Shown here: positions 1 to 64,000 of the stretch, piece after piece
Numbering within the stretch: the stretch's first letter is position 1
Layout: each line of letters starts with the position of its first letter
IMG/VR virus record: IMGVR_UViG_3300042922_000542
Coordinates: 62,001-126,000 of that record
Reading direction: 5' to 3' (one strand)
Length of the DNA: 64,000 bases
Translations under genes and position numbers: made by a program
The notes under the pieces: generated by a model
The model's database searches: none
What the model was told of the DNA's origin: nothing
What the model saw: only the letters and a program-made list of their open reading frames with translations

Positions 1-3000
1 TCAATTAGTTGATCTCCGGCCGTTTGAACATCTGGCAATTTATCGATTGCTAAATTAATAGATTCAATAAGATTTGAAGTGATATTACTACTATATTTAG
101 CCAATATATAATTCCATCGTTCTTGGATATCATTAATCTTTGATATTACTTTAGATAATGCGAAGTTCTCAATTGGATTTGGGTTATTGGCTGATATTAC
201 TAAAGCATTTAATATTTCATATATAAATGAAACAGTTGGTATTATTATTCTATTTGCAACTATTGGTATATCAGTTACTGAATTTACGTTAACCGTTAAC
301 CCCATGCCAACATCCCCATTATCACGACTCATGTATGATTCTAATCTCGATGGATCATTAAATGATAATTGATAATAATTTATATGAGGTATAAGGCTTG
401 TAACAGTTCCGTTAGGTAGCGTTTCATTAACTTCAAATGTTCCTACATCTGGAATATTGATAATATCATTATTGTTATATGAAACTCCGCTCGACTGGAT
501 CGACAGATCATTTATACTATACATATTCATGTATGTCGGCCATTCGTTACAAGGTATATACGCTGTGTTTGCTAAATCGATATATGATATGCATGCATTT
601 ATTTTATCCTGTAATATTGTATCGGATGTTTCATAATTCTGAAGTATTATTTTTATTTTATTTAATAATACAACGGAATATATTTCTTGATCGTATTTAC
701 ATTGATCTAGTATATTAACGATATCGGTCGGTAAATTATTATCAAATGTATTTTTTAATGAATTTTCTAGTGTGAGAATATTAAATGTCAATGGAGGTCT
801 CTTAACAATTCGATTTGTCATGTCCGAATCATCCAATATTTTTGTCATATAGTCAAAATATGATGGTATCCATTGATTATATAGGTATATTTCGAAATTT
901 GATATTTTATCGTAACCATTCCATTTTAGTTTAATAATCTCTTTCATTTTATTCACTACATCATCAAATGGAAATCCAAAATCGTCACTTTTTAAATATG
1001 TCTCAAGACCCAATTTATAATATGGCTCCATTGTGTTAGTAAACAATTCATTGAATCTAACATATGATGGATTATCTGCAACGTATTCCATCATCTCCCA
1101 TTTACTACCAGTCAATAGCAATCCTTTATATATGGAATTCAATGCCATCCAATAGAAGCGTTCCATAAACACATTGTGATAAGCCCCTCTCATTTCTTCA
1201 TATCTATATAATACATCATCATATGAAGGGGTTAAGGGCATAATATCATTCGAGAGTTCTCTTGGATTAATCGTATCACTATAAAAAAAGAATGCCTTGT
1301 ATACACCATTTGGATTTATAGTTTCATTACTTAAGGGCTTGACAAAGTATACATCTGGAAAATGTTGGATAATTTCTCTTGCTTTTGGCCTCCATACCTG
1401 ATCTACGGTATCGTATTCGAAACACCAAAAGTTATTTACATCAACTGGGCGTTGAAAACGTACCTTTCCTTTATATTCATCAGGGTCACACCATAGGTAT
1501 TTCCTAGTAATAGATCTTATTATGTTGGCTATATAGAATTTTTCAGTTAAGCTAACACATTTTTGAATTATCGTATTGCATGTTGGATAAAAATCATATG
1601 GTATATATATTTCATTCCACCCAGCAGCTCGTATCATTTCTATTTCTTTAATAAATACATCCCATGCATCTTCCGTAACTTTATCACGTGGAGATAGACG
1701 TTTATCCAAAAATATACCTTGAGTATTATATAAATTTTCTCCATGATTTTTTAATAACTCAATCCATTGATTCCAATTTTCAGCATTCTTTAAATTGTCA
1801 TTTTTTATATAATGTTTGAAATTGCTTACTGTATTTGAAAATATCCCTATCGTAGATTTAAATGTATCTATTTCATCTCGAATAACATCATAGGGTTCAA
1901 TATGATTGGTATATGCATCAGATAATACTATAGGTCTTATTATATTCATCCATCCATCATAATTTTTTTGAGTACTAGGATTTTCATCGATGTATATCTG
2001 ACGAACATTTTCTTCCTTTATTGATGAAGCTTCATCGATTTCACCTTTAACACGTTTAGGTATACTTTGTTGTAAAATGTCAATAGGTCGCAATCTTGGT
2101 AAATATGGTCTAAATATAATATCAGTTACTAAAAACTTAGGGTATTCCTGCATAAATTTTGGTACAAATATACTCAACCATAAATATTGAGACTTCTCAG
2201 AATTAATGTATTCAACATTATTTTGACTAATCTTAGAGAAATCCAATGATGAACTATTTGGGTCTAATGATAAAAATTCAAGATTATCTCCAAGAACATC
2301 AACTCGAGTATTCCCATCAGTACGAATCGATGGATCCGATATTTTATTAATTGATAATATAACCCTCTGATTATTCTTAATTTTTAAATCCCCTATATGA
2401 GAATATGGAATTTGCCAAGACCATTGATTATATAATAATTCTTTACTGATCAATACACGTTTCTGAAAATTAGTATCAAATTTATAAATATATACAGGAT
2501 AATTATTATTTGACCATACGCTATTATAATCAAATCTAATAATAACCTCCTGTTCCTGAATATATATCTCATATTCAGAATAGACCTTTTGATTAATAAA
2601 TACAAGAATATGCCATTTAAAAATATTCCAATTATTGAGTATATCTTCAACTTTTATCCATTTATTATAAAATTGAGATAGTTTGAATTTATCTCTTTCG
2701 CCGGAATATATAAATAGGTCCCAAGGCAATCTAAATTCACATTTAGTTGAATTTGGTATTAATGTCATATGTGACATATATCCTTCCCATTTATAGAAGT
2801 GAACATTATCGTTATTATTAGCCATTAATTTATAATATGAATTGTTGTATATATCATCTAAGGTTTTTCTAATATTATTTTCATTAAATGAGTTATTAAT
2901 AACAGCGCTGTCATGTATTATTGATGATCTAGATTTATTATTTTTCGGGATTTGAAATCCTAGTCTTTTAATGTCATCTATGTTATCTAATTCTTCACCG

Positions 3001-3059
3001 ACGCTTATATAATTATCAAAAGCGTTATCATACCATTTCGGTTTATTTATATTATTCAT
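1..3059 (-). CDS. Large hypothetical protein, probably virion structural (partial, runs off the left edge)
   Basis: Translated by hand: ATG at 3059 (MNNINKPKWYDNAF...) after SD AGAAAGGGG. It stays open for 1019 codons with no stop to position 3. Absent from the ORF track because it has no stop codon in the window. Structural role inferred only from size and position next to the tail fibre. Confidence 0.85.
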   Translation of the reverse strand, partial: MNNINKPKWYDNAFDNYISVGEELDNIDDIKRLGFQIPKNNKSRSSIIHDSAVINNSFNENNIRKTLDDIYNNSYYKLMANNNDNVHFYKWEGYMSHMTLIPNSTKCEFRLPWDLFIYSGERDKFKLSQFYNKWIKVEDILNNWNIFKWHILVFINQKVYSEYEIYIQEQEVIIRFDYNSVWSNNNYPVYIYKFDTNFQKRVLISKELLYNQWSWQIPYSHIGDLKIKNNQRVILSINKISDPSIRTDGNTRVDVLGDNLEFLSLDPNSSSLDFSKISQNNVEYINSEKSQYLWLSIFVPKFMQEYPKFLVTDIIFRPYLPRLRPIDILQQSIPKRVKGEIDEASSIKEENVRQIYIDENPSTQKNYDGWMNIIRPIVLSDAYTNHIEPYDVIRDEIDTFKSTIGIFSNTVSNFKHYIKNDNLKNAENWNQWIELLKNHGENLYNTQGIFLDKRLSPRDKVTEDAWDVFIKEIEMIRAAGWNEIYIPYDFYPTCNTIIQKCVSLTEKFYIANIIRSITRKYLWCDPDEYKGKVRFQRPVDVNNFWCFEYDTVDQVWRPKAREIIQHFPDVYFVKPLSNETINPNGVYKAFFFYSDTINPRELSNDIMPLTPSYDDVLYRYEEMRGAYHNVFMERFYWMALNSIYKGLLLTGSKWEMMEYVADNPSYVRFNELFTNTMEPYYKLGLETYLKSDDFGFPFDDVVNKMKEIIKLKWNGYDKISNFEIYLYNQWIPSYFDYMTKILDDSDMTNRIVKRPPLTFNILTLENSLKNTFDNNLPTDIVNILDQCKYDQEIYSVVLLNKIKIILQNYETSDTILQDKINACISYIDLANTAYIPCNEWPTYMNMYSINDLSIQSSGVSYNNNDIINIPDVGTFEVNETLPNGTVTSLIPHINYYQLSFNDPSRLESYMSRDNGDVGMGLTVNVNSVTDIPIVANRIIIPTVSFIYEILNALVISANNPNPIENFALSKVISKINDIQERWNYILAKYSSNITSNLIESINLAIDKLPDVQTAGDQLI

Positions 3060-3192
3060 CGCTAAATAAATCCCCTTTCTGTATTTTGTAATTCAAATCA
3101 TTAATGTTGGGTTCCGATTAAAAACTTAACACCCTTTTAATACAAATGTATACAAATCCTATAAAAATATATCTAAGGAGGATGATTAAATC

Positions 3193-5748
3193 ATGGGGAG
3201 GCAGATAGATACAGTAGTTAAGCCAATTCGTTCTTATTATAATGAGAGCGATAGAGAAAATTCTGATTATGACCAAGTACTGCCAATAACATCATTTGAT
3301 GCAGTGCTAGAAACAGGTGATCCAGAGTCTATGAATTTAACAACATTAAAACAAAATATAGAACATAGACTAAGTTCTCTTGATACAGGTAAACAGAATA
3401 TTATTCAAGCTGGGAATAGTGGTAATATCGCAATATTCACTGGACAAGAAGGGGTATTAAGTGAATTGCTTAAAATAGATAATATTACGACAGAGCCTTT
3501 ATCCGCTTCATCTAACAAAATTATTACGGAGAAGGCAATTGTAAATTACTATCAAGACGTAATACAGCCCGAAATAGGAAACGCTGGGGGTTTGGGCGAA
3601 AAGGTCGAGAGTTTAGAAATAGATCGTACTATAATGCAAGGTGAGCTTGATAACATAGATACTCAGTTATCAACAGTCACTAGCGATTTATTATTGAAAG
3701 CAAGTATATCTGAACTAGATGATGTACGTGTATTAGCTCAAGGTAAAGCTGATGTAACTGAGATCAATGCTATTAAAGCTGATGTAAATCAAACAAAGAT
3801 TGACATACAGGACAGAATTATTAAAAATATACCAATTTTACCAGGTACATATACTAAAGTTATAGTTGATGAGAAGGGACTTATAACATCAGGGAGTAAT
3901 ATTACATTAAATGAATTACCGGATTTTCCTATCTCTAAAATAACGGATTTGGATAATGCTATTAGCGCTAAAGCTAATGTTGAAGATTTAAATTCGTTAC
4001 AAACTGCAGTTAATGGTAAACTTTCAGGTAATAATGCTATAGCCCCAGGTACTGCTACTAAAGTTACATATGATGCTAAAGGTTTAATAACTAATAGCGA
4101 TATATTGACTGAAATAGACTTACCTGCAATTAGTATTGATAAAATTACCGGGTTGAGGGATGCATTGGATGCAGCTGGATCTGAATCATCAATTGAAGAT
4201 ATCCGAACTCAATTAAATAATAAATTAGATAAAAATTTATCTATTGTTGCGGGTACTGCAACTAAGATTACTTATGATGTCAATGGTTTAATAACATCTG
4301 GATCCAACATAACCGCTGCGGACATACCTGTTATTCCTATTTCAAAGGTGGCCGGGTTGGATGATAATTTAATTAGTATAAACAATACCTCGGCCGATCT
4401 GCAAATTCAATTAAATAATAGAGTTATTAAAAATGAGGATATTGTTGCTGCTACCGCTACTAAAGTTACATATGATGCTAAAGGTTTAATTACAGGAAGT
4501 CAATCATTAATTGAATCGGATATACCTGAAATACCTACTTCAAAAGTAACTGGATTAGATGCAGCATTGGCTAATATTGGTGATATTCCGGCAGATATTG
4601 AAACTCAATTAAATAATAAATTAGATAAGAATATCGATGTAGTCGCTGGTACATTTACTAAAATTACCTTTGATATTAAAGGTCTAATAACATCCGGATC
4701 TAATTTAATAGAAGCAGATATACCTGAATTGGGGATTGATAAAATAACAAATCTTCAGGCAACGATTAATGATAAACTATCAAAAAATATCGACATTATT
4801 GCAGGTGTCGGTACAAAAATATCTTACGATACTAAAGGCCTTGTTATAGGTGCTGAAAATCTAACTGCAAATGATATACCTGAAATACCTACTTCAAAAG
4901 TAACTGGATTAGATGAAGCTTTAGCTAATATAGATATACCTGCTGATTTAGAAGCTACATTAAATGCTAAATTGGATAAGAATATTGATATTGTTGCCGG
5001 CACATATCCTAAAATTACTTACGATACTAAGGGATTGATAACAGGCGGCCAAATATTAGTTGAAGCTGATATTCCCACATTACCTACATCAAAAATAATC
5101 GGTCTGGACGATGCATTAGCTAATATAGATATACCTGCTGACTTACAAGCTACATTAAATGCTAAACTAGATAAGAATATTGATATTGTTGCGGGTACTG
5201 CTACTAAAATCACATATGACGTTAAAGGATTAATAATATCCGGTGAAACGTTAGTAGCATCAGATATACCTGAATTGGGGATTGATAAAATAACAAATCT
5301 TCAGGCAACAATTGACGGTAAACTATCAAAAAATATTGCAATAACAGCAGGTACAGCTACTAAAATTACCTATGATGTAAATGGTTTAATAACTGCAAGT
5401 GATATATTAACCGCTGCAGATATACCTGAAATACCTACTTCAAAAATAATCGGTCTGGACGATGCATTAGCTAATATAGATATACCTGCTGATTTACAAA
5501 ATCAATTAGATAGTAAAGTTACTAAGAATGCTGACATCGTAGGTGGGACATTTGCTAAAATCACATACGATGATAAAGGATTAGTTACCAGCGGTCAAGT
5601 TCTGACTGAATCAGATATACCTGAAATAGGAATTGCTAAGGTTACTAATCTTCAAACATCTCTTGATGGTAAAGCTACAGTAGTTGCATCAACCACAGCA
5701 CCAGTAGAAACACTAGCTTCAAATATATTATATTGTGTATATGAGTAG
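3193..5748 (+). CDS. Tail fibre protein built from 10 tandem 52-68 aa repeats
   Basis: Repeat consensus N-x-x-I-x-AGT-x-TKITYD-x-KGLIT...DIPE...KI-x-GL-x-x-AL occurs 10 times, typical of phage tail-fibre shaft repeats. SD AAGGAGGA. Followed by XkdW/XkdX-like small genes. Confidence 0.85.
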   Translation: MGRQIDTVVKPIRSYYNESDRENSDYDQVLPITSFDAVLETGDPESMNLTTLKQNIEHRLSSLDTGKQNIIQAGNSGNIAIFTGQEGVLSELLKIDNITTEPLSASSNKIITEKAIVNYYQDVIQPEIGNAGGLGEKVESLEIDRTIMQGELDNIDTQLSTVTSDLLLKASISELDDVRVLAQGKADVTEINAIKADVNQTKIDIQDRIIKNIPILPGTYTKVIVDEKGLITSGSNITLNELPDFPISKITDLDNAISAKANVEDLNSLQTAVNGKLSGNNAIAPGTATKVTYDAKGLITNSDILTEIDLPAISIDKITGLRDALDAAGSESSIEDIRTQLNNKLDKNLSIVAGTATKITYDVNGLITSGSNITAADIPVIPISKVAGLDDNLISINNTSADLQIQLNNRVIKNEDIVAATATKVTYDAKGLITGSQSLIESDIPEIPTSKVTGLDAALANIGDIPADIETQLNNKLDKNIDVVAGTFTKITFDIKGLITSGSNLIEADIPELGIDKITNLQATINDKLSKNIDIIAGVGTKISYDTKGLVIGAENLTANDIPEIPTSKVTGLDEALANIDIPADLEATLNAKLDKNIDIVAGTYPKITYDTKGLITGGQILVEADIPTLPTSKIIGLDDALANIDIPADLQATLNAKLDKNIDIVAGTATKITYDVKGLIISGETLVASDIPELGIDKITNLQATIDGKLSKNIAITAGTATKITYDVNGLITASDILTAADIPEIPTSKIIGLDDALANIDIPADLQNQLDSKVTKNADIVGGTFAKITYDDKGLVTSGQVLTESDIPEIGIAKVTNLQTSLDGKATVVASTTAPVETLASNILYCVYE

Positions 5749-5807
5749 TAGCGATTTATGCTATATTAAATATAACATAAATAATAAAAAATTATAAAAG
5801 GAGACAT

Positions 5808-6239
5808 TTGAATATGCAAAAAATAAAATTATCCAATGGCTTGTTTATTGAAAATATACAACAAATAAATGACTATGAGGAAAAAGATGTCACAAATCAA
5901 GATTCTAGAAAAGTGTTGAACATAGTAGTACTCAATACCAACTACGATACTGTATATAATACTTTCTCAAATCCAAATAATTTAGCTGAAATTGAAATTC
6001 ATGGTTTAAAGGATGTCGTAATAGGAACTGACCCTGTAACCGGCGACCCTATAACTGAACAGCAATATGTAAAAGAAGGTTTGCAGCTTGGATATACAAT
6101 ACTAAATAAAATTTCATCTAATTTGCAAACAAATACATTTACAGTACAATTGCATAGAAAATCACAAATTGAACAGCAGTTATTAGATACCCAATTGGCA
6201 TTGGCTGAACTTGGAACACTAATAGGAGGTATGGTTTAA
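5808..6239 (+). CDS. XkdW-like tail-fibre-associated protein
   Basis: C-terminus QQLLDTQLALAELGTLIGGMV and position between the fibre gene and a CD1375/XkdX-like peptide, as in Firmicutes phage tail modules. Confidence 0.55.
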   Translation: MNMQKIKLSNGLFIENIQQINDYEEKDVTNQDSRKVLNIVVLNTNYDTVYNTFSNPNNLAEIEIHGLKDVVIGTDPVTGDPITEQQYVKEGLQLGYTILNKISSNLQTNTFTVQLHRKSQIEQQLLDTQLALAELGTLIGGMV

Positions 6240-6346
6240 TGGCTAAGATATATGCGAATTTAATAAGACAAGATGTATGGACTATGGAGCAGGTACCTGA
6301 TAAATGGAAAGCTGCAACACAAGCTGAATTAGATAAAGACAATTAA
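6239..6346 (+). CDS. CD1375/XkdX-like small phage protein (35 aa)
   Basis: MAKIYANLIRQDVWTMEQVPDKWKAATQAELDKDN*. TAATG stop/start overlap with the upstream gene and SD AGGAGGT. Below the ORF track size cut-off. Confidence 0.75.
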   Translation: MAKIYANLIRQDVWTMEQVPDKWKAATQAELDKDN

Positions 6347-6350
6347 AAAA

Positions 6351-6376
6351 ATAAGCAGGGTTAATTCCCTGCTTAT
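6351..6376. terminator. Bidirectional intrinsic terminator
   Basis: ATAAGCAGGG-TTAATT-CCCTGCTTAT with an A-run before and a T-run after, between convergent genes. Confidence 0.85.
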
Positions 6377-6378
6377 TT

Positions 6379-7662
6379 TTATTTTACATATTTTTTCATG
6401 AAATCTTCAAATGATAATTTTAGGAATATTACATCAGTTTGTAATTCTCCAACCTTAATGATATCAGATTTTAATTCGATATCTTTAGGAATTAATTTAC
6501 CATAGAAGTCGTATGTGAATTTTCTAAATACTTCAGCGTTAACTGGTTTTATTTCTAACATTAAATCAACACGTCCTGGACGGAAGAATGTGGGTGAAAA
6601 TCGTTCTATATGATTGGTTGTCATAATTATTATTCTATCTTCTCCACTCATTAATCCATCTAATGCATTCAGCATATGGGCAAACGCTAAATTTTCTTCA
6701 CCTGTAATTTTCTTATCGGGAGCTGTTTCATCATCCTTTTCTTTTTCTGGAACAAATTCATTTATCAGAAATGGATATTTATCAATATCCGATATTAAGA
6801 ATAATGGGTTATTAACTGGATGTGCTGTAATTGCATCAGGTATAAATCTACCATTTTTCCCACCAGTTACATAGTATATGTTTCTGTACCATTCTGATGC
6901 AATAGCCCTTGCTATAGTATCTTTACCAGTAGATGGCATCCCATATAATAATATTTTTAAATTATGCGTAATTCCATGCTGTTTATAATATTCTTTATTA
7001 GCGAAAAACTGATTGACTGCGGTAACGATTGTTGTCTTAGTTTCCGTATCTAAATATACAGTATTCAATCGACGTTTTTGTATTGGTGCCAGCTTATCCC
7101 AATATGTGTAACCATCTGATTCATGAGCATCTTTGTATACATTAACAATCGTTGAATTAGATCGTATCTTTAATAATGAATCTCTATGACTGAGCATATC
7201 GCTTTCAAAATCAGTAACAAATGAATTACTCATTGAAAATGTTCCAACCGTATATTCGCGATTAATTAAACGCGACATACCACCATTTAGATTTGTAAAA
7301 TTATTAGTTTTTATAGTTAAGACGATCTCATAATTACGATAGTTCAAGATATGTGAACCATCGCCAAGTTGAAAATATTCACCAGCTTCAGAATCTCTAC
7401 GGGATGCTTTTAAATTGAGAGATGATTTCTTTTTGATGTCATTGTACTTATACAATATTCCGTATAGTGCTTGTTCCATCCATTCATCATAAAAACCATT
7501 TACTGTAAAAGAGATCATTCTGAAAAATCTATCTTGAATTTTTTTAACAACAAAATTTCCAACGGTAGTTGAAACCGCTAGTACATTTGATTCAACTAAT
7601 TCAACTGTTGGTTTGATAAATAACTTTTGCGCTTCTTCCTTTATAAGTCTTTGTAATGTCAT
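6379..7662 (-). CDS. BCS1-like AAA+ ATPase
   Basis: KRRLNTVYL...FFANKEYYKQHGI...ILLYGMPSTGK (Walker A), FLISDID (Walker B), LNALDGLMSGEDRIIIMTTNH and FRPGRVD (SRH/Arg finger). This matches the BCS1 clade motif order. Confidence 0.8.
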   Translation of the reverse strand: MTLQRLIKEEAQKLFIKPTVELVESNVLAVSTTVGNFVVKKIQDRFFRMISFTVNGFYDEWMEQALYGILYKYNDIKKKSSLNLKASRRDSEAGEYFQLGDGSHILNYRNYEIVLTIKTNNFTNLNGGMSRLINREYTVGTFSMSNSFVTDFESDMLSHRDSLLKIRSNSTIVNVYKDAHESDGYTYWDKLAPIQKRRLNTVYLDTETKTTIVTAVNQFFANKEYYKQHGITHNLKILLYGMPSTGKDTIARAIASEWYRNIYYVTGGKNGRFIPDAITAHPVNNPLFLISDIDKYPFLINEFVPEKEKDDETAPDKKITGEENLAFAHMLNALDGLMSGEDRIIIMTTNHIERFSPTFFRPGRVDLMLEIKPVNAEVFRKFTYDFYGKLIPKDIELKSDIIKVGELQTDVIFLKLSFEDFMKKYVK

Positions 7663-7689
7663 TTTTATAATCCACCTCTGTTTTTTAAT

Positions 7690-7725
7690 ATATGACGATG
7701 GGGATTTAGTTCCCCATCGTCATAT
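7690..7725. other. 15-bp perfect hairpin between the tubulin and AAA genes
   Basis: ATATGACGATGGGGA-TTTAGT-TCCCCATCGTCATAT. There is no U-tract in the minus (sense) direction, so it may stabilise or process the RNA rather than terminate it. Confidence 0.6.
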
Positions 7726-7734
7726 TGTATTTTT

Positions 7735-8889
7735 TTAGAATTTTGAAAATATGTCATTAATCTTAACTTCAGATTTCTGTTTCTTTTCGTCAATGCGTTC
7801 AACGCCAACCATTTTAGAAACTGCTAATGTCGCAGCATCTTCTAATTGTTTATTAGATGTTAATGCGATTCTTAATTTTTCTAAACGTTCATTCATTTTG
7901 GTTATTCTATCTATTATAGGTGATAACCCGCTTGCAATGAAATATAAATAATTCATGCTCTCATCATTTTTGTTTATAGCATTATGATTGAATCTTTCGG
8001 CTTGTGGCACACCTAAGAAGTCTTGAACTTTCTGCAAATCAGATTTATATAAATCTTGAACTTCTTCAGTGAAATAAGTTATTACACCGTAACGTACAAC
8101 ATTTTTATCACGGTTAGTTTCCGCATGCTTAGAAGTCTTTAATGCTTTAATTATAAGATCATCCGCAGTCGTATCTTCCATAGTCTTTTCAGTGAGACCT
8201 TTATTAATCCTAAGTACGATTAAACGTCCAGGGGTAGCAACTATACTCTCCATATCAGCAACGTCTATACTTTCATAAGGTGTAGGATGATTATCAATAC
8301 CTGATATTACACGAATATCTTCTACGATTGATTCATTCACTTCAGTTAACGATTTAGTTGAAGATAGATCAGATGTCGTTTCATTATCATATAGCATGTA
8401 CGTCGTATTACTTGCCAGATTCGTGTATACCTCTTTAAGAAACTCCAATGCATTTTCAGTCTCACCTCTAGATGATTGTAATTGAGGTAGTACTGCAACT
8501 AATATAAAATTTACATCTGGAAACATTTCTTTTAGTACATTTACAAATACAGGTGCCGCACCAGATCCAGTACCCCCAGCTGTAGATGCTGCTACGAATA
8601 CATATTTCTTTTCATTAACAATTGACTGAAATTCGGTATTTCTTAGAATATCGGCTATATCTTGTTTGAAGTATCTTTTCATTCTCTTACGATTTTTACC
8701 ACTACCTTCTAATTCATTCTCCCCTATTTTAAATTTCAATCTAGAATCTCCCACCATTGATAAATCGGCTTCAGATGTATTTATATAAATACAATCAAAC
8801 AATTCTGGATGTTTACGTTCTGCTAGGTATGCAATTTGTCCCCCGCAGTTCCCAATACCGATTATACCAATTTTGCTGTAAAGTTCCAT
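7735..8889 (-). CDS. Tubulin/FtsZ-family GTPase (PhuZ/TubZ-like)
   Basis: IGIIGIGNCGGQI (T1), INTSEAD, GSGKN, STAGGTGSGA (tubulin signature), YMLYDNE, IDVADM (T7 region). Confidence 0.9.
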   Translation of the reverse strand: MELYSKIGIIGIGNCGGQIAYLAERKHPELFDCIYINTSEADLSMVGDSRLKFKIGENELEGSGKNRKRMKRYFKQDIADILRNTEFQSIVNEKKYVFVAASTAGGTGSGAAPVFVNVLKEMFPDVNFILVAVLPQLQSSRGETENALEFLKEVYTNLASNTTYMLYDNETTSDLSSTKSLTEVNESIVEDIRVISGIDNHPTPYESIDVADMESIVATPGRLIVLRINKGLTEKTMEDTTADDLIIKALKTSKHAETNRDKNVVRYGVITYFTEEVQDLYKSDLQKVQDFLGVPQAERFNHNAINKNDESMNYLYFIASGLSPIIDRITKMNERLEKLRIALTSNKQLEDAATLAVSKMVGVERIDEKKQKSEVKINDIFSKF

Positions 8890-8990
8890 AAATACTTCCT
8901 CCTATTAAATTAATTAAATTATTTTAAAAATGATATCACTTTTTAAGATTTTTTAATAGAAATCTTCTTTTCTAATATCGTATTATATAA

Positions 8991-9001
8991 ATAATATATA
9001 A
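8991..9001 (-). promoter_or_regulatory. TTATATATTAT promoter-like motif upstream of tubulin
   Basis: Exact motif copy on the minus strand, about 100 nt before the 8889 start. Confidence 0.45.
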
Positions 9002-9032
9002 TTATAATGTAATAGTGATTTTGTATATTTAG

Positions 9033-9043
9033 TTATATATTAT
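9033..9043 (+). promoter_or_regulatory. TTATATATTAT promoter-like motif
   Basis: Exact copy 37 nt before the primase ATG (9080). Confidence 0.6.
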
Positions 9044-9079
9044 TAAGATATAATAAAAATTGAATTGGAGTGGTTTTGT

Positions 9080-10066
9080 ATGTCAGACATAATTCAAGTT
9101 AAATATAAAATAATGGATAAACTAAGTGAACTACCAGTTTTTCGTAAAATTTCGAATACACAATATCGTATTAGATGCCCAATATGTGGTGATAGTCAGA
9201 AAAATTTAAACGAAGCCCATATGTATTTAAAATGTATATTAGATGATGATTCACCTATACTCTATAATTGTTTTAAGGGTAATTGTAATGCTCATGGTAA
9301 GATTGATAGTAAATTCCTCAAATTATTAAACATATCTATACCAGAGATGAATATTATTGATAATCGTCTATTTAAAAGAATTCCATCAGTTAAAGATACT
9401 GATATCAATATTTTGAGCGGATCAATTGATATTAATTCAGATCAAGTTGGATATATTGAATATCGATTAGGGAAAGGATTGGCATATGACGATTATGATA
9501 AATTCAAAATTGTTTGGGATATGAATGAGTTGCGAAACTTCATCCCTAATAATAGAATTAAAAATATTCTACCAAACAATAGAGATTCGATATCATTTTT
9601 ATCAGATGATAAGTCTACGCTGTTAACAAGATTTTTTAATAATGATGATTCGCCTGATCGATGGAAAAAGATTAAATTATTTAACACTGATAATAAATCA
9701 TTCTATACAATAAAGAATGTATTAGATTTATTCACGCCCGATCGTATCGTTATTAATATAGCTGAAGGAGTATTTGATATACTTTCAGCATATAAGCATT
9801 TTAATACAGGAGATAATTCAGCGTATATATCTTGCTTGGGTGCTGATTATGAAAGTGCTCTATCGTATGCAATTACTAAAGGATTGATCGGTAGTAATGT
9901 AAGTGTAAATGTATATATTGATTCCGATATAGATGAAAAGCTATTACAACGTAATTTAAAAAAATATAAATGGTTATTTAATTCAATTTCAATATTGAGA
10001 AATGTGATTGAAAAAGATATCGGATTTAGTGAAGATAAAATTCAACTTAAAAAATATGAATTATAG
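9080..10066 (+). CDS. DNA primase (Zn finger + TOPRIM), T4 gp61/DnaG-like
   Basis: RCPICGDS...LYNCFKGNC zinc finger; IAEGVFD and YIDSD TOPRIM acidic motifs. The ATG at 9080 follows SD GGAGTGG (the track uses TTG 9065). Confidence 0.85.
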   Translation: MSDIIQVKYKIMDKLSELPVFRKISNTQYRIRCPICGDSQKNLNEAHMYLKCILDDDSPILYNCFKGNCNAHGKIDSKFLKLLNISIPEMNIIDNRLFKRIPSVKDTDINILSGSIDINSDQVGYIEYRLGKGLAYDDYDKFKIVWDMNELRNFIPNNRIKNILPNNRDSISFLSDDKSTLLTRFFNNDDSPDRWKKIKLFNTDNKSFYTIKNVLDLFTPDRIVINIAEGVFDILSAYKHFNTGDNSAYISCLGADYESALSYAITKGLIGSNVSVNVYIDSDIDEKLLQRNLKKYKWLFNSISILRNVIEKDIGFSEDKIQLKKYEL

Positions 10067-10083
10067 AATGGAGCGATATTTAT

Positions 10084-10296
10084 ATGATAAAAAATATAGT
10101 AGTTAAAGAGGATACACATCCTGAATTGTATGATAATAAATTGGGTTTGGGTCTTGATATTACAGGCGATATGGTCACGGTTGATACTGATAAAGGATTG
10201 ATATGCAGATATCCGATTACTATGAACTGTATTATTAGTTTATCAGATAATCCGAATTTGCAATATTTATTCGACGAAGTGGAGGCGCATGCTTAA
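10084..10296 (+). CDS. Hypothetical protein
   Basis: SD GGAGCG; operonic between the primase and the FEN-like gene. Confidence 0.7.
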   Translation: MIKNIVVKEDTHPELYDNKLGLGLDITGDMVTVDTDKGLICRYPITMNCIISLSDNPNLQYLFDEVEAHA

Positions 10297-11379
10297 ATGG
10301 AAAATTATATTCCAGGCGTCGGTATTTCTGCAGGATGCCTAATGTTAAAATGGGATCTATTAAATTCCCATATACATAGATATGATAAGATAGAACCTGG
10401 CGACAATGTAAATGTATTTATAAATTTCGAATCAATTTTAAGAAATCTTACAATGAAGAAGAATATTAATGAATCTATTATGTTTCATAAACAGAAAGTT
10501 GTATTGGAACTTGAATCTGCAATATTAAATCTTGTTGCAAATTACAAAATGTATTTTAATAAAGAGAGAACCAATTCGAAGATATATCTCTATTATACTG
10601 AACTTACTAATACTGATCATGAAATGACTACGTATAATAAATTTTATCGTTCATATTATTCTAATAAATATTTACAAAATCCTCAATTTAAATCAATAGG
10701 ACAATTGATGACCGATATAATTATACCTGAGATAGAATTAATATTGTCATATATACCCAATTGTTATTTTATTAAATCTAAGCGATTTGACGGTAGTTTA
10801 ATTCCCGCAATAATTAGTGAATTAGATCCCGAATCAAAAAATGTAATAATAACATCTGATGTATTTGATACACTATATCTATTCAAGGAAAAATTTACGA
10901 CTGTATACATTAAACGACGATATGCAAACTTCAAGGTAATATCTGATGTTGAGAGTTCAGTGCAGTCTATAGTTTCTGAAACAAATCCATTTGATTTAAC
11001 TATATTTAATTCAGAAATGTATTATAAGCTATTATTATCCATCAAAGGTAGTAGAATTAGAAATATAAAGTCTGCAAAAGGATTTGGCTATTGTAAATTC
11101 TTAAATTTATTAACTGATGGGATGGATCGAAATATAGTATTAAAGGATTATGGATCGATTAATTCAGTAATCGATTTATTTCCTGAAAAATATCGAATCG
11201 ATATCAAAACTGCATTCGATTGTACTAATCTTGATATACAACATACACTATTGACTGATTCGGATATTGAATCTATAAAATTACAGATAGTCGATAATAT
11301 CGACACCGGTTCAATAGAAGTACTGAATAATAAACGATTTTTAGATTTTCCTATCAATTTACAAGGACTAATAGGTTGA
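10297..11379 (+). CDS. Divergent PIN/FEN-like 5'-3' exonuclease (RNase H-like)
   Basis: VFINFESIL, VIITSDVFD and the H3TH-like GSRIRNIKSAKGFG follow the 5'-3' exonuclease motif order, but several acidic residues look substituted. Confidence 0.45.
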   Translation: MENYIPGVGISAGCLMLKWDLLNSHIHRYDKIEPGDNVNVFINFESILRNLTMKKNINESIMFHKQKVVLELESAILNLVANYKMYFNKERTNSKIYLYYTELTNTDHEMTTYNKFYRSYYSNKYLQNPQFKSIGQLMTDIIIPEIELILSYIPNCYFIKSKRFDGSLIPAIISELDPESKNVIITSDVFDTLYLFKEKFTTVYIKRRYANFKVISDVESSVQSIVSETNPFDLTIFNSEMYYKLLLSIKGSRIRNIKSAKGFGYCKFLNLLTDGMDRNIVLKDYGSINSVIDLFPEKYRIDIKTAFDCTNLDIQHTLLTDSDIESIKLQIVDNIDTGSIEVLNNKRFLDFPINLQGLIG

Positions 11380-11470
11380 TAAATTAAAAGGAGGGAAATA
11401 AATCCCCTCCCTTTATTTTTTTATAAGATTTTATTTTTTGACGATATAATAAGTAAAATATTCAGAGAGT

Positions 11471-14400
11471 GTGGTGAAAGTAATGTCTACTGCAAAAATT
11501 AGTGCAAAGAACGGATCAATTGCAGCGCCATATATTAAACGTGCATCCGGTTTATTAAAAGGCGCTACAGCGGAATATATTAGAGAATATATGCCAACAT
11601 CAGTATCTACAATTGAATCAATGAAAGATACGATCAAACCATTTTCAGCATCTATATCTAATGCTGGTAGTGTTATAGCTAAAACAAAAGAATTGACCGC
11701 TCAACAAAATTTGCGTAAAATAAATGATTGGTTTTTTGGAATGAATAGTTCATTCGATAATGGAAGTGCTGATTCGGATTTATCATTCGATATAGAAGTT
11801 GGTAATAGTAGTGAAATCATCATGGCGCAATTATCAGCTGAAGAAAGATCGGCTAATCAAATATCTAAAACTGTTGTTGAAACATCCCATAGGATGGTTG
11901 AGGCACAATTGTCTGCAACTGCAAATATACTAACATCTATGGACAAAGTCGGTGCAGCGGTTGTATCAGGATTCGATAATATCAATAATACTCTTAATAA
12001 ATTATTAGAAGTGACTACAAAAAATACAAGTGCATTGATTGCTACATCTGTAGCTGCATCAGTTGGATCGAATAGTAATAATCCAATGTTGAGCTCCGGT
12101 AAATTCAATCTTAATGCATACAAGAAATTGATATCTAGTAATGTCCAAGGTAGTGAATTTGGAATGCTTACTGCGATACTTCCAATATTGACTGGTAGTA
12201 TGGGAAGAGAAATGCTATCCTCTGATAATCTATCAAAGATGGGATTTGCTGCATTAATGAATAAAACAAATCCTAATTTAAAGAAAAACATGGAAGCCCT
12301 TGATAAATCTATAAATGGAATTTTAATGAATTCCCTTATAAGATTAGGTGATAAACGAGATCAGAATAATTTAATAGGAACACTTGGTAGAATTTTTGGA
12401 ATGGATACAAATCAAAAACGTCTATCAACAGGTCGAACAAATCTTGAATTTAAAGCTGTACCATTTGATACAGTTGCTAAAGAATCACTTGTTAGTACGA
12501 TACCTGGATATTTACGACAGATTTTAGTTCAATTAGGTGGACCGGATCAAATATATGATTATAGAAGTAGATCATTTAGAAGTAAGGGTGCAATAGCTCG
12601 TGATTTTAAAGATGCTGCGGCTACTAGTAATTCATTTAGATATGCAAGTGGAAGTGTACGTAATACCGTGGGTAGATATGGTAATAATGATGCTAATTAT
12701 AGTAATTTGCGTGATATGATCCATGATTTAATAATGGAGGATATGGGGGGTTCATCCCGTGATAGAAACCACGTATCGGCCCAACTGAGTAGTGAAGCAA
12801 CAGCCAAAAAATATATAAATTCATTATTGAAAAATAGCGGGATTAATAGAGGCAATGGTAGAGCCATAGGTCAATTGGCTAAGGGATACTCATCACTTGA
12901 TGCACAAGGATTATACGATCTTAGGCAACAATCAATAACATCTTCAATGAAACGTAATGCAAATTTACAGGAATATATTGATAATGCGAATATGTTCGGA
13001 GTAGATTTGTCATATATAAGTAATACGAGAGATGATAATAAAAATGAAATAATTAGACGATATACTGGTAAATCATCGAGTTCCATTATTAATTCCAAAT
13101 CAGGTATATCAACTGGCGGTACTGATTATACTAATTCTGCATTATATGAAATTTATAGACGTCTTAATACAGGCATAAACGTATTTCAAGTTGGGTCATC
13201 AAATGAAAAATCAAATAAATACAAATGGATCGGTAAATTACCGGCGCCATCGAGTCATTCTACCAATAGTGATTCTGAAACGGATAAAAGTTCTAAACCG
13301 TTAGTTTCATCGTTAACTGGCCATACGGATCATACAAATATGCTTCTAGAAGATGGTAAATCCGGTAAAGTTGGTAAATGGGCATCTGCATCTGGTAAAA
13401 ATCTCGTAAACGCATTATTCAATGGCAATGCTGAAGATGTGAGAATTGCATTCGGTCAGATGGTTGGGGACATATCTGAAGTTGCGTCCAAACCTATTAA
13501 AGATTTCTTAATTGGTAACGAATCTGCTAACAAGAAGGGTGTATTTGCGAAAATTAATGATTCATTTGGAAACGTTACAGGCTATTTTAAACATAAATTT
13601 ATGGGTACTGGATATGAATATACCGACGAATCTGGTAAAATGGTTAAAGTCGCTAACAATGAAAAAGGCGGTATAATTGGATATCTTAAAGATAACGTAA
13701 TGGATGTCTTTAAAGGTGGAAAAAATAAAGCAGGAAAATGGCTCAACGATGTTTATAAATATTTTGATTTTGGAAAATCAGAAGGCAACACATCATCGAA
13801 AAAGAGAGCAATAATATCGGCATCGGTTGGAGCTATGGCAGGTTTAGGATTTCTTGGAGGCCCGCTTGGATTGTTAACAGGTGCTATTGCTGGAACTGCA
13901 TTAGATAGTAGCAATTTTGGTAATATTTTAAAAGAAAAATTATTTGGTAAAGATGAATTCGACAAGGATGGTAAATCAAAACACAAAACTGGTATAATTG
14001 AAAAAGTAGTAAATAATATCACTGACCCATTGCGATACCAAATAGGAAAAACATTTGATACTGCTGGTAATGTTTTAAAGAAAAATATATTAGGACCACT
14101 ATCAGATATTGGATTCGCTATCAAGGAAAGGGCTTCAAATGCGGCAGGTAGTGCAGTCGGTAAATTCTTTAGTCAGATATTTAAAGGTGCTGGTTGGATT
14201 GCTAAACAAGCATTAAATATTCCATTGGCACTTGCTGGTATTCCAATAGCATACCAAGGTAATGCTGCAAGAGCTGGAATGCAAGTAGGTGGTGCGGTTG
14301 CTGGGACGGGAATGAATTTTATTGCCGATATGATTTCTGGTAAATCCGGTCGAGAGAAATTAAGAGATCGTCGCAAAGAAAGAGCTGATCAAATTAAAGC

Positions 14401-17400
14401 TGATAAAGATGCAAGTGGATACTATGAGGGCGGAGTATTTGGTAGTTATAAATCTTGGAAGAAGAAACAAGATGAAGCAAGATCAAATAAATCTAATTTA
14501 TCAGATTATATGGCATCCGACAAAACTGTTGTGGATGCTTCAATTAAAACTGAAGAGAATACATCCGCTATGGCAAAGGATATTGGTTCATTAACATATC
14601 ATGCAACACATCATGACCCAATTACGAATTCATCAATATATACTAGCGACAAAGGCGTATATGAAAAGATTACAGATATATTTGATTTACTTAAGAGACG
14701 ATTTGATGGTGGATCAGGATTATCTTCATTATCTGGTGCAGACGGAGTAAATTCAATATTAAGTGCGGCTTCTGGTATTGGAACACAAAGCGGGTTGTCA
14801 ATGGAAGATGTGGAAGATATTAGTTCAATCGCAGATGAATCTAATCGCGGTAAACCCAATAAAAGATCTATACTTTCTAGGTTTAAAAATTTACTTAAAC
14901 GTAATGCCTCAAGTAATAATACTGATGGGGTTAGTGAAAAATCCAAGGGTATGCTGAGTAATATTGCGGGATCAGTTGGTGATTTTATAAAGGACGTATT
15001 ACCAAGTTGGGCAGTCCCATTAGGTGGTTTGATGTTAAGTTTATTATCACCTGCAATCAAATCAATAGTATGGGGTGACGGTGAAAACGAAGGTATCGTG
15101 CCACAATTAGGTGCAGCAATATTAAGCTATATTACTGGTAACACATCTAATGAATCCGGCAGCACATCTTTACCTAAATCTATTGGAGGTATCAATAGTT
15201 CTTTAAATGAAATTGCTACAGGTCCATTACTATCAAATGCTAAAATTGGTGGTATCAATATTACGGGTAGTACAGATCCTATAGGATTATTTGGTACATT
15301 CAATAATAGTAAACGTGCTATATCAGGATTCAAAACATTAAAGAGTTCAGCATCGGCAGCATCTAAAGTTGTCAAAGAGTCAGTTCCATTAGCTCAACGA
15401 TTTGGTGCTAAATTTGCTGTGAAGGCTGCAATGACATCTGGTGCAAAAACTGTAACGCAAACTACATTAAAGGGAACAGCCGCCGGAATATTTAAAGGTG
15501 TTAAAGGATCAATTAAATTTTTATCAAGTTTACTGAGTTTCGCATTAGATAGTATAATAATGCTATTTCAAGGCAATGAAGTATTTGGTAAAGATAAATA
15601 TAGTGCATCATTAGTACAACAAGCATCTCTTATAATTGGAGGTGCATTAAATGGAACTGGTAGTGGATTTGCAGATGGTTTCCAATGGGCTGATATAATT
15701 GATATCGCCGGCAATGCATTAAAATGGACTGCGGTTGGTGCAGCGATGGGTTCTGTAGTTCCTATATTAGGTAACGGCATCGGTGCTGTATTAGGATTTA
15801 TATTAGGTCTTATACTTGGAATGTGGGGCGGTAAAACACTTGCGAAACAAATAGGGAATCTATTTGAAAATAGTGGAGCGTCTAGAGCTACGAATTATGT
15901 AGGTCGAGATTTATATGCAAAGGGTCATGGGTTTGGATCAGATGTATCTAGTTTTGTAAAGGGAATCGGTTCTAAGGCATTAAATTATATTAAGAGTGCC
16001 GCAGGTTCTATTGCAAACTATGTTAGTAGTATGACTGGTAAAGCCAAAGATATATTTAATTTGATGAAAAATTGTAATACAAATTCCGGAGTAAATGGAT
16101 ATTTAAAATTGATATCTGATATATCAAATATAGTATCTAATACTGGATCCGGTGGAGGAAGATCATTTGACTTGTTCTCTACAGCATATCGTGGTCATGG
16201 TTCAATGTATTATCAGGGTAATTACGGATCTGTTTTAGATATGAATCAATCTGGATGTGGACCAATTGCAGCTTCATATATAGCTAACTCATATGGAAGA
16301 AATATTACACCAATGCAGGCCGCTCAATTTTTAAATAATAGCGGCTTCAGAGATAGTTCAGGCGGAACATCTAGTTTAGGTATTGCTGCAATTAATAAAC
16401 AATTAGGAATTCCTATGGCATCTAGCGGTGTAAATATAAATGCGATTGGAAATAAATTATCCAGAGGAGAGCCTGTTGCGCTTCTAGGGAAATCGAATGA
16501 TCCTAATAGTCCATACACCAAATCAGGTCATTTTATTATAGCTGACGGTATGGATAGTTCGGGAAATATTACTGTAATGGATCCATTAAATCCTACGAAA
16601 AGAAAATATGATATCAATAGCATCATGAACGGTGCACAAGAAGCAACATATGCTGATGGTGGAGTTGGGTATGGGGATGAGTCTAAATTAAATAAAGGAA
16701 ATCCTCTCAATAAATCGTTCAGAATAACAAGTCCATTTGGTGATAACTCTCCATTTAGAGGTGGCATATCTCATCGTGGAGTTGATATGGTGCCACAGGA
16801 TGGATCAAAACAAGCACAAGTCGGTGCTGCATATAATGGAACAATAGTCGCAATTAAATCTAATATCCCAGATAGTTTTACTGGAATAAACGATAATACC
16901 AGGAGAAATTCAACTGGTAACTATGTGAGTTATAAAACACCACAAGGTATCACAGTAACTAATATGCATCTGAAAGCAAATAGTATACCATCGAATTTAC
17001 GCATTGGTAGTTCGATAAGACCTGGTGATAAAATTGGAGATATGGGATCGACTGGTATGTCTACAGGCCCTCACTTACATTATCAATTTAAAGATGATAA
17101 AGGAAACTATATTAATCCGACAGCATCAATAACAGGTGGTGCAACTATGAATAATTTCAATAGCTCTGCAAGCCCATACATTGCATCATCCAATGATGGT
17201 GGAATATTCTCGCAATTGAGTAGTATATTAGGTAATACTGCATCTAAGGTAATGAGTTTCTTTGGATTATCTGATTCATCTACAAGTTCATCTATTAATA
17301 CTACAGGTGATGCTAACTCATCAGACATAATATTCTCAAAGGCTAAGAATCTTGATACATCATATACGGACTATCCAGGTAGATCAATGGGAATCGAATC

Positions 17401-18400
17401 ATATCAATTAAATTTTATTCTTAAAGTAGCTCCGTCCGCACAGGCAACGATGGATTCAGGTGTGTTAGCTTCGGTACGTATAGCACAAGCTATTATAGAA
17501 TCAAATTGGGGGCGTTCAAGTCTTACAACAGAGGGTAATAATTTATTCGGTATGAAAGCATTCGCTGGTTGGTCTGGGCGTCGTATAAGTAAACCAACTA
17601 AAGAATGGAGTGCGTCTAGTGGAAATTATCAAACTAATGCTAGTTTTAGAGCATACGGTAGTTGGGATGAGAGTATTGCAGACCAAGCTAATAACTATAC
17701 CAAAGTTTCAGCTTATAAAAGTTCTGGCTTACTTGGAGAAAAAGATTATAGACAAGCCTGTATTAAGATACAAAAATCAGGTTATGCGACAGACCCGGCA
17801 TATGCTAATAAATTAATACAGATGGTTGATCGATATCAATTAACCTATTTCGATCATCCTGTAACTAAAGGTGCAACTGCTAGCAGTCGTTACTATTCCA
17901 ATAGAATGACGATGCAAGACATGGCTGCATTAAATATGTCATCGGATAATAATCCTATGGGTGGTGGTATTCCGTCATATGATAATTCTGGGAGTTCTAT
18001 ATTTACTTCACGTAAATCAAATGTACCGAATGCCGGTTATGGAAATAAATCTTCATCACGTAAAATTAATCGTGGTTATGGAGCTAAGTTCCCTAATGCT
18101 ATAGGTGGATCATTTAGCGATACATATGAATACGATCAAAATATTAAAAGTGCATCAGGTATGGGCATGGGTAATATCAATGAAAAACTAGAATTATTAT
18201 TATCTGCAGCTCTTAATGAATTAAAGGCAATCAATAATAATACGGGTGGTTCTACATCTGCATTGCAAGAATTAGTAAGTGCCAGTGGAAATAATGGTTC
18301 TGGTTCACAAACTAAAACTGCGACACGTAGATCGTCAGCACCCCCATTGAATAATAACTCTAACATATCATCAGTATTATCAATTGTAAAACCTTTATAA
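11471..18400 (+). CDS. Tape-measure-like tail protein with C39-like peptidase, M23 peptidase and GH73 glucosaminidase domains
   Basis: Long Gly/Ala/Ser-rich helical N-terminal region. C39-like: SGCGPIAA...GHFII...MDP. M23: HRGVD...MHL...STGPHLHY. GH73: AQAIIESNWG...NNLFGMK...GYATDPAYANKLI. Likely ATG at 11483. Confidence 0.85.
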   Translation: MVKVMSTAKISAKNGSIAAPYIKRASGLLKGATAEYIREYMPTSVSTIESMKDTIKPFSASISNAGSVIAKTKELTAQQNLRKINDWFFGMNSSFDNGSADSDLSFDIEVGNSSEIIMAQLSAEERSANQISKTVVETSHRMVEAQLSATANILTSMDKVGAAVVSGFDNINNTLNKLLEVTTKNTSALIATSVAASVGSNSNNPMLSSGKFNLNAYKKLISSNVQGSEFGMLTAILPILTGSMGREMLSSDNLSKMGFAALMNKTNPNLKKNMEALDKSINGILMNSLIRLGDKRDQNNLIGTLGRIFGMDTNQKRLSTGRTNLEFKAVPFDTVAKESLVSTIPGYLRQILVQLGGPDQIYDYRSRSFRSKGAIARDFKDAAATSNSFRYASGSVRNTVGRYGNNDANYSNLRDMIHDLIMEDMGGSSRDRNHVSAQLSSEATAKKYINSLLKNSGINRGNGRAIGQLAKGYSSLDAQGLYDLRQQSITSSMKRNANLQEYIDNANMFGVDLSYISNTRDDNKNEIIRRYTGKSSSSIINSKSGISTGGTDYTNSALYEIYRRLNTGINVFQVGSSNEKSNKYKWIGKLPAPSSHSTNSDSETDKSSKPLVSSLTGHTDHTNMLLEDGKSGKVGKWASASGKNLVNALFNGNAEDVRIAFGQMVGDISEVASKPIKDFLIGNESANKKGVFAKINDSFGNVTGYFKHKFMGTGYEYTDESGKMVKVANNEKGGIIGYLKDNVMDVFKGGKNKAGKWLNDVYKYFDFGKSEGNTSSKKRAIISASVGAMAGLGFLGGPLGLLTGAIAGTALDSSNFGNILKEKLFGKDEFDKDGKSKHKTGIIEKVVNNITDPLRYQIGKTFDTAGNVLKKNILGPLSDIGFAIKERASNAAGSAVGKFFSQIFKGAGWIAKQALNIPLALAGIPIAYQGNAARAGMQVGGAVAGTGMNFIADMISGKSGREKLRDRRKERADQIKADKDASGYYEGGVFGSYKSWKKKQDEARSNKSNLSDYMASDKTVVDASIKTEENTSAMAKDIGSLTYHATHHDPITNSSIYTSDKGVYEKITDIFDLLKRRFDGGSGLSSLSGADGVNSILSAASGIGTQSGLSMEDVEDISSIADESNRGKPNKRSILSRFKNLLKRNASSNNTDGVSEKSKGMLSNIAGSVGDFIKDVLPSWAVPLGGLMLSLLSPAIKSIVWGDGENEGIVPQLGAAILSYITGNTSNESGSTSLPKSIGGINSSLNEIATGPLLSNAKIGGINITGSTDPIGLFGTFNNSKRAISGFKTLKSSASAASKVVKESVPLAQRFGAKFAVKAAMTSGAKTVTQTTLKGTAAGIFKGVKGSIKFLSSLLSFALDSIIMLFQGNEVFGKDKYSASLVQQASLIIGGALNGTGSGFADGFQWADIIDIAGNALKWTAVGAAMGSVVPILGNGIGAVLGFILGLILGMWGGKTLAKQIGNLFENSGASRATNYVGRDLYAKGHGFGSDVSSFVKGIGSKALNYIKSAAGSIANYVSSMTGKAKDIFNLMKNCNTNSGVNGYLKLISDISNIVSNTGSGGGRSFDLFSTAYRGHGSMYYQGNYGSVLDMNQSGCGPIAASYIANSYGRNITPMQAAQFLNNSGFRDSSGGTSSLGIAAINKQLGIPMASSGVNINAIGNKLSRGEPVALLGKSNDPNSPYTKSGHFIIADGMDSSGNITVMDPLNPTKRKYDINSIMNGAQEATYADGGVGYGDESKLNKGNPLNKSFRITSPFGDNSPFRGGISHRGVDMVPQDGSKQAQVGAAYNGTIVAIKSNIPDSFTGINDNTRRNSTGNYVSYKTPQGITVTNMHLKANSIPSNLRIGSSIRPGDKIGDMGSTGMSTGPHLHYQFKDDKGNYINPTASITGGATMNNFNSSASPYIASSNDGGIFSQLSSILGNTASKVMSFFGLSDSSTSSSINTTGDANSSDIIFSKAKNLDTSYTDYPGRSMGIESYQLNFILKVAPSAQATMDSGVLASVRIAQAIIESNWGRSSLTTEGNNLFGMKAFAGWSGRRISKPTKEWSASSGNYQTNASFRAYGSWDESIADQANNYTKVSAYKSSGLLGEKDYRQACIKIQKSGYATDPAYANKLIQMVDRYQLTYFDHPVTKGATASSRYYSNRMTMQDMAALNMSSDNNPMGGGIPSYDNSGSSIFTSRKSNVPNAGYGNKSSSRKINRGYGAKFPNAIGGSFSDTYEYDQNIKSASGMGMGNINEKLELLLSAALNELKAINNNTGGSTSALQELVSASGNNGSGSQTKTATRRSSAPPLNNNSNISSVLSIVKPL

Positions 18401-18405
18401 AAAAT

Positions 18406-18438
18406 AATATAGATGGGGAAATAGACCCCATCTATATT
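18406..18438 (+). terminator. Intrinsic terminator-like hairpin
   Basis: AATATAGATGGGG-AAATAGA-CCCCATCTATATT immediately after the 18400 stop. Confidence 0.65.
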
Positions 18439-18497
18439 TAATTAAATTGGGAAACCGTTATATTAAATGTCTAACATACGTAAGGAGTGATTTATAT

Positions 18498-20240
18498 ATG
18501 GCACAGGTACAAGGAACGATAGTAGGGAACAAATCATCATCTAATTATACAATGATGGATGAAATGTTATTAAGGGAATTATCGGACATCGATGGTGTGC
18601 GCGGAATTAACCCAGAAACAGGTCGAGATATAAGCGATGGTGGATTATTATCAGGTATGTCTACTAGATTATTTGGTGCGCCATTTCAACTATTAGATTC
18701 AGTAGATCATCGATTCCCGAATATAAATAGATATGTGGGTAATGAATATTTACGAAATTTCTTATTAAATAGCCCTATATTATATATACATCCAGGATTG
18801 CCTAGATACACCGGTGGTAAAGTTAGTGAATTGGCAACTACCGTTATGGATTCATTCAATAGTAATCTAGGACCCGTTCGGTTGATGGTTGGTTTGGCAA
18901 AAGGATCTATATTTGGATCTGGTTCAAAGTTACAAAGAAGAATGTTTGGATTTAAACAAACATATTTAGAATATATGCAATATGTAAATTATATGTGTAG
19001 ATCATCTGCAAGTTATTTAGGATTAACTGATATCATTAATGATAGTAGTACACATAGCAAAAAAATTACTGGCATAGATGGTACATTTGTTTCGGATACT
19101 TCTAAGAGTGGATCAAATAGTTCCAATCCAAAATATGTGCAATTTAGTAAAATTAAATGGCAAAATTACAGATTTTTAGGTGGATACGTACAAACAACAA
19201 AAGAACGTATTGATGAATTAATTAATGCTGCTGGTGGTACCATTAGTGATGGGTTTAAGGGATTATTCGGATTAGATAGCGATGAGAATGGTAATCAATT
19301 TTTTGTTAAAAATATAGATAATATGGATGCATTTGAAAATCTAAATGAGGGCAATATGTCTATAAATGAAACGATGGATATGCAATTAACTTCAGTTGCA
19401 TTTATGGTTGAACCCGTTTCATTTACTGAGAGTTTGGATAATGAAACATCACAATCCATGTTAGAGAGTATAACTGAAAAGATTGATGGGATCGGAAGCG
19501 AAATGGCATTTATTACAGGGTCTAGAGTTGACGTTGGTACGATTGGATCGGTATTGGGATTCTTAGGAAATACTGTAGCTGATGGGGCATCTCAAATAGC
19601 CAGTTTAGTTTCTACAACAACTGGGGGATTTGTGACAAATTTATTTCAAGGTGCTATTGGTGCTCTTAAAGGACAAAAAATGATTTATCCTGAAATATAT
19701 AGATCGTCAAGATCTAGTATGGATTATGAATTTAATGTAACATTGACTTCACCATATGGTGATGCTTATAATTATTACATGCATATAGTGGTGCCATTGC
19801 TTCATTTAATTGGATTGGCTGCACCAAGAATGGTGTCGGCGAACTCAACAGCATCACCATTTTTAGTGCAAGCATATATACCGGGAATGTGTACATGTCA
19901 ACTTGGTATAATCTCGAAAATGACAATAACTAAAAATCCAGATAACGGTCATGTATCGGTTGACGGATTTCCATTAACGGTTAAAGTTAATTTTACGATT
20001 AAAGAGTTATATAATGCATTGGCAATCTCCCCGGCAAATGATCCAGTTTCATTCTTATATAATGAAACCTTAAATGATTACCTTGCAAATATATCAGGAT
20101 TAGTACCATCACTTGCAACATATGAAACTAAGCAAAAAGCATTATTTAAAAATTTAGAAGAATTCTTTACAGTGGATTCATTCGTAAACTCTGCATTATC
20201 AGGTGGATATGAATGGGTTGAAAGCAAGGTTGCACGATAA
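18498..20240 (+). CDS. Virion structural protein, possibly baseplate/tail-tube-initiator fold (gp48/gp54-like C-terminus)
   Basis: SD AAGGAGTG before ATG 18498 (the track uses TTG 18447). C-terminal YEFNVTLTSP...PFLV...GIISKMTITK...SVDGFPLTVKVNFTIKEL resembles tube-fold baseplate proteins. Adjacent to the tape measure. Confidence 0.45.
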   Translation: MAQVQGTIVGNKSSSNYTMMDEMLLRELSDIDGVRGINPETGRDISDGGLLSGMSTRLFGAPFQLLDSVDHRFPNINRYVGNEYLRNFLLNSPILYIHPGLPRYTGGKVSELATTVMDSFNSNLGPVRLMVGLAKGSIFGSGSKLQRRMFGFKQTYLEYMQYVNYMCRSSASYLGLTDIINDSSTHSKKITGIDGTFVSDTSKSGSNSSNPKYVQFSKIKWQNYRFLGGYVQTTKERIDELINAAGGTISDGFKGLFGLDSDENGNQFFVKNIDNMDAFENLNEGNMSINETMDMQLTSVAFMVEPVSFTESLDNETSQSMLESITEKIDGIGSEMAFITGSRVDVGTIGSVLGFLGNTVADGASQIASLVSTTTGGFVTNLFQGAIGALKGQKMIYPEIYRSSRSSMDYEFNVTLTSPYGDAYNYYMHIVVPLLHLIGLAAPRMVSANSTASPFLVQAYIPGMCTCQLGIISKMTITKNPDNGHVSVDGFPLTVKVNFTIKELYNALAISPANDPVSFLYNETLNDYLANISGLVPSLATYETKQKALFKNLEEFFTVDSFVNSALSGGYEWVESKVAR

Positions 20241-20262
20241 AATTACATGTCGGCATTTATAT

Positions 20263-20273
20263 TTATATATTAT
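20263..20273 (+). promoter_or_regulatory. TTATATATTAT promoter-like motif
   Basis: Exact copy 37 nt before ATG 20310. Confidence 0.6.
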
Positions 20274-20309
20274 TTATATAATATAATAAGAAAAGGAAGG
20301 ATTCTTTAA

Positions 20310-21008
20310 ATGATCGATTGGAATGATAGTAAATATAAGTATTGGATAAAGAATCCAATTGACATAGATCCCGATGAAGATATAAATAAAAACATATCAA
20401 ATAGTCCCGGATATATAATCCGGGACTATCGTTTCTATCCCAAACTGATATCGGTCGATCCAACGGAATATGAGCCTAGAAATGGAATAATTCGCAGACC
20501 CACAAAATTGCAATTATTTTATGCATGGGAATTGAATAATGAACAACAAGCATTAAAAGATCACAAGAAACACGTTAAATACAGGAAGAAGGGTGTTGAT
20601 AAGGATCAAGAGAAAAGATTTACTAAAATGTATATGGATAAAAATAAGGTATATTATATATACAATGATATTGTTCGGGCAGACTATATTAACTTGATCT
20701 CAAATATGATATATTCGAAAAAATATGATGATAATTTAAAATTAGATGCAATGAAACTACTTACTGTGATAGAACATACCCATTTGATAATTTATGATTA
20801 TGATGAATCTATATATAAAAAATTCATTGAGAGATTACTCAATTTAATATATTATATATTTGCGATAAAATTTAATAATTACGATCTAATTGAAATTATA
20901 CTATTACAAAAAAATATAAATTTAAATAAATATTTGATAAGTACTACCAAACCTGATTTGATACTCGATCAATTGATTAATATAAATAATGCTGTAAAAA
21001 TACTTTAA
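20310..21008 (+). CDS. Hypothetical protein
   Basis: SD AAGGAAGG, promoter motif upstream, 232 aa. Confidence 0.75.
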   Translation: MIDWNDSKYKYWIKNPIDIDPDEDINKNISNSPGYIIRDYRFYPKLISVDPTEYEPRNGIIRRPTKLQLFYAWELNNEQQALKDHKKHVKYRKKGVDKDQEKRFTKMYMDKNKVYYIYNDIVRADYINLISNMIYSKKYDDNLKLDAMKLLTVIEHTHLIIYDYDESIYKKFIERLLNLIYYIFAIKFNNYDLIEIILLQKNINLNKYLISTTKPDLILDQLININNAVKIL

Positions 21009-21042
21009 ACAATTATAATTCAATAATAAAGGAGGTAACATA

Positions 21043-21639
21043 ATGTGTTATTCACAAAGAAATTTATTCAAAATGCCTGAAAATAGAAAAATAATATCGG
21101 TCGCATCTAAGACTAAGGAGCCACCGATTGATATATTTAATGATACAATTGTTATTATAGGAGATAATAATAAACCTGCTACCGATCAGCAAATTGGTGA
21201 ATTCACTATAACTGCAGATTTTGGTGAGGAAGAAAGAATTAAAAAGGAAAAAGAGAAACGTAAAGCATTTAAAAAGAATAGACAACGTGCATATGAATTA
21301 TTGGCAAAGCGTGAGTTTATTTTAAATAAGCTTTCTAGTAGTGATTTAAATAAGAAGAAACATATCAACACTGTAGCTAAATTAAATTATGAATTAGAAA
21401 TGATAGATTGGGAATTAAATAAGATTAGAGAAATTAATGGATATGATTATATTGATATGCATAGAACTACTTATATGCAGAGATTTTTAAAGGCTATTAA
21501 AAAGAAATATAAGAAATTTGTAAAATTCTTATCAGCTAATGGTGATACTGTTAAAAATATAATTGCAGGTGTTGCAGGTGTGTTAGTACCAGTTATTATC
21601 GGTATAGTAATTGGTGATAAAAAAACGGCTAGCGCATAA
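21043..21639 (+). CDS. Hypothetical coiled-coil protein with C-terminal membrane anchor
   Basis: SD AAGGAGGT; charged helical core; hydrophobic IIAGVAGVLVPVIIGIVIG near the C-terminus. Confidence 0.75.
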   Translation: MCYSQRNLFKMPENRKIISVASKTKEPPIDIFNDTIVIIGDNNKPATDQQIGEFTITADFGEEERIKKEKEKRKAFKKNRQRAYELLAKREFILNKLSSSDLNKKKHINTVAKLNYELEMIDWELNKIREINGYDYIDMHRTTYMQRFLKAIKKKYKKFVKFLSANGDTVKNIIAGVAGVLVPVIIGIVIGDKKTASA

Positions 21640-21665
21640 TCGATTAAAAATGGAGGTTATGATAT

Positions 21666-21944
21666 ATGCATAATAAACCAGTAGTCCTATGCACATGTAG
21701 ACCAAAAGGTTTTATTAAGTACTATTCATTTATAAAGAAACGTAAACTCGGTCCAGTAATAAACATATTAATGCAATTTAGATTTTCTCGATTCATCTAT
21801 AAATTCTTATTCAAACGGAATCTTGGCATTATAAGCAAAAATCAACGAGTATACGATGAATCATTAATCGCTGATGCAATCAATAATGTGAAAATACCAA
21901 AAGATGTACATTTTGTTGGAGAGATTGATCATCCGTTTGAATAA
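21666..21944 (+). CDS. Hypothetical protein
   Basis: SD GGAGGT; ends at a terminator-like hairpin near 21970-21998. Confidence 0.65.
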   Translation: MHNKPVVLCTCRPKGFIKYYSFIKKRKLGPVINILMQFRFSRFIYKFLFKRNLGIISKNQRVYDESLIADAINNVKIPKDVHFVGEIDHPFE

Positions 21945-21996
21945 TTATTACCATAAATAATAAAAATATGATGGGGTCTATTGTAGACCCCATCTA

Positions 21997-23229
21997 TTAT
22001 TTTAGTGCTTGAATATCTTGGATCACACTACGTGACACATTTTCAATATTTTTGAATAATGCATATAGTACATCATCCGAAGTATTGAGGAATTGTGGGA
22101 TCGTATCATCAGTAATAGTAATTACTGCATTAGTTAGATATATTGGTGGTAATAGCGAGAATATGCCATTAGGAATTGAACCAAATAAATCCTTTGAACC
22201 AATATTTCTAGATTGAATTAATGTATCTAATGTTTTTAATAAATCATGATTTGCTTCTGATATTCTTACTTTGTAAGCATCGATTTCAGTTTCATTGGAT
22301 TCGTCTTCATTTATTTTAAAATTATGAAATACCATGCCGTTATTGATTATATTAGATATAGAAGATCTATAAGATATCTTTAAATCTTCTGGATAATATG
22401 ATGCTTCTAGTGTATTCATATAATAAATTGGTAATTGAATAGCAAATTCTAATTCCAACGGTGTTTTTAGTCTTGACATTTGATGCATTTTACTTTCAAT
22501 GTCAGACTTATCAGCATTAAACAAATTACATTTAATTTGACTTCTCGCAATATTATCAAATTTTGAGAAACCGATTAGACCACATTTAAATATCTGATTA
22601 TTCTCAGCTTTTAACGGGAAGTACTTTGTTGTATTTATTAATTTCTCATATTTGTCATTGTATTTAATATCAGCAGTATTCTTTTGGATTGTTATATATA
22701 TTGCGGATTTCAACATAATGAACTTATCTTCATCTGGTATATGATTTAGTGTTGCCGGATAATCTGGTGTAAATAATTCATTAACCTCGTTAGATGACAA
22801 CATATCTAGCACGTCTATAAATGATAACGGTATTTGAATATCATATGTGGATGTAATCATTGGTATAAATAATCTAGGACAACCTTCTTGAATGATATCA
22901 TTATCTGCAACCATTTGTGTAGTCAATGAGATAAATTGTTCGATCGTATCAGATACTTGTTTTACATTTTCAGGTAAAAACAGATCTGCTAATTCAGTTT
23001 CTGGTATTTCTCGTGTAGTATGTATAGGTCTAATACGTAGCTTATTCCTATATAGCTGTGTTAATCTATAAACATCATAAAAATTAACGTTGTCTATATT
23101 AACAAGGAAAAAGAGTTCATCGTTAATAAGACTGGCTAGAGGGGAATGATTTTTCAAGTCAACTTTATTATTTATTGCCCATTTTAACAAATTATTAGAT
23201 CCTGATTCACGTATAGATGATATATTCAT
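21997..23229 (-). CDS. Hypothetical protein, possible degenerate tandem ThyX (Thy1) fold
   Basis: 410 aa, SD GGAGGT. Two segments echo ThyX spacing (HSPL...FFLVNIDNV...RLFIPMITST and LEFAIQLPIY...SLLPPIYLTNAVITI). The RHR motif is absent. The CDS is solid; the fold call is weak. Confidence 0.7.
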   Translation of the reverse strand: MNISSIRESGSNNLLKWAINNKVDLKNHSPLASLINDELFFLVNIDNVNFYDVYRLTQLYRNKLRIRPIHTTREIPETELADLFLPENVKQVSDTIEQFISLTTQMVADNDIIQEGCPRLFIPMITSTYDIQIPLSFIDVLDMLSSNEVNELFTPDYPATLNHIPDEDKFIMLKSAIYITIQKNTADIKYNDKYEKLINTTKYFPLKAENNQIFKCGLIGFSKFDNIARSQIKCNLFNADKSDIESKMHQMSRLKTPLELEFAIQLPIYYMNTLEASYYPEDLKISYRSSISNIINNGMVFHNFKINEDESNETEIDAYKVRISEANHDLLKTLDTLIQSRNIGSKDLFGSIPNGIFSLLPPIYLTNAVITITDDTIPQFLNTSDDVLYALFKNIENVSRSVIQDIQALK

Positions 23230-23367
23230 TATTAAACCTCCATTGATAATTGTATATTATATTAAATATATATCAATCATAAATCATAATTTTATTAAGA
23301 AAGGAATGAAGAACTAATGATATATTATAATAAAAATAAAGAATTCTTCATTAGGTTGATTTAAGCT

Positions 23368-23601
23368 ATGAGTGGTAATGAACCAAAAATATCAAAAGAA
23401 GATATGTCTGCTCTAGCAAAACATATAGAAGATTACCTTGAGGTGTTTTTGGAGGTGTTTATAATACCTGAGAACATGCGCAATCAAGAGGATAAAATAT
23501 ATGATTCAATCAATGTAGTAAAAAAATTAATAAAGAAATTACGAAAGGGAGATAAATCGGTTTTTGAGGATGTTGATGATATTGAATTCATAGACGAATA
23601 A
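23368..23601 (+). CDS. Hypothetical protein
   Basis: 77 aa, preceded by a TGATATATTAT motif variant; operonic with the next two genes. Confidence 0.7.
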   Translation: MSGNEPKISKEDMSALAKHIEDYLEVFLEVFIIPENMRNQEDKIYDSINVVKKLIKKLRKGDKSVFEDVDDIEFIDE

Positions 23602-23633
23602 AATCGATATTATTTATAAGGAGGATTTAAAAT

Positions 23634-24653
23634 ATGTTAGAAAAGTTAAGAATAATCGTATTTCCGAATAGTGATGATGACGAGTGCAAAGATATTGTAA
23701 TGTCGACGGTGGATAAGGTTTACGTAAATAAAACAGGGGACCTATATCATATCGATTATAAGTTGAAAGATTATTTACAATTAAACTTGGATGCATTTGC
23801 AAAAACTGTATCCGAAATGTTTAAGAAAAATGTACCAGGTTCAGTATTTGAATTAGATGTTATAGGGAGAATAGATCCGGATGACATCCCATTAGGTATG
23901 AATTCAACTATAAATCCGACACAAATATTAAAAATTCATATATTACAAAATGCATTTAAACTTAATAGCACAAATATAATTATGAAAAGACATAAACCTA
24001 TTGCGTTGGGTGATACTAATATAACACCATTCACTTTCGAATCTGCTAACACCGAATCATACATTGAAGATGATGAGGATGATTATGAGGATGAAGATGA
24101 TGATTATGAAGATGATTTATCAAGAGACGATCAGTATTTCATGGAAGATGAATTATATGAAGATGCAGATGAAGATGAGACATTAGATACAATTAACAAG
24201 ATACTCGGAATGTCTGGAGATATTGGAAATACATACGATAGTTCCGGATTATTCAATAGTGATAAGATGATATATGAAAAGACTAAGAAGCGCAAATCAT
24301 ATCCATCCTCGAAAATATTGAAATCTGCGAAACATGCCAAAAAAGATATAAAGAACCATGGTATTATTATACAATCCGGAAAATCCCGTGATAAGGATGA
24401 AGAAATAATTAGATCATTCCTAAAGGATTTTATTCCAGGTAAATCCAACTGGATTAAATCATATAGAAAAATCATATTGAAAAGATGGATGAATCAATAT
24501 GCTATAACTAAAAAGGCTGCTAAAAAATATGAAAAGCAAAGTCAATTGGTTAAGAAAACAAATAGAAAGGGTACTGTATCCATTGATACCGCATCAAAGG
24601 TAACACGTAATATATTAAAACATTATAATCCCTTCTACGATACTTCTAAATAA
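23634..24653 (+). CDS. Hypothetical protein with acidic tract and basic C-terminus
   Basis: SD AAGGAGGA; EDDEDDYEDEDDDYEDD tract followed by a Lys-rich tail. Confidence 0.8.
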   Translation: MLEKLRIIVFPNSDDDECKDIVMSTVDKVYVNKTGDLYHIDYKLKDYLQLNLDAFAKTVSEMFKKNVPGSVFELDVIGRIDPDDIPLGMNSTINPTQILKIHILQNAFKLNSTNIIMKRHKPIALGDTNITPFTFESANTESYIEDDEDDYEDEDDDYEDDLSRDDQYFMEDELYEDADEDETLDTINKILGMSGDIGNTYDSSGLFNSDKMIYEKTKKRKSYPSSKILKSAKHAKKDIKNHGIIIQSGKSRDKDEEIIRSFLKDFIPGKSNWIKSYRKIILKRWMNQYAITKKAAKKYEKQSQLVKKTNRKGTVSIDTASKVTRNILKHYNPFYDTSK

Positions 24654-24674
24654 ATAATTGGAGGAAATAAAGGT

Positions 24675-24941
24675 ATGGACAATAAACCAAAAAACGCATT
24701 GGGTGGAAGACTTACCGATGTCGTATTATCAGCGTTAACAAGTGAAAACATTCAATCATATGTATTGGGTACTAAGAAAAATGGTAAACCTAGATCGATA
24801 TATGATATAATGAGTAAAAGCAGCTTAAAAAAGAAAAAGAAGAAAAAGAAAGCTGATGATGCATATTCTTTATATCGTCAAGTCAAAAAAGGTAAGAAAA
24901 AGAAGAAAAAGAAAAATACTAAACACTGGAAATTTGATTAA
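24675..24941 (+). CDS. Small Lys-rich basic protein (possible nucleic-acid binder)
   Basis: SD GGAGGA; two poly-Lys runs (KKKKKKKK and KKKKKKK). Confidence 0.75.
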   Translation: MDNKPKNALGGRLTDVVLSALTSENIQSYVLGTKKNGKPRSIYDIMSKSSLKKKKKKKKADDAYSLYRQVKKGKKKKKKKNTKHWKFD

Positions 24942-25055
24942 TAAAAATAATTATAATAGGTGATGTCAACACCCCCTTACATCACCTATTAATTTTATTG
25001 ATTATTTTTTGTTACCAAGTATTATATAATACTTGTGTTAGAAAATTAATTAAGG

Positions 25056-26945
25056 ATGGATTTTATTATGATATATGGGCATAATCCAATACTATTAAAT
25101 TGCACGTACATTAAACCTGATAAGAAAAAAGGTATTGAGGAACATTTTGAAGTTATTTATAAGAGTGAAGATGGTGTAGTTAGGAGATCAATTGAACCTC
25201 CTGATGTTGATATATATTTTGTAAAACCCGAATTTAGGAATTTTAATTATAACAAACCCGAAGAGAGAATCGAAAGATTGGAAAAACGCCGGGTTAAATT
25301 TAGTAATATTAAATATGAAATTGCTAATGAAATAGGTGAATCAGGTCGTAATTATGTAAAATATTGTTTTGAAAATAAAGATCCCAAAGCTTTAGATAAA
25401 TTATATGCATGGCCATACTCATTTAAAGCAGATTTTCAAGCTGAGTTTTACTATATGCAGGAATGGCAAGAAAAATATGGAACACCTGAGTCCATCAAGT
25501 TAACAAAGTCGTTTATGGATATCGAGACCGATGTTATAGATAATATGATTGATATGGATAATCTTCAATATAGTGCAAATTGTCCAGTTAATGCAGTTTC
25601 AGTTGTAATGGAAGAACAGAAGGAATGTTATTTATTCATTCTAAGACCGTATAAACCATCAAGGATGGGATATACTGAAGCTGAATATAGCGAAAGATAT
25701 AAACTATATGAAAAACAATTAGCAGATCATGAAAAATTAATGGCAGATCCCAAATCATTTATAGATGAACTTCATGAATCATTTGATGCAACATATGGTA
25801 AACTTGATTATCATTTACGCGAATATGAAAAAGAAATTGAATTGATTGCAGATATATTCAGATATATTAATGATAGAAAACCGAATTTCTGCGGTATATG
25901 GAATATGCGATTTGATATTCAGTATCTCATTTATAGAGTAATGAATCTTGGATATAATCCCGCCGATATAATGTGTCATTCCGATTTCAATAATAAAAGA
26001 TGTTATTTCAAAACAGATAAATCCACATTTAAAATAGAGAAACAGTTCGACTATTTCTATTGCAGTAATTATACACAGTTTATTTGTGAAATGAGACTCT
26101 ATGCATCTATACGTAAATCACAACATATGTTGAAATCAGTTAAATTAAATGACATTGCTGAACGTGAATTGAAAGATAGAAAAGTTGAGTATCAAGAAGA
26201 AAGTAATTTTAGAACATTCCCGTATAAAGATTGGCGTAAATTCCTAAAATACAATATAAAGGATACTCTATTATTGATGGGAATTGAGAGAAAGACAAAT
26301 GATATGTTAACATATTATCTTCGATCTTATTCCAACTTAACACCATATGCAAAAATATTTAGAGAAACGCATTTACTGCGTAACGTTCGTGAAATGTACT
26401 TTAATAGAGATGGCTGGGTACAGGGTAATAATATAAACATTATCGGACTGGATGATAATCAAATTGACTTATTTGAAGTAATAGACGATGATGAAGATGA
26501 GGATGAAGAAGAAAAGGTTGAGATAAAAGAATCATCCTTTAAGGGTGCTATTAATGCAAACCCAATATGGAATGATAGAGTTGGAGTCGAAATATTTAAT
26601 AGATTATCCAATATATTATTTGAAAATTGTATAGATTTTGATATGGGTGCGTTTTATCCATCTATTAAAATATTCTCTAATATGGACCCAATCACACTGC
26701 TATATAAAGCTTCATTTGTGAATGATGAATTTATCAATGGTGCCAAAATTAACCGTTCATTGAATACAACATATGTAGAGAAAGATAAAAATAATAATCT
26801 TCGAAATAATGATATCACGGGTGAGGCTATAAATACATATGTTAGTGGTAATATATTAACATTCGGATTCAATTGGTTGGGAATGTGTGATATCACTGAG
26901 TTATATGATAAATGTAAAAAAGCATGTAAATTAAATAAAGAATAA
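25056..26945 (+). CDS. Family B DNA polymerase, N-terminal half (3'-5' exonuclease + motif A) of a split enzyme
   Basis: ExoI SFMDIETD, ExoII GIWNMRFDIQYL, ExoIII KYNIKDT, motif A IDFDMGAFYPSI...NMDPIT. The ORF ends about 75 aa later without motif B (KxxxNSxYG) or motif C (YxDTDS). Confidence 0.85.
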   Translation: MDFIMIYGHNPILLNCTYIKPDKKKGIEEHFEVIYKSEDGVVRRSIEPPDVDIYFVKPEFRNFNYNKPEERIERLEKRRVKFSNIKYEIANEIGESGRNYVKYCFENKDPKALDKLYAWPYSFKADFQAEFYYMQEWQEKYGTPESIKLTKSFMDIETDVIDNMIDMDNLQYSANCPVNAVSVVMEEQKECYLFILRPYKPSRMGYTEAEYSERYKLYEKQLADHEKLMADPKSFIDELHESFDATYGKLDYHLREYEKEIELIADIFRYINDRKPNFCGIWNMRFDIQYLIYRVMNLGYNPADIMCHSDFNNKRCYFKTDKSTFKIEKQFDYFYCSNYTQFICEMRLYASIRKSQHMLKSVKLNDIAERELKDRKVEYQEESNFRTFPYKDWRKFLKYNIKDTLLLMGIERKTNDMLTYYLRSYSNLTPYAKIFRETHLLRNVREMYFNRDGWVQGNNINIIGLDDNQIDLFEVIDDDEDEDEEEKVEIKESSFKGAINANPIWNDRVGVEIFNRLSNILFENCIDFDMGAFYPSIKIFSNMDPITLLYKASFVNDEFINGAKINRSLNTTYVEKDKNNNLRNNDITGEAINTYVSGNILTFGFNWLGMCDITELYDKCKKACKLNKE

Positions 26946-26981
26946 AATGAGATGGGTTTGATACCCATCCCATTTATTTTT

Positions 26982-27443
26982 TTACATAAATTTAGCGCAT
27001 ACACCTATAGTTTGATATTGTTCAGTTTCACAATTTGCATTCGTAGCAACTGTATTTACAGTTTCTCCTACATCACCTGCGGCATCTATACTTAAATATG
27101 AAGTTACTTGATTATCATCATTGTCGGTAGTTAATTCATTAGCAACTTTATTAACTGGATTGAATTCATCGATATCGAATTTTTCGAATACAGCATTAGT
27201 TATATGCTCACGCAATCTACTTGTAATTGGATTTACTAATGATACAACAACATGCTCACCTCTAGTTTTATTTGGGTTTATCTTCTCTTCAGGAAACACG
27301 ATAAATCGTTTTGAATCTGTAACGATCACTTTAATTCCTGTTATGATGAGCTCCTTATCTAATATGACCTTTGCATATGCTTTTACCTTTTCACTTGATG
27401 GTCTGTTACGTAAATAATTAAATGACACGCTTGTTACTTCCAT
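26982..27443 (-). CDS. spoVG: SpoVG-family nucleic-acid-binding protein with C-terminal extension
   Basis: KVKAYAKVILDKELIITGIKVI...FIVFP...VNPITSRLREHITNAVFEKF aligns by eye with the SpoVG consensus. Confidence 0.75.
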   Translation of the reverse strand: MEVTSVSFNYLRNRPSSEKVKAYAKVILDKELIITGIKVIVTDSKRFIVFPEEKINPNKTRGEHVVVSLVNPITSRLREHITNAVFEKFDIDEFNPVNKVANELTTDNDDNQVTSYLSIDAAGDVGETVNTVATNANCETEQYQTIGVCAKFM

Positions 27444-27577
27444 GATTAAAATCTCCCTTTTCTATAATAGATTTTTTTAGACTTAACATAATAGTTAGTG
27501 CTATATTATTGAAATAAAACAAAATTATATATTCTAATAATATGGATTGATTATAATATAAGAAGGAGCAATATATT

Positions 27578-30058
27578 ATGGCAAAATTTGTAGACGATAA
27601 ATATCAACATTTAGAGTCAGATGTTGATAAACTTCGACAGAAATTCCGAATGTATATTTCATTTTCAAATGAATTAGCAGCCAAGAGTATAGTATTAGAG
27701 ATTTTATATAATGCTATAGATGAGTGTGAAAACCCTCTATCCCCTGCTGATACTATTCAGGTCGAATATGATGAAAGAAATGACACTATTAAAGTTACCG
27801 ATAATGGTAGAGGTATACCAACAGCACAATTAGAAAAAGTATTAACTACGCTTAATAGTGGATCAAATATTGATTCAGGTGCAAAAGCATCTTTAAAAGC
27901 AAGAACGCTTGGTCGTAATGGAACTGGTACGCTGGCATTTACAGCATTGTCTGAAAGGATGGAAATATTTTCATATAGGGGTGGTACCGAAAATTTATGT
28001 AAACATATGATATTCGAGGAAGGTCGAAAGGTATTCGAAGAAGTAACATCATGTGATTCATCAAAACATGGTTTAACTGTGTATTGCAAACCGTCTAAGA
28101 TATTAGGTAAATCGACTAGAATTGTATGGGATCAGATCTATAACGAGCTTGTCAATTTACAATTTCAAAATAATAAGAAGATAAAAATGTCTTCAATATA
28201 CATCGATAAAAAAGGTATTGTTGAAACAGAGAGATACGTATCACAGCCATTCGAATCAATATTAGTACATAAAAATGATAAATCATCTCTAATAAGTGAT
28301 AAAATAATGATAAATATATCCGGTGATGATATTCAAGAAGAAGTTGGTGGAAAGGTGTATAACAGATTCATTGATATGGATATTGCGTTTGTATACACAA
28401 ATAATATGACACCGTATATCGATAGTTTCTGTAATAGTAATAATACCATTGATAACGGATCACACCTTGATGGAGCATTAGAGGGAATTTGCCGTTATTT
28501 CCAAACAGTTACTAAAAATAGTTTATCCGATCGTGAACGCGATAAATTAGATGTTAAATGGGATGATGTTAAATCAGGATTATCTATCGCAATCAATTTA
28601 GGTACTAATATGGAGGAAATATTCACTTCACAGACAAAACATAAAATCCTTAATGAGGATTTTGAAAAGATGATTAAGGATAAAACTGTGGATTCACTAC
28701 AGAGTTATTTTACCAAGAACCCTAGTCAATTGAGGGAATTAATAAACATTGTCAAAATGAATGCTAAGGTTCGACGTGAAGGTGACAAAATTAGAAATGC
28801 TGTAATTAAAGAGAGTATAACAAACTGGTCATCATATAAAATGGATAACTACGATCCGTGTACTAATAGGGGTAAAGAATATAAAGAGTTATACATCATT
28901 GAAGGTAAATCAGCTAAAGGTTCTCTAAAACAAGCCAGGGATCCAAAATTTCAAGCACTGTTTGCAATACGTGGAGTTTCTGCAAATGTATTCAAAATGG
29001 ATCTAGATGCTATATTGAAAAATACTGAATTTAAAAATCTTATTACAGTTATGGGATGTAATGTTGGATCTAAATTTGATTTATCTAAATTGCAATTCGA
29101 TAAGATTGTTATAGCAACAGATGCCGATGTCGACGGTCTTTTCATACGTTCATTATTATGTAGCTTCTTTATTAAAGTATTTCCTGAGATCATTTTGGAT
29201 GGAAGACTATTTATTGCAGAACCACCTTTGTACCGTGTTGATGATAAGAAAAATCCATTTGTAATAAATAGGGAAGATTACATCAATCGTTACATCACAG
29301 CTGTAGTGAAAGAATATCAATTATCGTTCTATGATAAAAAATTAGCTAAGAAAGGTGAACCTCAAATAGTTTTAGGTAAATCTGAATTAAAACAATTCTT
29401 AGCCGATACTAGTTCATATGTAGAAGATGTATTGTTACTTGCTAGACATTATAAAGTTCATAAACGATTAATTGAAATAATATTTCATGAATTGGCTGGA
29501 CTTATTGATATTGAAAAGGAATATAATACTGATGCCGAAATAAATGATCTATTGAAACAAGTTGATATTCAACATCTGATGACAGTAATAGGTGAAGACT
29601 TTGATGAAATTGTCTATGATGATAATAAAGAAATTATTAAAGGAATTATAGATGGTAAATATCAATCGATGGAATTGTCACAGCGTTTAGTACGTAAGGG
29701 TATAAATATTATCAAAATGATAAGATCATATAGTATGAAGACAATATCCATTATGTTAAAACATACTAAGACTGGAGCTGAACATATTCTGCCATTAATG
29801 ACATCATTAGAAATGTTAAAGAAATTCCAACCAGATATACTTCATAGATTTAAAGGTCTTGGAGAAAATAATCCAGATGATATAAGATTTACATTAATGG
29901 ATGCTAATACTAGAATGTTGATAAAAGTAATGATAAGTGATATCGAAAATGACTTAAAAGTATTTAATGTATTAAGAGGATCATCCCCTCAGGACGCTGC
30001 TGCAAGAAAGGCAATGATGGCAGGTTACCAAATTCCGAGGGAGTTACTTGATACGTAA
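27578..30058 (+). CDS. gyrB: Type IIA topoisomerase B subunit (GyrB/ParE-like)
   Basis: GHKL motifs EILYNAIDE, DNGRGIP, GRNGTG; TOPRIM IEGKSA, ATDADVDG; RFKGLGE. Confidence 0.92.
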   Translation: MAKFVDDKYQHLESDVDKLRQKFRMYISFSNELAAKSIVLEILYNAIDECENPLSPADTIQVEYDERNDTIKVTDNGRGIPTAQLEKVLTTLNSGSNIDSGAKASLKARTLGRNGTGTLAFTALSERMEIFSYRGGTENLCKHMIFEEGRKVFEEVTSCDSSKHGLTVYCKPSKILGKSTRIVWDQIYNELVNLQFQNNKKIKMSSIYIDKKGIVETERYVSQPFESILVHKNDKSSLISDKIMINISGDDIQEEVGGKVYNRFIDMDIAFVYTNNMTPYIDSFCNSNNTIDNGSHLDGALEGICRYFQTVTKNSLSDRERDKLDVKWDDVKSGLSIAINLGTNMEEIFTSQTKHKILNEDFEKMIKDKTVDSLQSYFTKNPSQLRELINIVKMNAKVRREGDKIRNAVIKESITNWSSYKMDNYDPCTNRGKEYKELYIIEGKSAKGSLKQARDPKFQALFAIRGVSANVFKMDLDAILKNTEFKNLITVMGCNVGSKFDLSKLQFDKIVIATDADVDGLFIRSLLCSFFIKVFPEIILDGRLFIAEPPLYRVDDKKNPFVINREDYINRYITAVVKEYQLSFYDKKLAKKGEPQIVLGKSELKQFLADTSSYVEDVLLLARHYKVHKRLIEIIFHELAGLIDIEKEYNTDAEINDLLKQVDIQHLMTVIGEDFDEIVYDDNKEIIKGIIDGKYQSMELSQRLVRKGINIIKMIRSYSMKTISIMLKHTKTGAEHILPLMTSLEMLKKFQPDILHRFKGLGENNPDDIRFTLMDANTRMLIKVMISDIENDLKVFNVLRGSSPQDAAARKAMMAGYQIPRELLDT

Positions 30059-30144
30059 ATCTTAAAAAATATATACAGGGATACTTCCCTGTATATATTA
30101 CTACAAATATTCTTTAAATATAAAAATCTCATGGGGGTAAAATA

Positions 30145-30915
30145 ATGAAATCATTTATAAAAAATCAATATCAAACATCAAACGATGATGGTAAAAAACA
30201 TATAATATTATGGTCAGGGGGTTGTGATTCATCACTATTGTTGTATGAACTATTAGATGCGTATGGAAGCGAAAATGTTATAGCTATAAGTTATAAATAT
30301 TCATGGTTAAATTCAACAAAAGCTGAAATCGAACATAACTATAGAGAAGCATTTAAAAATAAGATGAAATTACTCGGATCCAATTTTGCAAATTTTACTC
30401 ATCATGTATTTGAAATAAATGATGTTTGTGACTCAACTGATGTTCAATTACGACCAATGCATGGTCTACCGCAAGCATTAGGATGGTTATTTATGATACC
30501 GATGTATGCTAATGAAAATGCATACATTTACTCTGGATATATTAAAGATGATGACCTTACTACTTCTGGATTTAAAGAATACTATAATGATATATTTGAA
30601 TCAGTTAATAAGTTAATCGGAAGAGATAATATTTCGTTACGACTTCCATATATAGGTAAATCCAAAATTGATATTATCGAGAAACTTATATATCATGGCT
30701 TATATGATGTAGCGTGGTATTGTGAAATACCTAGTGATGATCATAATATGTGCATGAAATGCCATCCATGCAAAACGCACATGGCAGCATTGGTATATTT
30801 ATCGATGTTCAGTGAAGATGAATTAGTTAAGTTAACAGCTATACGTAAACTTGAATATATGAAATCATTACAAAATGAAAATAATAAACATGATGACACA
30901 TTGGAATTTGCATAA
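30145..30915 (+). CDS. QueC-like PP-loop ATPase with Zn site
   Basis: ILWSGGCDS PP-loop; PYIGKSKIDII; C-x9-CxxCxxC (WYCEIPSDDHNMCMKCHPC). Confidence 0.7.
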   Translation: MKSFIKNQYQTSNDDGKKHIILWSGGCDSSLLLYELLDAYGSENVIAISYKYSWLNSTKAEIEHNYREAFKNKMKLLGSNFANFTHHVFEINDVCDSTDVQLRPMHGLPQALGWLFMIPMYANENAYIYSGYIKDDDLTTSGFKEYYNDIFESVNKLIGRDNISLRLPYIGKSKIDIIEKLIYHGLYDVAWYCEIPSDDHNMCMKCHPCKTHMAALVYLSMFSEDELVKLTAIRKLEYMKSLQNENNKHDDTLEFA

Positions 30916-30949
30916 TTTTGGTAAAATATAATATTTTGGAGGGTTTGAT

Positions 30950-31165
30950 ATGGGTGCAATAAATAATATCGGTTTTGGGATATATCCAAAACAGAGTGAT
31001 GATCTAGGGAAACGGGTTATCGTTATATACAATTACGATAAAACTAAAATGGATTTCGGAAGAATTATTAGAGATGATATAGAGGATCCATCTAAAACCA
31101 TTATCAAATTGGATGATGATAGAATATTATTATCAACCGAATGTCAGTATAGTTTAGTCGATTAA
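30950..31165 (+). CDS. Small hypothetical phage protein
   Basis: SD GGAGGG; 71 aa ending TECQYSLVD. Confidence 0.75.
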   Translation: MGAINNIGFGIYPKQSDDLGKRVIVIYNYDKTKMDFGRIIRDDIEDPSKTIIKLDDDRILLSTECQYSLVD

Positions 31166-31193
31166 ATCTAATTAGTTATATCAATTGAAACGA

Positions 31194-31204
31194 TTATATA
31201 TTAT
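31194..31204 (+). promoter_or_regulatory. TTATATATTAT promoter-like motif
   Basis: Exact copy 37 nt before ATG 31241. Confidence 0.6.
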
Positions 31205-31240
31205 TATAATGAATACTAAGTAAAAGGAGTTTGATTAATT

Positions 31241-32017
31241 ATGGCTAGAAAACCTAAAGAAGACGAAATAGAATTAAGCGTGCAGAATGTACCTAAGAAA
31301 CAAACATTTGTAACTAGGTGGTTCAATGACAATTGTTCCAATAATGGAGCTGAAATCAGAACTATTTGTGAGCTAACTGCGCGTTCTGCTCAAGAGCAAT
31401 TCGGCATGAGTGTTAAATCATCAAATGTCGAGGTGTATTCAGTAATATTCTTCGCAACATTTATGAGTATACTTGAATTTGTTGCAGAGAAACAAAAGAA
31501 ATATAATAATTATACAATAGAAATCGCGAATTCAATTAATGTCGGTTATACAAATAACGATTCTGAAGAAAATGAAAAATTGGGTAACTTTCAACCGATA
31601 TTAGAATATATCGGTTCAAACAGAAACATTGTTAATTCATCGCATATAGAAGTTGATACAACAACAAAGAACTTTATATTGTGGAAAGAATTAAATATTA
31701 AGAAAAACATAGAACATTATAAAGAGATTCAAGAGAATGCCTATAATAAGTTACTTCAGGATTTTAGAACTGACATAAGAACATCAGAGGGTATCATTCC
31801 ATTATTCTGTATATTCTTAGATAACATGATTGGATTATTAAAAATGAAATATCGTGAAGCTGAAGGTACTGGAGTTTCTGAAGTTTCATTCAATGTACTA
31901 GGTCTATTTGATGCTTATTATTCATTCAATGATGAAGATAATAAAGAAATAATTGAGTATGATCCAAATATTTCTACTAAATTAGCTCTCAAGAATGATA
32001 ATACGGCAGCAAGATAA
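31241..32017 (+). CDS. Hypothetical protein
   Basis: SD AAGGAG; 258 aa between the topoisomerase subunit genes. Confidence 0.8.
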   Translation: MARKPKEDEIELSVQNVPKKQTFVTRWFNDNCSNNGAEIRTICELTARSAQEQFGMSVKSSNVEVYSVIFFATFMSILEFVAEKQKKYNNYTIEIANSINVGYTNNDSEENEKLGNFQPILEYIGSNRNIVNSSHIEVDTTTKNFILWKELNIKKNIEHYKEIQENAYNKLLQDFRTDIRTSEGIIPLFCIFLDNMIGLLKMKYREAEGTGVSEVSFNVLGLFDAYYSFNDEDNKEIIEYDPNISTKLALKNDNTAAR

Positions 32018-32130
32018 ATGAATATAAAGGAGATTTAGTTATAAGCTTATCTCCTTTATTTTTTAAAGATGTTATTATGACACCCCTTGTATATTAATGA
32101 CATAAAATACTAATGGAGGGAACATTGTAA

Positions 32131-34476
32131 ATGAATTACAGTGAAAAATTTATTGAAAAAAATATAGCTGAGCTATCACGCGAATACGACAAAATATGCG
32201 GCGCAAATAAGAACTTGGCGCGTGTTGTCCCAACATATATAGATAGCTGTAAGCCTGTTGCAAGACGTCTTTTGTATATAATGTATCTGAAAGATCAAGG
32301 CAAAACCTTTAGAAAGGTTGCAACGATAACTGGTGATGTAATTGGACGTATACATCATCATGGGCCATCTTCAGTATATTCATGCTTAGTGAACTTGGCT
32401 CAATGGTGGAATAATAATATCCCACTAATAACCGGGGATGGTAACTTCGGAACCGTATCTGGTGATGAGGCTGGGGCTGATAGATACATATATGCAAAGC
32501 TGTCTAATTTTGCATTTGATTGTTTCTTTGCAGATTGGAGAGAATCCGCGGTAGATATGGTTTTGGGTGCTGATGAAGAAACTTATGAACCATTATATTT
32601 GCCAGCAAAATATCCGATTATTTTGTTAAATGGTACATTGGGAATAGGATATGGCCTTGGAGCTAATATACCACCATTCAACTTCAAAGATGTTGTAACT
32701 GCTACTATTAAGCTGATGAAAAATCCAGATGCTGACATATTATTGATCCCTGATTCACCAACTGGTTGTGATATTGTAGAAGGTAATTTTAAGAAAACAG
32801 TAGAAACTGGTAGTGGTGTATATACAATGCGATGTAAGTATGAAGTAGATGCAGCTAATAATATTATAACTATTCTTGCGTTACCTTATCAAACTACAGT
32901 TAATTCAGTTCGTGCTAGAATTGCGGATATCAAAGAAAATAATGGATTGCCAGAATTAATCAATATGCAAGACCACTCTGTATCATCTGTTGATTTAAGA
33001 TTGTATATTAGAGATGATGTCAATCCATATAAATTCATGCGAAAACTAATTTCAGAGGTTGCTGGATTGGAAAGAACGTATCCAGTCAATATCACCGTAA
33101 TCGATGACTTCAAATCATATGACTGGTCCATTAAGAAATTATTAATAGAATGGATTAAATATCGTCGTGAACAAAAGAGAATTATTATTAATCATAAACG
33201 TACTAATATATTGGCAGATCAACGAACAAATGACGTTAAAATATTCTTAATGAGTGAGCATAATTTAGATAGAACAATAGCACTATTTAGATCTAGCCGA
33301 AACAGAAAAGATATTGAACAGCGACTAATTGATGAATATAAGAATAGTGAGATCAGAATGGATAGTCTTCAAGCTAAGGCTTTATCTGACATGCGTCTGC
33401 ATGAATTAACAATTGAATCATACGAAAAGTGCGTTGAGTATCGAGGTGAATTGATAAAAGAGCTAGACTATGTTGAGAAAATATTAGATGAAGATGGTGG
33501 CATTGATAGATTGATAATAGATGAACTTAATGAAGGTGTAAAGAAATATGGTGTTGCGAGACGATCTAATGTTGTACCATATCAAATTACAGTTAATACC
33601 GACGTATCAGGTGAATGTATGTTGGAGTTATCATCCGACGGAATGATAATTAGGAGGACATCGACTAATGTTGATGAAGAGCCAGTACCTTCAGACATCA
33701 ATGGTTTTGCTGTGAAAGTTCATAATGATTCATCATTTATAGCAGTTGATACGAAAGGTGATTTCTCGTTTATATCTGTTAAAGAATTACCAGTAGATCA
33801 AGAGGTTCCCCTCCTAAGATATATTAAGAGACCATTAACAGACATCGTTGCATTATTACCATATGATATAGATTCTAATGCATGTTGTACATTAATATCC
33901 AAAAATGGTGTAATTAAGAAATTTAAAATATCAGAAATGAGACCATCCAAAAAGCCATGCATTGATATAACTAAAGATGATAAAATTGTGAGGGGTATAA
34001 TTACAAAGGATATCATAACACATAAAGATATATTGATATTTACTCAAAGGGGATATGGTCAGAGATTAGATCCTAATAATATTAAACTAACATCATTTGC
34101 AGCAAAGGGTATGAATGGATTTAATCTTGATAAAGATGATGAAATAGTTGGATGCTATGCAATAGACCCTAATAACAATTATCTATTATATGTAACTATG
34201 AAAGGTAAAGCCAGATTGAATCTTGCAGAATTCTTACCTGTTAGAGATAGTAAGAGAGATGCAATGGTTCGTTTAATAGCACTTAATGACAGGGACCATC
34301 TGCTATCTGTAATCGGATGTAATCGTAGCGATAAACTTCAGCTATTCTTCAATGATGGTACCGATGAGACTATCAATATTAAGAATATTAGTGAAGGTAC
34401 TATGTCATCACCACCTGAAAAAGTTGTATCTAAAAACATGGTATCAACTTCTGTGCTTAAAGTAAAATTATTATAA
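32131..34476 (+). CDS. gyrA: Type IIA topoisomerase A subunit (GyrA/ParC-like) with beta-pinwheel CTD
   Basis: DSCKPVARRLLY, HHHGPSSVY, GNFG, GADRY (catalytic Tyr), PAKYPIILLNG; repeated CTD blades (e.g. GYGQRL...KGMNGFNL). Confidence 0.92.
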   Translation: MNYSEKFIEKNIAELSREYDKICGANKNLARVVPTYIDSCKPVARRLLYIMYLKDQGKTFRKVATITGDVIGRIHHHGPSSVYSCLVNLAQWWNNNIPLITGDGNFGTVSGDEAGADRYIYAKLSNFAFDCFFADWRESAVDMVLGADEETYEPLYLPAKYPIILLNGTLGIGYGLGANIPPFNFKDVVTATIKLMKNPDADILLIPDSPTGCDIVEGNFKKTVETGSGVYTMRCKYEVDAANNIITILALPYQTTVNSVRARIADIKENNGLPELINMQDHSVSSVDLRLYIRDDVNPYKFMRKLISEVAGLERTYPVNITVIDDFKSYDWSIKKLLIEWIKYRREQKRIIINHKRTNILADQRTNDVKIFLMSEHNLDRTIALFRSSRNRKDIEQRLIDEYKNSEIRMDSLQAKALSDMRLHELTIESYEKCVEYRGELIKELDYVEKILDEDGGIDRLIIDELNEGVKKYGVARRSNVVPYQITVNTDVSGECMLELSSDGMIIRRTSTNVDEEPVPSDINGFAVKVHNDSSFIAVDTKGDFSFISVKELPVDQEVPLLRYIKRPLTDIVALLPYDIDSNACCTLISKNGVIKKFKISEMRPSKKPCIDITKDDKIVRGIITKDIITHKDILIFTQRGYGQRLDPNNIKLTSFAAKGMNGFNLDKDDEIVGCYAIDPNNNYLLYVTMKGKARLNLAEFLPVRDSKRDAMVRLIALNDRDHLLSVIGCNRSDKLQLFFNDGTDETINIKNISEGTMSSPPEKVVSKNMVSTSVLKVKLL

Positions 34477-34538
34477 ATTTAATATGGGGAGAAATATTTC
34501 TCCCCATATTTATATTGCATTTAAATTGAAATAAATAT

Positions 34539-34549
34539 TTATATATTAT
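34539..34549 (+). promoter_or_regulatory. TTATATATTAT promoter-like motif
   Basis: Exact copy 49 nt before the ligase ATG. Confidence 0.6.
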
Positions 34550-34597
34550 TAAAGAGATACAGTTAAATATAATTTAAGAAAGGAGGAATAATAATTC

Positions 34598-36739
34598 ATG
34601 GCTAGTATAGAAAAGATTTTAGACGATCTTCAATTTAATATAATTGATGCTAATACCGCAGCTAAATATCTATCTGATAGTAAAAATAAGAAAATTGTGA
34701 ATTATTTTATTAATAGAGATAAAATAACAACCGAGCCCATTAGTGAATCTGAATTACCGCAACTGAATGCAATAGTACAGATAGCTCAAATCATTGAAAC
34801 CTCAGGTGGTATATCTCCACTATCCGATGATGATTACGATACATTACAAGAAATGCTTATTAATGAAGGCATCCCAAGATTAACAGGATCGGTTGAGATA
34901 AATGATAATAAAAAAGAGAGTCATAGTTATCAACAATTACGTGGAACCCTTGATAAGGTATATTATCTTAGAGATAGTGAGAAACGTACAAATCGCAGTA
35001 GAAAATATTTATCCGAATGGATTAAACGAATATCATCTAAGTATGAAAAAGCAACGGGTAAAAAAATTAATCTGAATGAGTGTAAGGTTATAGTTACCCC
35101 AAAATTTGATGGGGCATCAGCAATTGTTGAAATATCTGAGGATAATAAATTCTTATGGTTATCTAGGGGGGATACAAAAAATAATAGGGCATCAAATGTA
35201 TCTCACATATTATCTAGATTTAATGATTTATATGTTGACACTCCAAATCATGGTATAAAATTTGAAGTAATGATCAGTGAAGAGAATAAAGATTATATTA
35301 ATCAAGTATACCGTGACAAATATTACAGAAATTCGCGTCAAATAGTTACGGCTATATTAAATTCTAATGATCCGGATTTTAAAGCTGAGTATCTATATCC
35401 AGTTCCATTAAGGATTATAAAACAAGGCGACAAAATTGAAACAATACATCCCGATCTAATTAAGAAGTTTCCATCATTAGCATGTTCGCTTTCTGATATT
35501 GATAGAATATATGAATTTGCAATGTCCCATAGATATATAGAATTAAATAAAATGCGATTTAGAACGGATGGTGCGGTTATAACATTAACAGATCCAATAC
35601 TTCAAGAGATATTGGGCAGAGATGATGATATCAATAATTTCGAAGTTGCATATAAATTTACAGAAGAGAGTGCGTATACAAAGGTAGTGGGAGTCGAGTT
35701 CTATACATCTGTATTCGGATTCATTACTCCAGTATTAGTTGTTGAAAGCGTAATCCTCAAAGGGAATACAATAGACCATATAAGTTTATCAAATAAAGAA
35801 CGATTTGATGAATTAGATCTTCATTACGGTGATATGGTTAAAGTATTATACGATATAATACCATATGTGACTATAGACGATCAGTGTATTAGAAGCAGAG
35901 GTAAACGTATTGAATTTATTGAGAATTGTCCTAGATGTGGGAGTGCTTTAGATTTAAATGTTGTACAGGTTCAATGTAGTAATAAGGAATGTCCATCAAA
36001 AGTTATAGGTCGTATTTTGAATTATTGTGACAATTTGAGAATTCGCAATATCGGTTCTCAAACAATTGAAGCGTTATACAATAATGGCTTTCTAGATAAT
36101 GGGATTCGTAGTTTATATAAACTTAAGAAACATAATTTAGATATAGAAGAGCTTGATGGATTCGGTAGATTAAAAACCCGTAAGATTATTGCTGAAATCG
36201 AATCTAAACGCAAATTACGCGATTATGAATTTTTCGGTGCAATCGGAATTGAATCATTATCAACTAAAACCTTTAAAAGTATATTCTCTAATATTAAATA
36301 TTCTAAATTTGATCAAATGATCTTTACTAAAGAATTTGATGAATTAGAGAATAGTTTAAAACGAATTACCGGCATTGGTGATGCAAAAGCTAAAGTATTG
36401 GTTGATTATTTAAAGGACCCTGTAACTCGTAAAGAATTACCTAAACTATTAAAGGAAATTATAATTCAAGAGACTTATGGTAATAATAATTCCAGTAAAG
36501 GTAAAATCGTATTTTCTGGAATTAGACCAGATGAAACCAATGAACTATTGATAACCAATAAAGGCTGGGAGGTATCAGATGCATGGAATAATAAAGCTAG
36601 TTATCTAGTGATCCCTCATGCAGGATATGAATCAACTAAAGTTGAAAAAGCTAAATCAGCAGGTGTTCCAATCATTCCAATTGGTGATGGTAACAGTCTC
36701 ATGAAGATATTGGAGAAAAATATACCTAATTTAAAATAA
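34598..36739 (+). CDS. ligA: NAD-dependent DNA ligase
   Basis: Domain Ia LSDDDYD, adenylation TPKFDG, LSRGD, RTDGAV, AYKF, Zn finger CPRC...C...C, HhH motifs, C-terminal BRCT (GKIVFSG). Confidence 0.92.
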   Translation: MASIEKILDDLQFNIIDANTAAKYLSDSKNKKIVNYFINRDKITTEPISESELPQLNAIVQIAQIIETSGGISPLSDDDYDTLQEMLINEGIPRLTGSVEINDNKKESHSYQQLRGTLDKVYYLRDSEKRTNRSRKYLSEWIKRISSKYEKATGKKINLNECKVIVTPKFDGASAIVEISEDNKFLWLSRGDTKNNRASNVSHILSRFNDLYVDTPNHGIKFEVMISEENKDYINQVYRDKYYRNSRQIVTAILNSNDPDFKAEYLYPVPLRIIKQGDKIETIHPDLIKKFPSLACSLSDIDRIYEFAMSHRYIELNKMRFRTDGAVITLTDPILQEILGRDDDINNFEVAYKFTEESAYTKVVGVEFYTSVFGFITPVLVVESVILKGNTIDHISLSNKERFDELDLHYGDMVKVLYDIIPYVTIDDQCIRSRGKRIEFIENCPRCGSALDLNVVQVQCSNKECPSKVIGRILNYCDNLRIRNIGSQTIEALYNNGFLDNGIRSLYKLKKHNLDIEELDGFGRLKTRKIIAEIESKRKLRDYEFFGAIGIESLSTKTFKSIFSNIKYSKFDQMIFTKEFDELENSLKRITGIGDAKAKVLVDYLKDPVTRKELPKLLKEIIIQETYGNNNSSKGKIVFSGIRPDETNELLITNKGWEVSDAWNNKASYLVIPHAGYESTKVEKAKSAGVPIIPIGDGNSLMKILEKNIPNLK

Positions 36740-36769
36740 AATAAAAAAATATTAGGAGGGTTATAAAAT

Positions 36770-37135
36770 ATGAAGCCGATACTACATTTTCAAATACCAG
36801 AATATATGATGGGATCATCACATGTTATGTCAATGAAAACATTTATGGCTGCGATAAAAAAGAGATTCTCAAATGATTATGAGCTCATAATTTCACCATG
36901 GATTCTTCAAGGTAATGGAGCCATAAATATTGTAATTACACCAGAGACCGACATAGATGAATTCATGAAGAAACTTGAATCTCTCTCGCAAATTAAAAAT
37001 ACTGAAAATTCAGATGCATTGTATCACGTGGGAATTGATTATGCATCAACCGAGCACCAACCATCCCAATCATATATAGTAAGTAAAGATGCCAGAAAAG
37101 CATATATTCTAGAAAAACAGGAGACTGCAAAATGA
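36770..37135 (+). CDS. Hypothetical protein
   Basis: SD AGGAGGG; ATGA overlap with the Hint-like gene. Confidence 0.75.
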   Translation: MKPILHFQIPEYMMGSSHVMSMKTFMAAIKKRFSNDYELIISPWILQGNGAINIVITPETDIDEFMKKLESLSQIKNTENSDALYHVGIDYASTEHQPSQSYIVSKDARKAYILEKQETAK

Positions 37136-37677
37136 TACATCAAGATTCAGTTGTACAGTGGATGGATTTAGATACAAAAGAAGTCCATGAGAAAAAAATA
37201 TTTGATATGTTCGGTCAATACATATCAAGATCAATACAACAAGATGATGGGATACTGGAGGTATCTTTTAACTCAAGTAATACTAAAATCGTTGATTGGA
37301 AAGGCTGGAGTGATGTAAAAACATTACAGAGACAAGCCAATATCACAGAATGGATTAAGTTAACAACCGTCCATGGTAAAAGTATAATGGCAACGCCTGA
37401 TACATTAATCATGATATATAACCCTGATAAAATCCGTAAGGGGTTTCATGGGGAAAGTAAATATGAATACAAGATTATACCATTTAAAGAAATTGAAACA
37501 GGTGATATCGTAAGAGTTCGCCATGTTCAAAATGATGATGGGTATGATGTAGATTTCAATGTAATCTCTGATATTGAATTACTAACAACCAGCCCATCAA
37601 TAGGATACCGAGTATTCACTAAATCCGGATTTTTCAATGGTGCCGATTTCTACCTATTCGGAAAAATGGAGTATTAA
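37132..37677 (+). CDS. Stand-alone Hint (intein-like) domain lacking splicing residues
   Basis: MIHQDSVV (block A-like), IKLTTVHGKSIMATPDT (block B, His replaced), KEIETGDIV, GYRVFTKSGFFNG (block F-like). No C-terminal HN. Confidence 0.6.
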   Translation: MIHQDSVVQWMDLDTKEVHEKKIFDMFGQYISRSIQQDDGILEVSFNSSNTKIVDWKGWSDVKTLQRQANITEWIKLTTVHGKSIMATPDTLIMIYNPDKIRKGFHGESKYEYKIIPFKEIETGDIVRVRHVQNDDGYDVDFNVISDIELLTTSPSIGYRVFTKSGFFNGADFYLFGKMEY

Positions 37678-37690
37678 TTAATATTCCATC

Positions 37691-37749
37691 GGATAATATA
37701 AATAGAATCTAACTTCCACACCCCCGACTAGTTTCTATTTATATTATCC
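37691..37749. repeat. 17-bp perfect inverted repeat with C-rich loop
   Basis: GGATAATATAAATAGAA...TTCTATTTATATTATCC around the loop TCTAACTTCCACACCCCCGACTAGT. Confidence 0.85.
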
Positions 37750-37869
37750 ATATAAATACATATTTTCAATTTTAATGATATATTATACACATATATGAAT
37801 TAATAATATATTTATGGATTACATGAATATTAACAAAAATCATACATAAACATTAGGAGGTTTCACATT

Positions 37870-38898
37870 ATGTCTAAATCGGAAAAAAAGAAAAAGAAGA
37901 AGATAAAAATTCCGAAGACCGTTCTTCAATTAGAATGGAGTCCTAAAAAGTTTGCGAAAAAACATAATATTAGAGTAAGCGAAAAAGGCATGAATAAGAA
38001 AGAAAAGAAACATGCTAAAAAACGTCTTAACCGCGAATATGGTGATTTCGCAATTGCAAATCTTAATAAGGCTGTAAAAATACTATCTGAAAATCAGATG
38101 GAAGATAATAAGAAAATTGATAAGGTGAAAAATGCAGTTGAATCCATAGTTTCTAATTCTGAAGTTATGAAAACTATTGCTAAACGTTATACAAAAGAAC
38201 GTGACCAATTCCCTAATCTGATCTATCTACCATATATGATAACAAATACAATTCTATACTATAGTCGTGAAGATTTGACTGTAGAAGAAAAAGCAATCGC
38301 AGATAGTTTAAACAAAGAAGAGTTAATCGAATTCTGCGAAACTATACTAAAGAAACAAATCAAAGTTTATCGCAATAATGATTTAAGTAATGAAATTGCA
38401 TTTCAGATTGCAACAGTGATACCTACTGCAAAAAGATTGAAAGGTAATAATCAATGGTATAAACGTTTAATACAAACGCTGTATACAATAGCTGAATATG
38501 ATGATGTTGACGTAGAGCAGGTGTTTAATGCAATTTTAAAGATCGACAAAAAGAAAGTAATTAATAAGAAAGAGTTCTATGAAAATTTCTTCAGTGAATT
38601 TATTATGACCAAGGCATCAAATAAAGTTCACAGCTTTAATGATAAACAAAAGGAATTGCATGAAACATTGTTAGAACAGACAGCTGTATACTTAAACAGC
38701 AGAAAACCTAAACAACTTAAAGAAATATTAAAGAGATATATTAAGCGTAGAAAGACTGCAGAGTCTTATAAAAATGATAACAAGCGCGTTATTAAATTTA
38801 TCGATTTTGCAAATTCCAACTCTGAATATACCAATTTAAAAGCTGTAATCCAAGAGCTGATCGAGGATAATTCTACTAATGAACTTTACTTAGGTTAA
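37870..38898 (+). CDS. Hypothetical helical protein with Lys-rich N-terminus
   Basis: SD AGGAGGT; 342 aa. Confidence 0.8.
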   Translation: MSKSEKKKKKKIKIPKTVLQLEWSPKKFAKKHNIRVSEKGMNKKEKKHAKKRLNREYGDFAIANLNKAVKILSENQMEDNKKIDKVKNAVESIVSNSEVMKTIAKRYTKERDQFPNLIYLPYMITNTILYYSREDLTVEEKAIADSLNKEELIEFCETILKKQIKVYRNNDLSNEIAFQIATVIPTAKRLKGNNQWYKRLIQTLYTIAEYDDVDVEQVFNAILKIDKKKVINKKEFYENFFSEFIMTKASNKVHSFNDKQKELHETLLEQTAVYLNSRKPKQLKEILKRYIKRRKTAESYKNDNKRVIKFIDFANSNSEYTNLKAVIQELIEDNSTNELYLG

Positions 38899-38927
38899 TA
38901 AAAAATTAATGGAGGCGCAGAATAATT

Positions 38928-39443
38928 ATGTCAAAGAAGAAGAGTAAAAGAATAGAAAAAGAAACGAGAAAAATTATTGAATCAATATCAGATCTCGTGA
39001 AATATAAAAATGACGGTTACAAGTTTAAAGCAGGTAAGAAGAAGCAGATTCGTGAAATTAAGAAAACATGTGCTCACTGGGTAATTAGAAAAGGTAAAGA
39101 GGTTCCAACTGTATCAGTTGATCCAGAAAATCCGAATAATTGGAAATGCCGTATTTGTGGAAAATCATTCCCAATCAAACCATTATCATATGAAGATTAT
39201 GAAGCAATCTGTAATCAATTTGAAGCAGCTGTTAATCAAGGATTCTTCTACAGTGTGAAGATGGGTGGAGCCGCTGAGGATACCAAAGTATTCTTATCAA
39301 TGAAGAAAATGGTACCAAGATTCAAGAAGATTATTAAGAATGAAATTAAGAATCTTAATAAGCGTCAGGAATATGAAGACCGTAAGGCGAACTCTGATAC
39401 AATGAGTCAGTTCGGCAATTACTCTTCATACTCATATAAATAA
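38928..39443 (+). CDS. Hypothetical protein, possible Zn finger
   Basis: SD GGAGGC; CAHW...KCRICG. Confidence 0.75.
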   Translation: MSKKKSKRIEKETRKIIESISDLVKYKNDGYKFKAGKKKQIREIKKTCAHWVIRKGKEVPTVSVDPENPNNWKCRICGKSFPIKPLSYEDYEAICNQFEAAVNQGFFYSVKMGGAAEDTKVFLSMKKMVPRFKKIIKNEIKNLNKRQEYEDRKANSDTMSQFGNYSSYSYK

Positions 39444-39508
39444 TAGCTGAAATAATAGGAAGGGTTCCCCCTTCCTATTAAATTTTTTATTATCAATAAT
39501 TTAGGAAG

Positions 39509-39745
39509 GTGTCATTATTTATGGATGAAGATAAAAGAGCATTATTAATTGCTGTGGTAAGTGGCAATTACCAGATATCAGAAGATGAATCAAAACTAGT
39601 ATCTGAATATTTATTTCAAACGCGAGGTATTATTCAAACTGATTTAAATTATGGAAATAATAGGGCTATTTATGAAAAAGGATTAGAATTAAAAGATAAA
39701 ATGGATTCCGAGTTCAACACTACTTGTAATCAATTAAATATATAA
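39509..39745 (+). CDS. Hypothetical protein
   Basis: 78 aa from GTG; an ATG at 39521 after AGGAAGGT is the more likely start. Confidence 0.6.
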   Translation: MSLFMDEDKRALLIAVVSGNYQISEDESKLVSEYLFQTRGIIQTDLNYGNNRAIYEKGLELKDKMDSEFNTTCNQLNI

Positions 39746-39757
39746 AGGAGTCCTATT

Positions 39758-40255
39758 ATGATAGAAATACAAAAATCATTAACAGCTGATAGTAGAACAG
39801 CTGGTCATATTGTAAGTAAGCAAGAACTTAAATTGGGAACAGAGCAACATATATCGGATGTTCAAAAAGCACTATCTTGGTTTTCACATCAATTGGAGGA
39901 AGCTGGCGAAAAGCATGATTGGAGTAAAATCGAATACATTGATGAGTTTCATCATGATTTTGCAGAAAGTCAAAAAAATAAGGATTATAAATTCAAAGAT
40001 GGAACATGGTTTCAAAAACATATTCAGGAGCGCCATCATTTAAATGATAGATGCCCCGATGATGTTAATCTCATTGATGTACTTGAACGTATATCTGACA
40101 TTTGTATGGCTGGAATGGGTCGTAGCGGTGTTGTTTATGACGATACATTAAGTAGTGAGATATTACAGAAGGCATTCAAAAATACTGTTGAAATGCTTAA
40201 GAAGGAAATTGTTGTCATTGATGAAGATAAAGATATTCTAGATGAGGAGATATAA
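39758..40255 (+). CDS. HD-domain-like protein (DUF5662-like phosphohydrolase)
   Basis: KHDWSK...RHH...ERISD metal-binding pattern; SD AAGGAG. Confidence 0.55.
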   Translation: MIEIQKSLTADSRTAGHIVSKQELKLGTEQHISDVQKALSWFSHQLEEAGEKHDWSKIEYIDEFHHDFAESQKNKDYKFKDGTWFQKHIQERHHLNDRCPDDVNLIDVLERISDICMAGMGRSGVVYDDTLSSEILQKAFKNTVEMLKKEIVVIDEDKDILDEEI

Positions 40256-40259
40256 AATT

Positions 40260-40517
40260 ATGCCAGAAATGACATTAAGTGGATTATTAAGAATGGGAAA
40301 TTCCGAATTTGCAATAAACGATGCAAATTGGATGATCATAGTGATTGACGGTGTAGGTGTTGCTCCTGAAATTATTATAAACCGTAAAGAAAATTTTAAT
40401 ACTAAATTGGATTATTATTCAAAGGCGTATAATGAAGATTTAACATTAAAAGCAAATCCGAACATTAAAATTATCGATTATGACTTTTTAGAACGGGTTG
40501 AAACATATTTCATGTAA
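40260..40517 (+). CDS. Hypothetical phage protein
   Basis: SD GAGGAG before ATG 40260 (the track starts at 40242). Confidence 0.7.
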   Translation: MPEMTLSGLLRMGNSEFAINDANWMIIVIDGVGVAPEIIINRKENFNTKLDYYSKAYNEDLTLKANPNIKIIDYDFLERVETYFM

Positions 40518-40536
40518 TTATCACAAGGAGGATCAC

Positions 40537-40725
40537 ATGTCATTATCGATAATAGTGATAACCACAATTCCAATAATTATAATTGCTAGTGCTATCATGG
40601 CATGGATTCAACCAAAATTTGAGGAATTGAATATGAAAGGAATTATTTTGAGTTCGATTTTTAGTATATTAATAAATACATGGATTCTACTTTTAAGATG
40701 TTATATCGGACCAATGGCATTTTAA
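40537..40725 (+). CDS. Small two-helix membrane protein
   Basis: SD AAGGAGG before ATG 40537; two hydrophobic stretches. Confidence 0.6.
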   Translation: MSLSIIVITTIPIIIIASAIMAWIQPKFEELNMKGIILSSIFSILINTWILLLRCYIGPMAF

Positions 40726-40884
40726 AAAATGAAGGAGGTGAATTAGATATATCTAAACAATTTGGTGTGAAATTTGTAATATTTGGCATTTTGTGGATTC
40801 TAATAAATATGATTCCTATTTTGGGTAGATTGCTATAAACTCCGCAATAATATAAATAAATTAAAGAATAAGGAAGGTATTAAC

Positions 40885-41586
40885 ATGCCATATATGAAAG
40901 ATAGAAATGATGATGAAATTTATATTCCAAGTGCATATGCCAAAGAGGAATTACCAACATGGAATGAGTTTTACAATGAGTTTTATAAACCGCAAGTATT
41001 GACATTTAATCCAACTGATGATAAACAATGTGAATCTGATTTGTATTGGAAATTACCACATCGTAAATTACTACTAGGCTGGGTATGTAATCAATTGAAT
41101 AAAATGTTATTTGAAGATAATATGAAAGAAAATGTATTAGCATTCATTAATAATAAATATTATGAAATATTTGGTGATATTATTAATGATATTCATTTTA
41201 TATTAAAAGATGCAACCGATGATTCATCAACATTGGAAGATATGTTATCATATAACAAATTACCCATAATATATACATGTGAACTTCCAACTACTGGAAA
41301 AAGAAGTATATTTGCATCAGAGATGTCATCTAAAAATATTAAAAATATGCATGGTGTTATCTCATTACAAATGGTGCTCAAATCAGGAAATAACACATTC
41401 ACTATACTCCCATCAATTAATAATAAGGATGTATTTTGGGATATTGTTCGTGATTTAATTATAAGTGTAATAGCATATTTTAGTGATCTAGTTGGGTGGA
41501 AAGATGCTCATGGAAATTTGATTGACAGTGAATATGATATTAGGCCTGGATGTGGATATCAAGCAGGATTCGATGCAGCTATATAA
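40885..41586 (+). CDS. Hypothetical protein
   Basis: SD AAGGAAGG; 233 aa. Confidence 0.75.
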   Translation: MPYMKDRNDDEIYIPSAYAKEELPTWNEFYNEFYKPQVLTFNPTDDKQCESDLYWKLPHRKLLLGWVCNQLNKMLFEDNMKENVLAFINNKYYEIFGDIINDIHFILKDATDDSSTLEDMLSYNKLPIIYTCELPTTGKRSIFASEMSSKNIKNMHGVISLQMVLKSGNNTFTILPSINNKDVFWDIVRDLIISVIAYFSDLVGWKDAHGNLIDSEYDIRPGCGYQAGFDAAI

Positions 41587-41632
41587 TAAAAAATATTAAT
41601 CATAAAATTTCAATAATGAAGGGAATTCAATC

Positions 41633-42142
41633 ATGGATATTATAATCAAAATAGAGGATAATCAAATCGCAGAATTAGTTAATAAAACATCAGAGGAAAT
41701 CGGGACTGAATACTTTGCTGAAGCAATGAAACAGGGATTCGCAAAGTATATTGACAAAGAATTAGAAGCTGCATTTGGGTGTATACATAAAACATATGTA
41801 TCCGATCGGGACCGAAACGCTGATAAAGATAATCAAATTGCTGAGTCATTTATAAGGAATTTATTTGTAAAGGCCAATAAAAATACATACAATCATACTA
41901 CTACATATGAACCGACTGAATATATGAATACGGTAATACGTAACATACCAATGCAAGAAACTCTAGATAAATATAGGGATGATCTCATAGCATCATTACA
42001 TGAGAATATTGATAAATATATAGCTATATTTATTCGTGATATGTTCATAGGTAATATCTTTGATAATCGAACATTCCGTACAGCATTAGCTACCGAAATG
42101 GATATGGCTATTATAAGGCATACTGATTACTCAAAAAAATAA
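41633..42142 (+). CDS. Hypothetical protein
   Basis: 169 aa; followed by the hairpin ATTATAGATGGCC...GGCCATCTATAAT. Confidence 0.7.
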   Translation: MDIIIKIEDNQIAELVNKTSEEIGTEYFAEAMKQGFAKYIDKELEAAFGCIHKTYVSDRDRNADKDNQIAESFIRNLFVKANKNTYNHTTTYEPTEYMNTVIRNIPMQETLDKYRDDLIASLHENIDKYIAIFIRDMFIGNIFDNRTFRTALATEMDMAIIRHTDYSKK

Positions 42143-42204
42143 TTAATGAAATAATTATAAATTATAGATGGCCGATTATGGCCATCTATAATTTTTTATA
42201 ATTA

Positions 42205-42489
42205 TTATTCCGCTGTGATAACATCACCATTTATTTTAACATCTGTACTTTTATTTGCATCACATATTTTTTTAATTGCAGAATCATCAGCTGTTATTTT
42301 AGCTGAATATGTATTTGGATTGTCGCAAACTGATGGGACAGTTTTTATATCTGATATTTTATCCGATTCACATTTGCATACATCGAACACCTTAGAGAAT
42401 CCTTCATATTTATTATGCATGAAGTCTGTCATTTCCGATTTGTCGTCCGGTAATACCTTACCAAGATATTCCGGTTTATATTTATTCAT
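42205..42489 (-). CDS. Hypothetical protein
   Basis: ATG at 42489 after GGTGAG (the track starts at 42507). Confidence 0.65.
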   Translation of the reverse strand: MNKYKPEYLGKVLPDDKSEMTDFMHNKYEGFSKVFDVCKCESDKISDIKTVPSVCDNPNTYSAKITADDSAIKKICDANKSTDVKINGDVITAE

Positions 42490-42525
42490 GATTATCTCAC
42501 CACACAATTCAATCGTTTTTTTATT

Positions 42526-42558
42526 AAAAAAGAAAGGGAATATTATTTACTCCCTTTC
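42526..42558 (-). terminator. Intrinsic terminator directly after the -1 frame stop
   Basis: Minus strand GAAAGGGAG-TAAATAATA-TTCCCTTTC-TTTTTT, 8 nt after TAA 42566. Confidence 0.8.
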
Positions 42559-42565
42559 CATCAGT

Positions 42566-42751
42566 TTATAATAATGAAGGATGTTCTGCGTTCCGTTTCC
42601 TTCTTAACTCAACTATCTTTAAAAAATGGGATTTAGGTAAATCATAGATATATTCGAATGTAGGATCTCCCTTAAAGATATTGCCCAATTCTTCTATGAA
42701 TGCTAGGATCTGATCAGTTTGACCTCGCTGCTGTTGAGAGATTGGGCTATT
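42566..42751 (-). CDS. -1 frameshift extension (61 aa) of the 609-aa protein; gp51/GT-like
   Basis: NSPISQQQRGQTDQILAFIEELGNIFKGDPTFEYIYDLPKSHFLKIVELRRKRNAEHPSLL*. It has no start of its own (in-frame TGA just upstream) and is entered via T TTT TTA at 42757..42751. Confidence 0.7.
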   Translation of the reverse strand, partial: NSPISQQQRGQTDQILAFIEELGNIFKGDPTFEYIYDLPKSHFLKIVELRRKRNAEHPSLL

Positions 42752-44532
42752 AAAAAAAGCAATGTCGACATGTCATCGATATTTATTTCACTCTTAGTAT
42801 GACATTTTGGACAAGATAAATCTTTTAATGTGAATTTAAATTTATAAGGATCAGTCATTAAATCCATTAATTCACTTATAGCTTTGCAATCTAATTCATC
42901 GAGCGTATGTATTACTTTCATAATGTCAGACCCATTGGCTATTTTTCTATACTTGTCACTAGTAATATCAGGTAATAGAATATATTTAATTACAGTTAAA
43001 CAAGATATTTCAAATAGACTTGATATAAATGCAGTTTCACTTTCTTTTACTGACACGATATCAGTTAATCTTGAATTTAAATAATCATAAGCCGAAATAT
43101 GCCCAAAGCAAAGAATAAAACCTGAAGATGGTAATTGCACACTATTTGCCAATTTAAGCATGGAGCCATCATAGTGTTCCATTATAGCATCATGATCCAT
43201 CAATTCGCCAGTAATTTTCATATCTTCCAATGTAACAACTGGAACGCTGCTCATTTGTATTAATGTTTTTGGATCATAAATCCAATCATAAACATTATTA
43301 CAATTCTTACCATGGCAGTCAATAGATACTATTTCTTTATCAAGACATGTTGCACAAAGTATAGCCCATAGCGCATATTCTAAATCGATAAATGATGTCT
43401 TCTTTAAGAAATCTTCAAATGCTGAAACCTTAATAACATTGCCAGTTGCATCTGCATATTCATATTCCTTAAAATCACCAATTGATGGATTCTTTATATG
43501 ATTGAATACTATAGACCACTTCTTTAATTCGCCATCTAAATTATTTAATTCTTGTGAATAAGACAAGTCCAATATTTCAGGATATGATAAACCTGTAAAT
43601 GTCGCACGATATTTTGATGCCGGCATAGACACTCTCATGTCATTCATTTTTCTTGTATATTGTTTTAATATAGCATCAATATTCAATGGACTATCAGCAC
43701 TATTATCTTCTTCTATAATGCTATATTCCATATTTTTTGTTTCAATGATATTTAATGTAACAGATCTAGATTTCTTAATCTTTTCAACTTCTTCTTTAGT
43801 GAAAGATATCTCTGGTACATTAGTTTTATCAATAATAATTTTAGACTCTGCGATTGTGCCATCCACTATTGGTTCGGTCACAACGGCCGCTTTAACTACA
43901 TCATCTGCAACGGCTGGTTCATCTCGATGTATAGCGCTAATCATAGTTGGTTGTATTTCGTTTACATCGGGAGTTACATTAACTTCCTTCTCTTCAATAT
44001 GAATTCTCTCTACAATCGCATCTGGAAATTGCTTAGTAATTGTTGAGATCAAGTCATCTAATCTCTGACCAGCCTTTACGGGATCTATATCTGAAGCAGC
44101 ATCCATTATACGACTATTAAATATAGTAGGTATATTTAAGTGTTTTATACCAAGACGTGTTTTGCTACATTCTATATTATAAACGGCTCTATCCATTTCA
44201 TCCATTTGATCAGCTACATGTTCAGATACTTTATCATCAAGAATATTTTTCAATTCATTTGGTTTTGATTTTTCTTCTAGTTCTTCCTTACTAAGAACAA
44301 CGCCTGTTGAACGTTTCATTTCGGTTAAACCTTCAAGTACACTATCATCCGGAACCCACTCTCCAGTGGATTCATCATTTGTCTTTTTAGGCATTTCCTT
44401 TCTGATAGGGGTCATGACTTCTTTATTTTCCGCATCACTTTTAAATATATCATTATTGGATATATTATGCTGCTCTGCATAATTATTGATCATATCAAAA
44501 ACACCAGAGGATTTATTAATTTGATTATCCAT
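42703..44532 (-). CDS. Tail/baseplate-hub assembly chaperone-like protein (T4 gp26-like C-terminus with two Cys pairs)
   Basis: SD AAGGAG; acidic disordered N-terminal half; CHGKNC and CPKC Cys pairs; ends ...DDMSTLLFL at the slippery site. Confidence 0.55.
   Translation of the reverse strand: MDNQINKSSGVFDMINNYAEQHNISNNDIFKSDAENKEVMTPIRKEMPKKTNDESTGEWVPDDSVLEGLTEMKRSTGVVLSKEELEEKSKPNELKNILDDKVSEHVADQMDEMDRAVYNIECSKTRLGIKHLNIPTIFNSRIMDAASDIDPVKAGQRLDDLISTITKQFPDAIVERIHIEEKEVNVTPDVNEIQPTMISAIHRDEPAVADDVVKAAVVTEPIVDGTIAESKIIIDKTNVPEISFTKEEVEKIKKSRSVTLNIIETKNMEYSIIEEDNSADSPLNIDAILKQYTRKMNDMRVSMPASKYRATFTGLSYPEILDLSYSQELNNLDGELKKWSIVFNHIKNPSIGDFKEYEYADATGNVIKVSAFEDFLKKTSFIDLEYALWAILCATCLDKEIVSIDCHGKNCNNVYDWIYDPKTLIQMSSVPVVTLEDMKITGELMDHDAIMEHYDGSMLKLANSVQLPSSGFILCFGHISAYDYLNSRLTDIVSVKESETAFISSLFEISCLTVIKYILLPDITSDKYRKIANGSDIMKVIHTLDELDCKAISELMDLMTDPYKFKFTLKDLSCPKCHTKSEINIDDMSTLLFLIAQSLNSSEVKLIRS
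42751..42757 (-). promoter_or_regulatory. Slippery heptamer U_UUU_UUA (-1 programmed frameshift)
   Basis: 0-frame codons CTT TTT TTA place TTTTTTA in exact X_XXY_YYZ phase. Confidence 0.7.
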
Positions 44533-44600
44533 GATTTATAATCTCCTTCATAAAATTATATTTTTTATTATTAATACTAAAGTAATATACGTTGATTTAT

Positions 44601-45872
44601 TTAATTATAATATTTCATCATAAATATAAAATAATTAAATATCCCTCTTCTATAATAAATGATAGTAGCTTCTCTATTATAATCTTGACGAATATCTATA
44701 ATATCATCCATCCAATAATCTAGGGTTTCCTTTATCAACTTATGCTGTTCTATCTTAGATGTGCCGAGTGATCTATATAATGCTAATCCGAAGTTTATAA
44801 ATTCAGCAGAATCTACATCATTACTTGAAAATTTTTCATCTGATTTAAATAAATAAACTACATTTTCAATGAATATATTTAATTTATTTTTTTTATTCGC
44901 GTATATCTTGTTTAAATATCCGACTAAATTATCTTTATTAATGTTTACTGCATCTGCAACTGCTCCTGCAATTGATAAGTTCACTGAGTTTATTAAAAAT
45001 TTATTATATAAATTTTCACTAGTTGCAGCAATATCGGTCATAGTTCCTTCATTATCAACAAATTTACCGTCATCCATTTGATCTACTTGTGAATGCATTG
45101 TTGCATCCTTTTTATAATTATCATAATATTTATTTGCAATATTTTTGAATGCTGAATTTAATTGATTTCTGATACGTACTGTAAAATCTATTAATTCATG
45201 ATCGACTCCGGTTTTAAGTTTTTCTGTATGGAAATCTAATGCCGAATGAGCAATATACTTTAACAAACCAAGTAGATTTTTTTGTTTCTTTATACTAAAT
45301 CTATTTGGTAGATGCTCAATTGTATATTCCATTACATCCGCTTTAACCTCTGCACCGATTTTCCAATATTTTCTAAATACTAATGGGTACTCAGCAAATA
45401 CCGATAAATACTCGCAACACTCTATGATATCAGTATAATTTTTATTAAGACTTTCACTTATCATAGCTGCAATAAATAACTTGTGTATTGCAGATCTTAG
45501 TGTTTGAAATTTACTTTCACCCTGATATGCTACCTTTATCATTTCATCAAACATTTCTATCAGTTCTTTATGGGTAACACCAAACAGATCATACAAAAAT
45601 GCTGTTTCCTTTTCATTAAATGAAAATATATACACCGGTCCGGATGTCAATAATTTAGACGAATTATCATCTATAAATTTACCAATGAAATCTATTATCT
45701 TATCTCGATTTGAAGCTACAGCTAGTGTTGGTGCTATTTTTTTGTCGATAAGATTTTCCTTTAAATAATAACTTTTATTTTTTACCAATGCCTCTAAAAA
45801 TACATTAGATGAATTATTTTCTTCTATAGCATTTTCCATATACGTTTGATATAGCGCCGGGTTCTTATACAT
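44601..45872 (-). CDS. Hypothetical helical protein
   Basis: SD AGAAGGAG; 423 aa; no motif recognised. Confidence 0.8.
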   Translation of the reverse strand: MYKNPALYQTYMENAIEENNSSNVFLEALVKNKSYYLKENLIDKKIAPTLAVASNRDKIIDFIGKFIDDNSSKLLTSGPVYIFSFNEKETAFLYDLFGVTHKELIEMFDEMIKVAYQGESKFQTLRSAIHKLFIAAMISESLNKNYTDIIECCEYLSVFAEYPLVFRKYWKIGAEVKADVMEYTIEHLPNRFSIKKQKNLLGLLKYIAHSALDFHTEKLKTGVDHELIDFTVRIRNQLNSAFKNIANKYYDNYKKDATMHSQVDQMDDGKFVDNEGTMTDIAATSENLYNKFLINSVNLSIAGAVADAVNINKDNLVGYLNKIYANKKNKLNIFIENVVYLFKSDEKFSSNDVDSAEFINFGLALYRSLGTSKIEQHKLIKETLDYWMDDIIDIRQDYNREATIIYYRRGIFNYFIFMMKYYN

Positions 45873-45926
45873 ATTATTTCTCCTTCTATTTTTTATTTTA
45901 TATTATTGAACAGCTAAAACATCTGT

Positions 45927-45937
45927 TTATATATTAT
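45927..45937 (+). promoter_or_regulatory. TTATATATTAT promoter-like motif
   Basis: Exact copy 48 nt before the SMC ATG. Confidence 0.6.
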
Positions 45938-45984
45938 GATAATATATACGTGATAAACTTAGATATACTAGAGGGGACGGACTT

Positions 45985-48558
45985 ATGAAAATTAATCATA
46001 TTAAATTAGAAAATGCTGCCGGCATTTTAGTCGGCCAAAATAAAAGAGTTCTAGATATTGATCTTACAAAATCTCAAAATGCATTAATATCAATTCAAGG
46101 TGATAATGGATCTGGTAAATCTGTATTATTATCATCACTCTCACCATTTGCATCTACCACATCATTAGATGAGCGAAGTTCTATTCCATACATAATCGCT
46201 GGTAAATTGGGTTATAAGGAAATACATTACAATGATATGGGTAAAGATATAATTATAAAGCACTATTTTAAACCTAATACTACTGGCAGTCATTCTGTAA
46301 AAAGTTATTTTCAACTTAATGGCGATGAGCTAAACGAAAATGGTAATGTTACTTCATTCTTATCATTAGTTGAAATTCATATGGGTATTACCCCCGAGAT
46401 GATGAGATTAATACGTTTAGGGACTAATGTCAATTCATTTACATCATTAAAGCCAGCAGATAGAAAGAGTTATGTTGGTAAATTAATTGAAGAGATCGAT
46501 CTATACATGAAAGTATATAAAAAGATAAATGAAGATTTGAGAATCCTGAAAGTACTAATGTCAACTAATGCGAATAATCTCCACAATTGTCATATTACAG
46601 ACATTATTGTAGAAAAAAATAAATTGAAAGATTTAGAAGATGAGATAAATATATATGAAAGTAAAAAATACCAACTTCAATTAAAGATTGATAAAATATC
46701 TGCACTCGAAACTGAAAATAATTTATCCGATCTTATAAATAAACGAAAAGAAATAGAAGTTTCATTATATGATTTTAATAAGACTGAATGTGAGATTAAA
46801 GAAAAATCACTTACCGATACTAGTGTTGATGATTTAATTAAACACAGGTCTAAAATTATTGATAATAAAATAGATTTACAAGCCAATATCAATGCCATGC
46901 GTTTAAGTATTGATGATTCATTAAGCCGCATTGATAATATATCAGCGATTGTGAAAAAGACTATTTCTAATAATGATATTGAATCATTGATCTCATTAAT
47001 TCAGGACTTAAAAGATCGAATTAAAAATACTAATGATATTGTAAAAGGATTTTATCCAACTGGTTGCACATCCGATGATATAACCCGACTTATTAATAGT
47101 CTATCATCATTTAATCAAATAGGATCGATGATGTATACATTTGGCAATAAACCAATATCAATATATTTGAAATTACGTCGAGAGAACATACAAATTGATT
47201 CATTCATAAAGGATCATATCAATCGAAATTTAGCTACAGTCGGTGATAATGAAATAAAGAGATTATTATCTCAGGTATTTCAAAATGATATTATAATTAC
47301 ACCTAATTGTGATACTGAATTTGAGGAATGCCCATATTATAGATTCTCTGAAATGATAAATGATTTTAGAAATAAAGTTGACGATAATGTTTATGATGAA
47401 GAAACTTTACGCTATCTGCGAGTGGTAGCTAACAACGTAGATACTATTTTGAATGAAATCGATTCTTTGATGCGAACAGTTCGTATACCTGACGGGTTAA
47501 AGGACGGTTTATATGAACGAGATATACTAAATCGTCTAGATAGTAAATTGCCCTTATTTGAATTATCATCTATACAAGAATATTTATCATTATTGAAATC
47601 ATATGAATTATATAAAATCGATCTTGAAAGATTAGAGCAATGTGAAGCTCAACTATCAATATATAAATCATCAGGTATCGATAGTCAATTGGCTGAAATT
47701 AAAGTATTGGAAGATAATATATCTAAACATAAATCTAGTATTATGACAAAAGAAAAGGATCTATTGAAATTAGAAGAAGCACTTGATAATATTGAATTTA
47801 ATATAGGACTAATGACTAAATTCAATGATAGTAAAAAATACAAAACTATGATGCAAAACAGTCTAAATGATATAAATAAAATACTAGTCCCATTAGAAGA
47901 ATCTTCTGGACAAAAAATGGAATTGAACTATAAGCTTCGGGAATATAATCATACTATTGATTTATTGAAGTCTGAATCAAAGTATCTTGAAAATCGAATA
48001 AATGAATATCGTAAATTAATAATCGAAAGTGAAAAATTAAAAGATAAATACAATAAGTTGAACATAATCGCAGAATCGGTATCAACTAGAAAAGGTATAC
48101 CGCTAATATATATGAATACATATTTAAGACGAATAGAAAAATTAACTAATGAATTACTGTCAATCATATATGGCGGGGATCTATATATTGATAAATTTAA
48201 TATCACTGCTGATACATTTGAGATTCCGTACGTTAAAAATGGGACGGTGATTCCTGATATTAGATATGCAAGTCAATCGGAATCGGCATTAATGACAATG
48301 GCATTATCATTTGCTCTTGCATATAATGCTACTGGGAAATATAATATATTGCTCCTTGATGAAATTGATTCCGGTTTAGATGAAAGAAATCGTTCTGCAT
48401 TCTTACAAATGCTACGTAGAATAATGCAGAAGATTCAGTCTGAGCAAGTATTTATTATATCTCAAAATGCATCACAAATAGTAAATTTACCAATGGACGT
48501 AATTAAAACAACTGACGTACAGATATCAGGTAAAATGCAGCATGTAATATATGAATAA
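45985..48558 (+). CDS. SMC/Rad50/SbcC-like ATPase
   Basis: Walker A GDNGSGKS, long coiled coils, degenerate signature ASQSE, Walker B/D-loop LLLDEIDSGLD. Confidence 0.85.
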   Translation: MKINHIKLENAAGILVGQNKRVLDIDLTKSQNALISIQGDNGSGKSVLLSSLSPFASTTSLDERSSIPYIIAGKLGYKEIHYNDMGKDIIIKHYFKPNTTGSHSVKSYFQLNGDELNENGNVTSFLSLVEIHMGITPEMMRLIRLGTNVNSFTSLKPADRKSYVGKLIEEIDLYMKVYKKINEDLRILKVLMSTNANNLHNCHITDIIVEKNKLKDLEDEINIYESKKYQLQLKIDKISALETENNLSDLINKRKEIEVSLYDFNKTECEIKEKSLTDTSVDDLIKHRSKIIDNKIDLQANINAMRLSIDDSLSRIDNISAIVKKTISNNDIESLISLIQDLKDRIKNTNDIVKGFYPTGCTSDDITRLINSLSSFNQIGSMMYTFGNKPISIYLKLRRENIQIDSFIKDHINRNLATVGDNEIKRLLSQVFQNDIIITPNCDTEFEECPYYRFSEMINDFRNKVDDNVYDEETLRYLRVVANNVDTILNEIDSLMRTVRIPDGLKDGLYERDILNRLDSKLPLFELSSIQEYLSLLKSYELYKIDLERLEQCEAQLSIYKSSGIDSQLAEIKVLEDNISKHKSSIMTKEKDLLKLEEALDNIEFNIGLMTKFNDSKKYKTMMQNSLNDINKILVPLEESSGQKMELNYKLREYNHTIDLLKSESKYLENRINEYRKLIIESEKLKDKYNKLNIIAESVSTRKGIPLIYMNTYLRRIEKLTNELLSIIYGGDLYIDKFNITADTFEIPYVKNGTVIPDIRYASQSESALMTMALSFALAYNATGKYNILLLDEIDSGLDERNRSAFLQMLRRIMQKIQSEQVFIISQNASQIVNLPMDVIKTTDVQISGKMQHVIYE

Positions 48559-48625
48559 TTTTATAATAAAGGGTGGAACTATCCACCCTTTATTTTTTAG
48601 TTAATCGCATATAACTAGTGTTTTA

Positions 48626-48636
48626 TTATATATTAT
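48626..48636 (+). promoter_or_regulatory. TTATATATTAT promoter-like motif
   Basis: Exact copy 40 nt before ATG 48676. Confidence 0.6.
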
Positions 48637-48675
48637 ATTAATATGAATGATAAGAATAATTTGGAGGTTTTTAAA

Positions 48676-49179
48676 ATGGAAAAGGAAATAAAAACTGTTG
48701 ATATTAAATGCACCGCACATTTTGAAATCGTTGGTGTGGATAAAAATGCTCTTAATCTTAGAATGTATGTCGATGAACTAATTAAAAATGATATGTTTAC
48801 ACTCCAACATCATGGAGGACGATATGCAAAAAATGATGCGAAATTATGTTGTACTAGTAATAGAATTAATATTTTATCTAATCGACGTAATGGCGGTAGA
48901 GTTCATCCGTGTTGCGGGTTTAATTGTGAAGTTGATTTTTCTAAGGAGGAAGCAAGTATTCTCATATCAGCTCATGTTGATAATTATACAACAGGTGAAG
49001 AAATAGATGTTAACTTTAGATTTGTTACATGCATTAGAGGTATGAAAGAAGTAGACAAATATAAGCGAATGCTGGACGAGTTCAATGAAAAAAGAATTAT
49101 TGAGGAGGCCGAAGCTACAAAAAGAGAAATTATTGAAAAAGAAAATGCCGAGAGAATTATGGATTTTCTGAGATCATAA
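48676..49179 (+). CDS. Hypothetical protein, paralogue family A
   Basis: SD GGAGGT before ATG 48676. The pattern IxCxAxFxI...LxMxVxxLIxN is shared with 52870 and 53371. Confidence 0.7.
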   Translation: MEKEIKTVDIKCTAHFEIVGVDKNALNLRMYVDELIKNDMFTLQHHGGRYAKNDAKLCCTSNRINILSNRRNGGRVHPCCGFNCEVDFSKEEASILISAHVDNYTTGEEIDVNFRFVTCIRGMKEVDKYKRMLDEFNEKRIIEEAEATKREIIEKENAERIMDFLRS

Positions 49180-49193
49180 AATAGGAGGAATAA

Positions 49194-49568
49194 ATGTGTA
49201 TAAAAATAATAGATACAACTGAATATCGAACTATATGTTTACACACTAAAAACAATGATTGTTTATTTAAGGCCAAGGTCTTTACATTTAATAATCGTAT
49301 TATATTGCGATGCAGTATAAATAAATTCTATTATAGTACGCATTTACTTGAAAATTCTGGCAATATCGAATATATCGAAAAATTTATCCAGGAATATGAT
49401 CGATTTCAAAAAATAAATTGGAATAGTGAATTAGAAAAATGGTATAATGGAATGCCTAAATTTGGAATGAAACTATGTCAAGAATATGATTTTATATTAA
49501 ATAAAATACGTTCTATATTTAATAATATATCAAATGAAATTGATCTTGTTATGGTTGAATATTTATAA
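49194..49568 (+). CDS. Hypothetical protein
   Basis: SD AGGAGG; 124 aa. Confidence 0.7.
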   Translation: MCIKIIDTTEYRTICLHTKNNDCLFKAKVFTFNNRIILRCSINKFYYSTHLLENSGNIEYIEKFIQEYDRFQKINWNSELEKWYNGMPKFGMKLCQEYDFILNKIRSIFNNISNEIDLVMVEYL

Positions 49569-49629
49569 AAAACTATGCAGAAATACAATATGATTTATAT
49601 TAAAAAAATAAAATTATAAGGAGATAATT

Positions 49630-50097
49630 ATGAAAAATATTACAAAGGTATTTATTATTACAATCGTGGCGTTAATGATATCATCACTGTCAATTACTAT
49701 GGCAGCTTCTTCTCCATCATTAGAAAAACCTAAATATACTATAGGTACTGGAGGACCTGTTACACCTGCTAAAGAATATGTTATTGGTACTGGAGGACCT
49801 GTTACACCTGCTAAAGAATATGTTATTGGTACTGGAGGACCTGTTACACCTGCTAAAGAATATGTTATTGGTACTGGAGGACCTGTTACACCAACTAAGG
49901 AATATGTTATTGAGATGGGTCTAATCAATATTAACTATAATGCAGAAGATGATCAAGTATTATTCACATTTGTTGTGGATATCCCTAATATTGGTATGTT
50001 TGAATGTAAAGCAGTTGCAAATGAATTTAAACATAACTCCGAACAAGATACTGTTAATTCAGAAAAATTTATGAAGTATATTAAAAGTCAAAAATAA
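49630..50097 (+). CDS. Exported protein with Sec signal peptide and 4x 14-aa repeat
   Basis: MKNITKVFIITIVALMISSLSITMA-A signal peptide; (GTGGPVTPAKEYVI)x4. Confidence 0.8.
   Translation: MKNITKVFIITIVALMISSLSITMAASSPSLEKPKYTIGTGGPVTPAKEYVIGTGGPVTPAKEYVIGTGGPVTPAKEYVIGTGGPVTPTKEYVIEMGLININYNAEDDQVLFTFVVDIPNIGMFECKAVANEFKHNSEQDTVNSEKFMKYIKSQK
49744..49911 (+). repeat. 42-bp coding tandem repeat x4
   Basis: Unit GGTACTGGAGGACCTGTTACACCTGCTAAAGAATATGTTATT: three identical copies plus one variant, in frame, no spacers. Confidence 0.95.
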
Positions 50098-50240
50098 AAT
50101 AAGTTAGGGACATTATCCCTAACTTATTTTTTATATATTGAGGATGATCGTTTATATCCGCAGTATATAATAATTCAAATTCAAGTGTAAAAATTATATT
50201 ACATAATATATTTTAAAAATAAAATTATAAGGAGATAATT

Positions 50241-51218
50241 ATGAAAAATATCACAAAAATATTTATTATCATAATGATCATAATGATGATATCATCACTG
50301 TCAATAGCAATGGCTGCTTCTTTCCCATCATTAGAAAAACCTAAATCTACTATTGATATTGAAATACCAGTTACAACGAGTCAAGCAATATATAATGTTG
50401 GTACTATAGTTACTGGTATTGATGCGGCTAAACAATTAACGATAGATTCAAATAATAATATATACTATATCGATTTCTATAATAATGAGCGTAATAAACT
50501 CATGTGTATCACCGATGGTATTATTGATGTAGTTGCAGATGGTGGAACAGAAAAAGCTCGGGTACTGGATTTAATTAATATTGTATATGACCCAAAAGAA
50601 GATCGCGTATTATTACTATGCAATGTCAATTCAGGATATTATGCTTATAATTCCGAATTCATTGGAACATCTGCGATATATGATGTTGCTGATTTATCTG
50701 CACCGATAGCTACTTTCCAAGAAGGGTATTTTACATCTTTCTCTAATCCTATTATGTTGAATAATGTAATTATTAATAATGGATTAAGATTTGATATTAA
50801 TGCATCCACTACAACAATATTTACTGGTGGATATTATTCAATATATAATAGAATAATTGATAAACAATATATCACATTTGATGGTATATTTCGTAAATTT
50901 AATCTATCATTGAATAAAGAAATTGAAATCTCTGTAGATTTTGACAACATAAAAACTGTAGATTCAATATCATCCTATAATGATAAATTTTATTTATACT
51001 CGAAAGATGATTGTAGTTTCTATGAAATTGATACTAGAAATGATAATCCTAAAGCTGAATTATTTATAGCGGGGGATGAATTGATTATAAATGATTTTCT
51101 ACCATTTAGTAGTGTTGAGGAATTTACATTTATCAATGATGGTGAAATAATATTCTATGATAATATTAATAAAGCTATCAGAACTATATCTGTTCAAGAA
51201 ACAAATGGAGGAATATAA
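50241..51218 (+). CDS. Exported protein, possible beta-propeller (NHL-like)
   Basis: Signal peptide nearly identical to that of 49630; blade-like QLTIDSNNNIYYID and FINDGEIIFYDNINKAIRTI. Confidence 0.7.
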   Translation: MKNITKIFIIIMIIMMISSLSIAMAASFPSLEKPKSTIDIEIPVTTSQAIYNVGTIVTGIDAAKQLTIDSNNNIYYIDFYNNERNKLMCITDGIIDVVADGGTEKARVLDLINIVYDPKEDRVLLLCNVNSGYYAYNSEFIGTSAIYDVADLSAPIATFQEGYFTSFSNPIMLNNVIINNGLRFDINASTTTIFTGGYYSIYNRIIDKQYITFDGIFRKFNLSLNKEIEISVDFDNIKTVDSISSYNDKFYLYSKDDCSFYEIDTRNDNPKAELFIAGDELIINDFLPFSSVEEFTFINDGEIIFYDNINKAIRTISVQETNGGI

Positions 51219-51266
51219 GATAACTTGCAATAATTAATATTATATATAAAAATTGAAAGGACGACA

Positions 51267-51863
51267 ATGATTATGAAAGCAAAAGAGTATTTTAAGCAAT
51301 TATGTGATGACAGCTCTCCATTACTTTTTGCGGCTAGGATTAATAATATTCATTCGAGCATGGTCAATGAAATAAAAAATTTAATAGCAGTACGCCATAT
51401 TCAAAGAGATGAAAGTCGATTGAGTGTATTAAAAGAAATGGATAATAAATGGAAGGCTATTGTACGACTTGTACATAAATCATCATACGATATTGATATA
51501 GACGATGATGAATTCATATTATACATGTATGACAATGTACCAGAGTTTAAAAAATTCATCCATGTAGAAAAATGTATTGATGAAAATACCGACGATGGAA
51601 AAGAAAATATTCCTTATGTTCATAAACTTGTACCTCTCAATGAAATAACTGATGATAACATTAAATATGAAATATTAGAATGTATGTATGCAATTGGTAA
51701 GTACAGTGATATGGATATACCATTAAATTCATTAACACCATTAATCCATAGAGTAACGTTATTGCGATACTGGAAGAAAAATGGAATAAACTATGAACAA
51801 ATTGATGAATTTGAAAAAGATCGAGATGAATTTGTGAATAATGTTATTAGACCGATGATGTAA
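51267..51863 (+). CDS. Hypothetical protein
   Basis: SD AAGGA; 198 aa. Confidence 0.75.
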   Translation: MIMKAKEYFKQLCDDSSPLLFAARINNIHSSMVNEIKNLIAVRHIQRDESRLSVLKEMDNKWKAIVRLVHKSSYDIDIDDDEFILYMYDNVPEFKKFIHVEKCIDENTDDGKENIPYVHKLVPLNEITDDNIKYEILECMYAIGKYSDMDIPLNSLTPLIHRVTLLRYWKKNGINYEQIDEFEKDRDEFVNNVIRPMM

Positions 51864-51902
51864 ATTAAATAAAATTAAATAAATAAAATTTCATAAAATA
51901 AT

Positions 51903-52760
51903 ATGGGTGGGGGATATAAATTTAATATGAAAAATAATTTAAGATTGATTATAATATCGGCGATAATGTTAGTTATAATCATGATTGTACCAGTTTTTGC
52001 TACAACCACTGATTATATTAATCAGTCATTCATAGCTGAATTTCCAGTATTGGAAGACGGATATACTATATTTATCGATGATGATGTTGTGGTCACTGAA
52101 GATTTTATCGGCAATACAATTCAACCATTCTATGTAGAGGGAGTAATGTATTTACCAGTAGATACTGTTGTGCATGCAATGGGTAAAAATATTATTGAAT
52201 GGAATGATTCATATTTAATGACTGAAACATATCGATATGATGACGGTTCCGCTAATGTTAATAATGAATTTATTGATCAATCAAATCAAAATAATATTAT
52301 CAATACTTATGATTCAACTGAAGACCCATACAACTATATACTGGAGAACCTTAATATATTAAATTGGATAGGTGCACCTGAATTACTAGTACTAATTGAA
52401 AATGGGTCTAATGTAAGTGATTTAGTTAATCAAGAATATGTGGATGCATGTATGGGCATCGTAGTACATTGGTATGGGGAAATATTACGGCCGCATCAAA
52501 CAATAATTAGTGTAATGATAGCACTATTAATCATATTTGGAATCGGGAAATTTGTGATTGATACTATAGCGCAGACACGTAATGACAAAAAAGATGCGGA
52601 ATTAAAAGAATCTACAAATGAGTACATATTAAATTTAGAGAAACAAATAAAAGAATTAAAAGTATTTGCAGAACTTGATCAATCGGCTATTAATAAATAT
52701 AAAACCGAAATTGAATCATTAAATAATCAACTGAATATGTATAAATTTAAGATGAAGTAA
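51903..52760 (+). CDS. Exported/membrane protein with copper-amine-oxidase-N-like domain, TM helix and coiled coil
   Basis: Signal MKNNLRLIIISAIMLVIIMIVPVFA (probable start 51927); PFYVEGVMYLPV...AMGK..IEW motif; TM TIISVMIALLIIFGIG; C-terminal coiled coil. Confidence 0.65.
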   Translation: MGGGYKFNMKNNLRLIIISAIMLVIIMIVPVFATTTDYINQSFIAEFPVLEDGYTIFIDDDVVVTEDFIGNTIQPFYVEGVMYLPVDTVVHAMGKNIIEWNDSYLMTETYRYDDGSANVNNEFIDQSNQNNIINTYDSTEDPYNYILENLNILNWIGAPELLVLIENGSNVSDLVNQEYVDACMGIVVHWYGEILRPHQTIISVMIALLIIFGIGKFVIDTIAQTRNDKKDAELKESTNEYILNLEKQIKELKVFAELDQSAINKYKTEIESLNNQLNMYKFKMK

Positions 52761-52818
52761 ACTAAAATTAATTATAAGATAGGGATGTTTCCCTATCTTA
52801 TTTTTTATTAATAATAAT

Positions 52819-52829
52819 TTATATATTAT
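52819..52829 (+). promoter_or_regulatory. TTATATATTAT promoter-like motif
   Basis: Exact copy 41 nt before ATG 52870. Confidence 0.6.
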
Positions 52830-52869
52830 CAATTTATATAAAATTCAAATAAAACTGGAGGCTGCAAAA

Positions 52870-53352
52870 ATGTCTAAACAAATTACGAAATATCAACAAG
52901 CAGAACCGATCACATTTATGATTAATTGTGAGGCTGATTTCAGAATTGCTAAATTCAATACAATATCACCTAAATTAAAGATGATAATTACTGAGTTAAT
53001 AAATAATAAAAATTTTGAATTAGCATATGGAAATGATGCAATGACTGAAATGTATGGACCACATATAAAATCAAAACTGCAATTTATAAAACTCATTGCT
53101 GGAAATTTATACCCAGGTAATCCATATGGTTATGACGTTACGATTGAAGGTTCATCCGCGTACTTTATTATACCAGTCACTATAGAAGATACATCAAGTC
53201 AAATTGAATCTGAATATTATGATGCCGTATTAAAATTCATTGGAACGATTCCTAATAGAGTTATGCTTAATTACCAAAACGAAATTAATAGATGTAACGG
53301 CACTACTCAACAAATTAATCTTGCAATTGATTATTCAAATTCAATTAAATGA
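52870..53352 (+). CDS. Hypothetical protein, paralogue family A
   Basis: SD GGAGG; INCEADFRI...LKMIITELINN...GYDVTIEGSSAYF. Confidence 0.75.
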   Translation: MSKQITKYQQAEPITFMINCEADFRIAKFNTISPKLKMIITELINNKNFELAYGNDAMTEMYGPHIKSKLQFIKLIAGNLYPGNPYGYDVTIEGSSAYFIIPVTIEDTSSQIESEYYDAVLKFIGTIPNRVMLNYQNEINRCNGTTQQINLAIDYSNSIK

Positions 53353-53370
53353 TACAGGAGATTTTAAATT

Positions 53371-53889
53371 ATGCATAATTACAACTTTTATGAAAGCGAT
53401 ATAATATTTTTAAAAAGACCACATTGCATTGAAATTAAATGTGAGGGTCAATTCAAAATAATAGATAACATGGAAAATAATGCACCACCTACTATAAGAA
53501 TGCGTGTAACAAAATTAATTGATAACGAATTCTTTATGTTAGATTATACAGATTACAATGAGAGCAAGTATGATGTCGGACCTAAACTTGTTCCAGTACC
53601 TGTATTTGTTAAAAATATTGGTAGACCGATATATCCATCTATTCAAGAAGGATATGAAATTGAAATTAAGGGCAGTGATGCTCATTTTACAATAGATTCG
53701 ATTAATTTTGAAATTACATCAGATATTTATAAAAAGGATGTAATCGGTGTCATATTAGACTTTAGCGCAATAATTCCAAATGATATTCTAATCAATTTTA
53801 ATATAGCTACAGATGAATTTAATGCATACGCACTTAAACAAATTGAAGAAGCTAAAAAATTAATGAAATATATTGGAATGGATAACTGA
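53371..53889 (+). CDS. Hypothetical protein, paralogue family A
   Basis: SD AGGAG; IKCEGQFKI...IRMRVTKLIDN...GYEIEIKGSDAHF. Confidence 0.75.
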   Translation: MHNYNFYESDIIFLKRPHCIEIKCEGQFKIIDNMENNAPPTIRMRVTKLIDNEFFMLDYTDYNESKYDVGPKLVPVPVFVKNIGRPIYPSIQEGYEIEIKGSDAHFTIDSINFEITSDIYKKDVIGVILDFSAIIPNDILINFNIATDEFNAYALKQIEEAKKLMKYIGMDN

Positions 53890-54010
53890 TATAAATCGAA
53901 CTAATAATATTGTATAATTAAATAAATGATTGAGATGGATTCGATCCATCTCAATCTATTTTTTTATATATGTGATTGTATTAATAATATCGCATGTCTT
54001 ATGATGTATT

Positions 54011-54021
54011 TTATATATTAT
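54011..54021 (+). promoter_or_regulatory. TTATATATTAT promoter-like motif
   Basis: Exact copy 32 nt before ATG 54053. Confidence 0.6.
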
Positions 54022-54052
54022 AAAGATAATAAATAATTAGGAGGATTAAAAG

Positions 54053-54802
54053 ATGAAAAAAATAAATAAATTTGGTTATATTTTAATAGGTATAATATTT
54101 GCAATGTTTATAGGAACAACGCCGATTTCTGCATCAACAAACTATGTTGCAAAACAGTTAACCGCGTATTTTCTACCGGAGGAAAAAATTATTTCGATAT
54201 TTGCAGATGGTAAACAATTTACACAAGATGCGAATGGTAATAAATATAAACCATTCATTATTGATGGTACTATGTATTTACCAGTTAAAGATGTTGCAAA
54301 TCTGTTGGGAAAAGAAGTACAGTGGTTCGAAGATCAATCATCGCTATCATTTAAAGATACATACTTGGCATCCCCAGATAATTCCGATAATGTAAATGCA
54401 ACACTTACCACAATTATTGACAATAATGGTGATCGTCAAGATAAATTGACTTATAAATTTACATTGGATGAAGAAGCTGTAGGGCAATGGAAAATGTTCC
54501 ATTATTATAATAGCTTAAATGATTTTACACCTGCATTGACACCCATACAAAATTTTGATTGGACTGGTAATACATTACAACCTGATGGAACATTGATAAT
54601 GCATAATAGTCATCCTGAAAGTGGGGACTTTGTCTCGAAATGGACTAATGGCTATTTTGTAAGTGCTCGTGGGATGAGTGGTGTTCCAGCATATAAAATA
54701 ACTACTATCGGTGATAGAATGTTTATGGTATTAGAATGGAAGAGTGGAGATTATGCTAGAAATGGTAGTATAAGTTATTATGTATTTGAAAAAATAAAAT
54801 AG
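54053..54802 (+). CDS. Exported protein with copper-amine-oxidase-N-like (stalk) domain
   Basis: Signal peptide ending PISA; IFADGK...DANGNKYKPFIIDGTMYLPVKDVANLLGKEVQW, typical of clostridial surface proteins; C-terminal ...EWKSGDY...YYVFEK domain. Confidence 0.75.
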   Translation: MKKINKFGYILIGIIFAMFIGTTPISASTNYVAKQLTAYFLPEEKIISIFADGKQFTQDANGNKYKPFIIDGTMYLPVKDVANLLGKEVQWFEDQSSLSFKDTYLASPDNSDNVNATLTTIIDNNGDRQDKLTYKFTLDEEAVGQWKMFHYYNSLNDFTPALTPIQNFDWTGNTLQPDGTLIMHNSHPESGDFVSKWTNGYFVSARGMSGVPAYKITTIGDRMFMVLEWKSGDYARNGSISYYVFEKIK

Positions 54803-54839
54803 GTTAGGGCTAATACCCTAACCTATTTTTTTATATAAT

Positions 54840-56657
54840 TTATATTTCAGCCGTATCGTCTTGTGCACCTTCAGCACTATAATCAATGAATATACATTGA
54901 TTTCCAGATATTAATAGTTTAACTAACTCGCTAGCAGCCATTAATACATTAACATCTGTCTCTACTGAAGTTATTACTTTATCACTATATTTAAGGCTTT
55001 CTAAATCGAATACTTTATTAGATTTAATTGATTCACTTATTATTTCAACGCATTTATGATTGATAATATCCACGAGCTGATTTGCATCAGTAAGCTCACT
55101 AACATTAGGAATCATCTTAATTATTCCATTATTTTCAGGACCATGCAATACTTTAGCATATAAATTTGTTGATGCATTTTTTATTAATTGAATTATTTCA
55201 ATTCTTAAAATATCATCCGGTGTTTTAACATCCACTGCATTAGATAATAACTCTTCACATGCTCTAACAATCGAAATTTGACATCCCGGTACAATACCAT
55301 ATTTAGATGCAGATGCAACAGCCTTGATAACATCATCGACCGTATCATATAAAATATTCGCTTGTAATGTTGAATCAGCTCCTACATAATAAATGAAATT
55401 CTCCATCTTCAATTGAGATATTCTTGCATTAATTTTAGCGATATCTGCAGCATATGCTTTTCTATCATTATCGATCTTAGATAATATGCTTTCTAATTCA
55501 ATTTCAGCATTATGTAATTGCTGTTGATATTTTTGATTCTCTGTCAAATCATCGACTGTGAATACAGATCCGTCATAAATTGATAATGAAGCACTTTTAA
55601 TATTACCAAGTATATCAAATTTATTCTCAGTAATTATGTCATATTTATCAATAGTACTAGCTGCCATTAATTCATCATTAATTGTTTTAAATAAATCCAT
55701 TGTAATAGGCTGGCATCCTATTATAACTGATAAATCTTCCATCTGGGATGGAGCCAAGCTACCATATTTATATTGTGTTAATATTAAATTTAAGCCGTTA
55801 TTATTTCTATATTCAGCATTTATGTAATTTTTCAATACAGTTTTAGCTAATAGCTCATCATATGCTGGTGCAAGAATTAATATCTTTTCATTGTTAGGAC
55901 GATAAATCTCATTTACGGTTTTAATAAAATTTGTGAATGTGTCATTATCTATTTTATAATCGAATAATAACACTTTAACATTTTCCTCTGTTGTGCTTAA
56001 ATCTTCATTTTTACAATAAGCTTCATCAATTAGATTAGCCGGAAATTCAAAACCCTTAACTGTTCTAATATAGCTCTTATTAGTAGGGGAATTTTTAAGT
56101 TTAATAACAGGTGATTTAGCAGCATTATAAATCTCCGATATATTTTTACTGATTTCAATATTACCATTGGATGCTATATAAGCTACGTCATAAATCATCT
56201 GATTGTCCTCAATTAAAGTGCCATACGATTTTACTAGCTCGGTGATTTCTTCAATGCTTCTATCCCAAGTGTGTGTGAATGTTCTTGGCAGACGATATAA
56301 TCTATCGAGTGTTTCTTTTCGTTGCATATATTTATTGAATAAAATGTTTGTCATCACTATTGCAGTTGTTGTTGCATCCCCAACTGTGTTATTTAATTTA
56401 ACGCATGGTGCCTTAATTAAATTATAAATCATAGTTTTATATTTATTACGGAATCTCATATTTTTAAATATTGTAAATCCGTCTTTTGTTGCTGATGTAT
56501 AAGCACCATCGATAATTAATGAATGCGATCCCAATGGTCCTAATGATTTACCTAGTGTTTCAGCAATTGTTGAGAAAACTTCTAAAGCTAATGTATTAAA
56601 CTCTTCAGCTTTCATAATATTGGCATTTGTTTTATTACTGTAATCTAAAAAATTCAT
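54840..56657 (-). CDS. groEL: Phage-encoded GroEL/Cpn60-like chaperonin
   Basis: LGKSLGPLG, TKDGFTI, VGDATTTA, YGIVPG; 605 aa. Confidence 0.85.
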   Translation of the reverse strand: MNFLDYSNKTNANIMKAEEFNTLALEVFSTIAETLGKSLGPLGSHSLIIDGAYTSATKDGFTIFKNMRFRNKYKTMIYNLIKAPCVKLNNTVGDATTTAIVMTNILFNKYMQRKETLDRLYRLPRTFTHTWDRSIEEITELVKSYGTLIEDNQMIYDVAYIASNGNIEISKNISEIYNAAKSPVIKLKNSPTNKSYIRTVKGFEFPANLIDEAYCKNEDLSTTEENVKVLLFDYKIDNDTFTNFIKTVNEIYRPNNEKILILAPAYDELLAKTVLKNYINAEYRNNNGLNLILTQYKYGSLAPSQMEDLSVIIGCQPITMDLFKTINDELMAASTIDKYDIITENKFDILGNIKSASLSIYDGSVFTVDDLTENQKYQQQLHNAEIELESILSKIDNDRKAYAADIAKINARISQLKMENFIYYVGADSTLQANILYDTVDDVIKAVASASKYGIVPGCQISIVRACEELLSNAVDVKTPDDILRIEIIQLIKNASTNLYAKVLHGPENNGIIKMIPNVSELTDANQLVDIINHKCVEIISESIKSNKVFDLESLKYSDKVITSVETDVNVLMAASELVKLLISGNQCIFIDYSAEGAQDDTAEI

Positions 56658-56717
56658 GTGTCGTACCTTCCTTTTATTTTTTATATTTATATTAAATATA
56701 TATAATTGATATATTTT

Positions 56718-57170
56718 CTATGATCCTAATTGGTATAATTCACATATTAACCGTTCATTGTATTCAGGATTAATTGGATCTGAAACGTTAAACCTATTAA
56801 TTAAATCATCCATTACTTTGTAAATAGACCAATTATATATAAACCCAATAGTCATTTGTATGGTTTGACCCAATTTATTAAATCTTTCATATATTTTAAT
56901 ACGCCATCTATTCATATATGTGACTTCGTATGCATGATATATTATGTCATCTGGTGTTGGTACAAGACTATATAAATGTTTATAGTCAGTACAATACTGT
57001 TTAAAATATTTAAAATGTCGCTTCTTTATATCATCACCCTGCCAGTATGGAAATTGATATTGATTAGTTGTCTCTATAAATATATATGGTAAATATTTGA
57101 ATGTTTGTAATAATTTTTTACCATAAATATATTTACTTTTATTGGGATTTAGGTTTATAAATTTATACAT
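56718..57170 (-). CDS. Hypothetical aromatic-rich protein
   Basis: SD AAGGA; 150 aa. Confidence 0.65.
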   Translation of the reverse strand: MYKFINLNPNKSKYIYGKKLLQTFKYLPYIFIETTNQYQFPYWQGDDIKKRHFKYFKQYCTDYKHLYSLVPTPDDIIYHAYEVTYMNRWRIKIYERFNKLGQTIQMTIGFIYNWSIYKVMDDLINRFNVSDPINPEYNERLICELYQLGS

Positions 57171-57272
57171 ATTACCGATCCTTTCTTATAAGATTTAATT
57201 TCACTAATATCTATTATTTAAGATAGTTAACATTATTATTATATATAATAAAAACAAGGAGTTGGTTATATT

Positions 57273-57857
57273 ATGCGAAAAGAAGATATATTGTATGAAG
57301 CCGAATTTGGAGATATACCTAACGACCAATTAGGTCGTATAAAATACATATTAGGGAAAAGAGCTGATAATGAGAAGTTTAATCAAATGATAGTAAAAGA
57401 AGCTAGACGTTTACAAAAAGTGAAATATAATAAATTATCTTTTGCAATGTGGAAAATCGTTAGACCATCGGCTCGTCCTAGAGTAACACGTCAACAAGGT
57501 TATATGAGAATGTATGTACCTCGGGCTGCTGAAAATGGTAATTGGTTTGAAGAATATGCAAAAGCAAATAATTTACCTCATATTAGTACACCATGTATAT
57601 TAGATATGAAAATATATGAGAAAACACCTAGTTCATTTAGTATAAAAAATAAGATACTGGCTGAAATGGGATTAATAAGACCATGGAGACGTACTGGTGA
57701 CGTTGATAATTATGCTAAAGGTGTTTTAGACATGATCCAACATGGTATGCTTGAAGATGACTGCTTGGTAATATCAAGTAGACAAGATCTGTACTATTCG
57801 ATAAAACCACATGCCGAAATATCAATAGAATATATGAAAGAATTTCCAACTTATTAA
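57273..57857 (+). CDS. rusA: RusA-like Holliday junction resolvase
   Basis: ARPRVT and TGDVDNYAKGVLD...EDD catalytic pattern. Confidence 0.8.
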   Translation: MRKEDILYEAEFGDIPNDQLGRIKYILGKRADNEKFNQMIVKEARRLQKVKYNKLSFAMWKIVRPSARPRVTRQQGYMRMYVPRAAENGNWFEEYAKANNLPHISTPCILDMKIYEKTPSSFSIKNKILAEMGLIRPWRRTGDVDNYAKGVLDMIQHGMLEDDCLVISSRQDLYYSIKPHAEISIEYMKEFPTY

Positions 57858-57992
57858 AAAAATAAAGGGGTGTCACACAGACACCTTTATTCATAATGAT
57901 TTTATAATTACGTATATTGGTTTTTGCTGGGATATATCAACCAGCAATGAATACCTGTCCGTTCGGGCTAACGCAAATGTTATTAAGCGTTA

Positions 57993-58484
57993 TTACACAA
58001 TTAATCGATCATTCTTACACTTTAAAACTGCTGTGTTAAACTTCTTAAACATTTCCGATGTCTCTAAATTATCAAATTCATATTCATCATCCAATTCTTG
58101 TTGACAGGTTATGTTTAATAATACATTGATTTTGTATGGTAGTGTTATTATGTATGTAAATTTATCTCCGTCTTTGCAATCTTTTATTAGTTGATATGGT
58201 ATGTAATTACATTTATCTCCGACTAAAAAACGTTCCCCCAAATCTTTAATATCTACTGAAATTCCTTCGACTCCTATATTATTACAGTGATCTGTTGACA
58301 TTCGTACTTTAATCAATCTCTGATCATCTAATAATAAGTCGTTTAAATTATAAATATTAAAGAAATCATGACGGTCGTCATATGAATTAATACGACTAAT
58401 ATAACAACCTGTGTACGGTAATACTGAAATACTCACATCCAATTCAACATCAATTGCCAACCCCTTCGCGGTGTCCATTATCAA
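57993..58484 (-). CDS. Hypothetical protein
   Basis: SD AAGGGAG; 163 aa. Confidence 0.7.
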   Translation of the reverse strand: MIMDTAKGLAIDVELDVSISVLPYTGCYISRINSYDDRHDFFNIYNLNDLLLDDQRLIKVRMSTDHCNNIGVEGISVDIKDLGERFLVGDKCNYIPYQLIKDCKDGDKFTYIITLPYKINVLLNITCQQELDDEYEFDNLETSEMFKKFNTAVLKCKNDRLIV

Positions 58485-58629
58485 AATCTCCCTTCCCTAA
58501 TATAATTTTTCTCATTTGTTTTATTAATATTTCCCCACTTTTTTAAATTGATTTCCCACCGATGCTATATGTATAATATATATCTTCGGGTTTGATATAT
58601 ACGATTATTAAATAAAGGAGCTGAATACT

Positions 58630-59076
58630 ATGTATGGAAACGATATAGAACGAATATTAGTATTGGTATGTGGCATAAATAAAACTGCGATTACAAGATC
58701 TGAAGCTTTAGATAATATCGAAAATTTACCAGTATCAACAAATCCTCATACAAATTCAATTGTATCATATGCTAATATATTACAGGTTGAAGTTAATAAA
58801 ATAAATAAGATTGTAGAAAAAGCCCATACTGCTATAACTAGAATAAATAACAGCTATGGATCACCTTATACCGAAATATACAATCTGCAGAATAAACTTA
58901 ATGCATGTATGAATTTTGCATACAGTCATCCGACTATAGAATATAGTTATGAGAAAAATGAGTTAGTTAATTTAATGCGATCAATATCATTACTTGCAAT
59001 TGATACTAAATACGCTATAATAACATACCAAGATTATCTTCAAAAAGGATATGATTCTATTATAAATAAAAAATAA
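58630..59076 (+). CDS. Hypothetical helical protein
   Basis: SD AAGGAG; 148 aa. Confidence 0.7.
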   Translation: MYGNDIERILVLVCGINKTAITRSEALDNIENLPVSTNPHTNSIVSYANILQVEVNKINKIVEKAHTAITRINNSYGSPYTEIYNLQNKLNACMNFAYSHPTIEYSYEKNELVNLMRSISLLAIDTKYAIITYQDYLQKGYDSIINKK

Positions 59077-59103
59077 ACAAATATTGTGTAATTACATGAT
59101 AAA

Positions 59104-59114
59104 TTATATATTAT
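59104..59114 (+). promoter_or_regulatory. TTATATATTAT promoter-like motif
   Basis: Exact copy 57 nt before ATG 59171. Confidence 0.55.
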
Positions 59115-59170
59115 AATTATATGATGCATGATAAAATATAATTGATATTTGTGGGGAGGGTCGTGATTTT

Positions 59171-59374
59171 ATGCTAATTAAGAAAGGGACATTTGTATTT
59201 AACTGCACACCTAAAGGCGGTATACCAATGATCGTCGAGAAATGTCGCAAGTGTAAATTATCAACGGAATGCACAATTCATAATAGTATGGAGCAAATGG
59301 AACGCGAATTAGAACATGAGATGCGTTATGAAACTAGTGAATACATATTTAGAAAATCTATTATAGGGGGATAA
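59171..59374 (+). CDS. Small hypothetical protein (CxxC, C, H)
   Basis: SD GGGAGGG; CRKCKLSTECTIH; TAATG-type coupling to the next gene. Confidence 0.6.
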   Translation: MLIKKGTFVFNCTPKGGIPMIVEKCRKCKLSTECTIHNSMEQMERELEHEMRYETSEYIFRKSIIGG

Positions 59375-59619
59375 TGATTATGCAAATATTACAAATGGTT
59401 TTGGTATATATTATTTTGGGGGTATATGTCTGTATAGGTTTATCTATCGGGATAATAATATCCTGTAATAAAAAAGTAAGAGATGGCATCGATGAATTTA
59501 CTGATACTATGATTAATGCGCATCGCATGAATGCAACTGCAGTTAAAACAGTTGCATATGCTACAATGATAATATTGTGTGTTATTGCTTGGGCACCAAT
59601 TAGCATGATTAAAAAATAA
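59374..59619 (+). CDS. Small two-TM membrane protein, paralogue family B
   Basis: YxxIGxxxG...W-x-P...KK pattern shared with 59636. Confidence 0.7.
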   Translation: MIMQILQMVLVYIILGVYVCIGLSIGIIISCNKKVRDGIDEFTDTMINAHRMNATAVKTVAYATMIILCVIAWAPISMIKK

Positions 59620-59635
59620 TAAAGGAGTAATATAA

Positions 59636-59869
59636 ATGGTAATATTATCAATGATGATATTTATATACCTTGCAATCGGAATAGTTTTTGGTGTTACTAT
59701 ACTATTTGTAAGTATATACAAGGATATGCTTAATGATACATTAATTGAATTAAAATGTAAACGTAAATATTGGCGTACCTTCGTATCAGGATCAATACAA
59801 ATTTTAACAGTTATAATGGCTGCAATCATATGGCTTCCAGTTATGATTAAAAAGGCCATTGATATATAA
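59636..59869 (+). CDS. Small two-TM membrane protein, paralogue family B
   Basis: SD AAGGAG; YLAIGIVFG...IIWLPVMIKK. Confidence 0.75.
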   Translation: MVILSMMIFIYLAIGIVFGVTILFVSIYKDMLNDTLIELKCKRKYWRTFVSGSIQILTVIMAAIIWLPVMIKKAIDI

Positions 59870-59894
59870 AATACATATATGAAGGAGTATTAAA

Positions 59895-60101
59895 ATGAAT
59901 ATAATGGAGATTCTTTCAAACGGTGGTTGGATGCTTATATTAACAATCACTATGCTAACAATTAAACATTATCGTATACCAGGTCTTATATTAGTAACCA
60001 GTAAAATTGTAGGAATACCTATATCAGATCGTACACTAATATTGCTAGTTGTAATAGCAATCGTAATTGAATTAGACTATCGATATAAATGCAAAAAATA
60101 A
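59895..60101 (+). CDS. Small membrane protein
   Basis: SD AAGGAG; hydrophobic, 68 aa. Confidence 0.7.
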   Translation: MNIMEILSNGGWMLILTITMLTIKHYRIPGLILVTSKIVGIPISDRTLILLVVIAIVIELDYRYKCKK

Positions 60102-60143
60102 ATGGGCGAATTAACGCCCATTTATTTTTTATCGTATATTATT

Positions 60144-60302
60144 TTAATTATTATTAGCGGCTGACGGAGCGTCCCATCTTTGTTCGCGGAGCTTCTTTTC
60201 AATTTCAGCTTGTAACGCTGCTTGTCTCAATGCTTCATCAATCTTAGATTGTTCTTCTGCGCTCCATTTCGCCTTTTTGTCGCTGCCCTTTTGGTTGTCC
60301 AT
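60144..60302 (-). CDS. Small charged helical protein (52 aa), not in the ORF track
   Basis: SD GAGTGGGGTG; MDNQKGSDKKAKWSAEEQSKIDEALRQAALQAEIEKKLREQRWDAPSAANNN*; visibly more GC-rich than its neighbours. Confidence 0.7.
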   Translation of the reverse strand: MDNQKGSDKKAKWSAEEQSKIDEALRQAALQAEIEKKLREQRWDAPSAANNN

Positions 60303-60483
60303 ATGTGGATCACCCCACTCTCTATATCATTATTTTTTAATAAAATTAACGAAAATGCACACAATTATATTTGTATATTAGTAAAATATATAATTATTAT
60401 TTAACAATAATTATCATATCGTATATCATGATTTATCATCTATATATTATTATATTATCAATAATGTAAAGGAGATTAATTTA

Positions 60484-60714
60484 ATGAAAAACGAAAAATC
60501 TGTTGAATTAACTACGATGGCAATAATAATGATAAAAGCAATCATTTGTGAATCAGATGGAAAAAGAAGAAAGGATGCTATAATTAGAACTATTATTCGT
60601 AAATCTGATAGTTTATCTAATATAGCTGAAGTTAAATATTGTAATCATAAATTTAAATTCCTAGTGCGTGATTATAATACTCATCGATTAATTGACTTCG
60701 ATCCACGAATATAA
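60484..60714 (+). CDS. Hypothetical protein
   Basis: SD AAGGAG; CTATATATTAT variant at 60440. Confidence 0.65.
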   Translation: MKNEKSVELTTMAIIMIKAIICESDGKRRKDAIIRTIIRKSDSLSNIAEVKYCNHKFKFLVRDYNTHRLIDFDPRI

Positions 60715-60813
60715 TATATCATTATATAATAGAATATTATAATAATATTCTATTTTTTTATTTTTTTAAATATTAATTAAATATACATATATAGATAATA
60801 AAAGAAATTAATT

Positions 60814-61370
60814 AAGATGGATTGCGCGATGAAACTTTCTTTTATTATATTCTAAGGACATAGAATTGAAATCTATTGCGATTATAAATGAAATGGTAAA
60901 CCTGCGTACCTCCTCAGATGTATATGCGCTATAAGATTGATTTCATGGGATCATTTAAATGAATGTCCAGACATGCTGCTACTGTAATGAACCGATTGAT
61001 TCACAATATGTTCACCTCCCAGTGTTTAATCATATTAATTAGTGAGCAGCTTATAAGCAATCCGTTAACGTATATGGAATTATTTCTGTATATAAGGATG
61101 ACTAGTAGATACATTCAGATTTATCTACTTCCTGACTATATTGCCGATATGTCAAGGATCAATATAATGAGATCGAGCATAGATATAATGATAAATCCAT
61201 TTGTTGCTACCTGTAGGCACAGGAGAGTGCGAAGAACATAATGGTCAAATAATGATTATAGAGATTCAGGGTAACTGGGTGAAGGGTAGGTAATAGTTGA
61301 CCAACTAACAATGTCATGACTATTGTGTAGATCTCCATAATCATAAGAGTTGTTTCCTTTTATTAAGTGT
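60814..61370 (+). ncRNA. Putative large structured non-coding RNA (about 550 nt)
   Basis: No credible CDS or SD. Nested helices: 60816-25/61057-66, 60856-61/60963-68, 60867-73/60939-45, 60975-80/61045-50, 61104-11/61122-29, 61252-65/61331-44. G-U pairs favour the + strand. Ends at a strong terminator. Confidence 0.55.
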
Positions 61371-61379
61371 TTTATACAA

Positions 61380-61418
61380 AAAAATAGATAGGGGGTGATG
61401 AACCCCCTATCTATTTTT
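61380..61418. terminator. Bidirectional intrinsic terminator
   Basis: AAAAATAGATAGGGGG-TGATGAA-CCCCCTATCTATTTTT. Confidence 0.85.
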
Positions 61419-61437
61419 ATTTGTATTTTACTATGTA

Positions 61438-62052
61438 TTATAATAATTTATTTAAACCCCATTGGTGAAAATTATAATTATTAAATGTTCCAGCGAAAAC
61501 GAAAGGTGTACCATCGTTAAAATAACGCAATGTTGCACGTGACACATCAAGATCCGGATATTCTCTTATGAATATTTCAGCCTCGACATCATTTAATCTT
61601 AATGGCTTGTATTTAGCACGTGGAATACGCCTTCTTAATTGACGTGCATTCATTGTTTCATACCCATTAATCTTAAATCGTTTAGCTACAATACGTAAAT
61701 GATCTAGCGTCATATCGTTTAAATGTAGTCTACATAACTGAGCATACAATATTTCTTCAGTAGTTGATGCAATTTCAGACTTAATATTAGAATTATTATT
61801 CATTGTAGTTCCTTCTATGATATCAACTATTGATTCGAGTGTGCGTACAGTATTTTTTATATCTTTAATTAATCGTCGCTCATTATTATGTTCAACTATT
61901 TTATTTAATTCCTTCGTGGTATTATTTAACTCATCACATATATCACGAATTTGCATGATGTTACATTGATAACTATCAGGTTCAAATTGACGTATTTTAT
62001 CCTCATTAGAACCGAATTGACCATATTTGCTGCTCAACACAATTTTTTCCAT
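61438..62052 (-). CDS. Coiled-coil protein with a Rho-N-like helix-extended-helix module
   Basis: MTLDHLRIVAKRFKINGYETMNARQLRRRI matches the Rho termination factor N-terminal domain pattern; SD GGAGGA. Confidence 0.6.
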   Translation of the reverse strand: MEKIVLSSKYGQFGSNEDKIRQFEPDSYQCNIMQIRDICDELNNTTKELNKIVEHNNERRLIKDIKNTVRTLESIVDIIEGTTMNNNSNIKSEIASTTEEILYAQLCRLHLNDMTLDHLRIVAKRFKINGYETMNARQLRRRIPRAKYKPLRLNDVEAEIFIREYPDLDVSRATLRYFNDGTPFVFAGTFNNYNFHQWGLNKLL

Positions 62053-62091
62053 TATTATATATCCTCCATTAATATTTTATCATATAATAAT

Positions 62092-62102
62092 ATAATATAT
62101 AA
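62092..62102 (-). promoter_or_regulatory. TTATATATTAT promoter-like motif
   Basis: Exact minus-strand copy 40 nt before ATG 62052. Confidence 0.6.
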
Positions 62103-62220
62103 CTATATTCGATTTAGGCATGTATTTAAATCAATATAAATATAATAAAATTAATTTGTAATTTTATATTAAAAAAATAATAAATAGGAGTGGGGATCAC
62201 CCCACCCCTATTTATTATAT

Positions 62221-62379
62221 TTACATATCACTTAATAATGCAATTGAGATATTCTCAAGTGCAGATACATCTATTTTGATCTCATTGTTTACTCTGTTGA
62301 TGATCATATTTTTAGGATTAAATCCTTCAAACATAAATTCTAATTCGTCTAACTCTCCAGCTAGTGAATTCAGTTCATC
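62221..62379 (-). CDS. RNA polymerase beta-prime-like subunit, 3' exon (52 aa)
   Basis: Begins GAT GAA CTG AAT (DELN...). Joined to exon 1 it restores NADFDG-DELN, the catalytic DxDGD motif. Confidence 0.85.
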   Translation of the reverse strand, partial: DELNSLAGELDELEFMFEGFNPKNMIINRVNNEIKIDVSALENISIALLSDM

Positions 62380-63225
62380 CGTTCTATTCACATAAGTTCG
62401 CAACACCTATGCAGTTCTCTTATGAACTTCCCTAACTTTCATTAGGATACTAGACTATATCTTTACTCTACTGAATTAGAGTACATCTCGTTTCCCATTA
62501 CTCTACTATCTTGAAAATAGCAGCCTGTCATTGGCTTACAGGGGTACTCCCATTACTGGGATAGTCGTTGAGGCTGATTCATAATATTAATTGAATTTAT
62601 AATAACTCTGGTAAATTATTATATCTTCGTAATTATTCTGGTAAATTACTATCTGCTTCCCCTAGCGATGTCCCATTCTAAATTGTTTACGTTGTTATTG
62701 GTCTTGTTCCCGTCTATATGACGAACACAAATCCATCCTTCTGGATTAGGGATAAATGTTCTGGCTACTAATTGATGAACTCTGATCTTATGTATAACTC
62801 CTTTGTGTTCAAGTATTACATACAAGGAACCATTTCGGTTGCTACATTGGTCTAATGACTTTCCTGTTATCTTGTCCTTTACATCACCATTTGTACTGAC
62901 TCTATATTGGGATCTCTTACCCTGTAGGTATATATCCCTCCATGATGTTTTATTTTTACCCATTAAGCAATTTATCATTTCTATACCCTCATTTATATTT
63001 TTTACCAGATAATATTTAATATTAATATTATGAAGCTTGCCTGCGGATTTGCAATATATCCTTAACATTTTTACTATACCTTAGGAATTACCCCTTGCCA
63101 TTATAACATCACTGTTATTATTTAGTAGTTAAGGCTTTATGCATCCAATTATCAATTTATAATAATCAGATAGAGTTCAAGTAACTCTGGTCCCCGCATA
63201 TATGAGATGATCGGCGACTCATTCC
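62380..63225 (-). mobile_element. Group I intron (subgroup IA, 846 nt) with homing endonuclease ORF
   Basis: 5' exon ends in U and the intron ends in G. P3 63204-09/62484-89; P4 UGCGG/CCGCA 63194-98/63042-46; P7 GACUAU/AUAGUC 62561-66/62453-58; P8; P9 with GAAA loop; an extra segment between P7 and P3 (IA feature). Confidence 0.9.
62649..62978 (-). CDS. Intron-encoded HNH endonuclease (NUMOD4 + HNH, I-HmuI-like), short
   Basis: YRVSTNGDV...RVHQLVARTFIPNP...VRHIDGNKTNNNVNNLEW. ATG 62978 after GAGGG is more likely than the track start 63068, which lies in the intron core. Confidence 0.8.
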   Translation of the reverse strand: MINCLMGKNKTSWRDIYLQGKRSQYRVSTNGDVKDKITGKSLDQCSNRNGSLYVILEHKGVIHKIRVHQLVARTFIPNPEGWICVRHIDGNKTNNNVNNLEWDIARGSR

Positions 63226-64000
63226 ACCGTCAAAATCGGCATTCAGTCCAGGAAGTATACCAGATGGAATTGATAATGTCATATCATCGCTATCAATTTT
63301 GACATTACGAATTTTCATCTTTAATATACTACCAAACGTTATTGTCGGATTTCTATTAATTATTTTCCAAGGCTTATATTTTTTAAGTACTAATTGTATT
63401 ATCGAATATATGTATTCATCATATTGAAATTTAGATTTTAAATAATTATGGGCCTTTGTAATAGTCCATCCCCTATCATTCATTATCTCCCTGATGATTT
63501 TTCCTGAATATAAAACAATAAATGTTTTATATGACACATCAATTTCATCCAATTTGAGTGTCGGGTCTAGTACGATTACATTTCTGCCCGTATAGTTAAA
63601 CTGTCCACCTAATACGTTTGCTCTAGCCCATCCATGTTTACCATCGATGAGTGAGAAATTTAAATTCCATAATTCATTGACTCTTTGCTGAGCAGAGTAT
63701 AAGTATAATGGAACTTCTATAGGTGAAGCTGTTTTAAGATTTAATGTAATTGCTGTTAATGGATGCACGTGCTTGTCAATAGGACTGAAATAATATGATT
63801 CTGTAGTAATTCCCTGTGGACGTAATACTGTGCTATACACAGGTATTTTAGATGTCCATAGAGAATCTTTCTCCGCAATTAATGAATCAATTAAATCAGC
63901 CTTCATTTTTCTCTTCTGTCGATAATATAACATAATTTCTTCAAAGTTTTGATAGAACTCATTCAATCCAATATTATGATATTTTAACATTGATTTTTTA
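63226..64000 (-). CDS. Phage multisubunit RNA polymerase beta-prime-like subunit, 5' exon (partial, open at the right edge)
   Basis: GGQFNYTGRNVIV, IINRNPTI, GLNADFDG. The frame is open upstream of 63990 to the window end. Confidence 0.9.

What the first reader, a model, noticed from the sequence alone, without database searches (positions are those of the whole stretch)
6379..8889. Tubulin/PhuZ paired with a BCS1-like AAA+ ATPase
Seen: the two genes are co-oriented and separated by a 15-bp hairpin with no U-tract on the sense strand. Known: BCS1-clade ATPases translocate or remodel proteins and are best known from eukaryotes; characterised phage tubulin systems use TubR/TubY or act alone. 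Inference: the AAA may be a dedicated filament remodeller (katanin/ClpX-like role) or a spindle-cargo factor.
Basis: partly seen in the sequence, partly recalled or inferred. Interest (0 to 1): 0.6.

Follow-up and report, generated by a model that had tools for sequence, protein, structure and literature searches.

The report
Phage tubulin paired with BCS1-like ATPase
An uncultured 246-kb jumbo phage, and its many metagenomic relatives, keep a TubZ-like tubulin gene directly upstream of a soluble BCS1/YjoB-like AAA+ ATPase gene; this points to an undescribed ATPase partner for a viral cytoskeleton but does not prove one.

Summary
On the minus strand, a 384-aa TubZ-like tubulin (7735-8889) is followed by a 72-nt spacer and a 427-aa AAA+ ATPase (6379-7662). 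The spacer holds a perfect 15-bp hairpin. The ATPase has full BCS1 architecture (BCS1_N-like domain plus AAA domain) but no membrane anchor.

- **Linkage:** in all 28 related metagenomic loci with enough flank, the tubulin sits directly upstream of the ATPase. Every spacer examined carries a strong hairpin of different sequence.
- **Independent case:** a distant Clostridia-associated contig joins a BCS1-like ATPase from another clade to a tubulin in the reverse order, with overlapping stop and start codons.
- **Against:** the conserved unit is really four genes (FEN-like exonuclease, primase, tubulin, ATPase). Some lineages keep the tubulin without the ATPase, and at least one appears to keep the ATPase without the tubulin. 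BCS1-like ATPases in the three cultured jumbo phages I inspected are not next to a tubulin. About 60 similar hairpins occur across this genome.

My best reading (about 40%) is that the ATPase acts on the tubulin as an assembly, disassembly or turnover factor made at a lower level. Inherited synteny with a general chaperone is almost as likely. No interaction or transcript data could be obtained.

The parts
8991..9001 (-). Promoter-like motif TTATATATTAT, 101 nt upstream of the tubulin start codon
   Evidence: The window has 11 exact copies against 1.85 expected; 0 of 100 shuffles reach 11. The genome has 43 copies of the 10-nt core TATATATTAT, mostly intergenic, in sense orientation and 20-60 nt upstream of starts. 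Its PWM score here is 22.2. The core TATATTAT lies 67-141 nt upstream of the tubulin ORF in 8 of 12 relatives.
7735..8889 (-). TubZ-like tubulin/FtsZ-family GTPase, 384 aa. It has the GGTGSG signature, a T7-loop IDVADM, a variable linker of about 40 aa and a conserved C-terminal peptide (I/V)NxxDIFxKF.
7690..7725 (.). Perfect 15-bp stem, 6-nt loop hairpin in the 72-nt spacer. It has no U-tract on the sense strand and a T7 run on the antisense side. It is probably a terminator, attenuator or 3'-end stabiliser.
7672..7678 (-). Shine-Dalgarno sequence GAGGTGG, 9 nt upstream of the ATPase start codon, allowing independent translation initiation
   Evidence: Read directly from the sequence
6379..7662 (-). 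Soluble BCS1/YjoB-like AAA+ ATPase, 427 aa. It has a BCS1_N-like beta-rich domain (about 20-195) and an AAA domain. Motifs: Walker A GMPSTGKD, invariant Walker B SDID, sensor-1 N350, R361/R364, and an invariant GGKxG[KR][FY][IV]P at the pore-loop-1 position.
6347..6380 (.). Bidirectional intrinsic-terminator hairpin (14-bp stem, A/T tracts on both sides) overlapping the ATPase stop codon, between convergent genes
9065..10066 (+). T4 gp61-like DNA primase, transcribed divergently from the tubulin. It carries the same promoter-like motif at 9033-9043 and is part of the conserved four-gene block.
10297..11379 (+). FEN/RNase H-like 5'-3' exonuclease candidate (360 aa), the outer member of the conserved four-gene block

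Best explanation
The two genes form a functional module in a large clade of uncultured jumbo phages that encode their own multisubunit RNA polymerase.

- **Filament:** the tubulin is a GTP-dependent, TubZ-like filament former. It is transcribed from a phage promoter-like motif about 100 nt upstream.
- **Expression (inferred):** a conserved stem-loop after its stop codon ends or stabilises most transcripts. The ATPase would then be made in smaller, enzymatic amounts from read-through, using its own strong ribosome-binding site. The unit ends at a bidirectional terminator.
- **ATPase (architecture and motifs shown):** it is a soluble ring ATPase of BCS1/YjoB architecture. Its N-terminal BCS1_N-like domains would form a chamber. 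Unlike Bcs1, it keeps an aromatic loop at the pore-loop-1 position.
- **Action (inferred):** it uses ATP to act on tubulin subunits or filament ends. It could hold, load, extract or recycle them, and so set filament assembly and turnover.

Shown: gene identities, motifs, fold matches, conserved adjacency, conserved hairpin. Inferred: read-through expression, ring and chamber formation, and any action on the tubulin.
For: - **Adjacency:** the pair is adjacent and co-oriented in 16 of 16 IMG/VR loci (ATPase 43-55% identical, tubulin 52-58%) and in 12 of 12 metagenome loci with at least 1.2 kb upstream. Flanks beyond the block differ.
- **Short contigs:** many contigs of 2-6 kb appear, by matching contig lengths, in both the tubulin and the ATPase protein lists.
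- **Independent juxtaposition:** in L070/L165 the order is ATPase then tubulin, and the tubulin ATG overlaps the ATPase stop (ATGAATAG).
  - That ATPase lies in a different, 100/100-supported clade.
  - The other sampled members of that clade have no tubulin neighbour.
- **Subfamily:** the tubulin-linked ATPases form their own clade (98/99 support, with L157 as sister). I compared only two sister-clade ATPases and L070's by profile; they align over the AAA region or its C-terminal part but not the N-terminal domain.
- **Likely active enzymes:** K247, S291-D292-I293-D294, N350, R361 and R364 are invariant in the ATPase. GGTGSG and the T7 aspartates are invariant in the tubulin.
- **Pore loop:** [KR][FY][IV]P aligns to the KYYG pore loop of VAT, where Bcs1 has no aromatic residue.
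- **Promoter motif:** it lies upstream of the tubulin but not in the spacer, both here and in 10 of 12 relatives.
- **Precedent:** the soluble BCS1-like YjoB is a substrate-specific chaperone with an internal chamber (PMC9565160).
Against: - **The block is four genes:** the conserved unit is exonuclease, primase, tubulin and ATPase. Adjacency links the tubulin to the primase just as strongly.
- **The genes are separable:**
  - L157 has primase and ATPase back to back with no tubulin between them.
  - L061 has the tubulin in place with no ATPase within 1.4 kb downstream.
  - Sister-clade phages (tubulin 35-39% identical) have other neighbours. One complete 223-kb genome has no detectable BCS1-like ATPase.
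- **Cultured phages:** in the three cultured jumbo phages I inspected (of 206 records with a hit), the BCS1-like ATPase is not next to a tubulin.
- **C-terminal peptide:** the tubulin's conserved C-terminal peptide is also present in relatives without the ATPase, so it is not specific to the ATPase.
- **Hairpin:** a conserved terminator-like hairpin lies between the genes, and such hairpins are common in this genome.
- **No data:** no RNA data set holds the locus, and there is no interaction evidence of any kind.
Confidence: 0.4

Rival explanations
1. The adjacency is inherited synteny only. The ATPase is the general BCS1-like chaperone or assembly factor found in many jumbo phages, for example for virion or other protein-complex assembly as Iyer et al. 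proposed. It happens to sit next to the tubulin in an old, stable block and has no specific action on it.
For: - BCS1-like ATPases occur in 206 phage records and are not beside a tubulin in the three inspected (PMC7824862).
- phrog_7485 matches residues 89-394 at E 1e-45, so much of the protein, including part of the N-terminal domain, is shared with other jumbo phages.
- The conserved unit is four genes, including primase and a FEN-like exonuclease.
- The tubulin and ATPase each occur without the other beside them.
- A terminator-like hairpin separates them in every relative examined.
- Intein-like insertions show the ATPase is an important conserved gene but say nothing about tubulin.
Against: - A second juxtaposition in reverse order, with translational coupling, involves an ATPase from another clade. 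This is hard to explain by inheritance.
- Both flanks of the block are reshuffled among relatives, yet the pair is never split in 28 loci.
- In L019 a 337-aa ORF has been inserted between primase and tubulin, but nothing splits tubulin from ATPase.
Confidence: 0.35
2. The ATPase is a cargo or adaptor rather than a remodeller. It rides on or is positioned by the tubulin filaments, taking the place of TubR-type adaptors, and links them to a cargo such as replicating DNA, capsids or a compartment.
For: - No TubR-like gene and no centromere-like iteron array were found near the tubulin, so an adaptor is missing.
- The tubulin has a flexible linker and a conserved terminal peptide of the kind that docks partners in FtsZ and TubZ.
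- The pair is conserved.
Against: - The C-terminal peptide is also conserved in relatives without the adjacent ATPase.
- The ATPase has no recognisable DNA-binding or membrane segment.
- BCS1/YjoB-type proteins are known as chambered chaperones or translocases, not adaptors (PMC9565160).
Confidence: 0.1
3. The ATPase works with the replication genes of the block (primase, FEN-like exonuclease), for example by remodelling or loading replisome components. The tubulin would be an insertion into that block.
For: - In L157 the ATPase sits divergently next to the primase without a tubulin.
- The block contains lagging-strand functions.
- The primase and the tubulin-ATPase unit share a divergent promoter region with the same motif.
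Against: - BCS1-like ATPases of the three cultured jumbo phages inspected are not next to primases.
- L070/L165 couples an ATPase to a tubulin with no primase nearby.
- The architecture is that of a protein chaperone or translocase, not a clamp or helicase loader.
Confidence: 0.1

Closest known systems
TubZ of Clostridium botulinum phage c-st and Bacillus plasmids (type III TubZRC partition systems)
   Same: It is the best sequence and structure match for the tubulin (3v3t/4xcq, TM 0.85 by target; B. cereus TubZ 4ei7). Pfam Tubulin_2 (PF13809) is on record. It has a flexible C-terminal tail with a conserved terminal peptide.
   Different: No TubR-like gene, no tubC-like iterons and no TubY were detected nearby. 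The genome is a 246-kb phage with terminal repeats and its own multisubunit RNA polymerase, not a plasmid prophage replicon. The conserved neighbour is an AAA+ ATPase.
PhuZ spindle of nucleus-forming (chimallivirus) jumbo phages
   Same: It is a phage-encoded tubulin in a jumbo phage that also encodes multisubunit RNA polymerases. phrog_4733 'tubulin PhuZ' matches at E 1e-12 over residues 5-217.
   Different: PhuZ structures are not among the 50 best fold matches; TubZ, CetZ and FtsZ are. No chimallin-like protein was identified among the large ORFs I scanned, though that test was weak. No AAA+ partner for PhuZ turned up in the papers I searched.
Mitochondrial Bcs1 (heptameric AAA translocase of the folded Rieske protein)
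   Same: It is the best sequence hit (E about 1e-19) and a full-length fold match that includes the Bcs1-specific N-terminal domain. The short spacing between Walker A and Walker B and the insertion after Walker B align with Bcs1.
   Different: - There is no transmembrane helix; the highest 19-residue Kyte-Doolittle mean is 1.05.
- Walker B reads SDID instead of EDxD.
- Walker A reads GK[D/S/T/E].
- An invariant aromatic loop sits at the pore-loop-1 position, where Bcs1 has none.
Bacillus subtilis YjoB (soluble BCS1-like hexameric, substrate-specific chaperone)
   Same: It is soluble, with an N-terminal domain plus a single AAA domain, and is the next-best full-length fold match (7w42, E 8e-15). 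The expected host group is also Firmicutes. Its published function, a chambered chaperone for particular folded proteins, fits the proposed role (PMC9565160).
   Different: Sequence similarity is low (18-19% in the structural alignment). YjoB is a cellular stress-regulon protein with no known cytoskeletal client.
Katanin/spastin (microtubule severing) and ClpX acting on FtsZ
   Same: These show the concept of an AAA+ ring acting on a tubulin-family polymer. The phage ATPase has an aromatic pore-loop-1-like motif.
   Different: The phage ATPase is not a member of the meiotic clade or of ClpX. It has no MIT or zinc-binding N-terminal domain, and all its best matches are Bcs1/YjoB. This is an analogy only.
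BCS1-like ATPases of cultured jumbo phages (phrog_7485; noted by Iyer et al. 2021)
   Same: They are homologous over residues 89-394 (E 1e-45) and occur in a jumbo-phage setting (PMC7824862).
   Different: In the three cultured phages inspected they are not adjacent to a tubulin. The tubulin-linked proteins form a separate clade.

Membership tests
Tubulin/FtsZ superfamily | GTP-binding signature [SAG]GGTG[SAT]G and N-terminal GxGxxG loop | tested here: met
   AGGTGSG at residues 104-110 and GIGNCG at 11-16. G105-G110 are invariant in 24 sequences.
Tubulin/FtsZ superfamily | T7 (synergy) loop acidic residues that complete the active site of the neighbouring subunit | tested here: met
   SIDVAD, with S207, I208, D209 and D212 invariant. 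The equivalence to FtsZ NxDxxD rests on general knowledge.
Tubulin/FtsZ superfamily | Two-domain tubulin/FtsZ fold | tested here: met
   The model has pLDDT 82 and pTM 0.85. It matches TubZ, CetZ and FtsZ with E from 1e-22 to 1e-16.
TubZRC type III partition system | Adjacent small DNA-binding adaptor TubR | tested here: inconclusive
   None of the neighbouring ORFs scanned (143 aa and 70 aa against NCBIfam; 143 aa also against PHROGs) has any match. A very divergent winged-helix protein cannot be excluded.
TubZRC type III partition system | Centromere tubC: array of short iterons near the operon | tested here: not met
   No tandem array was found in 5500-11500. The only repeats are 2-3 copies of AT-rich 7-10-mers and two divergent copies of a promoter-like motif.
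PhuZ (chimallivirus spindle) | Specific similarity to PhuZ rather than to other tubulin-family proteins | tested here: not met
   phrog_4733 scores E 1e-12 over the GTPase domain only, no better than FtsZ (1e-14) or TubZ (2e-12). No PhuZ structure is among the top 50 fold matches.
PhuZ (chimallivirus spindle) | Genome encodes a chimallin nuclear shell | tested here: inconclusive
   Twenty large ORFs outside the window were scanned against PHROGs. Multisubunit RNA polymerase pieces were found, but nothing recognisable as a shell protein. No dedicated chimallin profile was used.
Bcs1 | AAA domain of the Bcs1 type | tested here: met
   Bcs1 entries are the top hits by sequence and by fold.
Bcs1 | Bcs1-specific N-terminal (BCS1_N) domain | tested here: met
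   Full-length structural alignments cover 385-410 columns. In the Atlas, residues 20-195 match BCS1_N clusters with TM 0.57-0.64.
Bcs1 | N-terminal transmembrane anchor (membrane translocase) | tested here: not met
   No 19-residue window exceeds a hydropathy of 1.05 in P0002 or in three relatives. Residues 1-25 form a low-confidence amphipathic helix.
Bcs1 | Heptameric ring | not testable with these tools
   The complex tool's size limit (1000 residues) excludes a 7 x 427 ring.
YjoB-like soluble chaperone | Soluble N-terminal domain plus one AAA domain, with a fold match to YjoB | tested here: met
   7w42/7w46 match at E 8e-15 to 1.5e-13 over 361-400 columns. No transmembrane segment is present.
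YjoB-like soluble chaperone | Hexamer with an internal chamber needed for holdase activity | not testable with these tools
   This needs oligomer modelling or experiment (PMC9565160 describes the feature).
Katanin/spastin-type severing enzymes | Meiotic-clade AAA domain with an MIT-type N-terminal domain | tested here: not met
   The N-terminal domain is BCS1_N-like. No katanin, spastin or Vps4 entry ranks with the Bcs1/YjoB hits.
Katanin/spastin-type severing enzymes | Aromatic pore loop 1 that grips the tubulin tail | tested here: inconclusive
   The invariant [KR][FY][IV]P aligns to the KYYG pore loop of VAT. Its position in a ring was not modelled.
Rho-independent (intrinsic) terminator | GC-rich stem-loop directly followed by a U-tract on the transcribed strand | tested here: not met
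   The stem-loop is present, but the sense strand continues ATTAAAAAAC. The T-run lies on the antisense side. Some relatives (L017/L027, L019, L023, L024) do have sense T-runs.

The most novel reading that the evidence does not exclude
The ATPase is a dedicated ATP-driven regulator of a viral tubulin. It would be a soluble, chambered BCS1-type ring that loads, caps, extracts or recycles TubZ-like subunits. That would make it the first AAA+ machine known to control a prokaryotic or viral tubulin polymer other than by proteolysis, and a functional analogue of tubulin chaperones or severing enzymes that arose independently in phages.
Probability: 0.3. Interest if true: 0.8.

Novelty: new variant of a known kind. 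Interest (0 to 1): 0.55.

Why it matters
Phage tubulins (PhuZ, TubZ) are the best-studied viral cytoskeletons. Their known partners are DNA-binding adaptors (TubR, TubY) or none at all.

A conserved ATPase partner would add an energy-consuming control layer to a bacterial-type tubulin polymer. So far that is known only for eukaryotic microtubules and, through proteolysis, for FtsZ. It would also give a concrete client for the phage BCS1-like ATPases, which are widespread in jumbo phages and whose role is unknown.

The family is large: hundreds of metagenomic proteins, many on contigs of 200-290 kb. The two proteins are small and soluble, so the hypothesis can be tested directly in vitro.

Tried and rejected
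- **Complex prediction:** full-length tubulin plus ATPase, each with its own alignment, returned 'no answer' (score 0.00). This is not evidence either way.
- **Cultured phage matches:** megablast and tblastn of the tubulin against cultured phage records found nothing.
- **Single-protein locus scans:** scans of viral contigs with P0002, the L070 ATPase and the L070 tubulin found nothing. The alignment-based scan was needed.
- **RNA evidence:** only two DNA runs hold the locus, one of which is probably the source, and no run is on record as RNA. I therefore did not use read laying, because contigs cannot show transcript ends.
- **Rfam:** no family matched 5500-11500.
- **Centromere iterons:** none were found.
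- **A promoter for the ATPase inside the hairpin:** TCATATATTAA, which overlaps the 3' arm, is a 9-of-11 match to the promoter-like motif. It scores below 6 with the position-weight matrix, against 22-26 for the tubulin and primase copies, so I rejected it.
- **L162/L164 upstream gene:** I considered that the 345-aa gene upstream of the unlinked L162/L164 ATPases might be a very divergent tubulin. hhalign gave probability 0.07, so I rejected it.
- **L144:** it looked like an exception because the gene upstream of the ATPase is not a tubulin. By my reading of its sequence, that 176-aa ORF ends in a Bro-N-like motif. The contig ends there, so the case is unresolved.
- **Mirror-tree co-evolution:** I did not attempt it, because all four block genes share one phylogeny and too few distinct genomes were available.
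- **Large profile search:** I did not use the search of protein representatives, because the word search already gave hundreds of relatives.
Full report
**What is there.** The window is bases 62001-126000 of a 246,147-bp viral record with 127-bp direct terminal repeats and 30.2% G+C. A soil metagenome run that may be the source of this DNA holds the whole stretch searched. Both genes lie on the minus strand.
- The tubulin-family gene is 7735-8889 (384 aa, P0001).
- A 72-nt spacer follows.
- The AAA+ gene is 6379-7662 (427 aa, P0002).
- Each gene has a strong Shine-Dalgarno sequence.
- The spacer holds a perfect 15-bp, 6-nt-loop hairpin at 7690-7725.
- On the sense strand the hairpin is followed by ATTAAAAAAC, so there is no U-tract. 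A T7 run follows it on the antisense side.
- The ATPase stop codon overlaps a canonical bidirectional terminator at 6347-6380.

**The tubulin.**
- Pfam PF00091 and PF13809 (Tubulin_2) are on record for it.
- The best solved relatives by sequence are TubZ of C. botulinum phage c-st (E about 1e-12), then FtsZ and CetZ.
- PHROG 'PhuZ' and NCBIfam FtsZ match at similar, modest levels.
- An AlphaFold model built on 24 relatives (pLDDT 82, pTM 0.85) is closest to c-st TubZ (TM 0.85 by target) and B. cereus TubZ. No PhuZ entry is in the top 50.
- The GGTGSG signature and the T7-loop SIDxxD are invariant, so the protein should bind GTP and polymerise.
- After the globular body comes a poorly conserved, charged linker of about 40 residues (pLDDT about 30). 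It ends in a conserved terminal peptide, (I/V)NxxDIFxKF. This layout is like the partner-docking tails of FtsZ and TubZ.
- The peptide is also conserved in distant relatives that lack the adjacent ATPase.

**The ATPase.**
- Bcs1 is the best hit by sequence (E about 1e-19, AAA domain).
- The model (pLDDT 75) aligns to full-length Bcs1 over 385-410 columns, including the Bcs1-specific N-terminal domain. The next match is the soluble B. subtilis YjoB.
- The Atlas independently places residues 20-195 with BCS1_N clusters.
- There is no transmembrane segment: the highest 19-residue hydropathy is 1.05, and the same holds in relatives. The protein is therefore a soluble BCS1/YjoB-type ATPase, not a membrane translocase.
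- In 18 family members K247, S291-D292-I293-D294, N350, R361 and R364 are invariant. The residue after the Walker A lysine varies (D, S, T or E).
- An invariant GGKxG[KR][FY][IV]P lies between β2 and α2. In HMMER alignments RFIP pairs with the KYYG pore loop 1 of VAT, whereas Bcs1 has no aromatic residue there.

**Genome context.** The phage encodes several multisubunit RNA polymerase β/β'-like proteins, a family-B-like DNA polymerase and a large terminase. It therefore belongs to the broad group of jumbo phages with their own RNA polymerases. I could not establish whether it forms a phage nucleus.

Upstream of the tubulin, on the other strand, lie a T4 gp61-like primase (9065-10066) and a FEN/RNase H-like exonuclease candidate (10297-11379).

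A promoter-like motif, TTATATATTAT, is strongly over-represented.
- The window has 11 copies against 1.85 expected.
- The genome has 43 copies of the 10-nt core, mostly intergenic, in sense orientation and 20-60 nt upstream of starts.
- Two divergent copies sit between primase and tubulin, at 9033 (+) and 8991 (−). None lies in the tubulin-ATPase spacer.
- The core TATATTAT is found 67-141 nt upstream of the tubulin ORF in 8 of 12 relatives and is absent from the spacer in 10 of 12.

**Is the linkage conserved?** Within the clade, yes.
- A scan of IMG/VR with an ATPase alignment returned 16 loci with a close relative (43-55% identity). All 16 have the tubulin (52-58% identity) directly upstream and co-oriented.
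- A metagenome scan added 12 loci with at least 1.2 kb of upstream sequence. All 12 have the same arrangement.
- Some of these 28 loci are near-duplicates.
- The protein searches returned hundreds of relatives of each protein.
- The conserved unit is a four-gene block: exonuclease and primase on one strand, tubulin and ATPase on the other. Genes outside the block differ among relatives. One relative (L019) has an extra ORF between primase and tubulin.

**The hairpin.** All 13 related loci examined (12 distinct sequences) have a strong, usually perfect stem-loop (ΔG −18 to −40 kcal/mol) between the tubulin stop and the ATPase start. The sequences are unrelated. Some are followed by sense-strand T-runs and others, like the window's, are not.

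The window's genome has about 60 such intergenic hairpins. The element is therefore a generic terminator or 3'-end element of these phages, kept at this junction by selection.

The absence of the promoter motif in the spacer fits tubulin transcripts mostly ending at the hairpin, with the ATPase made from read-through. This is an inference. No RNA data set holds the locus.

**Limits of the linkage.**
- *Sister clade.* Tubulins 35-39% identical (L004-L009, L062) sit in another context. Their downstream neighbours are homologues of window genes 37870-38898 and 38928-39443. One complete 223-kb genome of this clade has no detectable BCS1-like ATPase. Others have a distant one far away that aligns only over the AAA region.
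- *L061.* The tubulin (46% identical) keeps its place opposite exonuclease and primase, but no ATPase lies within 1.4 kb downstream.
- *L157.* The ATPase (32% identical over its full length, sister to the linked clade) sits directly opposite the primase with no tubulin between them.
- *Cultured jumbo phages.* 206 records carry BCS1-like ATPases. In the three I inspected, none is next to a tubulin. Iyer et al. had already noted these orthologues and proposed a role in membrane-proximal head assembly (PMC7824862).

**An independent juxtaposition.** A Clostridia-MAG contig from sheep colon (L070) and a 95%-identical contig from another sample (L165) carry a 464-aa BCS1-like ATPase immediately followed by a 378-aa tubulin homologue.
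- hhalign probability for the tubulin is 99.1, it has the AAGGTGSG signature, and Pfam Tubulin is on record as a weak hit.
- The tubulin ATG overlaps the ATPase stop codon (ATGAATAG).
- In a maximum-likelihood tree this ATPase lies inside a different, 100/100-supported clade. Its nearest sampled relatives (55-56% identical) and three more distant members have no tubulin neighbour.

Two juxtapositions, in opposite order and with ATPases from different clades, are hard to explain by inheritance alone. This is the strongest argument for a functional tie. It rests on one lineage.

**Most likely mechanism.** My best reading (about 0.4) is that the pair is a module.
- The TubZ-like protein builds filaments.
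- The soluble, chambered BCS1/YjoB-type ring is made in smaller amounts.
- The ring acts on tubulin subunits or filament ends to control assembly, disassembly or recycling.
- The YjoB precedent, a substrate-specific chambered chaperone (PMC9565160), and the pore-loop-like aromatic motif make such an action plausible. Nothing here shows contact; the complex prediction gave no answer.

Nearly as likely (0.35) is that the ATPase is a general phage chaperone that merely shares an old gene block with the tubulin. Two minor rivals remain, at about 0.1 each: a cargo or adaptor role replacing TubR, since no TubR or tubC was found, and a role with the neighbouring replication genes, as the L157 arrangement suggests.

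**Novelty.** Phage tubulins and phage BCS1-like ATPases are each known. I found no paper that describes their pairing. I rate the finding a new variant of a known kind, of moderate to good interest. It can be tested directly with two small soluble proteins.

Noticed in passing
L021/L022, L023, L024/L026, L025 (ATPase ORFs of 583-800 aa); also P0042, P0067, P0078, P0088, P0108: Intein-like insertions of 146-358 aa sit at one and the same site in the ATPase P-loop, after GPPG and before [TS]GK. They start with PQP and end with [HCFM]N. Pfam Intein_splicing is on record for P0067. LAGLIDADG-bearing insertions also occur in the other ATPase clade (P0333, P0349, P0350). The N-terminal proline is unusual for an intein.
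   Followed up: partly
window 8991-9001(-), 9033-9043(+), 20263, 31194, 34539, 45927, 48626, 52819, 54011, 59104 (+), 62092(-): TTATATATTAT is a strongly over-represented motif (11 copies against 1.85 expected), found 20-100 nt upstream of genes and often followed by a TATAAT-like element. It is probably a promoter for one of the phage's own RNA polymerases. From memory, it resembles the AT-rich early promoters of phiKZ-like phages.
   Followed up: partly
window 18406-18438, 7690-7725 and about 60 sites genome-wide: Perfect GC-cored hairpins follow about a quarter of the genes. Several that lie between co-oriented genes have the T-run only on the antisense side, or none at all. These polymerases may therefore not need a U-tract to terminate.
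   Followed up: partly
window 9065-11379: A T4 gp61-like primase and a FEN/RNase H-like 5'-3' exonuclease candidate (no PHROG function; identified by Atlas features and structure) form a conserved block with the tubulin and ATPase. A 70-aa ORF (10084-10296) with no match lies between them.
   Followed up: partly
window 7735-7760 (C-terminus of the tubulin): The conserved terminal peptide (I/V)NxxDIFxKF after a disordered linker recalls the FtsZ C-terminal peptide (DIPxFLR type, from memory). It might dock onto a host FtsZ-binding protein or onto the next filament subunit.
   Followed up: no
window 37870-38898 and 38928-39443: These two genes (342 and 171 aa, unknown function) are the homologues of the genes that directly follow the tubulin in the sister clade (L004-L007, L062). 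They are alternative candidate partners of the tubulin.
   Followed up: partly
window 11471-18400: A 2309-aa ORF carries a metallo-endopeptidase domain (about 1745-1920) and an endolysin/lysozyme-like domain (about 1980-2140). It is probably a virion-associated cell-wall-degrading or tape-measure-like protein.
   Followed up: no
P0002 residue 248 (window about 6919-6921): The Walker A motif reads GK-D here. Across the family this position is D, S, T or E and is followed by S/T, while Walker B is invariantly SDID rather than DE or ED. This is an unusual pair of nucleotide-site substitutions that may compensate for each other.
   Followed up: partly
L065-L140 (genome contigs): Dozens of Dehalococcoidia/Chloroflexota MAG contigs encode proteins 25-32% identical to the GTPase half of this tubulin. 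Some assemblies have several copies. This is a cellular tubulin-like family that I did not examine.
   Followed up: no
L144:2-532 and L142:1792-2326: Extra DNA lies between the tubulin and ATPase in L142 (about 540 nt). In L144 a 176-aa ORF with a Bro-N-like C-terminal motif lies upstream of the ATPase. These suggest mobile insertions at this junction.
   Followed up: partly

What the first reader, a model, noticed from the sequence alone, without database searches (positions are those of the whole stretch)
42526..44532. Programmed -1 frameshift giving a G/GT-type protein pair in a jumbo phage, far from the tape measure gene
Seen: the 609-aa ORF has CTT TTT TTA (U_UUU_UUA in slippery phase) 15 codons before its stop. 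The -1 frame is open for 61 codons, reads like protein (FIEELGNIFKGDPTFEYIYDLPKSHFLKIVELRRKRNAE) and has an in-frame TGA just upstream, so it has no start of its own. The terminator follows the -1 stop, not the 0-frame stop. GCCCAAU 3 nt downstream can pair with AUUGGGC about 50 nt further on. Products would be 609 and about 655 aa. Known: lambda G/GT tail chaperones use this mechanism, while T4 encodes gp26 and gp51 separately. Inference: a Zn-binding gp26-like domain plus a gp51-like tail made by frameshifting would link the two systems.
Basis: partly seen in the sequence, partly recalled or inferred. Interest (0 to 1): 0.8.

Follow-up and report, generated by a model that had tools for sequence, protein, structure and literature searches.

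The report
Conserved frameshift in baseplate-hub chaperone gene
A jumbo-phage gene related by fold to the phage T4 baseplate-hub assembly proteins gp26/gp51 very probably makes a short and a longer protein by a ribosomal -1 slip on a run of U's, and the same unannotated arrangement is present in AR9, PBS1-type, Staphylococcus and Yersinia jumbo phages and in many uncultured ones.

Summary
The 609-aa ORF (42703-44532, minus strand) carries CTT TTT TTA 15 codons before its stop. The -1 frame is open for 61 more codons with no start of its own, and a terminator follows the -1 stop. What makes it real is comparison. In 36 distinct related loci (25-65% protein identity) the same conserved Phe codon is preceded by NTT. 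These loci include cultured phages AR9, BpSp, SA1, MarsHill and phiR1-37. In all of them the -1 frame is open for at least 48 further codons to the contig end (63-99 where complete), against 12% stops per codon upstream. The encoded peptide is conserved, has a -1-frame codon signature and sits at a fixed distance from the slip site. Many loci have no start codon. The canonical heptamer is not the conserved element: most relatives have U_UUY in a run of only 4-5 U. That favours a tRNA-Phe ribosomal slip over transcriptional slippage or sequencing error. Residues 291-609 have the T4 gp26/gp51 fold with four invariant Cys. Similarity of the -1 tail to the gp51 C-terminus is only suggestive. No product has been shown, and I found no published report.

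The parts
42703..44532 (-). 0-frame CDS, 609 aa (short isoform). ATG at 44532-44530, TAG at 42705-42703.
   Evidence: 221 full-length homologs and 339 clusters at 50% identity
44543..44546 (-). Shine-Dalgarno-like GGAG, 10 nt upstream of the ATG
   Evidence: read from the sequence
43663..44532 (-). N-terminal region (residues 1-290). Partly disordered, with a confident helical module at about residues 97-176. It is variable or absent in AR9-type relatives (398-475 aa).
   Evidence: AF2 model; tblastn covers only residues ~300-600 in cultured phages
42706..43662 (-). C-terminal domain (residues 291-609) with the T4 gp26/gp51 (PF12322-type) baseplate-hub assembly fold
   Evidence: pLDDT mostly above 90. 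Foldseek BFVD hits to 'baseplate hub assembly protein, T4-like' with E 1e-7 to 1e-4 and TM on the target of 0.5-0.62. ESM Atlas feature score 0.94 and TM 0.77 to clusters with PF12322.
43300..43317 (-). First Cys pair, C406 and C411 (invariant in 148 homologs); half of a presumed Zn site
42802..42813 (-). Second Cys pair, C574-P-K-C577 (invariant); the other half of the presumed Zn site
42751..42759 (-). Slip site CTT TTT TTA (T7 run 42758-42752; F593 codon 42756-42754). The family-wide core is NTT TTY.
42566..42757 (-). -1 frame extension. It is 63 codons counted from the re-read Phe, plus TAA at 42568-42566. The long isoform would be 655 aa. A three-helix mini-domain is predicted.
   Evidence: AF2 pLDDT 84 with helices 8-27, 34-38 and 42-58
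42706..42750 (-). Dual-coding overlap. The 0-frame tail IAQSLNSSEVKLIRS and the -1 frame are both conserved in relatives.
42741..42747 (-).
   Evidence: pairing possible in most relatives; covariation not above shuffles
42683..42689 (-). 3' arm (AUUGGGC) of the putative stem; it lies in the E-L-G codons of the -1 peptide
42523..42559 (-). Intrinsic-terminator-like hairpin plus T run, 6 nt after the -1 stop
   Evidence: phiR1-37 has an annotated terminator in the same place

Best explanation
The gene encodes a jumbo-phage relative of the T4 baseplate-hub assembly proteins gp26/gp51: an N-terminal extension followed by a Zn-binding PF12322-type domain.

Most ribosomes terminate in the 0 frame and give the 609-aa protein, whose last 15 residues are conserved. 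A fraction slip back one nucleotide when tRNA-Phe sits on the conserved UUU/UUC codon (F593), which is always preceded by U (NUU_UUY). In this genome the run is lengthened to U7, which gives a canonical U_UUU_UUA. After the slip, translation continues in the -1 frame for 61 codons. It replaces the 0-frame tail with a Pro/Ser-rich linker and a conserved three-helix module (..EELG.LFKGDP.F.YI..LPKS.FLKIVELRRKR..), and stops just before the terminator. The long isoform is 655 aa.

Shown here: the sequence anatomy, its conservation, the coding signature of the -1 frame and the fold of the main domain.

Inferred: that the shift is ribosomal, what its efficiency is, and what it does. The proposed function is that the two isoforms act together as non-virion assembly factors for the hub or tape-measure part of the tail. 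The extension would serve as an extra binding module, by analogy with lambda G/GT and with the T4 short/long paralog pair gp26/gp51.
For: 1. In 36 distinct loci the codon before the conserved Phe is NTT in 36/36, and the Phe codon is TTT (31) or TTC (5). Elsewhere in the same genes CTT is only 29% of Leu codons, and Leu-Phe dipeptides use CTT in 3 of 34 cases.
2. The -1 frame has 0 stops in 2040 codons after the site. The density is 0.121 per codon upstream and 0.112 per codon in the +1 frame.
3. The most variable codon phase switches from 0-frame position 3 upstream (entropy 1.44) to -1-frame position 3 downstream (1.53). Both frames are constrained in the overlap.
4. The -1 peptide is conserved from 25%-identity subfamilies to AR9, BpSp, SA1, MarsHill and phiR1-37. 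The LF[KD]G motif lies 26 codons after the Phe in most subfamilies.
5. The -1 ORF always opens upstream of the T run, often only 2 codons before it. Fourteen of the 36 loci have no ATG/GTG/TTG before the motif, and SD-like sequences are almost absent. GenBank annotators had to use a CTG start (AR9 gp229) or internal ATGs that cut off conserved residues.
6. Run lengths of 4-5 U in most members argue against polymerase slippage. A run of five identical bases is a recognised backward slippery motif in annotated phage frameshifts (PMC10885494).
7. Terminators follow the -1 stop.
8. The fold assignment rests. T4 gp26 and gp51 are listed as hub assembly chaperones, and gp51 is absent from particles (PMC3004832). 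The BpSp virion MS found the neighbouring gp25-like protein but not the homolog gp286. phiR1-37 g241/g242 carry no 'structural protein' note, unlike their neighbours.
Against: - No protein, reporter or ribosome-profiling evidence exists for the long isoform.
- The common site (U_UUY with poor re-pairing of the upstream tRNA) is a weak, non-canonical slip site.
- No conserved stimulator was demonstrated. RNAalifold finds no consensus structure. The long-range stem shows no covariation above shuffles. The downstream 90 nt is only mildly more stable than shuffles (mean z -1.3).
- A few subfamilies have an ATG in the -1 frame near the 0-frame stop (L039, L040), so separate initiation is possible there.
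- No natural in-frame fusion was found among the 353 proteins at hand.
- Sequence profiles do not link the family to PF12322 significantly. Only fold and language-model evidence does.
Confidence: 0.8

Rival explanations
1. Transcriptional slippage. The phage or host RNA polymerase adds one extra U in the T run, so a subset of mRNAs encodes the fused 655-aa protein in one frame.
For: The site is a homopolymeric T run. It is 7 T here and 8 T in BpSp. One inserted nucleotide gives exactly the -1 frame. AR9-type phages transcribe late genes with their own non-canonical multisubunit RNA polymerase (annotation), whose slippage behaviour is unknown.
Against: Most family members have only 5 T, and five loci have 4 T followed by C. 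From my own knowledge, that is far below the roughly 8-9 bases needed for appreciable slippage by bacterial RNA polymerases. The conserved requirement is a U before a Phe codon in a fixed reading phase, which is a ribosomal rather than a polymerase feature.
Confidence: 0.07
2. Two separate proteins. The -1 ORF is an independent small gene, translated by coupling or re-initiation or from a non-canonical start near the upstream stop, as current GenBank annotations assume.
For: Annotators called small ORFs there (AR9 gp229, SA1 QPI17155, phiR1-37 g242, MarsHill 177). Some subfamilies have an ATG close to the 0-frame stop (L039, L040/41).
Against: No start codon is conserved, 14 of the 36 loci have none before the conserved motif, and SD sequences are almost absent. 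Annotated starts truncate conserved residues. The -1 frame is kept open through the whole 7-19-codon overlap back to the T run in every locus, although stops are frequent just upstream. The spacing from slip site to motif is fixed. The slip-site nucleotides are conserved at synonymous positions. None of these features would be needed for a separate gene.
Confidence: 0.08
3. Artefact or decay. A homopolymer sequencing error or a recent frameshift mutation has split one ORF, or the open -1 frame is an accident of composition.
For: T7 runs are error-prone. The heptamer motif itself occurs at chance frequency in the window.
Against: An independent assembly at depth 91 gives the identical sequence. 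The same -1 arrangement occurs with different run lengths in 36 distinct loci from many samples and in complete genomes of cultured phages. The 0-frame tail after the site is itself conserved as protein in more than 120 homologs and always ends at the same position. The -1 frame carries a coding signature.
Confidence: 0.01

Closest known systems
Lambda G/GT and the conserved tail-assembly-chaperone -1 frameshift of tailed phages (Xu, Hendrix and Duda 2004; seen only as reference 38 in PMC9024508; the content is my own knowledge)
   Same: A -1 shift near the 3' end of a tail-morphogenesis gene gives a short product and a C-terminally extended one. The extension ORF has no start of its own. The relatives' proteins look non-virion. 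The arrangement is conserved while the sequences diverge.
   Different: The protein family and fold differ. There is no TAC Pfam or PHROG match, and the best PDB TAC hit (HK97, 2ob9) has E=7. The gene does not lie between tube and tape-measure genes. It sits next to a gp25-like wedge gene in AR9-type phages and about 24 kb from the 2309-aa lysin/tape-measure-like ORF in this window. The extension is short, about 62 residues replacing 16. The usual slip site is U_UUY rather than a canonical heptamer.
Phage T4 gp26 and gp51, baseplate hub assembly chaperones (Pfam PF12322 T4_baseplate)
   Same: The fold of residues 291-609 matches. Both have two Cys pairs about 100-170 residues apart (C406/C411 and C574/C577 here; CTC and CPEC in gp26; CPKC and CC in gp51). 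A conserved Phe lies 14-16 residues after the second pair. AR9-type relatives are adjacent to a gp25-like gene, as T4 gene 26 is to gene 25. T4 has a short form (gp26 ends 3 residues after that Phe) and a long form (gp51 continues for 49 residues), which parallels the two isoforms proposed here.
   Different: T4 uses two separate paralogous genes and no frameshift; the end of gene 26 has no T run. Pfam does not detect PF12322 in this protein, and profile-profile scores are insignificant. This protein has an extra N-terminal region of about 290 residues. Homology of the -1 tail to the gp51 C-terminus is only suggestive.
Phage T7 gene 10A/10B capsid frameshift (my own knowledge; not checked with the tools)
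   Same: A -1 slip of tRNA-Phe on G_GUU_UUC close to the end of the ORF adds a C-terminal extension of about 50 residues to a minority of molecules. One relative here (L005) has the nearly identical G_GUU_UUU.
   Different: The T7 case is a capsid protein of a small podovirus. The proteins are unrelated and the biological role differs.

Membership tests
Programmed -1 ribosomal frameshift (recoding site) | Slippery sequence that allows tRNA re-pairing in the -1 frame, conserved at nucleotide level, including synonymous positions | tested here: met
   NTT TTY in 36/36 distinct loci. T at the wobble position of the preceding codon is invariant, against 29% CTT usage and 3/34 at other Leu-Phe dipeptides. 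The canonical X_XXY_YYZ occurs only in this window and in L012.
Programmed -1 ribosomal frameshift (recoding site) | Overlapping -1 ORF that lacks its own initiation signals, is conserved and evolves as coding sequence | tested here: met
Programmed -1 ribosomal frameshift (recoding site) | Stimulatory element (downstream structure or upstream SD-like sequence) | tested here: inconclusive
   No RNAalifold consensus. The stem GCCCAG/CUGGGC plus CCUC/GAGG is 83% paired, against 24-53% in slid registers, but covariation is reached by 88 of 500 shuffles. Mean MFE z is -1.3.
Programmed -1 ribosomal frameshift (recoding site) | Detection of the trans-frame protein | not testable with these tools
   No proteomic data could be examined. 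The papers found do not mention it.
Lambda G/GT-type tail assembly chaperones | TAC fold or family (Pfam or PHROG tail assembly chaperone) | tested here: not met
   No TAC hit for either part. One -1 peptide of 28 hit phrog_3096 at E=7e-4, in a charged coiled-coil region. The PDB HK97 TAC hit has E=7.
Lambda G/GT-type tail assembly chaperones | Position between the tail tube and tape measure genes | tested here: not met
   In this window the neighbours are an unknown 423-aa gene and a 100-aa gene. The lysin/tape-measure-like 2309-aa ORF is at 11471-18400. In AR9-type phages the gene lies between a gp25-like gene and GroEL.
Lambda G/GT-type tail assembly chaperones | Short and long products made from one gene by a -1 shift, both needed for tail assembly and absent from virions | tested here: inconclusive
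   The two-product architecture is met (see above). Absence from virions is hinted at for relatives only. The requirement for assembly was not tested.
T4 gp26/gp51 (PF12322 T4_baseplate) | Sequence match to PF12322 above the Pfam threshold | tested here: not met
   No hit at E<=1. hhalign probabilities were 8-22%.
T4 gp26/gp51 (PF12322 T4_baseplate) | Same three-dimensional fold | tested here: met
   Foldseek against BFVD gave about a dozen 'baseplate hub (assembly) protein' hits, probability 1.0, TM on the target 0.5-0.62. The ESM Atlas agrees by features and by structure. All of these are predicted models; there is no solved structure.
T4 gp26/gp51 (PF12322 T4_baseplate) | Two conserved Cys pairs (presumed Zn site) | tested here: met
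   C406, C411, C574 and C577 are invariant in 148 sequences. Metal binding itself was not tested.
T4 gp26/gp51 (PF12322 T4_baseplate) | Role in baseplate hub assembly | not testable with these tools
   Only synteny with gp25-like genes in cultured relatives is available.

The most novel reading that the evidence does not exclude
One gene plus a -1 frameshift is the jumbo-phage equivalent of the T4 paralog pair gp26 (short) and gp51 (long). On this reading the short and long isoforms are the contractile-tail hub counterparts of lambda G and GT. The shared domain would hold the hub or tape-measure complex, and the extension (homologous to the gp51 C-terminal domain) would recruit a second partner. 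That would give the long-enigmatic gp26/gp51 a mechanistic model. It would also define a second, independently evolved, widely conserved frameshift-controlled chaperone pair in tail assembly.
Probability: 0.25. Interest if true: 0.8.

Novelty: new variant of a known kind. Interest (0 to 1): 0.62.

Why it matters
Conserved -1 frameshifting in tail morphogenesis has so far meant the G/GT chaperones next to the tape-measure gene. This looks like a second recoding site of that kind, in an unrelated protein family.

- **Reach.** The family (hub assembly proteins with the gp26/gp51 fold) spans hundreds of sequence clusters of jumbo phages. It includes cultured, genetically tractable phages: AR9/PBS1, BpSp, the Staphylococcus S6/MarsHill/SA1 group, Listeria LPJP1 and Yersinia phiR1-37.
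- **Annotation.** The small downstream ORFs in those genomes have implausible or truncated starts and should be re-annotated as frameshift extensions.
- **Recoding.** The family is a natural series of minimal U_UUY slip sites (4 to 8 U) for studying non-canonical -1 frameshifting.
- **T4 biology.** It suggests a testable model for what T4 gp26 and gp51 do, a question left open since the classic hub-assembly genetics.

Tried and rejected
- **Sequence families.** Pfam and PHROGs scans of both parts gave only unknown-function families (phrog_18873) and no TAC or PF12322 hit. The single phrog_3096 'tail assembly chaperone' hit was not reproduced in the other 27 -1 peptides, so I dismissed it.
- **DNA similarity.** DNA-level search against phages found nothing.
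- **Solved structures.** Foldseek against the PDB found nothing significant.
- **Extension structure.** Foldseek of the 63-aa extension against BFVD was not significant (best E=0.7).
- **RNA structure.** RNAalifold found no consensus structure.
- **T4 profiles.** hhalign of the family against T4 gp26 and gp51 gave only knuckle-to-knuckle or weak matches.
- **Natural fusions.** A search for in-frame fusions among 353 collected proteins found none.
- **phiKZ.** HMM scans of the first 50 kb of phiKZ gave no homolog. phiKZ gp31/gp31.1 overlap in the -1 frame, but gp31.1 has its own SD and start, so this is ordinary.
- **Paralogs.** No second gp26/51-like paralog was found in the window.
- **Reads.** Only assembler contigs of one DNA run were available, so rare variants and RNA could not be examined.
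- I re-ran it with the permitted rows only.
- **Other subfamilies.** tblastn with more distant subfamily members added phiR1-37 and the Staphylococcus jumbo phages, but no Chimalliviridae.
Full report
**Observation.**
The finding lies on the minus strand. The ORF 42703..44532 encodes 609 aa. Near its end the 0 frame reads TTG CTT TTT TTA ATA. The T7 run is 42758-42752, and 15 codons follow TTA before TAG at 42705-42703. The -1 frame has TGA at 42775-42773 and is then open to TAA at 42568-42566. A terminator-like hairpin (42559-42531, then a T run) follows the -1 stop. GCCCAAT (42747-42741) can pair with ATTGGGC (42689-42683).

The heptamer motif alone is not unusual in this AT-rich window (23 matches against 20.5 expected). 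The case therefore has to rest on other evidence.

**Origin and error check.**
The window is part of a 246-kb IMG/VR contig. It encodes a GroEL-like chaperonin, topoisomerase II, an NAD-dependent ligase, an SbcC-like protein and a 2309-aa protein with peptidase and lysozyme-type domains. This is a jumbo phage distantly related to the AR9/PBS1 group. An independent Logan assembly of the one public run that holds the sequence is identical across 42400-44700 at word depth 91, with no indel. That run is probably the source sample, and contigs hide rare variants. The stronger argument against a homopolymer error is therefore comparative.

**Comparative evidence for recoding.**
The protein has 221 close homologs. 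An exhaustive search found 339 clusters at 50% identity. All full-length close homologs end at the same position with a conserved 0-frame tail, LLF-I[VI]A[QR]SLSSVQVxLK[RK]x.

I fetched DNA for these loci:
- IMG/VR loci
- metagenome loci
- contigs of three distant subfamilies at 25-30% identity
- GenBank records of AR9, SA1, BpSp, phiR1-37 and MarsHill

In 36 distinct loci the results were as follows.
- **Slip nucleotides.** The conserved Phe codon is TTT or TTC, and the preceding codon is always NTT (CTT 32, GTT 2, ATT 2). This gives runs of 4 to 8 T. The wobble T of the preceding codon is invariant. CTT is only 29% of Leu codons in these genes, and other Leu-Phe dipeptides use CTT in 3 of 34 cases.
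- **Open frame.** The -1 frame is open from upstream of the run for at least 48 further codons (63-99 codons in loci not cut by a contig end) in every locus. In the 34 distinct loci tested there were 0 stops in 2040 codons. The same frame has 0.121 stops per codon upstream, and the +1 frame has 0.112.
- **Codon phase.** The most variable codon phase moves from 0-frame position 3 upstream to -1-frame position 3 downstream. Variability is reduced at all phases in the overlap.
- **Peptide.** The -1 peptide is recognisably homologous across the whole family (..[LF][LI][ED][EL][LF]G.[LI]F[KD]G..[ST][FL].[ED][IL]..[LM]P...[FL]..). Its LF[KD]G motif lies 26 codons after the Phe in most subfamilies.
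- **No start.** The -1 ORF has no conserved start. Fourteen of the 36 loci have no ATG, GTG or TTG before the motif, and SD-like sequences are almost absent. In many loci a -1-frame stop lies only two codons before the run.
- **Current annotation.** GenBank annotators gave AR9 gp229 a CTG start. They began the SA1, MarsHill and phiR1-37 small ORFs at internal ATGs that cut off conserved residues.
- **Terminator.** In phiR1-37, as in this window, a terminator follows the -1 stop.

**Mechanism.**
The family-wide element is NUU_UUY followed mostly by AUA or AUU, but also by CAU, CGG, CAC, UAC, CUG and ACC. The common denominator is that tRNA-Phe can re-pair one base back on U-UU. The tRNA on the preceding CUU codon would re-pair badly.

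I therefore infer a single-tRNA (Phe) -1 slip. It resembles the T7 gene 10 site G_GUU_UUC (my own knowledge), and one relative has G_GUU_UUU. A run of five identical bases is among the backward slippery motifs catalogued from annotated phage frameshifts (PMC10885494). Runs of only 4-5 U make transcriptional slippage unlikely, although I could not examine RNA reads.

It is 83% paired, against 24-53% in slid registers. Both arms lie in doubly or strongly constrained codons, however. Covariation does not exceed shuffles (88 of 500), and RNAalifold reports no consensus structure. The 90 nt downstream of the site folds somewhat more stably than shuffles (mean z -1.3 over 33 loci). A stimulator is possible but unproven, and the efficiency is unknown.

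**What the protein is.**
AlphaFold2 with a 148-sequence alignment gives mean pLDDT 82, and residues 291-600 are mostly above 90. Nothing in the PDB matches. In BFVD the model matches three groups:
- the AR9-type proteins
- uncharacterised proteins of several other jumbo phages (Special G, Eowyn, RSF1, RP12, phiEaH2)
- with probability 1.0 and TM on the target of 0.5-0.62, about a dozen proteins of 216-290 aa named baseplate hub subunit or T4-like baseplate hub assembly protein

The ESM Atlas links residues 290-609 to clusters carrying PF12322, both by features (0.94) and by structure (TM 0.77). T4 gp26 and gp51 both belong to PF12322. The T4 tail review lists both as hub assembly chaperones, with gp51 absent from particles (PMC3004832).

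Four Cys (C406, C411, C574, C577) are invariant, and the slip-site Phe is more than 90% conserved. Sequence profiles alone do not reach significance against PF12322 or T4 gp26/gp51. Membership is therefore at fold level.

In AR9-type phages the gene follows a gp25-like wedge gene and precedes GroEL. In this window those neighbours are different. The BpSp virion proteome detected the gp25-like protein but not the homolog. This is consistent with an assembly factor, but it is weak evidence.

**The extension.**
It is predicted as a short Pro/Ser-rich linker followed by three helices (pLDDT 84). It has no significant structural or family match.

T4 gp26 ends three residues after the Phe that aligns with the slip-site Phe. 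gp51 continues for 49 residues after the equivalent Phe. Its homologs carry a second Pfam domain, PF28602, in that region. A profile of the -1 peptides aligns to the very C-terminus of the gp51 family: FKGDPTFEYIY-DLP--KSHFLKIVE against [26 protein letters not shown], with P=0.016. In column-shuffle controls, 0 of 200 and 4 of 200 shuffles reach the observed score. This is suggestive, not proof.

If it is true, these jumbo phages make from one gene, by frameshifting, what T4 makes from two paralogs.

**Comparison and novelty.**
The logic is that of lambda G/GT: one tail-morphogenesis gene gives a short and an extended product by a -1 shift. The family, fold, genomic position and slip site all differ, so it is not a member of the TAC family. 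I found no paper describing recoding in gp26/gp51-like genes or in these jumbo phages. The library is incomplete, however; in particular I did not find or read the original AR9 genome paper in it.

I rate it a new variant of a known kind. It is well supported computationally, untested experimentally, and directly testable in cultured phages.

Noticed in passing
window 11471-18400 (+): A 2309-aa ORF (GTG start) with metallo-endopeptidase and lysozyme/endolysin-type domains at residues ~1744-2144, plus a faint tape-measure PHROG hit. It is probably the giant tail lysin or tape-measure-like protein of this phage (compare phiKZ gp181, from my own knowledge).
   Followed up: partly
window 54840-56657 (-): A GroEL-like chaperonin (phrog_5725, E=1e-64). 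In AR9, BpSp, SA1, MarsHill and phiR1-37 the GroEL gene lies one to three genes downstream of the frameshifted gene. Here it is 12 kb away, so the local gene order has been rearranged.
   Followed up: partly
window 42159-42194 (both strands): A perfect 16-bp palindromic hairpin with T runs on both sides, between the convergent ORFs 41633-42142 (+) and 42205-42507 (-). It looks like a bidirectional terminator.
   Followed up: no
L001:4795-4995 (AR9 gp229); L002:4975-5133 (SA1); L046:3457-3624 (phiR1-37 g242); L047:3433-3630 (MarsHill 177); L045:3768-3908 (BpSp gp285): The small ORFs annotated downstream of the gp26/51-like gene in published genomes start at a CTG or at internal ATGs inside the conserved -1 peptide. 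They are probably mis-annotated frameshift extensions.
   Followed up: yes
L044:7740-7900 (T4 genes 26/25): T4 gene 26 ends three codons after the Phe equivalent to the slip-site Phe. Gene 25 starts in the -1 frame, overlapping its stop (TAATG). There is no T run, so this is ordinary stop-start coupling, but the parallel in position is curious.
   Followed up: partly
Genes homologous to window 42703-44532 in loci L003-L047: Outside the slip site these genes avoid CTT before Phe codons (3 of 34 Leu-Phe dipeptides, although CTT is 29% of Leu codons). This suggests selection against accidental U runs elsewhere in the gene.
   Followed up: partly
BFVD hits A0A191ZCG4 and A0A191ZCG7 (Erwinia phage Special G): The main domain matches a 539-aa Special G protein (E=9e-9). 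The extension's third-best, non-significant structural neighbour is an 86-aa protein of the same phage with a nearby accession. This hints that the arrangement may extend to other jumbo-phage lineages.
   Followed up: no
window 32131-34476, 34598-36739, 45985-48558 (+): Topoisomerase II, NAD-dependent DNA ligase and an SbcC-like nuclease subunit flank the locus. The frameshifted morphogenesis gene sits on the opposite strand among replication and repair genes, not in a tail gene cluster.
   Followed up: no

What the first reader, a model, noticed from the sequence alone, without database searches (positions are those of the whole stretch)
49630..54802. Island of host-like exported envelope proteins
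Four signal-peptide proteins lie within 5 kb. Two share the PF-x-x-x-G-x-MYLPV motif of the copper-amine-oxidase-N/stalk domain used by clostridial surface proteins, and one is propeller-like. A lytic phage decorating the host envelope suggests superinfection exclusion, receptor masking or long-term carrier-state infection.
Basis: partly seen in the sequence, partly recalled or inferred. Interest (0 to 1): 0.6.

Follow-up and report, generated by a model that had tools for sequence, protein, structure and literature searches.

The report
Exported-protein gene island in jumbo phage
A complete 246-kb soil jumbo phage carries a 6-kb island coding for four proteins with secretion signals, one clearly copied from Gram-positive bacteria, so the phage probably puts its own proteins on or outside the infected cell; what they do there is untested.

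Summary
Genes A (49630-50097), B (50241-51218), D (51903/51927-52760) and G (54053-54802) each begin with a canonical Sec-type signal peptide. A rule-based screen I wrote passes 6 of 254 ORFs in the 246-kb genome, and four of those are these genes. D and G are paralogues that share the PF07833 (Cu_amine_oxidN1) core motif. B models confidently as a six-bladed NHL-type beta-propeller.

Additional findings:
- The genes form two paralogue pairs, A/B and D/G. They are interleaved with three cytoplasmic paralogues.
- There are four terminator-bounded transcription units. Three are preceded by the AR9-type early (virion RNA polymerase) promoter motif.
- The island sits in the replication/recombination region, not in a virion module.
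- G, including its signal peptide, has full-length relatives (34-51% identity) in a multi-copy family of Bacillota genomes.
- B's close relatives are only on phage-like contigs, and D and A have none.
- D is a type-I membrane protein. A complex model supports pairing of the D and G PF07833-like domains (0.70 against a best control of 0.00).

"Host-like" is firm only for G. Superinfection exclusion or receptor masking is plausible but untested. No known exclusion, sortase, SLH or lipoprotein feature is present. I rate this a new variant of the recently described envelope-directed proteins of huge phages.

The parts
48565..48594 (+). Intrinsic terminator after the SbcC-like gene. It marks the left border of the island.
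   Evidence: 13-pair stem followed by a T run. The region has 11 terminator-like sites against 1.8 expected.
48627..48643 (+). Early-promoter-like motif TATATATTAT-N5-TA in front of unit 1.
   Evidence: The motif matches the AR9 early consensus AAATATATATTAT-6N-+1 (PMC5312081).
48643..49179 (+). 178-aa cytoplasmic protein, the third paralogue of E and F. First gene of unit 1.
   Evidence: blastp against F gives E 7e-6. No signal peptide.
49194..49568 (+). 124-aa ORF of unknown function in unit 1.
   Evidence: no family match.
49630..50097 (+). Gene A, 155 aa: signal peptide, then four 14-aa repeats (KEYVIGTGGPVTPA), then a tail of about 55 aa. Its leader, signal peptide and first mature codons are a duplicate of those of B.
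   Evidence: The 29 nt before the ATG are identical in A and B and occur nowhere else in the genome.
49733..49912 (+). In-frame 42-bp tandem repeat inside A, 4.3 copies, 95% matches.
50096..50130 (+). Intrinsic terminator that ends unit 1.
50241..51218 (+). Gene B, 325 aa: signal peptide followed by a six-bladed NHL-type beta-propeller.
51267..51863 (+). Gene C, 198 aa: no signal peptide, function unknown, same transcription unit as B and D.
   Evidence: nothing usable.
51903..52760 (+). Gene D, 285 aa (277 aa if it starts at ATG 51927). It has a signal peptide, a PF07833-like ectodomain, a transmembrane helix (residues 194-212 of the long form) and a K/E-rich coiled-coil-like cytoplasmic tail.
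52774..52801 (+). Intrinsic terminator that ends unit 2 (B-C-D).
52820..52836 (+). Early-promoter-like motif in front of unit 3.
52870..53352 (+). Gene E, 160 aa: cytoplasmic paralogue of F.
   Evidence: E against F gives 32% identity, E 5e-14.
53371..53889 (+). Gene F, 172 aa: cytoplasmic paralogue of E.
53928..53956 (+). Intrinsic terminator that ends unit 3.
54012..54028 (+). Early-promoter-like motif in front of G.
54053..54802 (+). Gene G, 249 aa: signal peptide, PF07833 domain (about residues 30-105) and a lipocalin-like eight-stranded beta-barrel (about residues 112-249). It belongs to a Bacillota multi-copy family.
54796..54829 (.). Bidirectional intrinsic terminator shared with the convergent GroEL-like gene (54840-56657, minus strand).

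Best explanation
**What it is.** The stretch is an accessory-gene island in the early/replication region of a complete, non-integrating jumbo phage of the AR9/PBS1 type. The phage is 246 kb, has 29% G+C, comes from a soil metagenome and probably infects a low-G+C Bacillota host.

**Layout.** Four terminator-bounded units encode four Sec-exported proteins and five cytoplasmic proteins: three paralogues of one small family (48643-49179, E, F), gene C and the 49194-49568 ORF.

**How it most likely works.**
- Units 1, 3 and 4, and therefore A and G, are probably read early by the injected virion RNA polymerase (inferred from the promoter motif).
- The host Sec machinery exports the products (inferred from canonical signal peptides that are conserved in relatives).
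- G was acquired from Bacillota, export signal included. Outside the cell it presents a lipocalin-like barrel on a PF07833 domain. The one solved Gram-positive PF07833 example is a dimerisation module.
- D stays in the membrane as a type-I protein, with a paralogous PF07833-like ectodomain and a cytoplasmic coiled coil. It may hold G at the cell surface by heterodimerising with it (supported by the complex model only).
- B is a secreted NHL-type propeller, a typical ligand- or glycan-binding scaffold. It is linked to a D-like gene in a second, related phage contig.
- A is a partial duplicate of B's export cassette fused to a fast-evolving repeat.

**Proposed role.** The most likely purpose is to occupy or remodel the surface of the infected cell. 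That could mean masking or binding wall or membrane receptors to exclude other phages, or preventing wasteful re-adsorption. This last step is inference and has not been shown.
For: **Export**
- All four proteins have n/h/c regions with AXA-like sites.
- The signal peptide is conserved in relatives of B and G.
- Ribosome-binding sites sit at the long starts.

**Clustering**
- Four of the six signal-peptide-like ORFs in 246 kb lie within 5.2 kb.

**Paralogy**
- A/B, D/G and E/F are paralogue pairs.
- A and B share about 150 nt of leader plus signal peptide.

**Protein G**
- PF07833 at the cut-off.
- A profile of G and eight relatives matches the dimerising N-terminal domain of P. lautus SOD, 8imd, at E 4e-5 (PMC10432803).
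- Full-length relatives in bacterial contigs and MAGs.
- Domain matches in 117 of 149 genomes of one Bacillota order.
- The barrel fold matches 4gzv at Z 8.0.

**Protein B**
- Model at pLDDT 80.
- Matches to PknD (TM 0.63 normalised to the target), Pizza6 (0.69) and PAL.
- phmmer hits to NHL proteins and to the C-termini of SLH proteins.
- A B-like gene is followed by a D-like gene in contig L012.

**D-G pairing**
- Score 0.70 against a best control of 0.00. The mark was reached by 58 of 80 solved complexes and 2 of 110 mismatched pairs.
- The three runs agree in at least 97% of contacts, and the partner's pLDDT is at least 75.

**Timing and place**
- The motif TATATATTAT-N5-TA has 35 intergenic copies out of 43 and sits before units 1, 3 and 4. 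It equals the AR9 early promoter.
- The neighbours are DNA polymerase, topoisomerase II, ligase, SbcC, RusA, GroEL and an RNA polymerase beta subunit.
- No integrase was found.

**Concept**
- A 2026 preprint reports that huge phages encode signal-peptide-bearing envelope proteins.
Against: - There are no expression or localisation data. The only sequencing run that holds the DNA is the probable source sample, and it is DNA.
- There is no similarity to any known superinfection-exclusion, defence or lysis protein.
- A, B and G have no wall-anchoring signal, so they may simply be released into the medium.
- Unit 2 (B-C-D) lacks the early motif.
- The role of PF07833 in Gram-positives is unsettled: it dimerises in PaSOD and is listed among predicted cell-wall-binding modules elsewhere.
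- The D-G model may only reflect likeness to a homodimerising family.
- The barrel match (Z 8) is at the level the tool calls common.
- The phage has no close relatives in the phage and IMG/VR collections searched; B-like genes on two short AT-rich contigs are the only trace of kin. Conservation of the island therefore cannot be judged.
- The host is unknown.
Confidence: 0.4

Rival explanations
1. The exported proteins act on small molecules or polymers outside the cell rather than on phage receptors. B could be an NHL/SGL-type enzyme, such as a lyase or lactonase. G's barrel could be a ligand binder. Possible roles are signal interference, nutrient capture, or effects on wall turnover, sporulation or germination.
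For: - NHL-type propellers among B's structural matches include enzymes: PAL (3fvz) and streptogramin lyase (2qc5).
- G's barrel resembles lipocalin and avidin-type ligand binders.
- PF07833 is found joined to PepSY/YpeB, PdaC and SOD domains in Bacillota.
- A, B and G have no surface anchor.
Against: - No catalytic family matched any of the proteins.
- The fold matches are generic.
- D is membrane-anchored and is predicted to pair with G, which points to the cell surface rather than the medium.
Confidence: 0.2
2. The genes are largely neutral cargo. They would be recent captures and local duplications in a variable spot of a large genome, with little or no role in infection. A would be a decaying partial copy of B.
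For: - A is a partial duplicate with a young 42-bp repeat.
- D has no relatives beyond its N-terminal domain.
- No related phage in IMG/VR shares the island.
- Bacterial relatives of G and of B's propeller often sit next to resolvase, YqaJ, RadC or DUF932 genes, which is mobile-element cargo.
Against: - All frames are intact and have good ribosome-binding sites, their own terminators and promoter motifs.
- B is kept at 59-67% identity in two other phage-like contigs, and the adjacency of a B-like and a D-like gene is kept in one of them.
- G keeps the invariant residues of its family.
Confidence: 0.15
3. The proteins are virion or adsorption components. The propeller could be a receptor-binding module, and the hydrophobic N-termini would not be secretion signals.
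For: Beta-propeller 'virion structural proteins' of jumbo phages PhiPA3 and Noxifer are among B's structural matches in the viral library.
Against: - The matches are at the level of the generic fold (TM about 0.5, 10-16% identity).
- The N-termini are canonical Sec signals and are conserved in bacterial relatives that are plainly secreted proteins.
- The island lies among replication genes and carries early-promoter motifs.
- Tailed-phage virions assemble in the cytoplasm (established knowledge).
Confidence: 0.07

Closest known systems
Envelope-associated proteins of huge phages (Yuan & Chen, bioRxiv 10.64898/2026.10.24.761521): sortase B with signal-peptide substrates, PspA and outer-membrane beta-barrels
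   Same: - A phage above 200 kb encodes proteins with signal peptides aimed at the host envelope.
- Some resemble host proteins.
- Superinfection exclusion is the proposed role, and it is untested in both cases.
   Different: - This phage has no sortase, cell-wall sorting signal, SLH domain or outer-membrane barrel.
- The domains here (PF07833, NHL propeller, lipocalin-like barrel) are not mentioned in that paper (0 occurrences).
- The source here is soil rather than the gut.
Bacillota 'stalk domain' / Cu_amine_oxidN1 (PF07833) secreted proteins, including Paenibacillus lautus PaSOD (PDB 8imd)
   Same: - G has the same order of parts: signal peptide, PF07833 domain, then an effector domain.
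- It is 34-51% identical over its full length to bacterial family members.
- It matches the PaSOD N-terminal dimerisation domain.
   Different: - G is encoded by a phage.
- It has one C-terminal barrel where most of the bacterial relatives examined have two to four.
- D joins the domain to a membrane anchor and a coiled-coil tail, an architecture for which no relative was found.
Phage superinfection-exclusion proteins that act at the envelope: Ltp of Streptococcus phage TP-J34, Sie2009, T5 Llp and T4 Imm/Sp (from my own knowledge)
   Same: - They are small phage-encoded exported or membrane proteins that are not part of the virion.
- An ESM Atlas cluster joins an Ltp domain (PF07553) to PF07833. 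This is a weak structural neighbour of D.
   Different: - No sequence similarity was found, and there is no lipobox.
- Several of the known examples (Ltp, Sie2009) are prophage-encoded, whereas this phage appears to be non-integrating.
- No function has been tested here.
NHL-repeat six-bladed propellers such as the extracellular sensor domain of M. tuberculosis PknD (1rwi)
   Same: - Both are six-bladed propellers with an extracytoplasmic location.
- The first and last blades of B carry NHL-like sequence.
   Different: - Pfam NHL does not match B.
- The middle blades are highly diverged.
- B's closest relatives lie on phage-like contigs.

Membership tests
Sec-type (signal peptidase I) signal peptide | Positive n-region, hydrophobic h-region of about 12-20 residues, small residues at positions -3 and -1, and a polar mature protein | tested here: met
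   - All four proteins meet manual and scripted rules.
- The feature is conserved in homologues.
- No trained predictor such as SignalP or DeepTMHMM was available.
Pfam PF07833 Cu_amine_oxidN1 ('stalk' domain): protein G | Score at or above the gathering cut-off of 24.2 bits | tested here: met
   - 24.2 bits, E 3.4e-5, and 25.3 bits in the six-frame search.
- Only profile positions 11-46 of 108 are covered.
- The family profile matches 8imd residues 17-78 at E 4e-5.
Pfam PF07833 Cu_amine_oxidN1: protein D | Score at or above the gathering cut-off of 24.2 bits | tested here: not met
   - 12.9 and 13.1 bits, so the cut-off is not reached.
- Kinship rests instead on paralogy to G (E 1e-9), 26-31% identity with 12 invariant columns against the family, and PF07833 neighbours in the ESM Atlas at TM below 0.5.
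NHL repeat propeller (PF01436): protein B | Pfam NHL repeats above the cut-off, and a six-bladed propeller fold | tested here: inconclusive
   - No Pfam match.
- phmmer matches residues 60-105 to NHL repeats of many proteins, best E 3.8e-12.
- The model is a six-bladed propeller (pLDDT 80). It matches PknD at TM 0.63 (normalised to the target) and Pizza6 at 0.69.
Lipocalin/calycin-like barrel: C-terminal domain of G | Eight-stranded antiparallel barrel that matches solved calycins well above background | tested here: inconclusive
   - Foldseek best E 2.6e-3.
- VIA Z 8.0, rmsd 3.3 A over 95 residues against 4gzv. The tool itself calls this level common.
- Model pLDDT in this domain is 61-91.
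Known superinfection-exclusion and defence proteins (PHROGs, PADLOC, Pfam Ltp) | Sequence match to a described family; a lipobox for the Ltp and Llp type | tested here: not met
   - No match was found.
- None of the four signal peptides contains a Cys.
Sortase- or SLH-anchored surface proteins | A C-terminal sorting signal plus a sortase, or SLH domains | tested here: not met
   - The phage has no sortase and no SLH domain.
- The C-termini of A, B and G are polar, with no (L)PXTG motif followed by a hydrophobic tail.
AR9-type early (virion RNA polymerase) transcription unit | Conserved AT-rich element TATATATTAT with the start site 6 nt downstream | tested here: met
   - The motif with a conserved TA five bases downstream sits before 48643, E and G. 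The consensus comes from PMC5312081.
- It is absent before B.
- Transcription itself was not testable.

The most novel reading that the evidence does not exclude
The phage builds its own surface complex on the infected Gram-positive cell. Membrane-anchored D would capture the host-derived protein G through heterodimerisation of their PF07833-like domains. Together with the secreted propeller B, this complex would block receptors early in infection. That would be a superinfection-exclusion system of a lytic jumbo phage made from domains never before linked to exclusion, and it would give PF07833 its first defined role in phage-host conflict.
Probability: 0.2. Interest if true: 0.7.

Novelty: new variant of a known kind. 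Interest (0 to 1): 0.45.

Why it matters
- Proteins that lytic phages export to the surface of Gram-positive cells are poorly known.
- PF07833 is one of the most expanded uncharacterised extracellular domains of Bacillota. G-family domains (PF07833 and/or the C-terminal barrel) matched in 117 of 149 genomes of one order here.
- A phage copy with a predicted membrane-anchored partner offers a handle for testing what the domain does.
- If the island excludes other phages, it adds a new protein class to exclusion and receptor-masking systems.
- It would also support the recent claim that huge phages remodel the host envelope.
- If it does not, it remains a clear case of host-to-phage transfer of a secreted protein together with its export signal.

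Tried and rejected
**Searches that found nothing**
- Megablast of the island against 50,697 phage records: no match.
- tblastn of G against the phage records: only two partial hits on short faecal contigs.
- IMG/VR scans with the B family, the G family and the GroEL-like protein: none.
- JGI metagenome scan with the B family: none.
- Word search for D: only the protein itself.
- B in the three MAGs that hold G relatives, and the B family in 149 genomes of that order: not found with these queries.
- NCBIfam and PADLOC: nothing relevant.
- ESM Atlas search for C: nothing usable.
- Own-genome searches for integrase, Amidase_3, sortase and SLH: none.
- Sigma-70 promoter scan: no more sites than in shuffled sequence.
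- The AR9 late motif AACA-N6-TA is not present upstream of A or B (read).

**Rejected reading**
- The minus-strand ORF 49614-49928 is the antisense reading of A's repeat, not a gene.

**Tools and steps not used**
- Read laying was not used. The only run that holds the DNA is the probable source sample, and it is kept as contigs.
- No alternative genetic code was used.


Full report
**Setting**

The window is bases 62001-126000 of a single 246,147-bp contig. It is an IMG/VR virus record with direct terminal repeats and an estimated completeness of 100%. The only public run that holds the stretch is a soil metagenome, which is probably the source sample.

G+C is about 29%. AGGAGG-type ribosome-binding sites are strongly enriched upstream of genes, as is usual for phages of Bacillota.

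The genes around the finding are:
- DNA polymerase, two topoisomerase II subunits, NAD-dependent ligase and a QueC-like gene;
- an SbcC-like ATPase, a GroEL-like chaperonin, RusA and a split RNA polymerase beta subunit.

The chaperonin's best matches, at 22-25% identity, are to jumbo phages of the AR9/PBS1 group: Listeria LPJP1, Staphylococcus PALS_2 and Bacillus AR9. No tyrosine integrase was found. The island therefore sits in the replication/recombination part of a distant, non-integrating AR9-like jumbo phage. It is not in a virion or lysis module.

**The observation**

Between 49630 and 54802 there are seven + strand genes. Four begin with canonical Sec signal peptides:
- A, 155 aa
- B, 325 aa
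- D, 285 aa, or 277 aa from the better-placed ATG at 51927, which follows a GGTGGGGGA ribosome-binding site
- G, 249 aa

A rule-based screen I wrote for all 254 ORFs of the genome passes six. Four are these genes; the other two are membrane-anchor-like proteins of 93 and 102 aa.

A public gene call had started B at Met16, which would remove the signal. Three things show that the long start is right:
- the AAGGAG site lies 7 nt before the first ATG;
- the 29-nt leader is identical to that of A;
- B's homologues P0006 and P0007 also have signal peptides.

The motif G..MYLPV occurs only in D and G in the whole genome. The caveat is that A/B and D/G are paralogue pairs (blastp E 3e-7 and 1e-9), so the cluster represents two families rather than four.

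**Anatomy**

The region has 11 terminator-like hairpins against 1.8 expected. They cut it into four units:
1. 48643-49179, 49194-49568 and A
2. B, C and D
3. E and F
4. G

The 10-mer TATATATTAT occurs 43 times in the genome. Thirty-five of these copies are intergenic, mostly 16-60 nt upstream of a start codon, and have a conserved TA five bases downstream. This is the core and the geometry of the AR9 early promoter, AAATATATATTAT-(6N)-+1, which the injected virion RNA polymerase reads (PMC5312081). The motif precedes units 1, 3 and 4 but not unit 2. Early expression of A and G is therefore inferred, not shown.

The proteins 48643-49179, E and F are three paralogues of an unknown cytoplasmic protein.

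**Protein G**

- *Pfam.* PF07833 (Cu_amine_oxidN1) matches at the cut-off: 24.2 bits and 25.3 bits.
- *Relatives from the word search.* Three were found at 42-51% identity over the full length. One lies in a 97-kb bacterial contig among ABC transporters and two-component systems.
- *Relatives in species genomes.* A scan found full-length relatives (34-41%) in three Bacillota MAGs. A profile search of 149 genomes of that order found domain matches in 117, with up to 17 per genome, and full-length matches in about eight.
- *Architecture.* The full-length bacterial proteins examined carry two to four copies of the C-terminal domain, whereas the phage protein has one.
- *Signal peptide.* It is conserved between phage and bacteria: MKKINKFGYILIGIIF... 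against MKKINKFGYIAIGMIL....
- *Tree.* G groups with P0002 (support 100/98) among the bacterial family members (midpoint-rooted tree of nine rows). P0002 lies in a tandem pair on a contig of 34% G+C.
- *N-terminal domain.* The family profile matches the N-terminal domain of Paenibacillus lautus Cu/Zn-SOD (8imd) at E 4e-5. That domain forms the homodimer in the crystal structure (PMC10432803). Another paper lists PF07833 among predicted wall-binding modules, so its role is unsettled.
- *C-terminal domain.* It models as an eight-stranded barrel that resembles bacterial lipocalin-like proteins. Foldseek gives E 2.6e-3 and VIA gives Z 8.0 against 4gzv. This match is borderline.

G is the one clearly host-like protein of the island.

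**Protein D**

No relative was found for the whole protein. Its N-terminal 90 residues align with the G family at 26-31% identity with 12 invariant positions. Pfam scores only about 13 bits. Its ESM Atlas structural neighbours are nearly all PF07833 proteins of Bacillota, with TM below 0.5.

After a variable region come a transmembrane helix (residues 194-212) and a K/E-rich tail that looks like a coiled coil. D is thus a type-I membrane protein with the domain outside the cell.

A complex model of the D and G N-terminal domains passed the tool's mark:
- score 0.70, best of three controls 0.00;
- the mark was reached by 58 of 80 solved complexes and 2 of 110 mismatched pairs;
- the runs agree in at least 97% of contacts, and the partner's pLDDT is at least 75.

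The tool warns that paralogues of a self-associating family can pass by likeness alone. I therefore read the result as showing that the domains are dimerisation-competent and that a D-G pair is plausible.

**Protein B**

Pfam and PHROGs give nothing. The exhaustive HMMER search found one close relative. It also found many NHL-repeat proteins that match residues 60-105 (best E 3.8e-12), and several proteins whose C-termini match residues 111-318. Two of the latter carry N-terminal SLH domains.

The AlphaFold model (pLDDT 80.3, pTM 0.74) has about 25 strands. It matches six-bladed NHL-type propellers: the PknD sensor domain at TM 0.63 (normalised to the target), Pizza6 at 0.69, PAL and teneurin.

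The two close homologues, at 67% and 59% identity, lie on short AT-rich contigs.
- In one (L012), a D-like gene with a signal peptide and the motif YPFFIEGSLYLPV follows directly.
- In the other (L013), the neighbour is a homologue of an unrelated gene of this phage.

B is therefore a phage-lineage gene with only remote bacterial kin. It was not found in the 149 genomes that hold G's relatives. The pairing of a B-like gene with a D-like gene recurs.

**Protein A**

A shares about 150 nt of leader, signal peptide and first mature codons with B. It then carries a 42-bp in-frame repeat (4.3 copies, 95% matches) and a short tail. It looks like a young partial duplicate of B's export cassette.

**Interpretation**

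- *Shown by sequence.* This is an island of exported proteins, partly derived from the host, organised as separate terminator-bounded units, and lying outside the structural modules.
- *Inferred.* Some units are transcribed early, the products are exported by the host Sec system, and D and G pair at the membrane.
- *Hypothesis.* The products occupy or remodel the infected cell surface to mask receptors or exclude other phages.

Nothing ties the proteins to known exclusion systems. There is no lipobox and no Ltp, Sie or PADLOC match. There is no sortase and no SLH domain.

The rivals are extracellular ligand binding or enzymatic roles, neutral cargo, and virion components. They are weighed in the rival explanations.

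**Comparison with what is known**

A preprint of October 2026 reports that huge phages encode envelope-directed proteins, among them sortase substrates with signal peptides, and it proposes selective superinfection exclusion. It does not mention PF07833, NHL or propellers. PHROGs, the 50,697 phage records and IMG/VR gave no relative of these proteins beyond two partial hits. I therefore rate the island as a new variant of a known kind. It is of moderate interest, and its function is untested.

Noticed in passing
whole genome; window 48627, 52820, 54012, 45928, 34540, 31195 and others: The motif TATATATTAT-N5-TA occurs 43 times in the genome, 35 of them intergenic. It has the core and spacing of the AR9 early (virion RNA polymerase) promoter. 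This suggests that this distant phage keeps the same early-promoter grammar, with A rather than G at the presumed start site.
   Followed up: partly
genome 54637-54748 (about 7.3 kb before the window): Six copies of the early-promoter-like motif are packed on both strands into about 110 bp of an AT-rich intergenic stretch. The purpose is unknown; it could be a divergent promoter array or an origin-like region.
   Followed up: no
window 48643-49179, 52870-53352, 53371-53889: These are three paralogues of a cytoplasmic protein of about 170 aa with no family match. They are interleaved with the exported genes.
   Followed up: partly
L004 (G002), L009 (G085), L002, L017/L018: Bacterial relatives of G and of B's propeller often lie next to mobile-element genes (resolvase, YqaJ, RadC, DUF932) or next to AAA_15/AAA_21 ATPases, which I recall as typical of defence islands (own knowledge). 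These families may travel as cargo of mobile elements.
   Followed up: partly
window 30145-30915: A QueC-like gene (PHROG 1550, E 4.5e-30) lies among the replication genes. It hints at a 7-deazaguanine-type DNA modification pathway.
   Followed up: no
window 11471-18400: A 2309-aa ORF lies in a stretch of raised G+C (0.34-0.37 against about 0.29 elsewhere). It was not examined.
   Followed up: no
window 54840-56657 (minus strand): A 605-aa GroEL-like chaperonin converges on G and shares its bidirectional terminator. It is only 22-25% identical to the chaperonins of AR9-like phages.
   Followed up: partly
window 49614-49928 (minus strand): This 104-aa ORF is the antisense reading of A's 42-bp repeat and is very probably not a gene.
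   Followed up: yes
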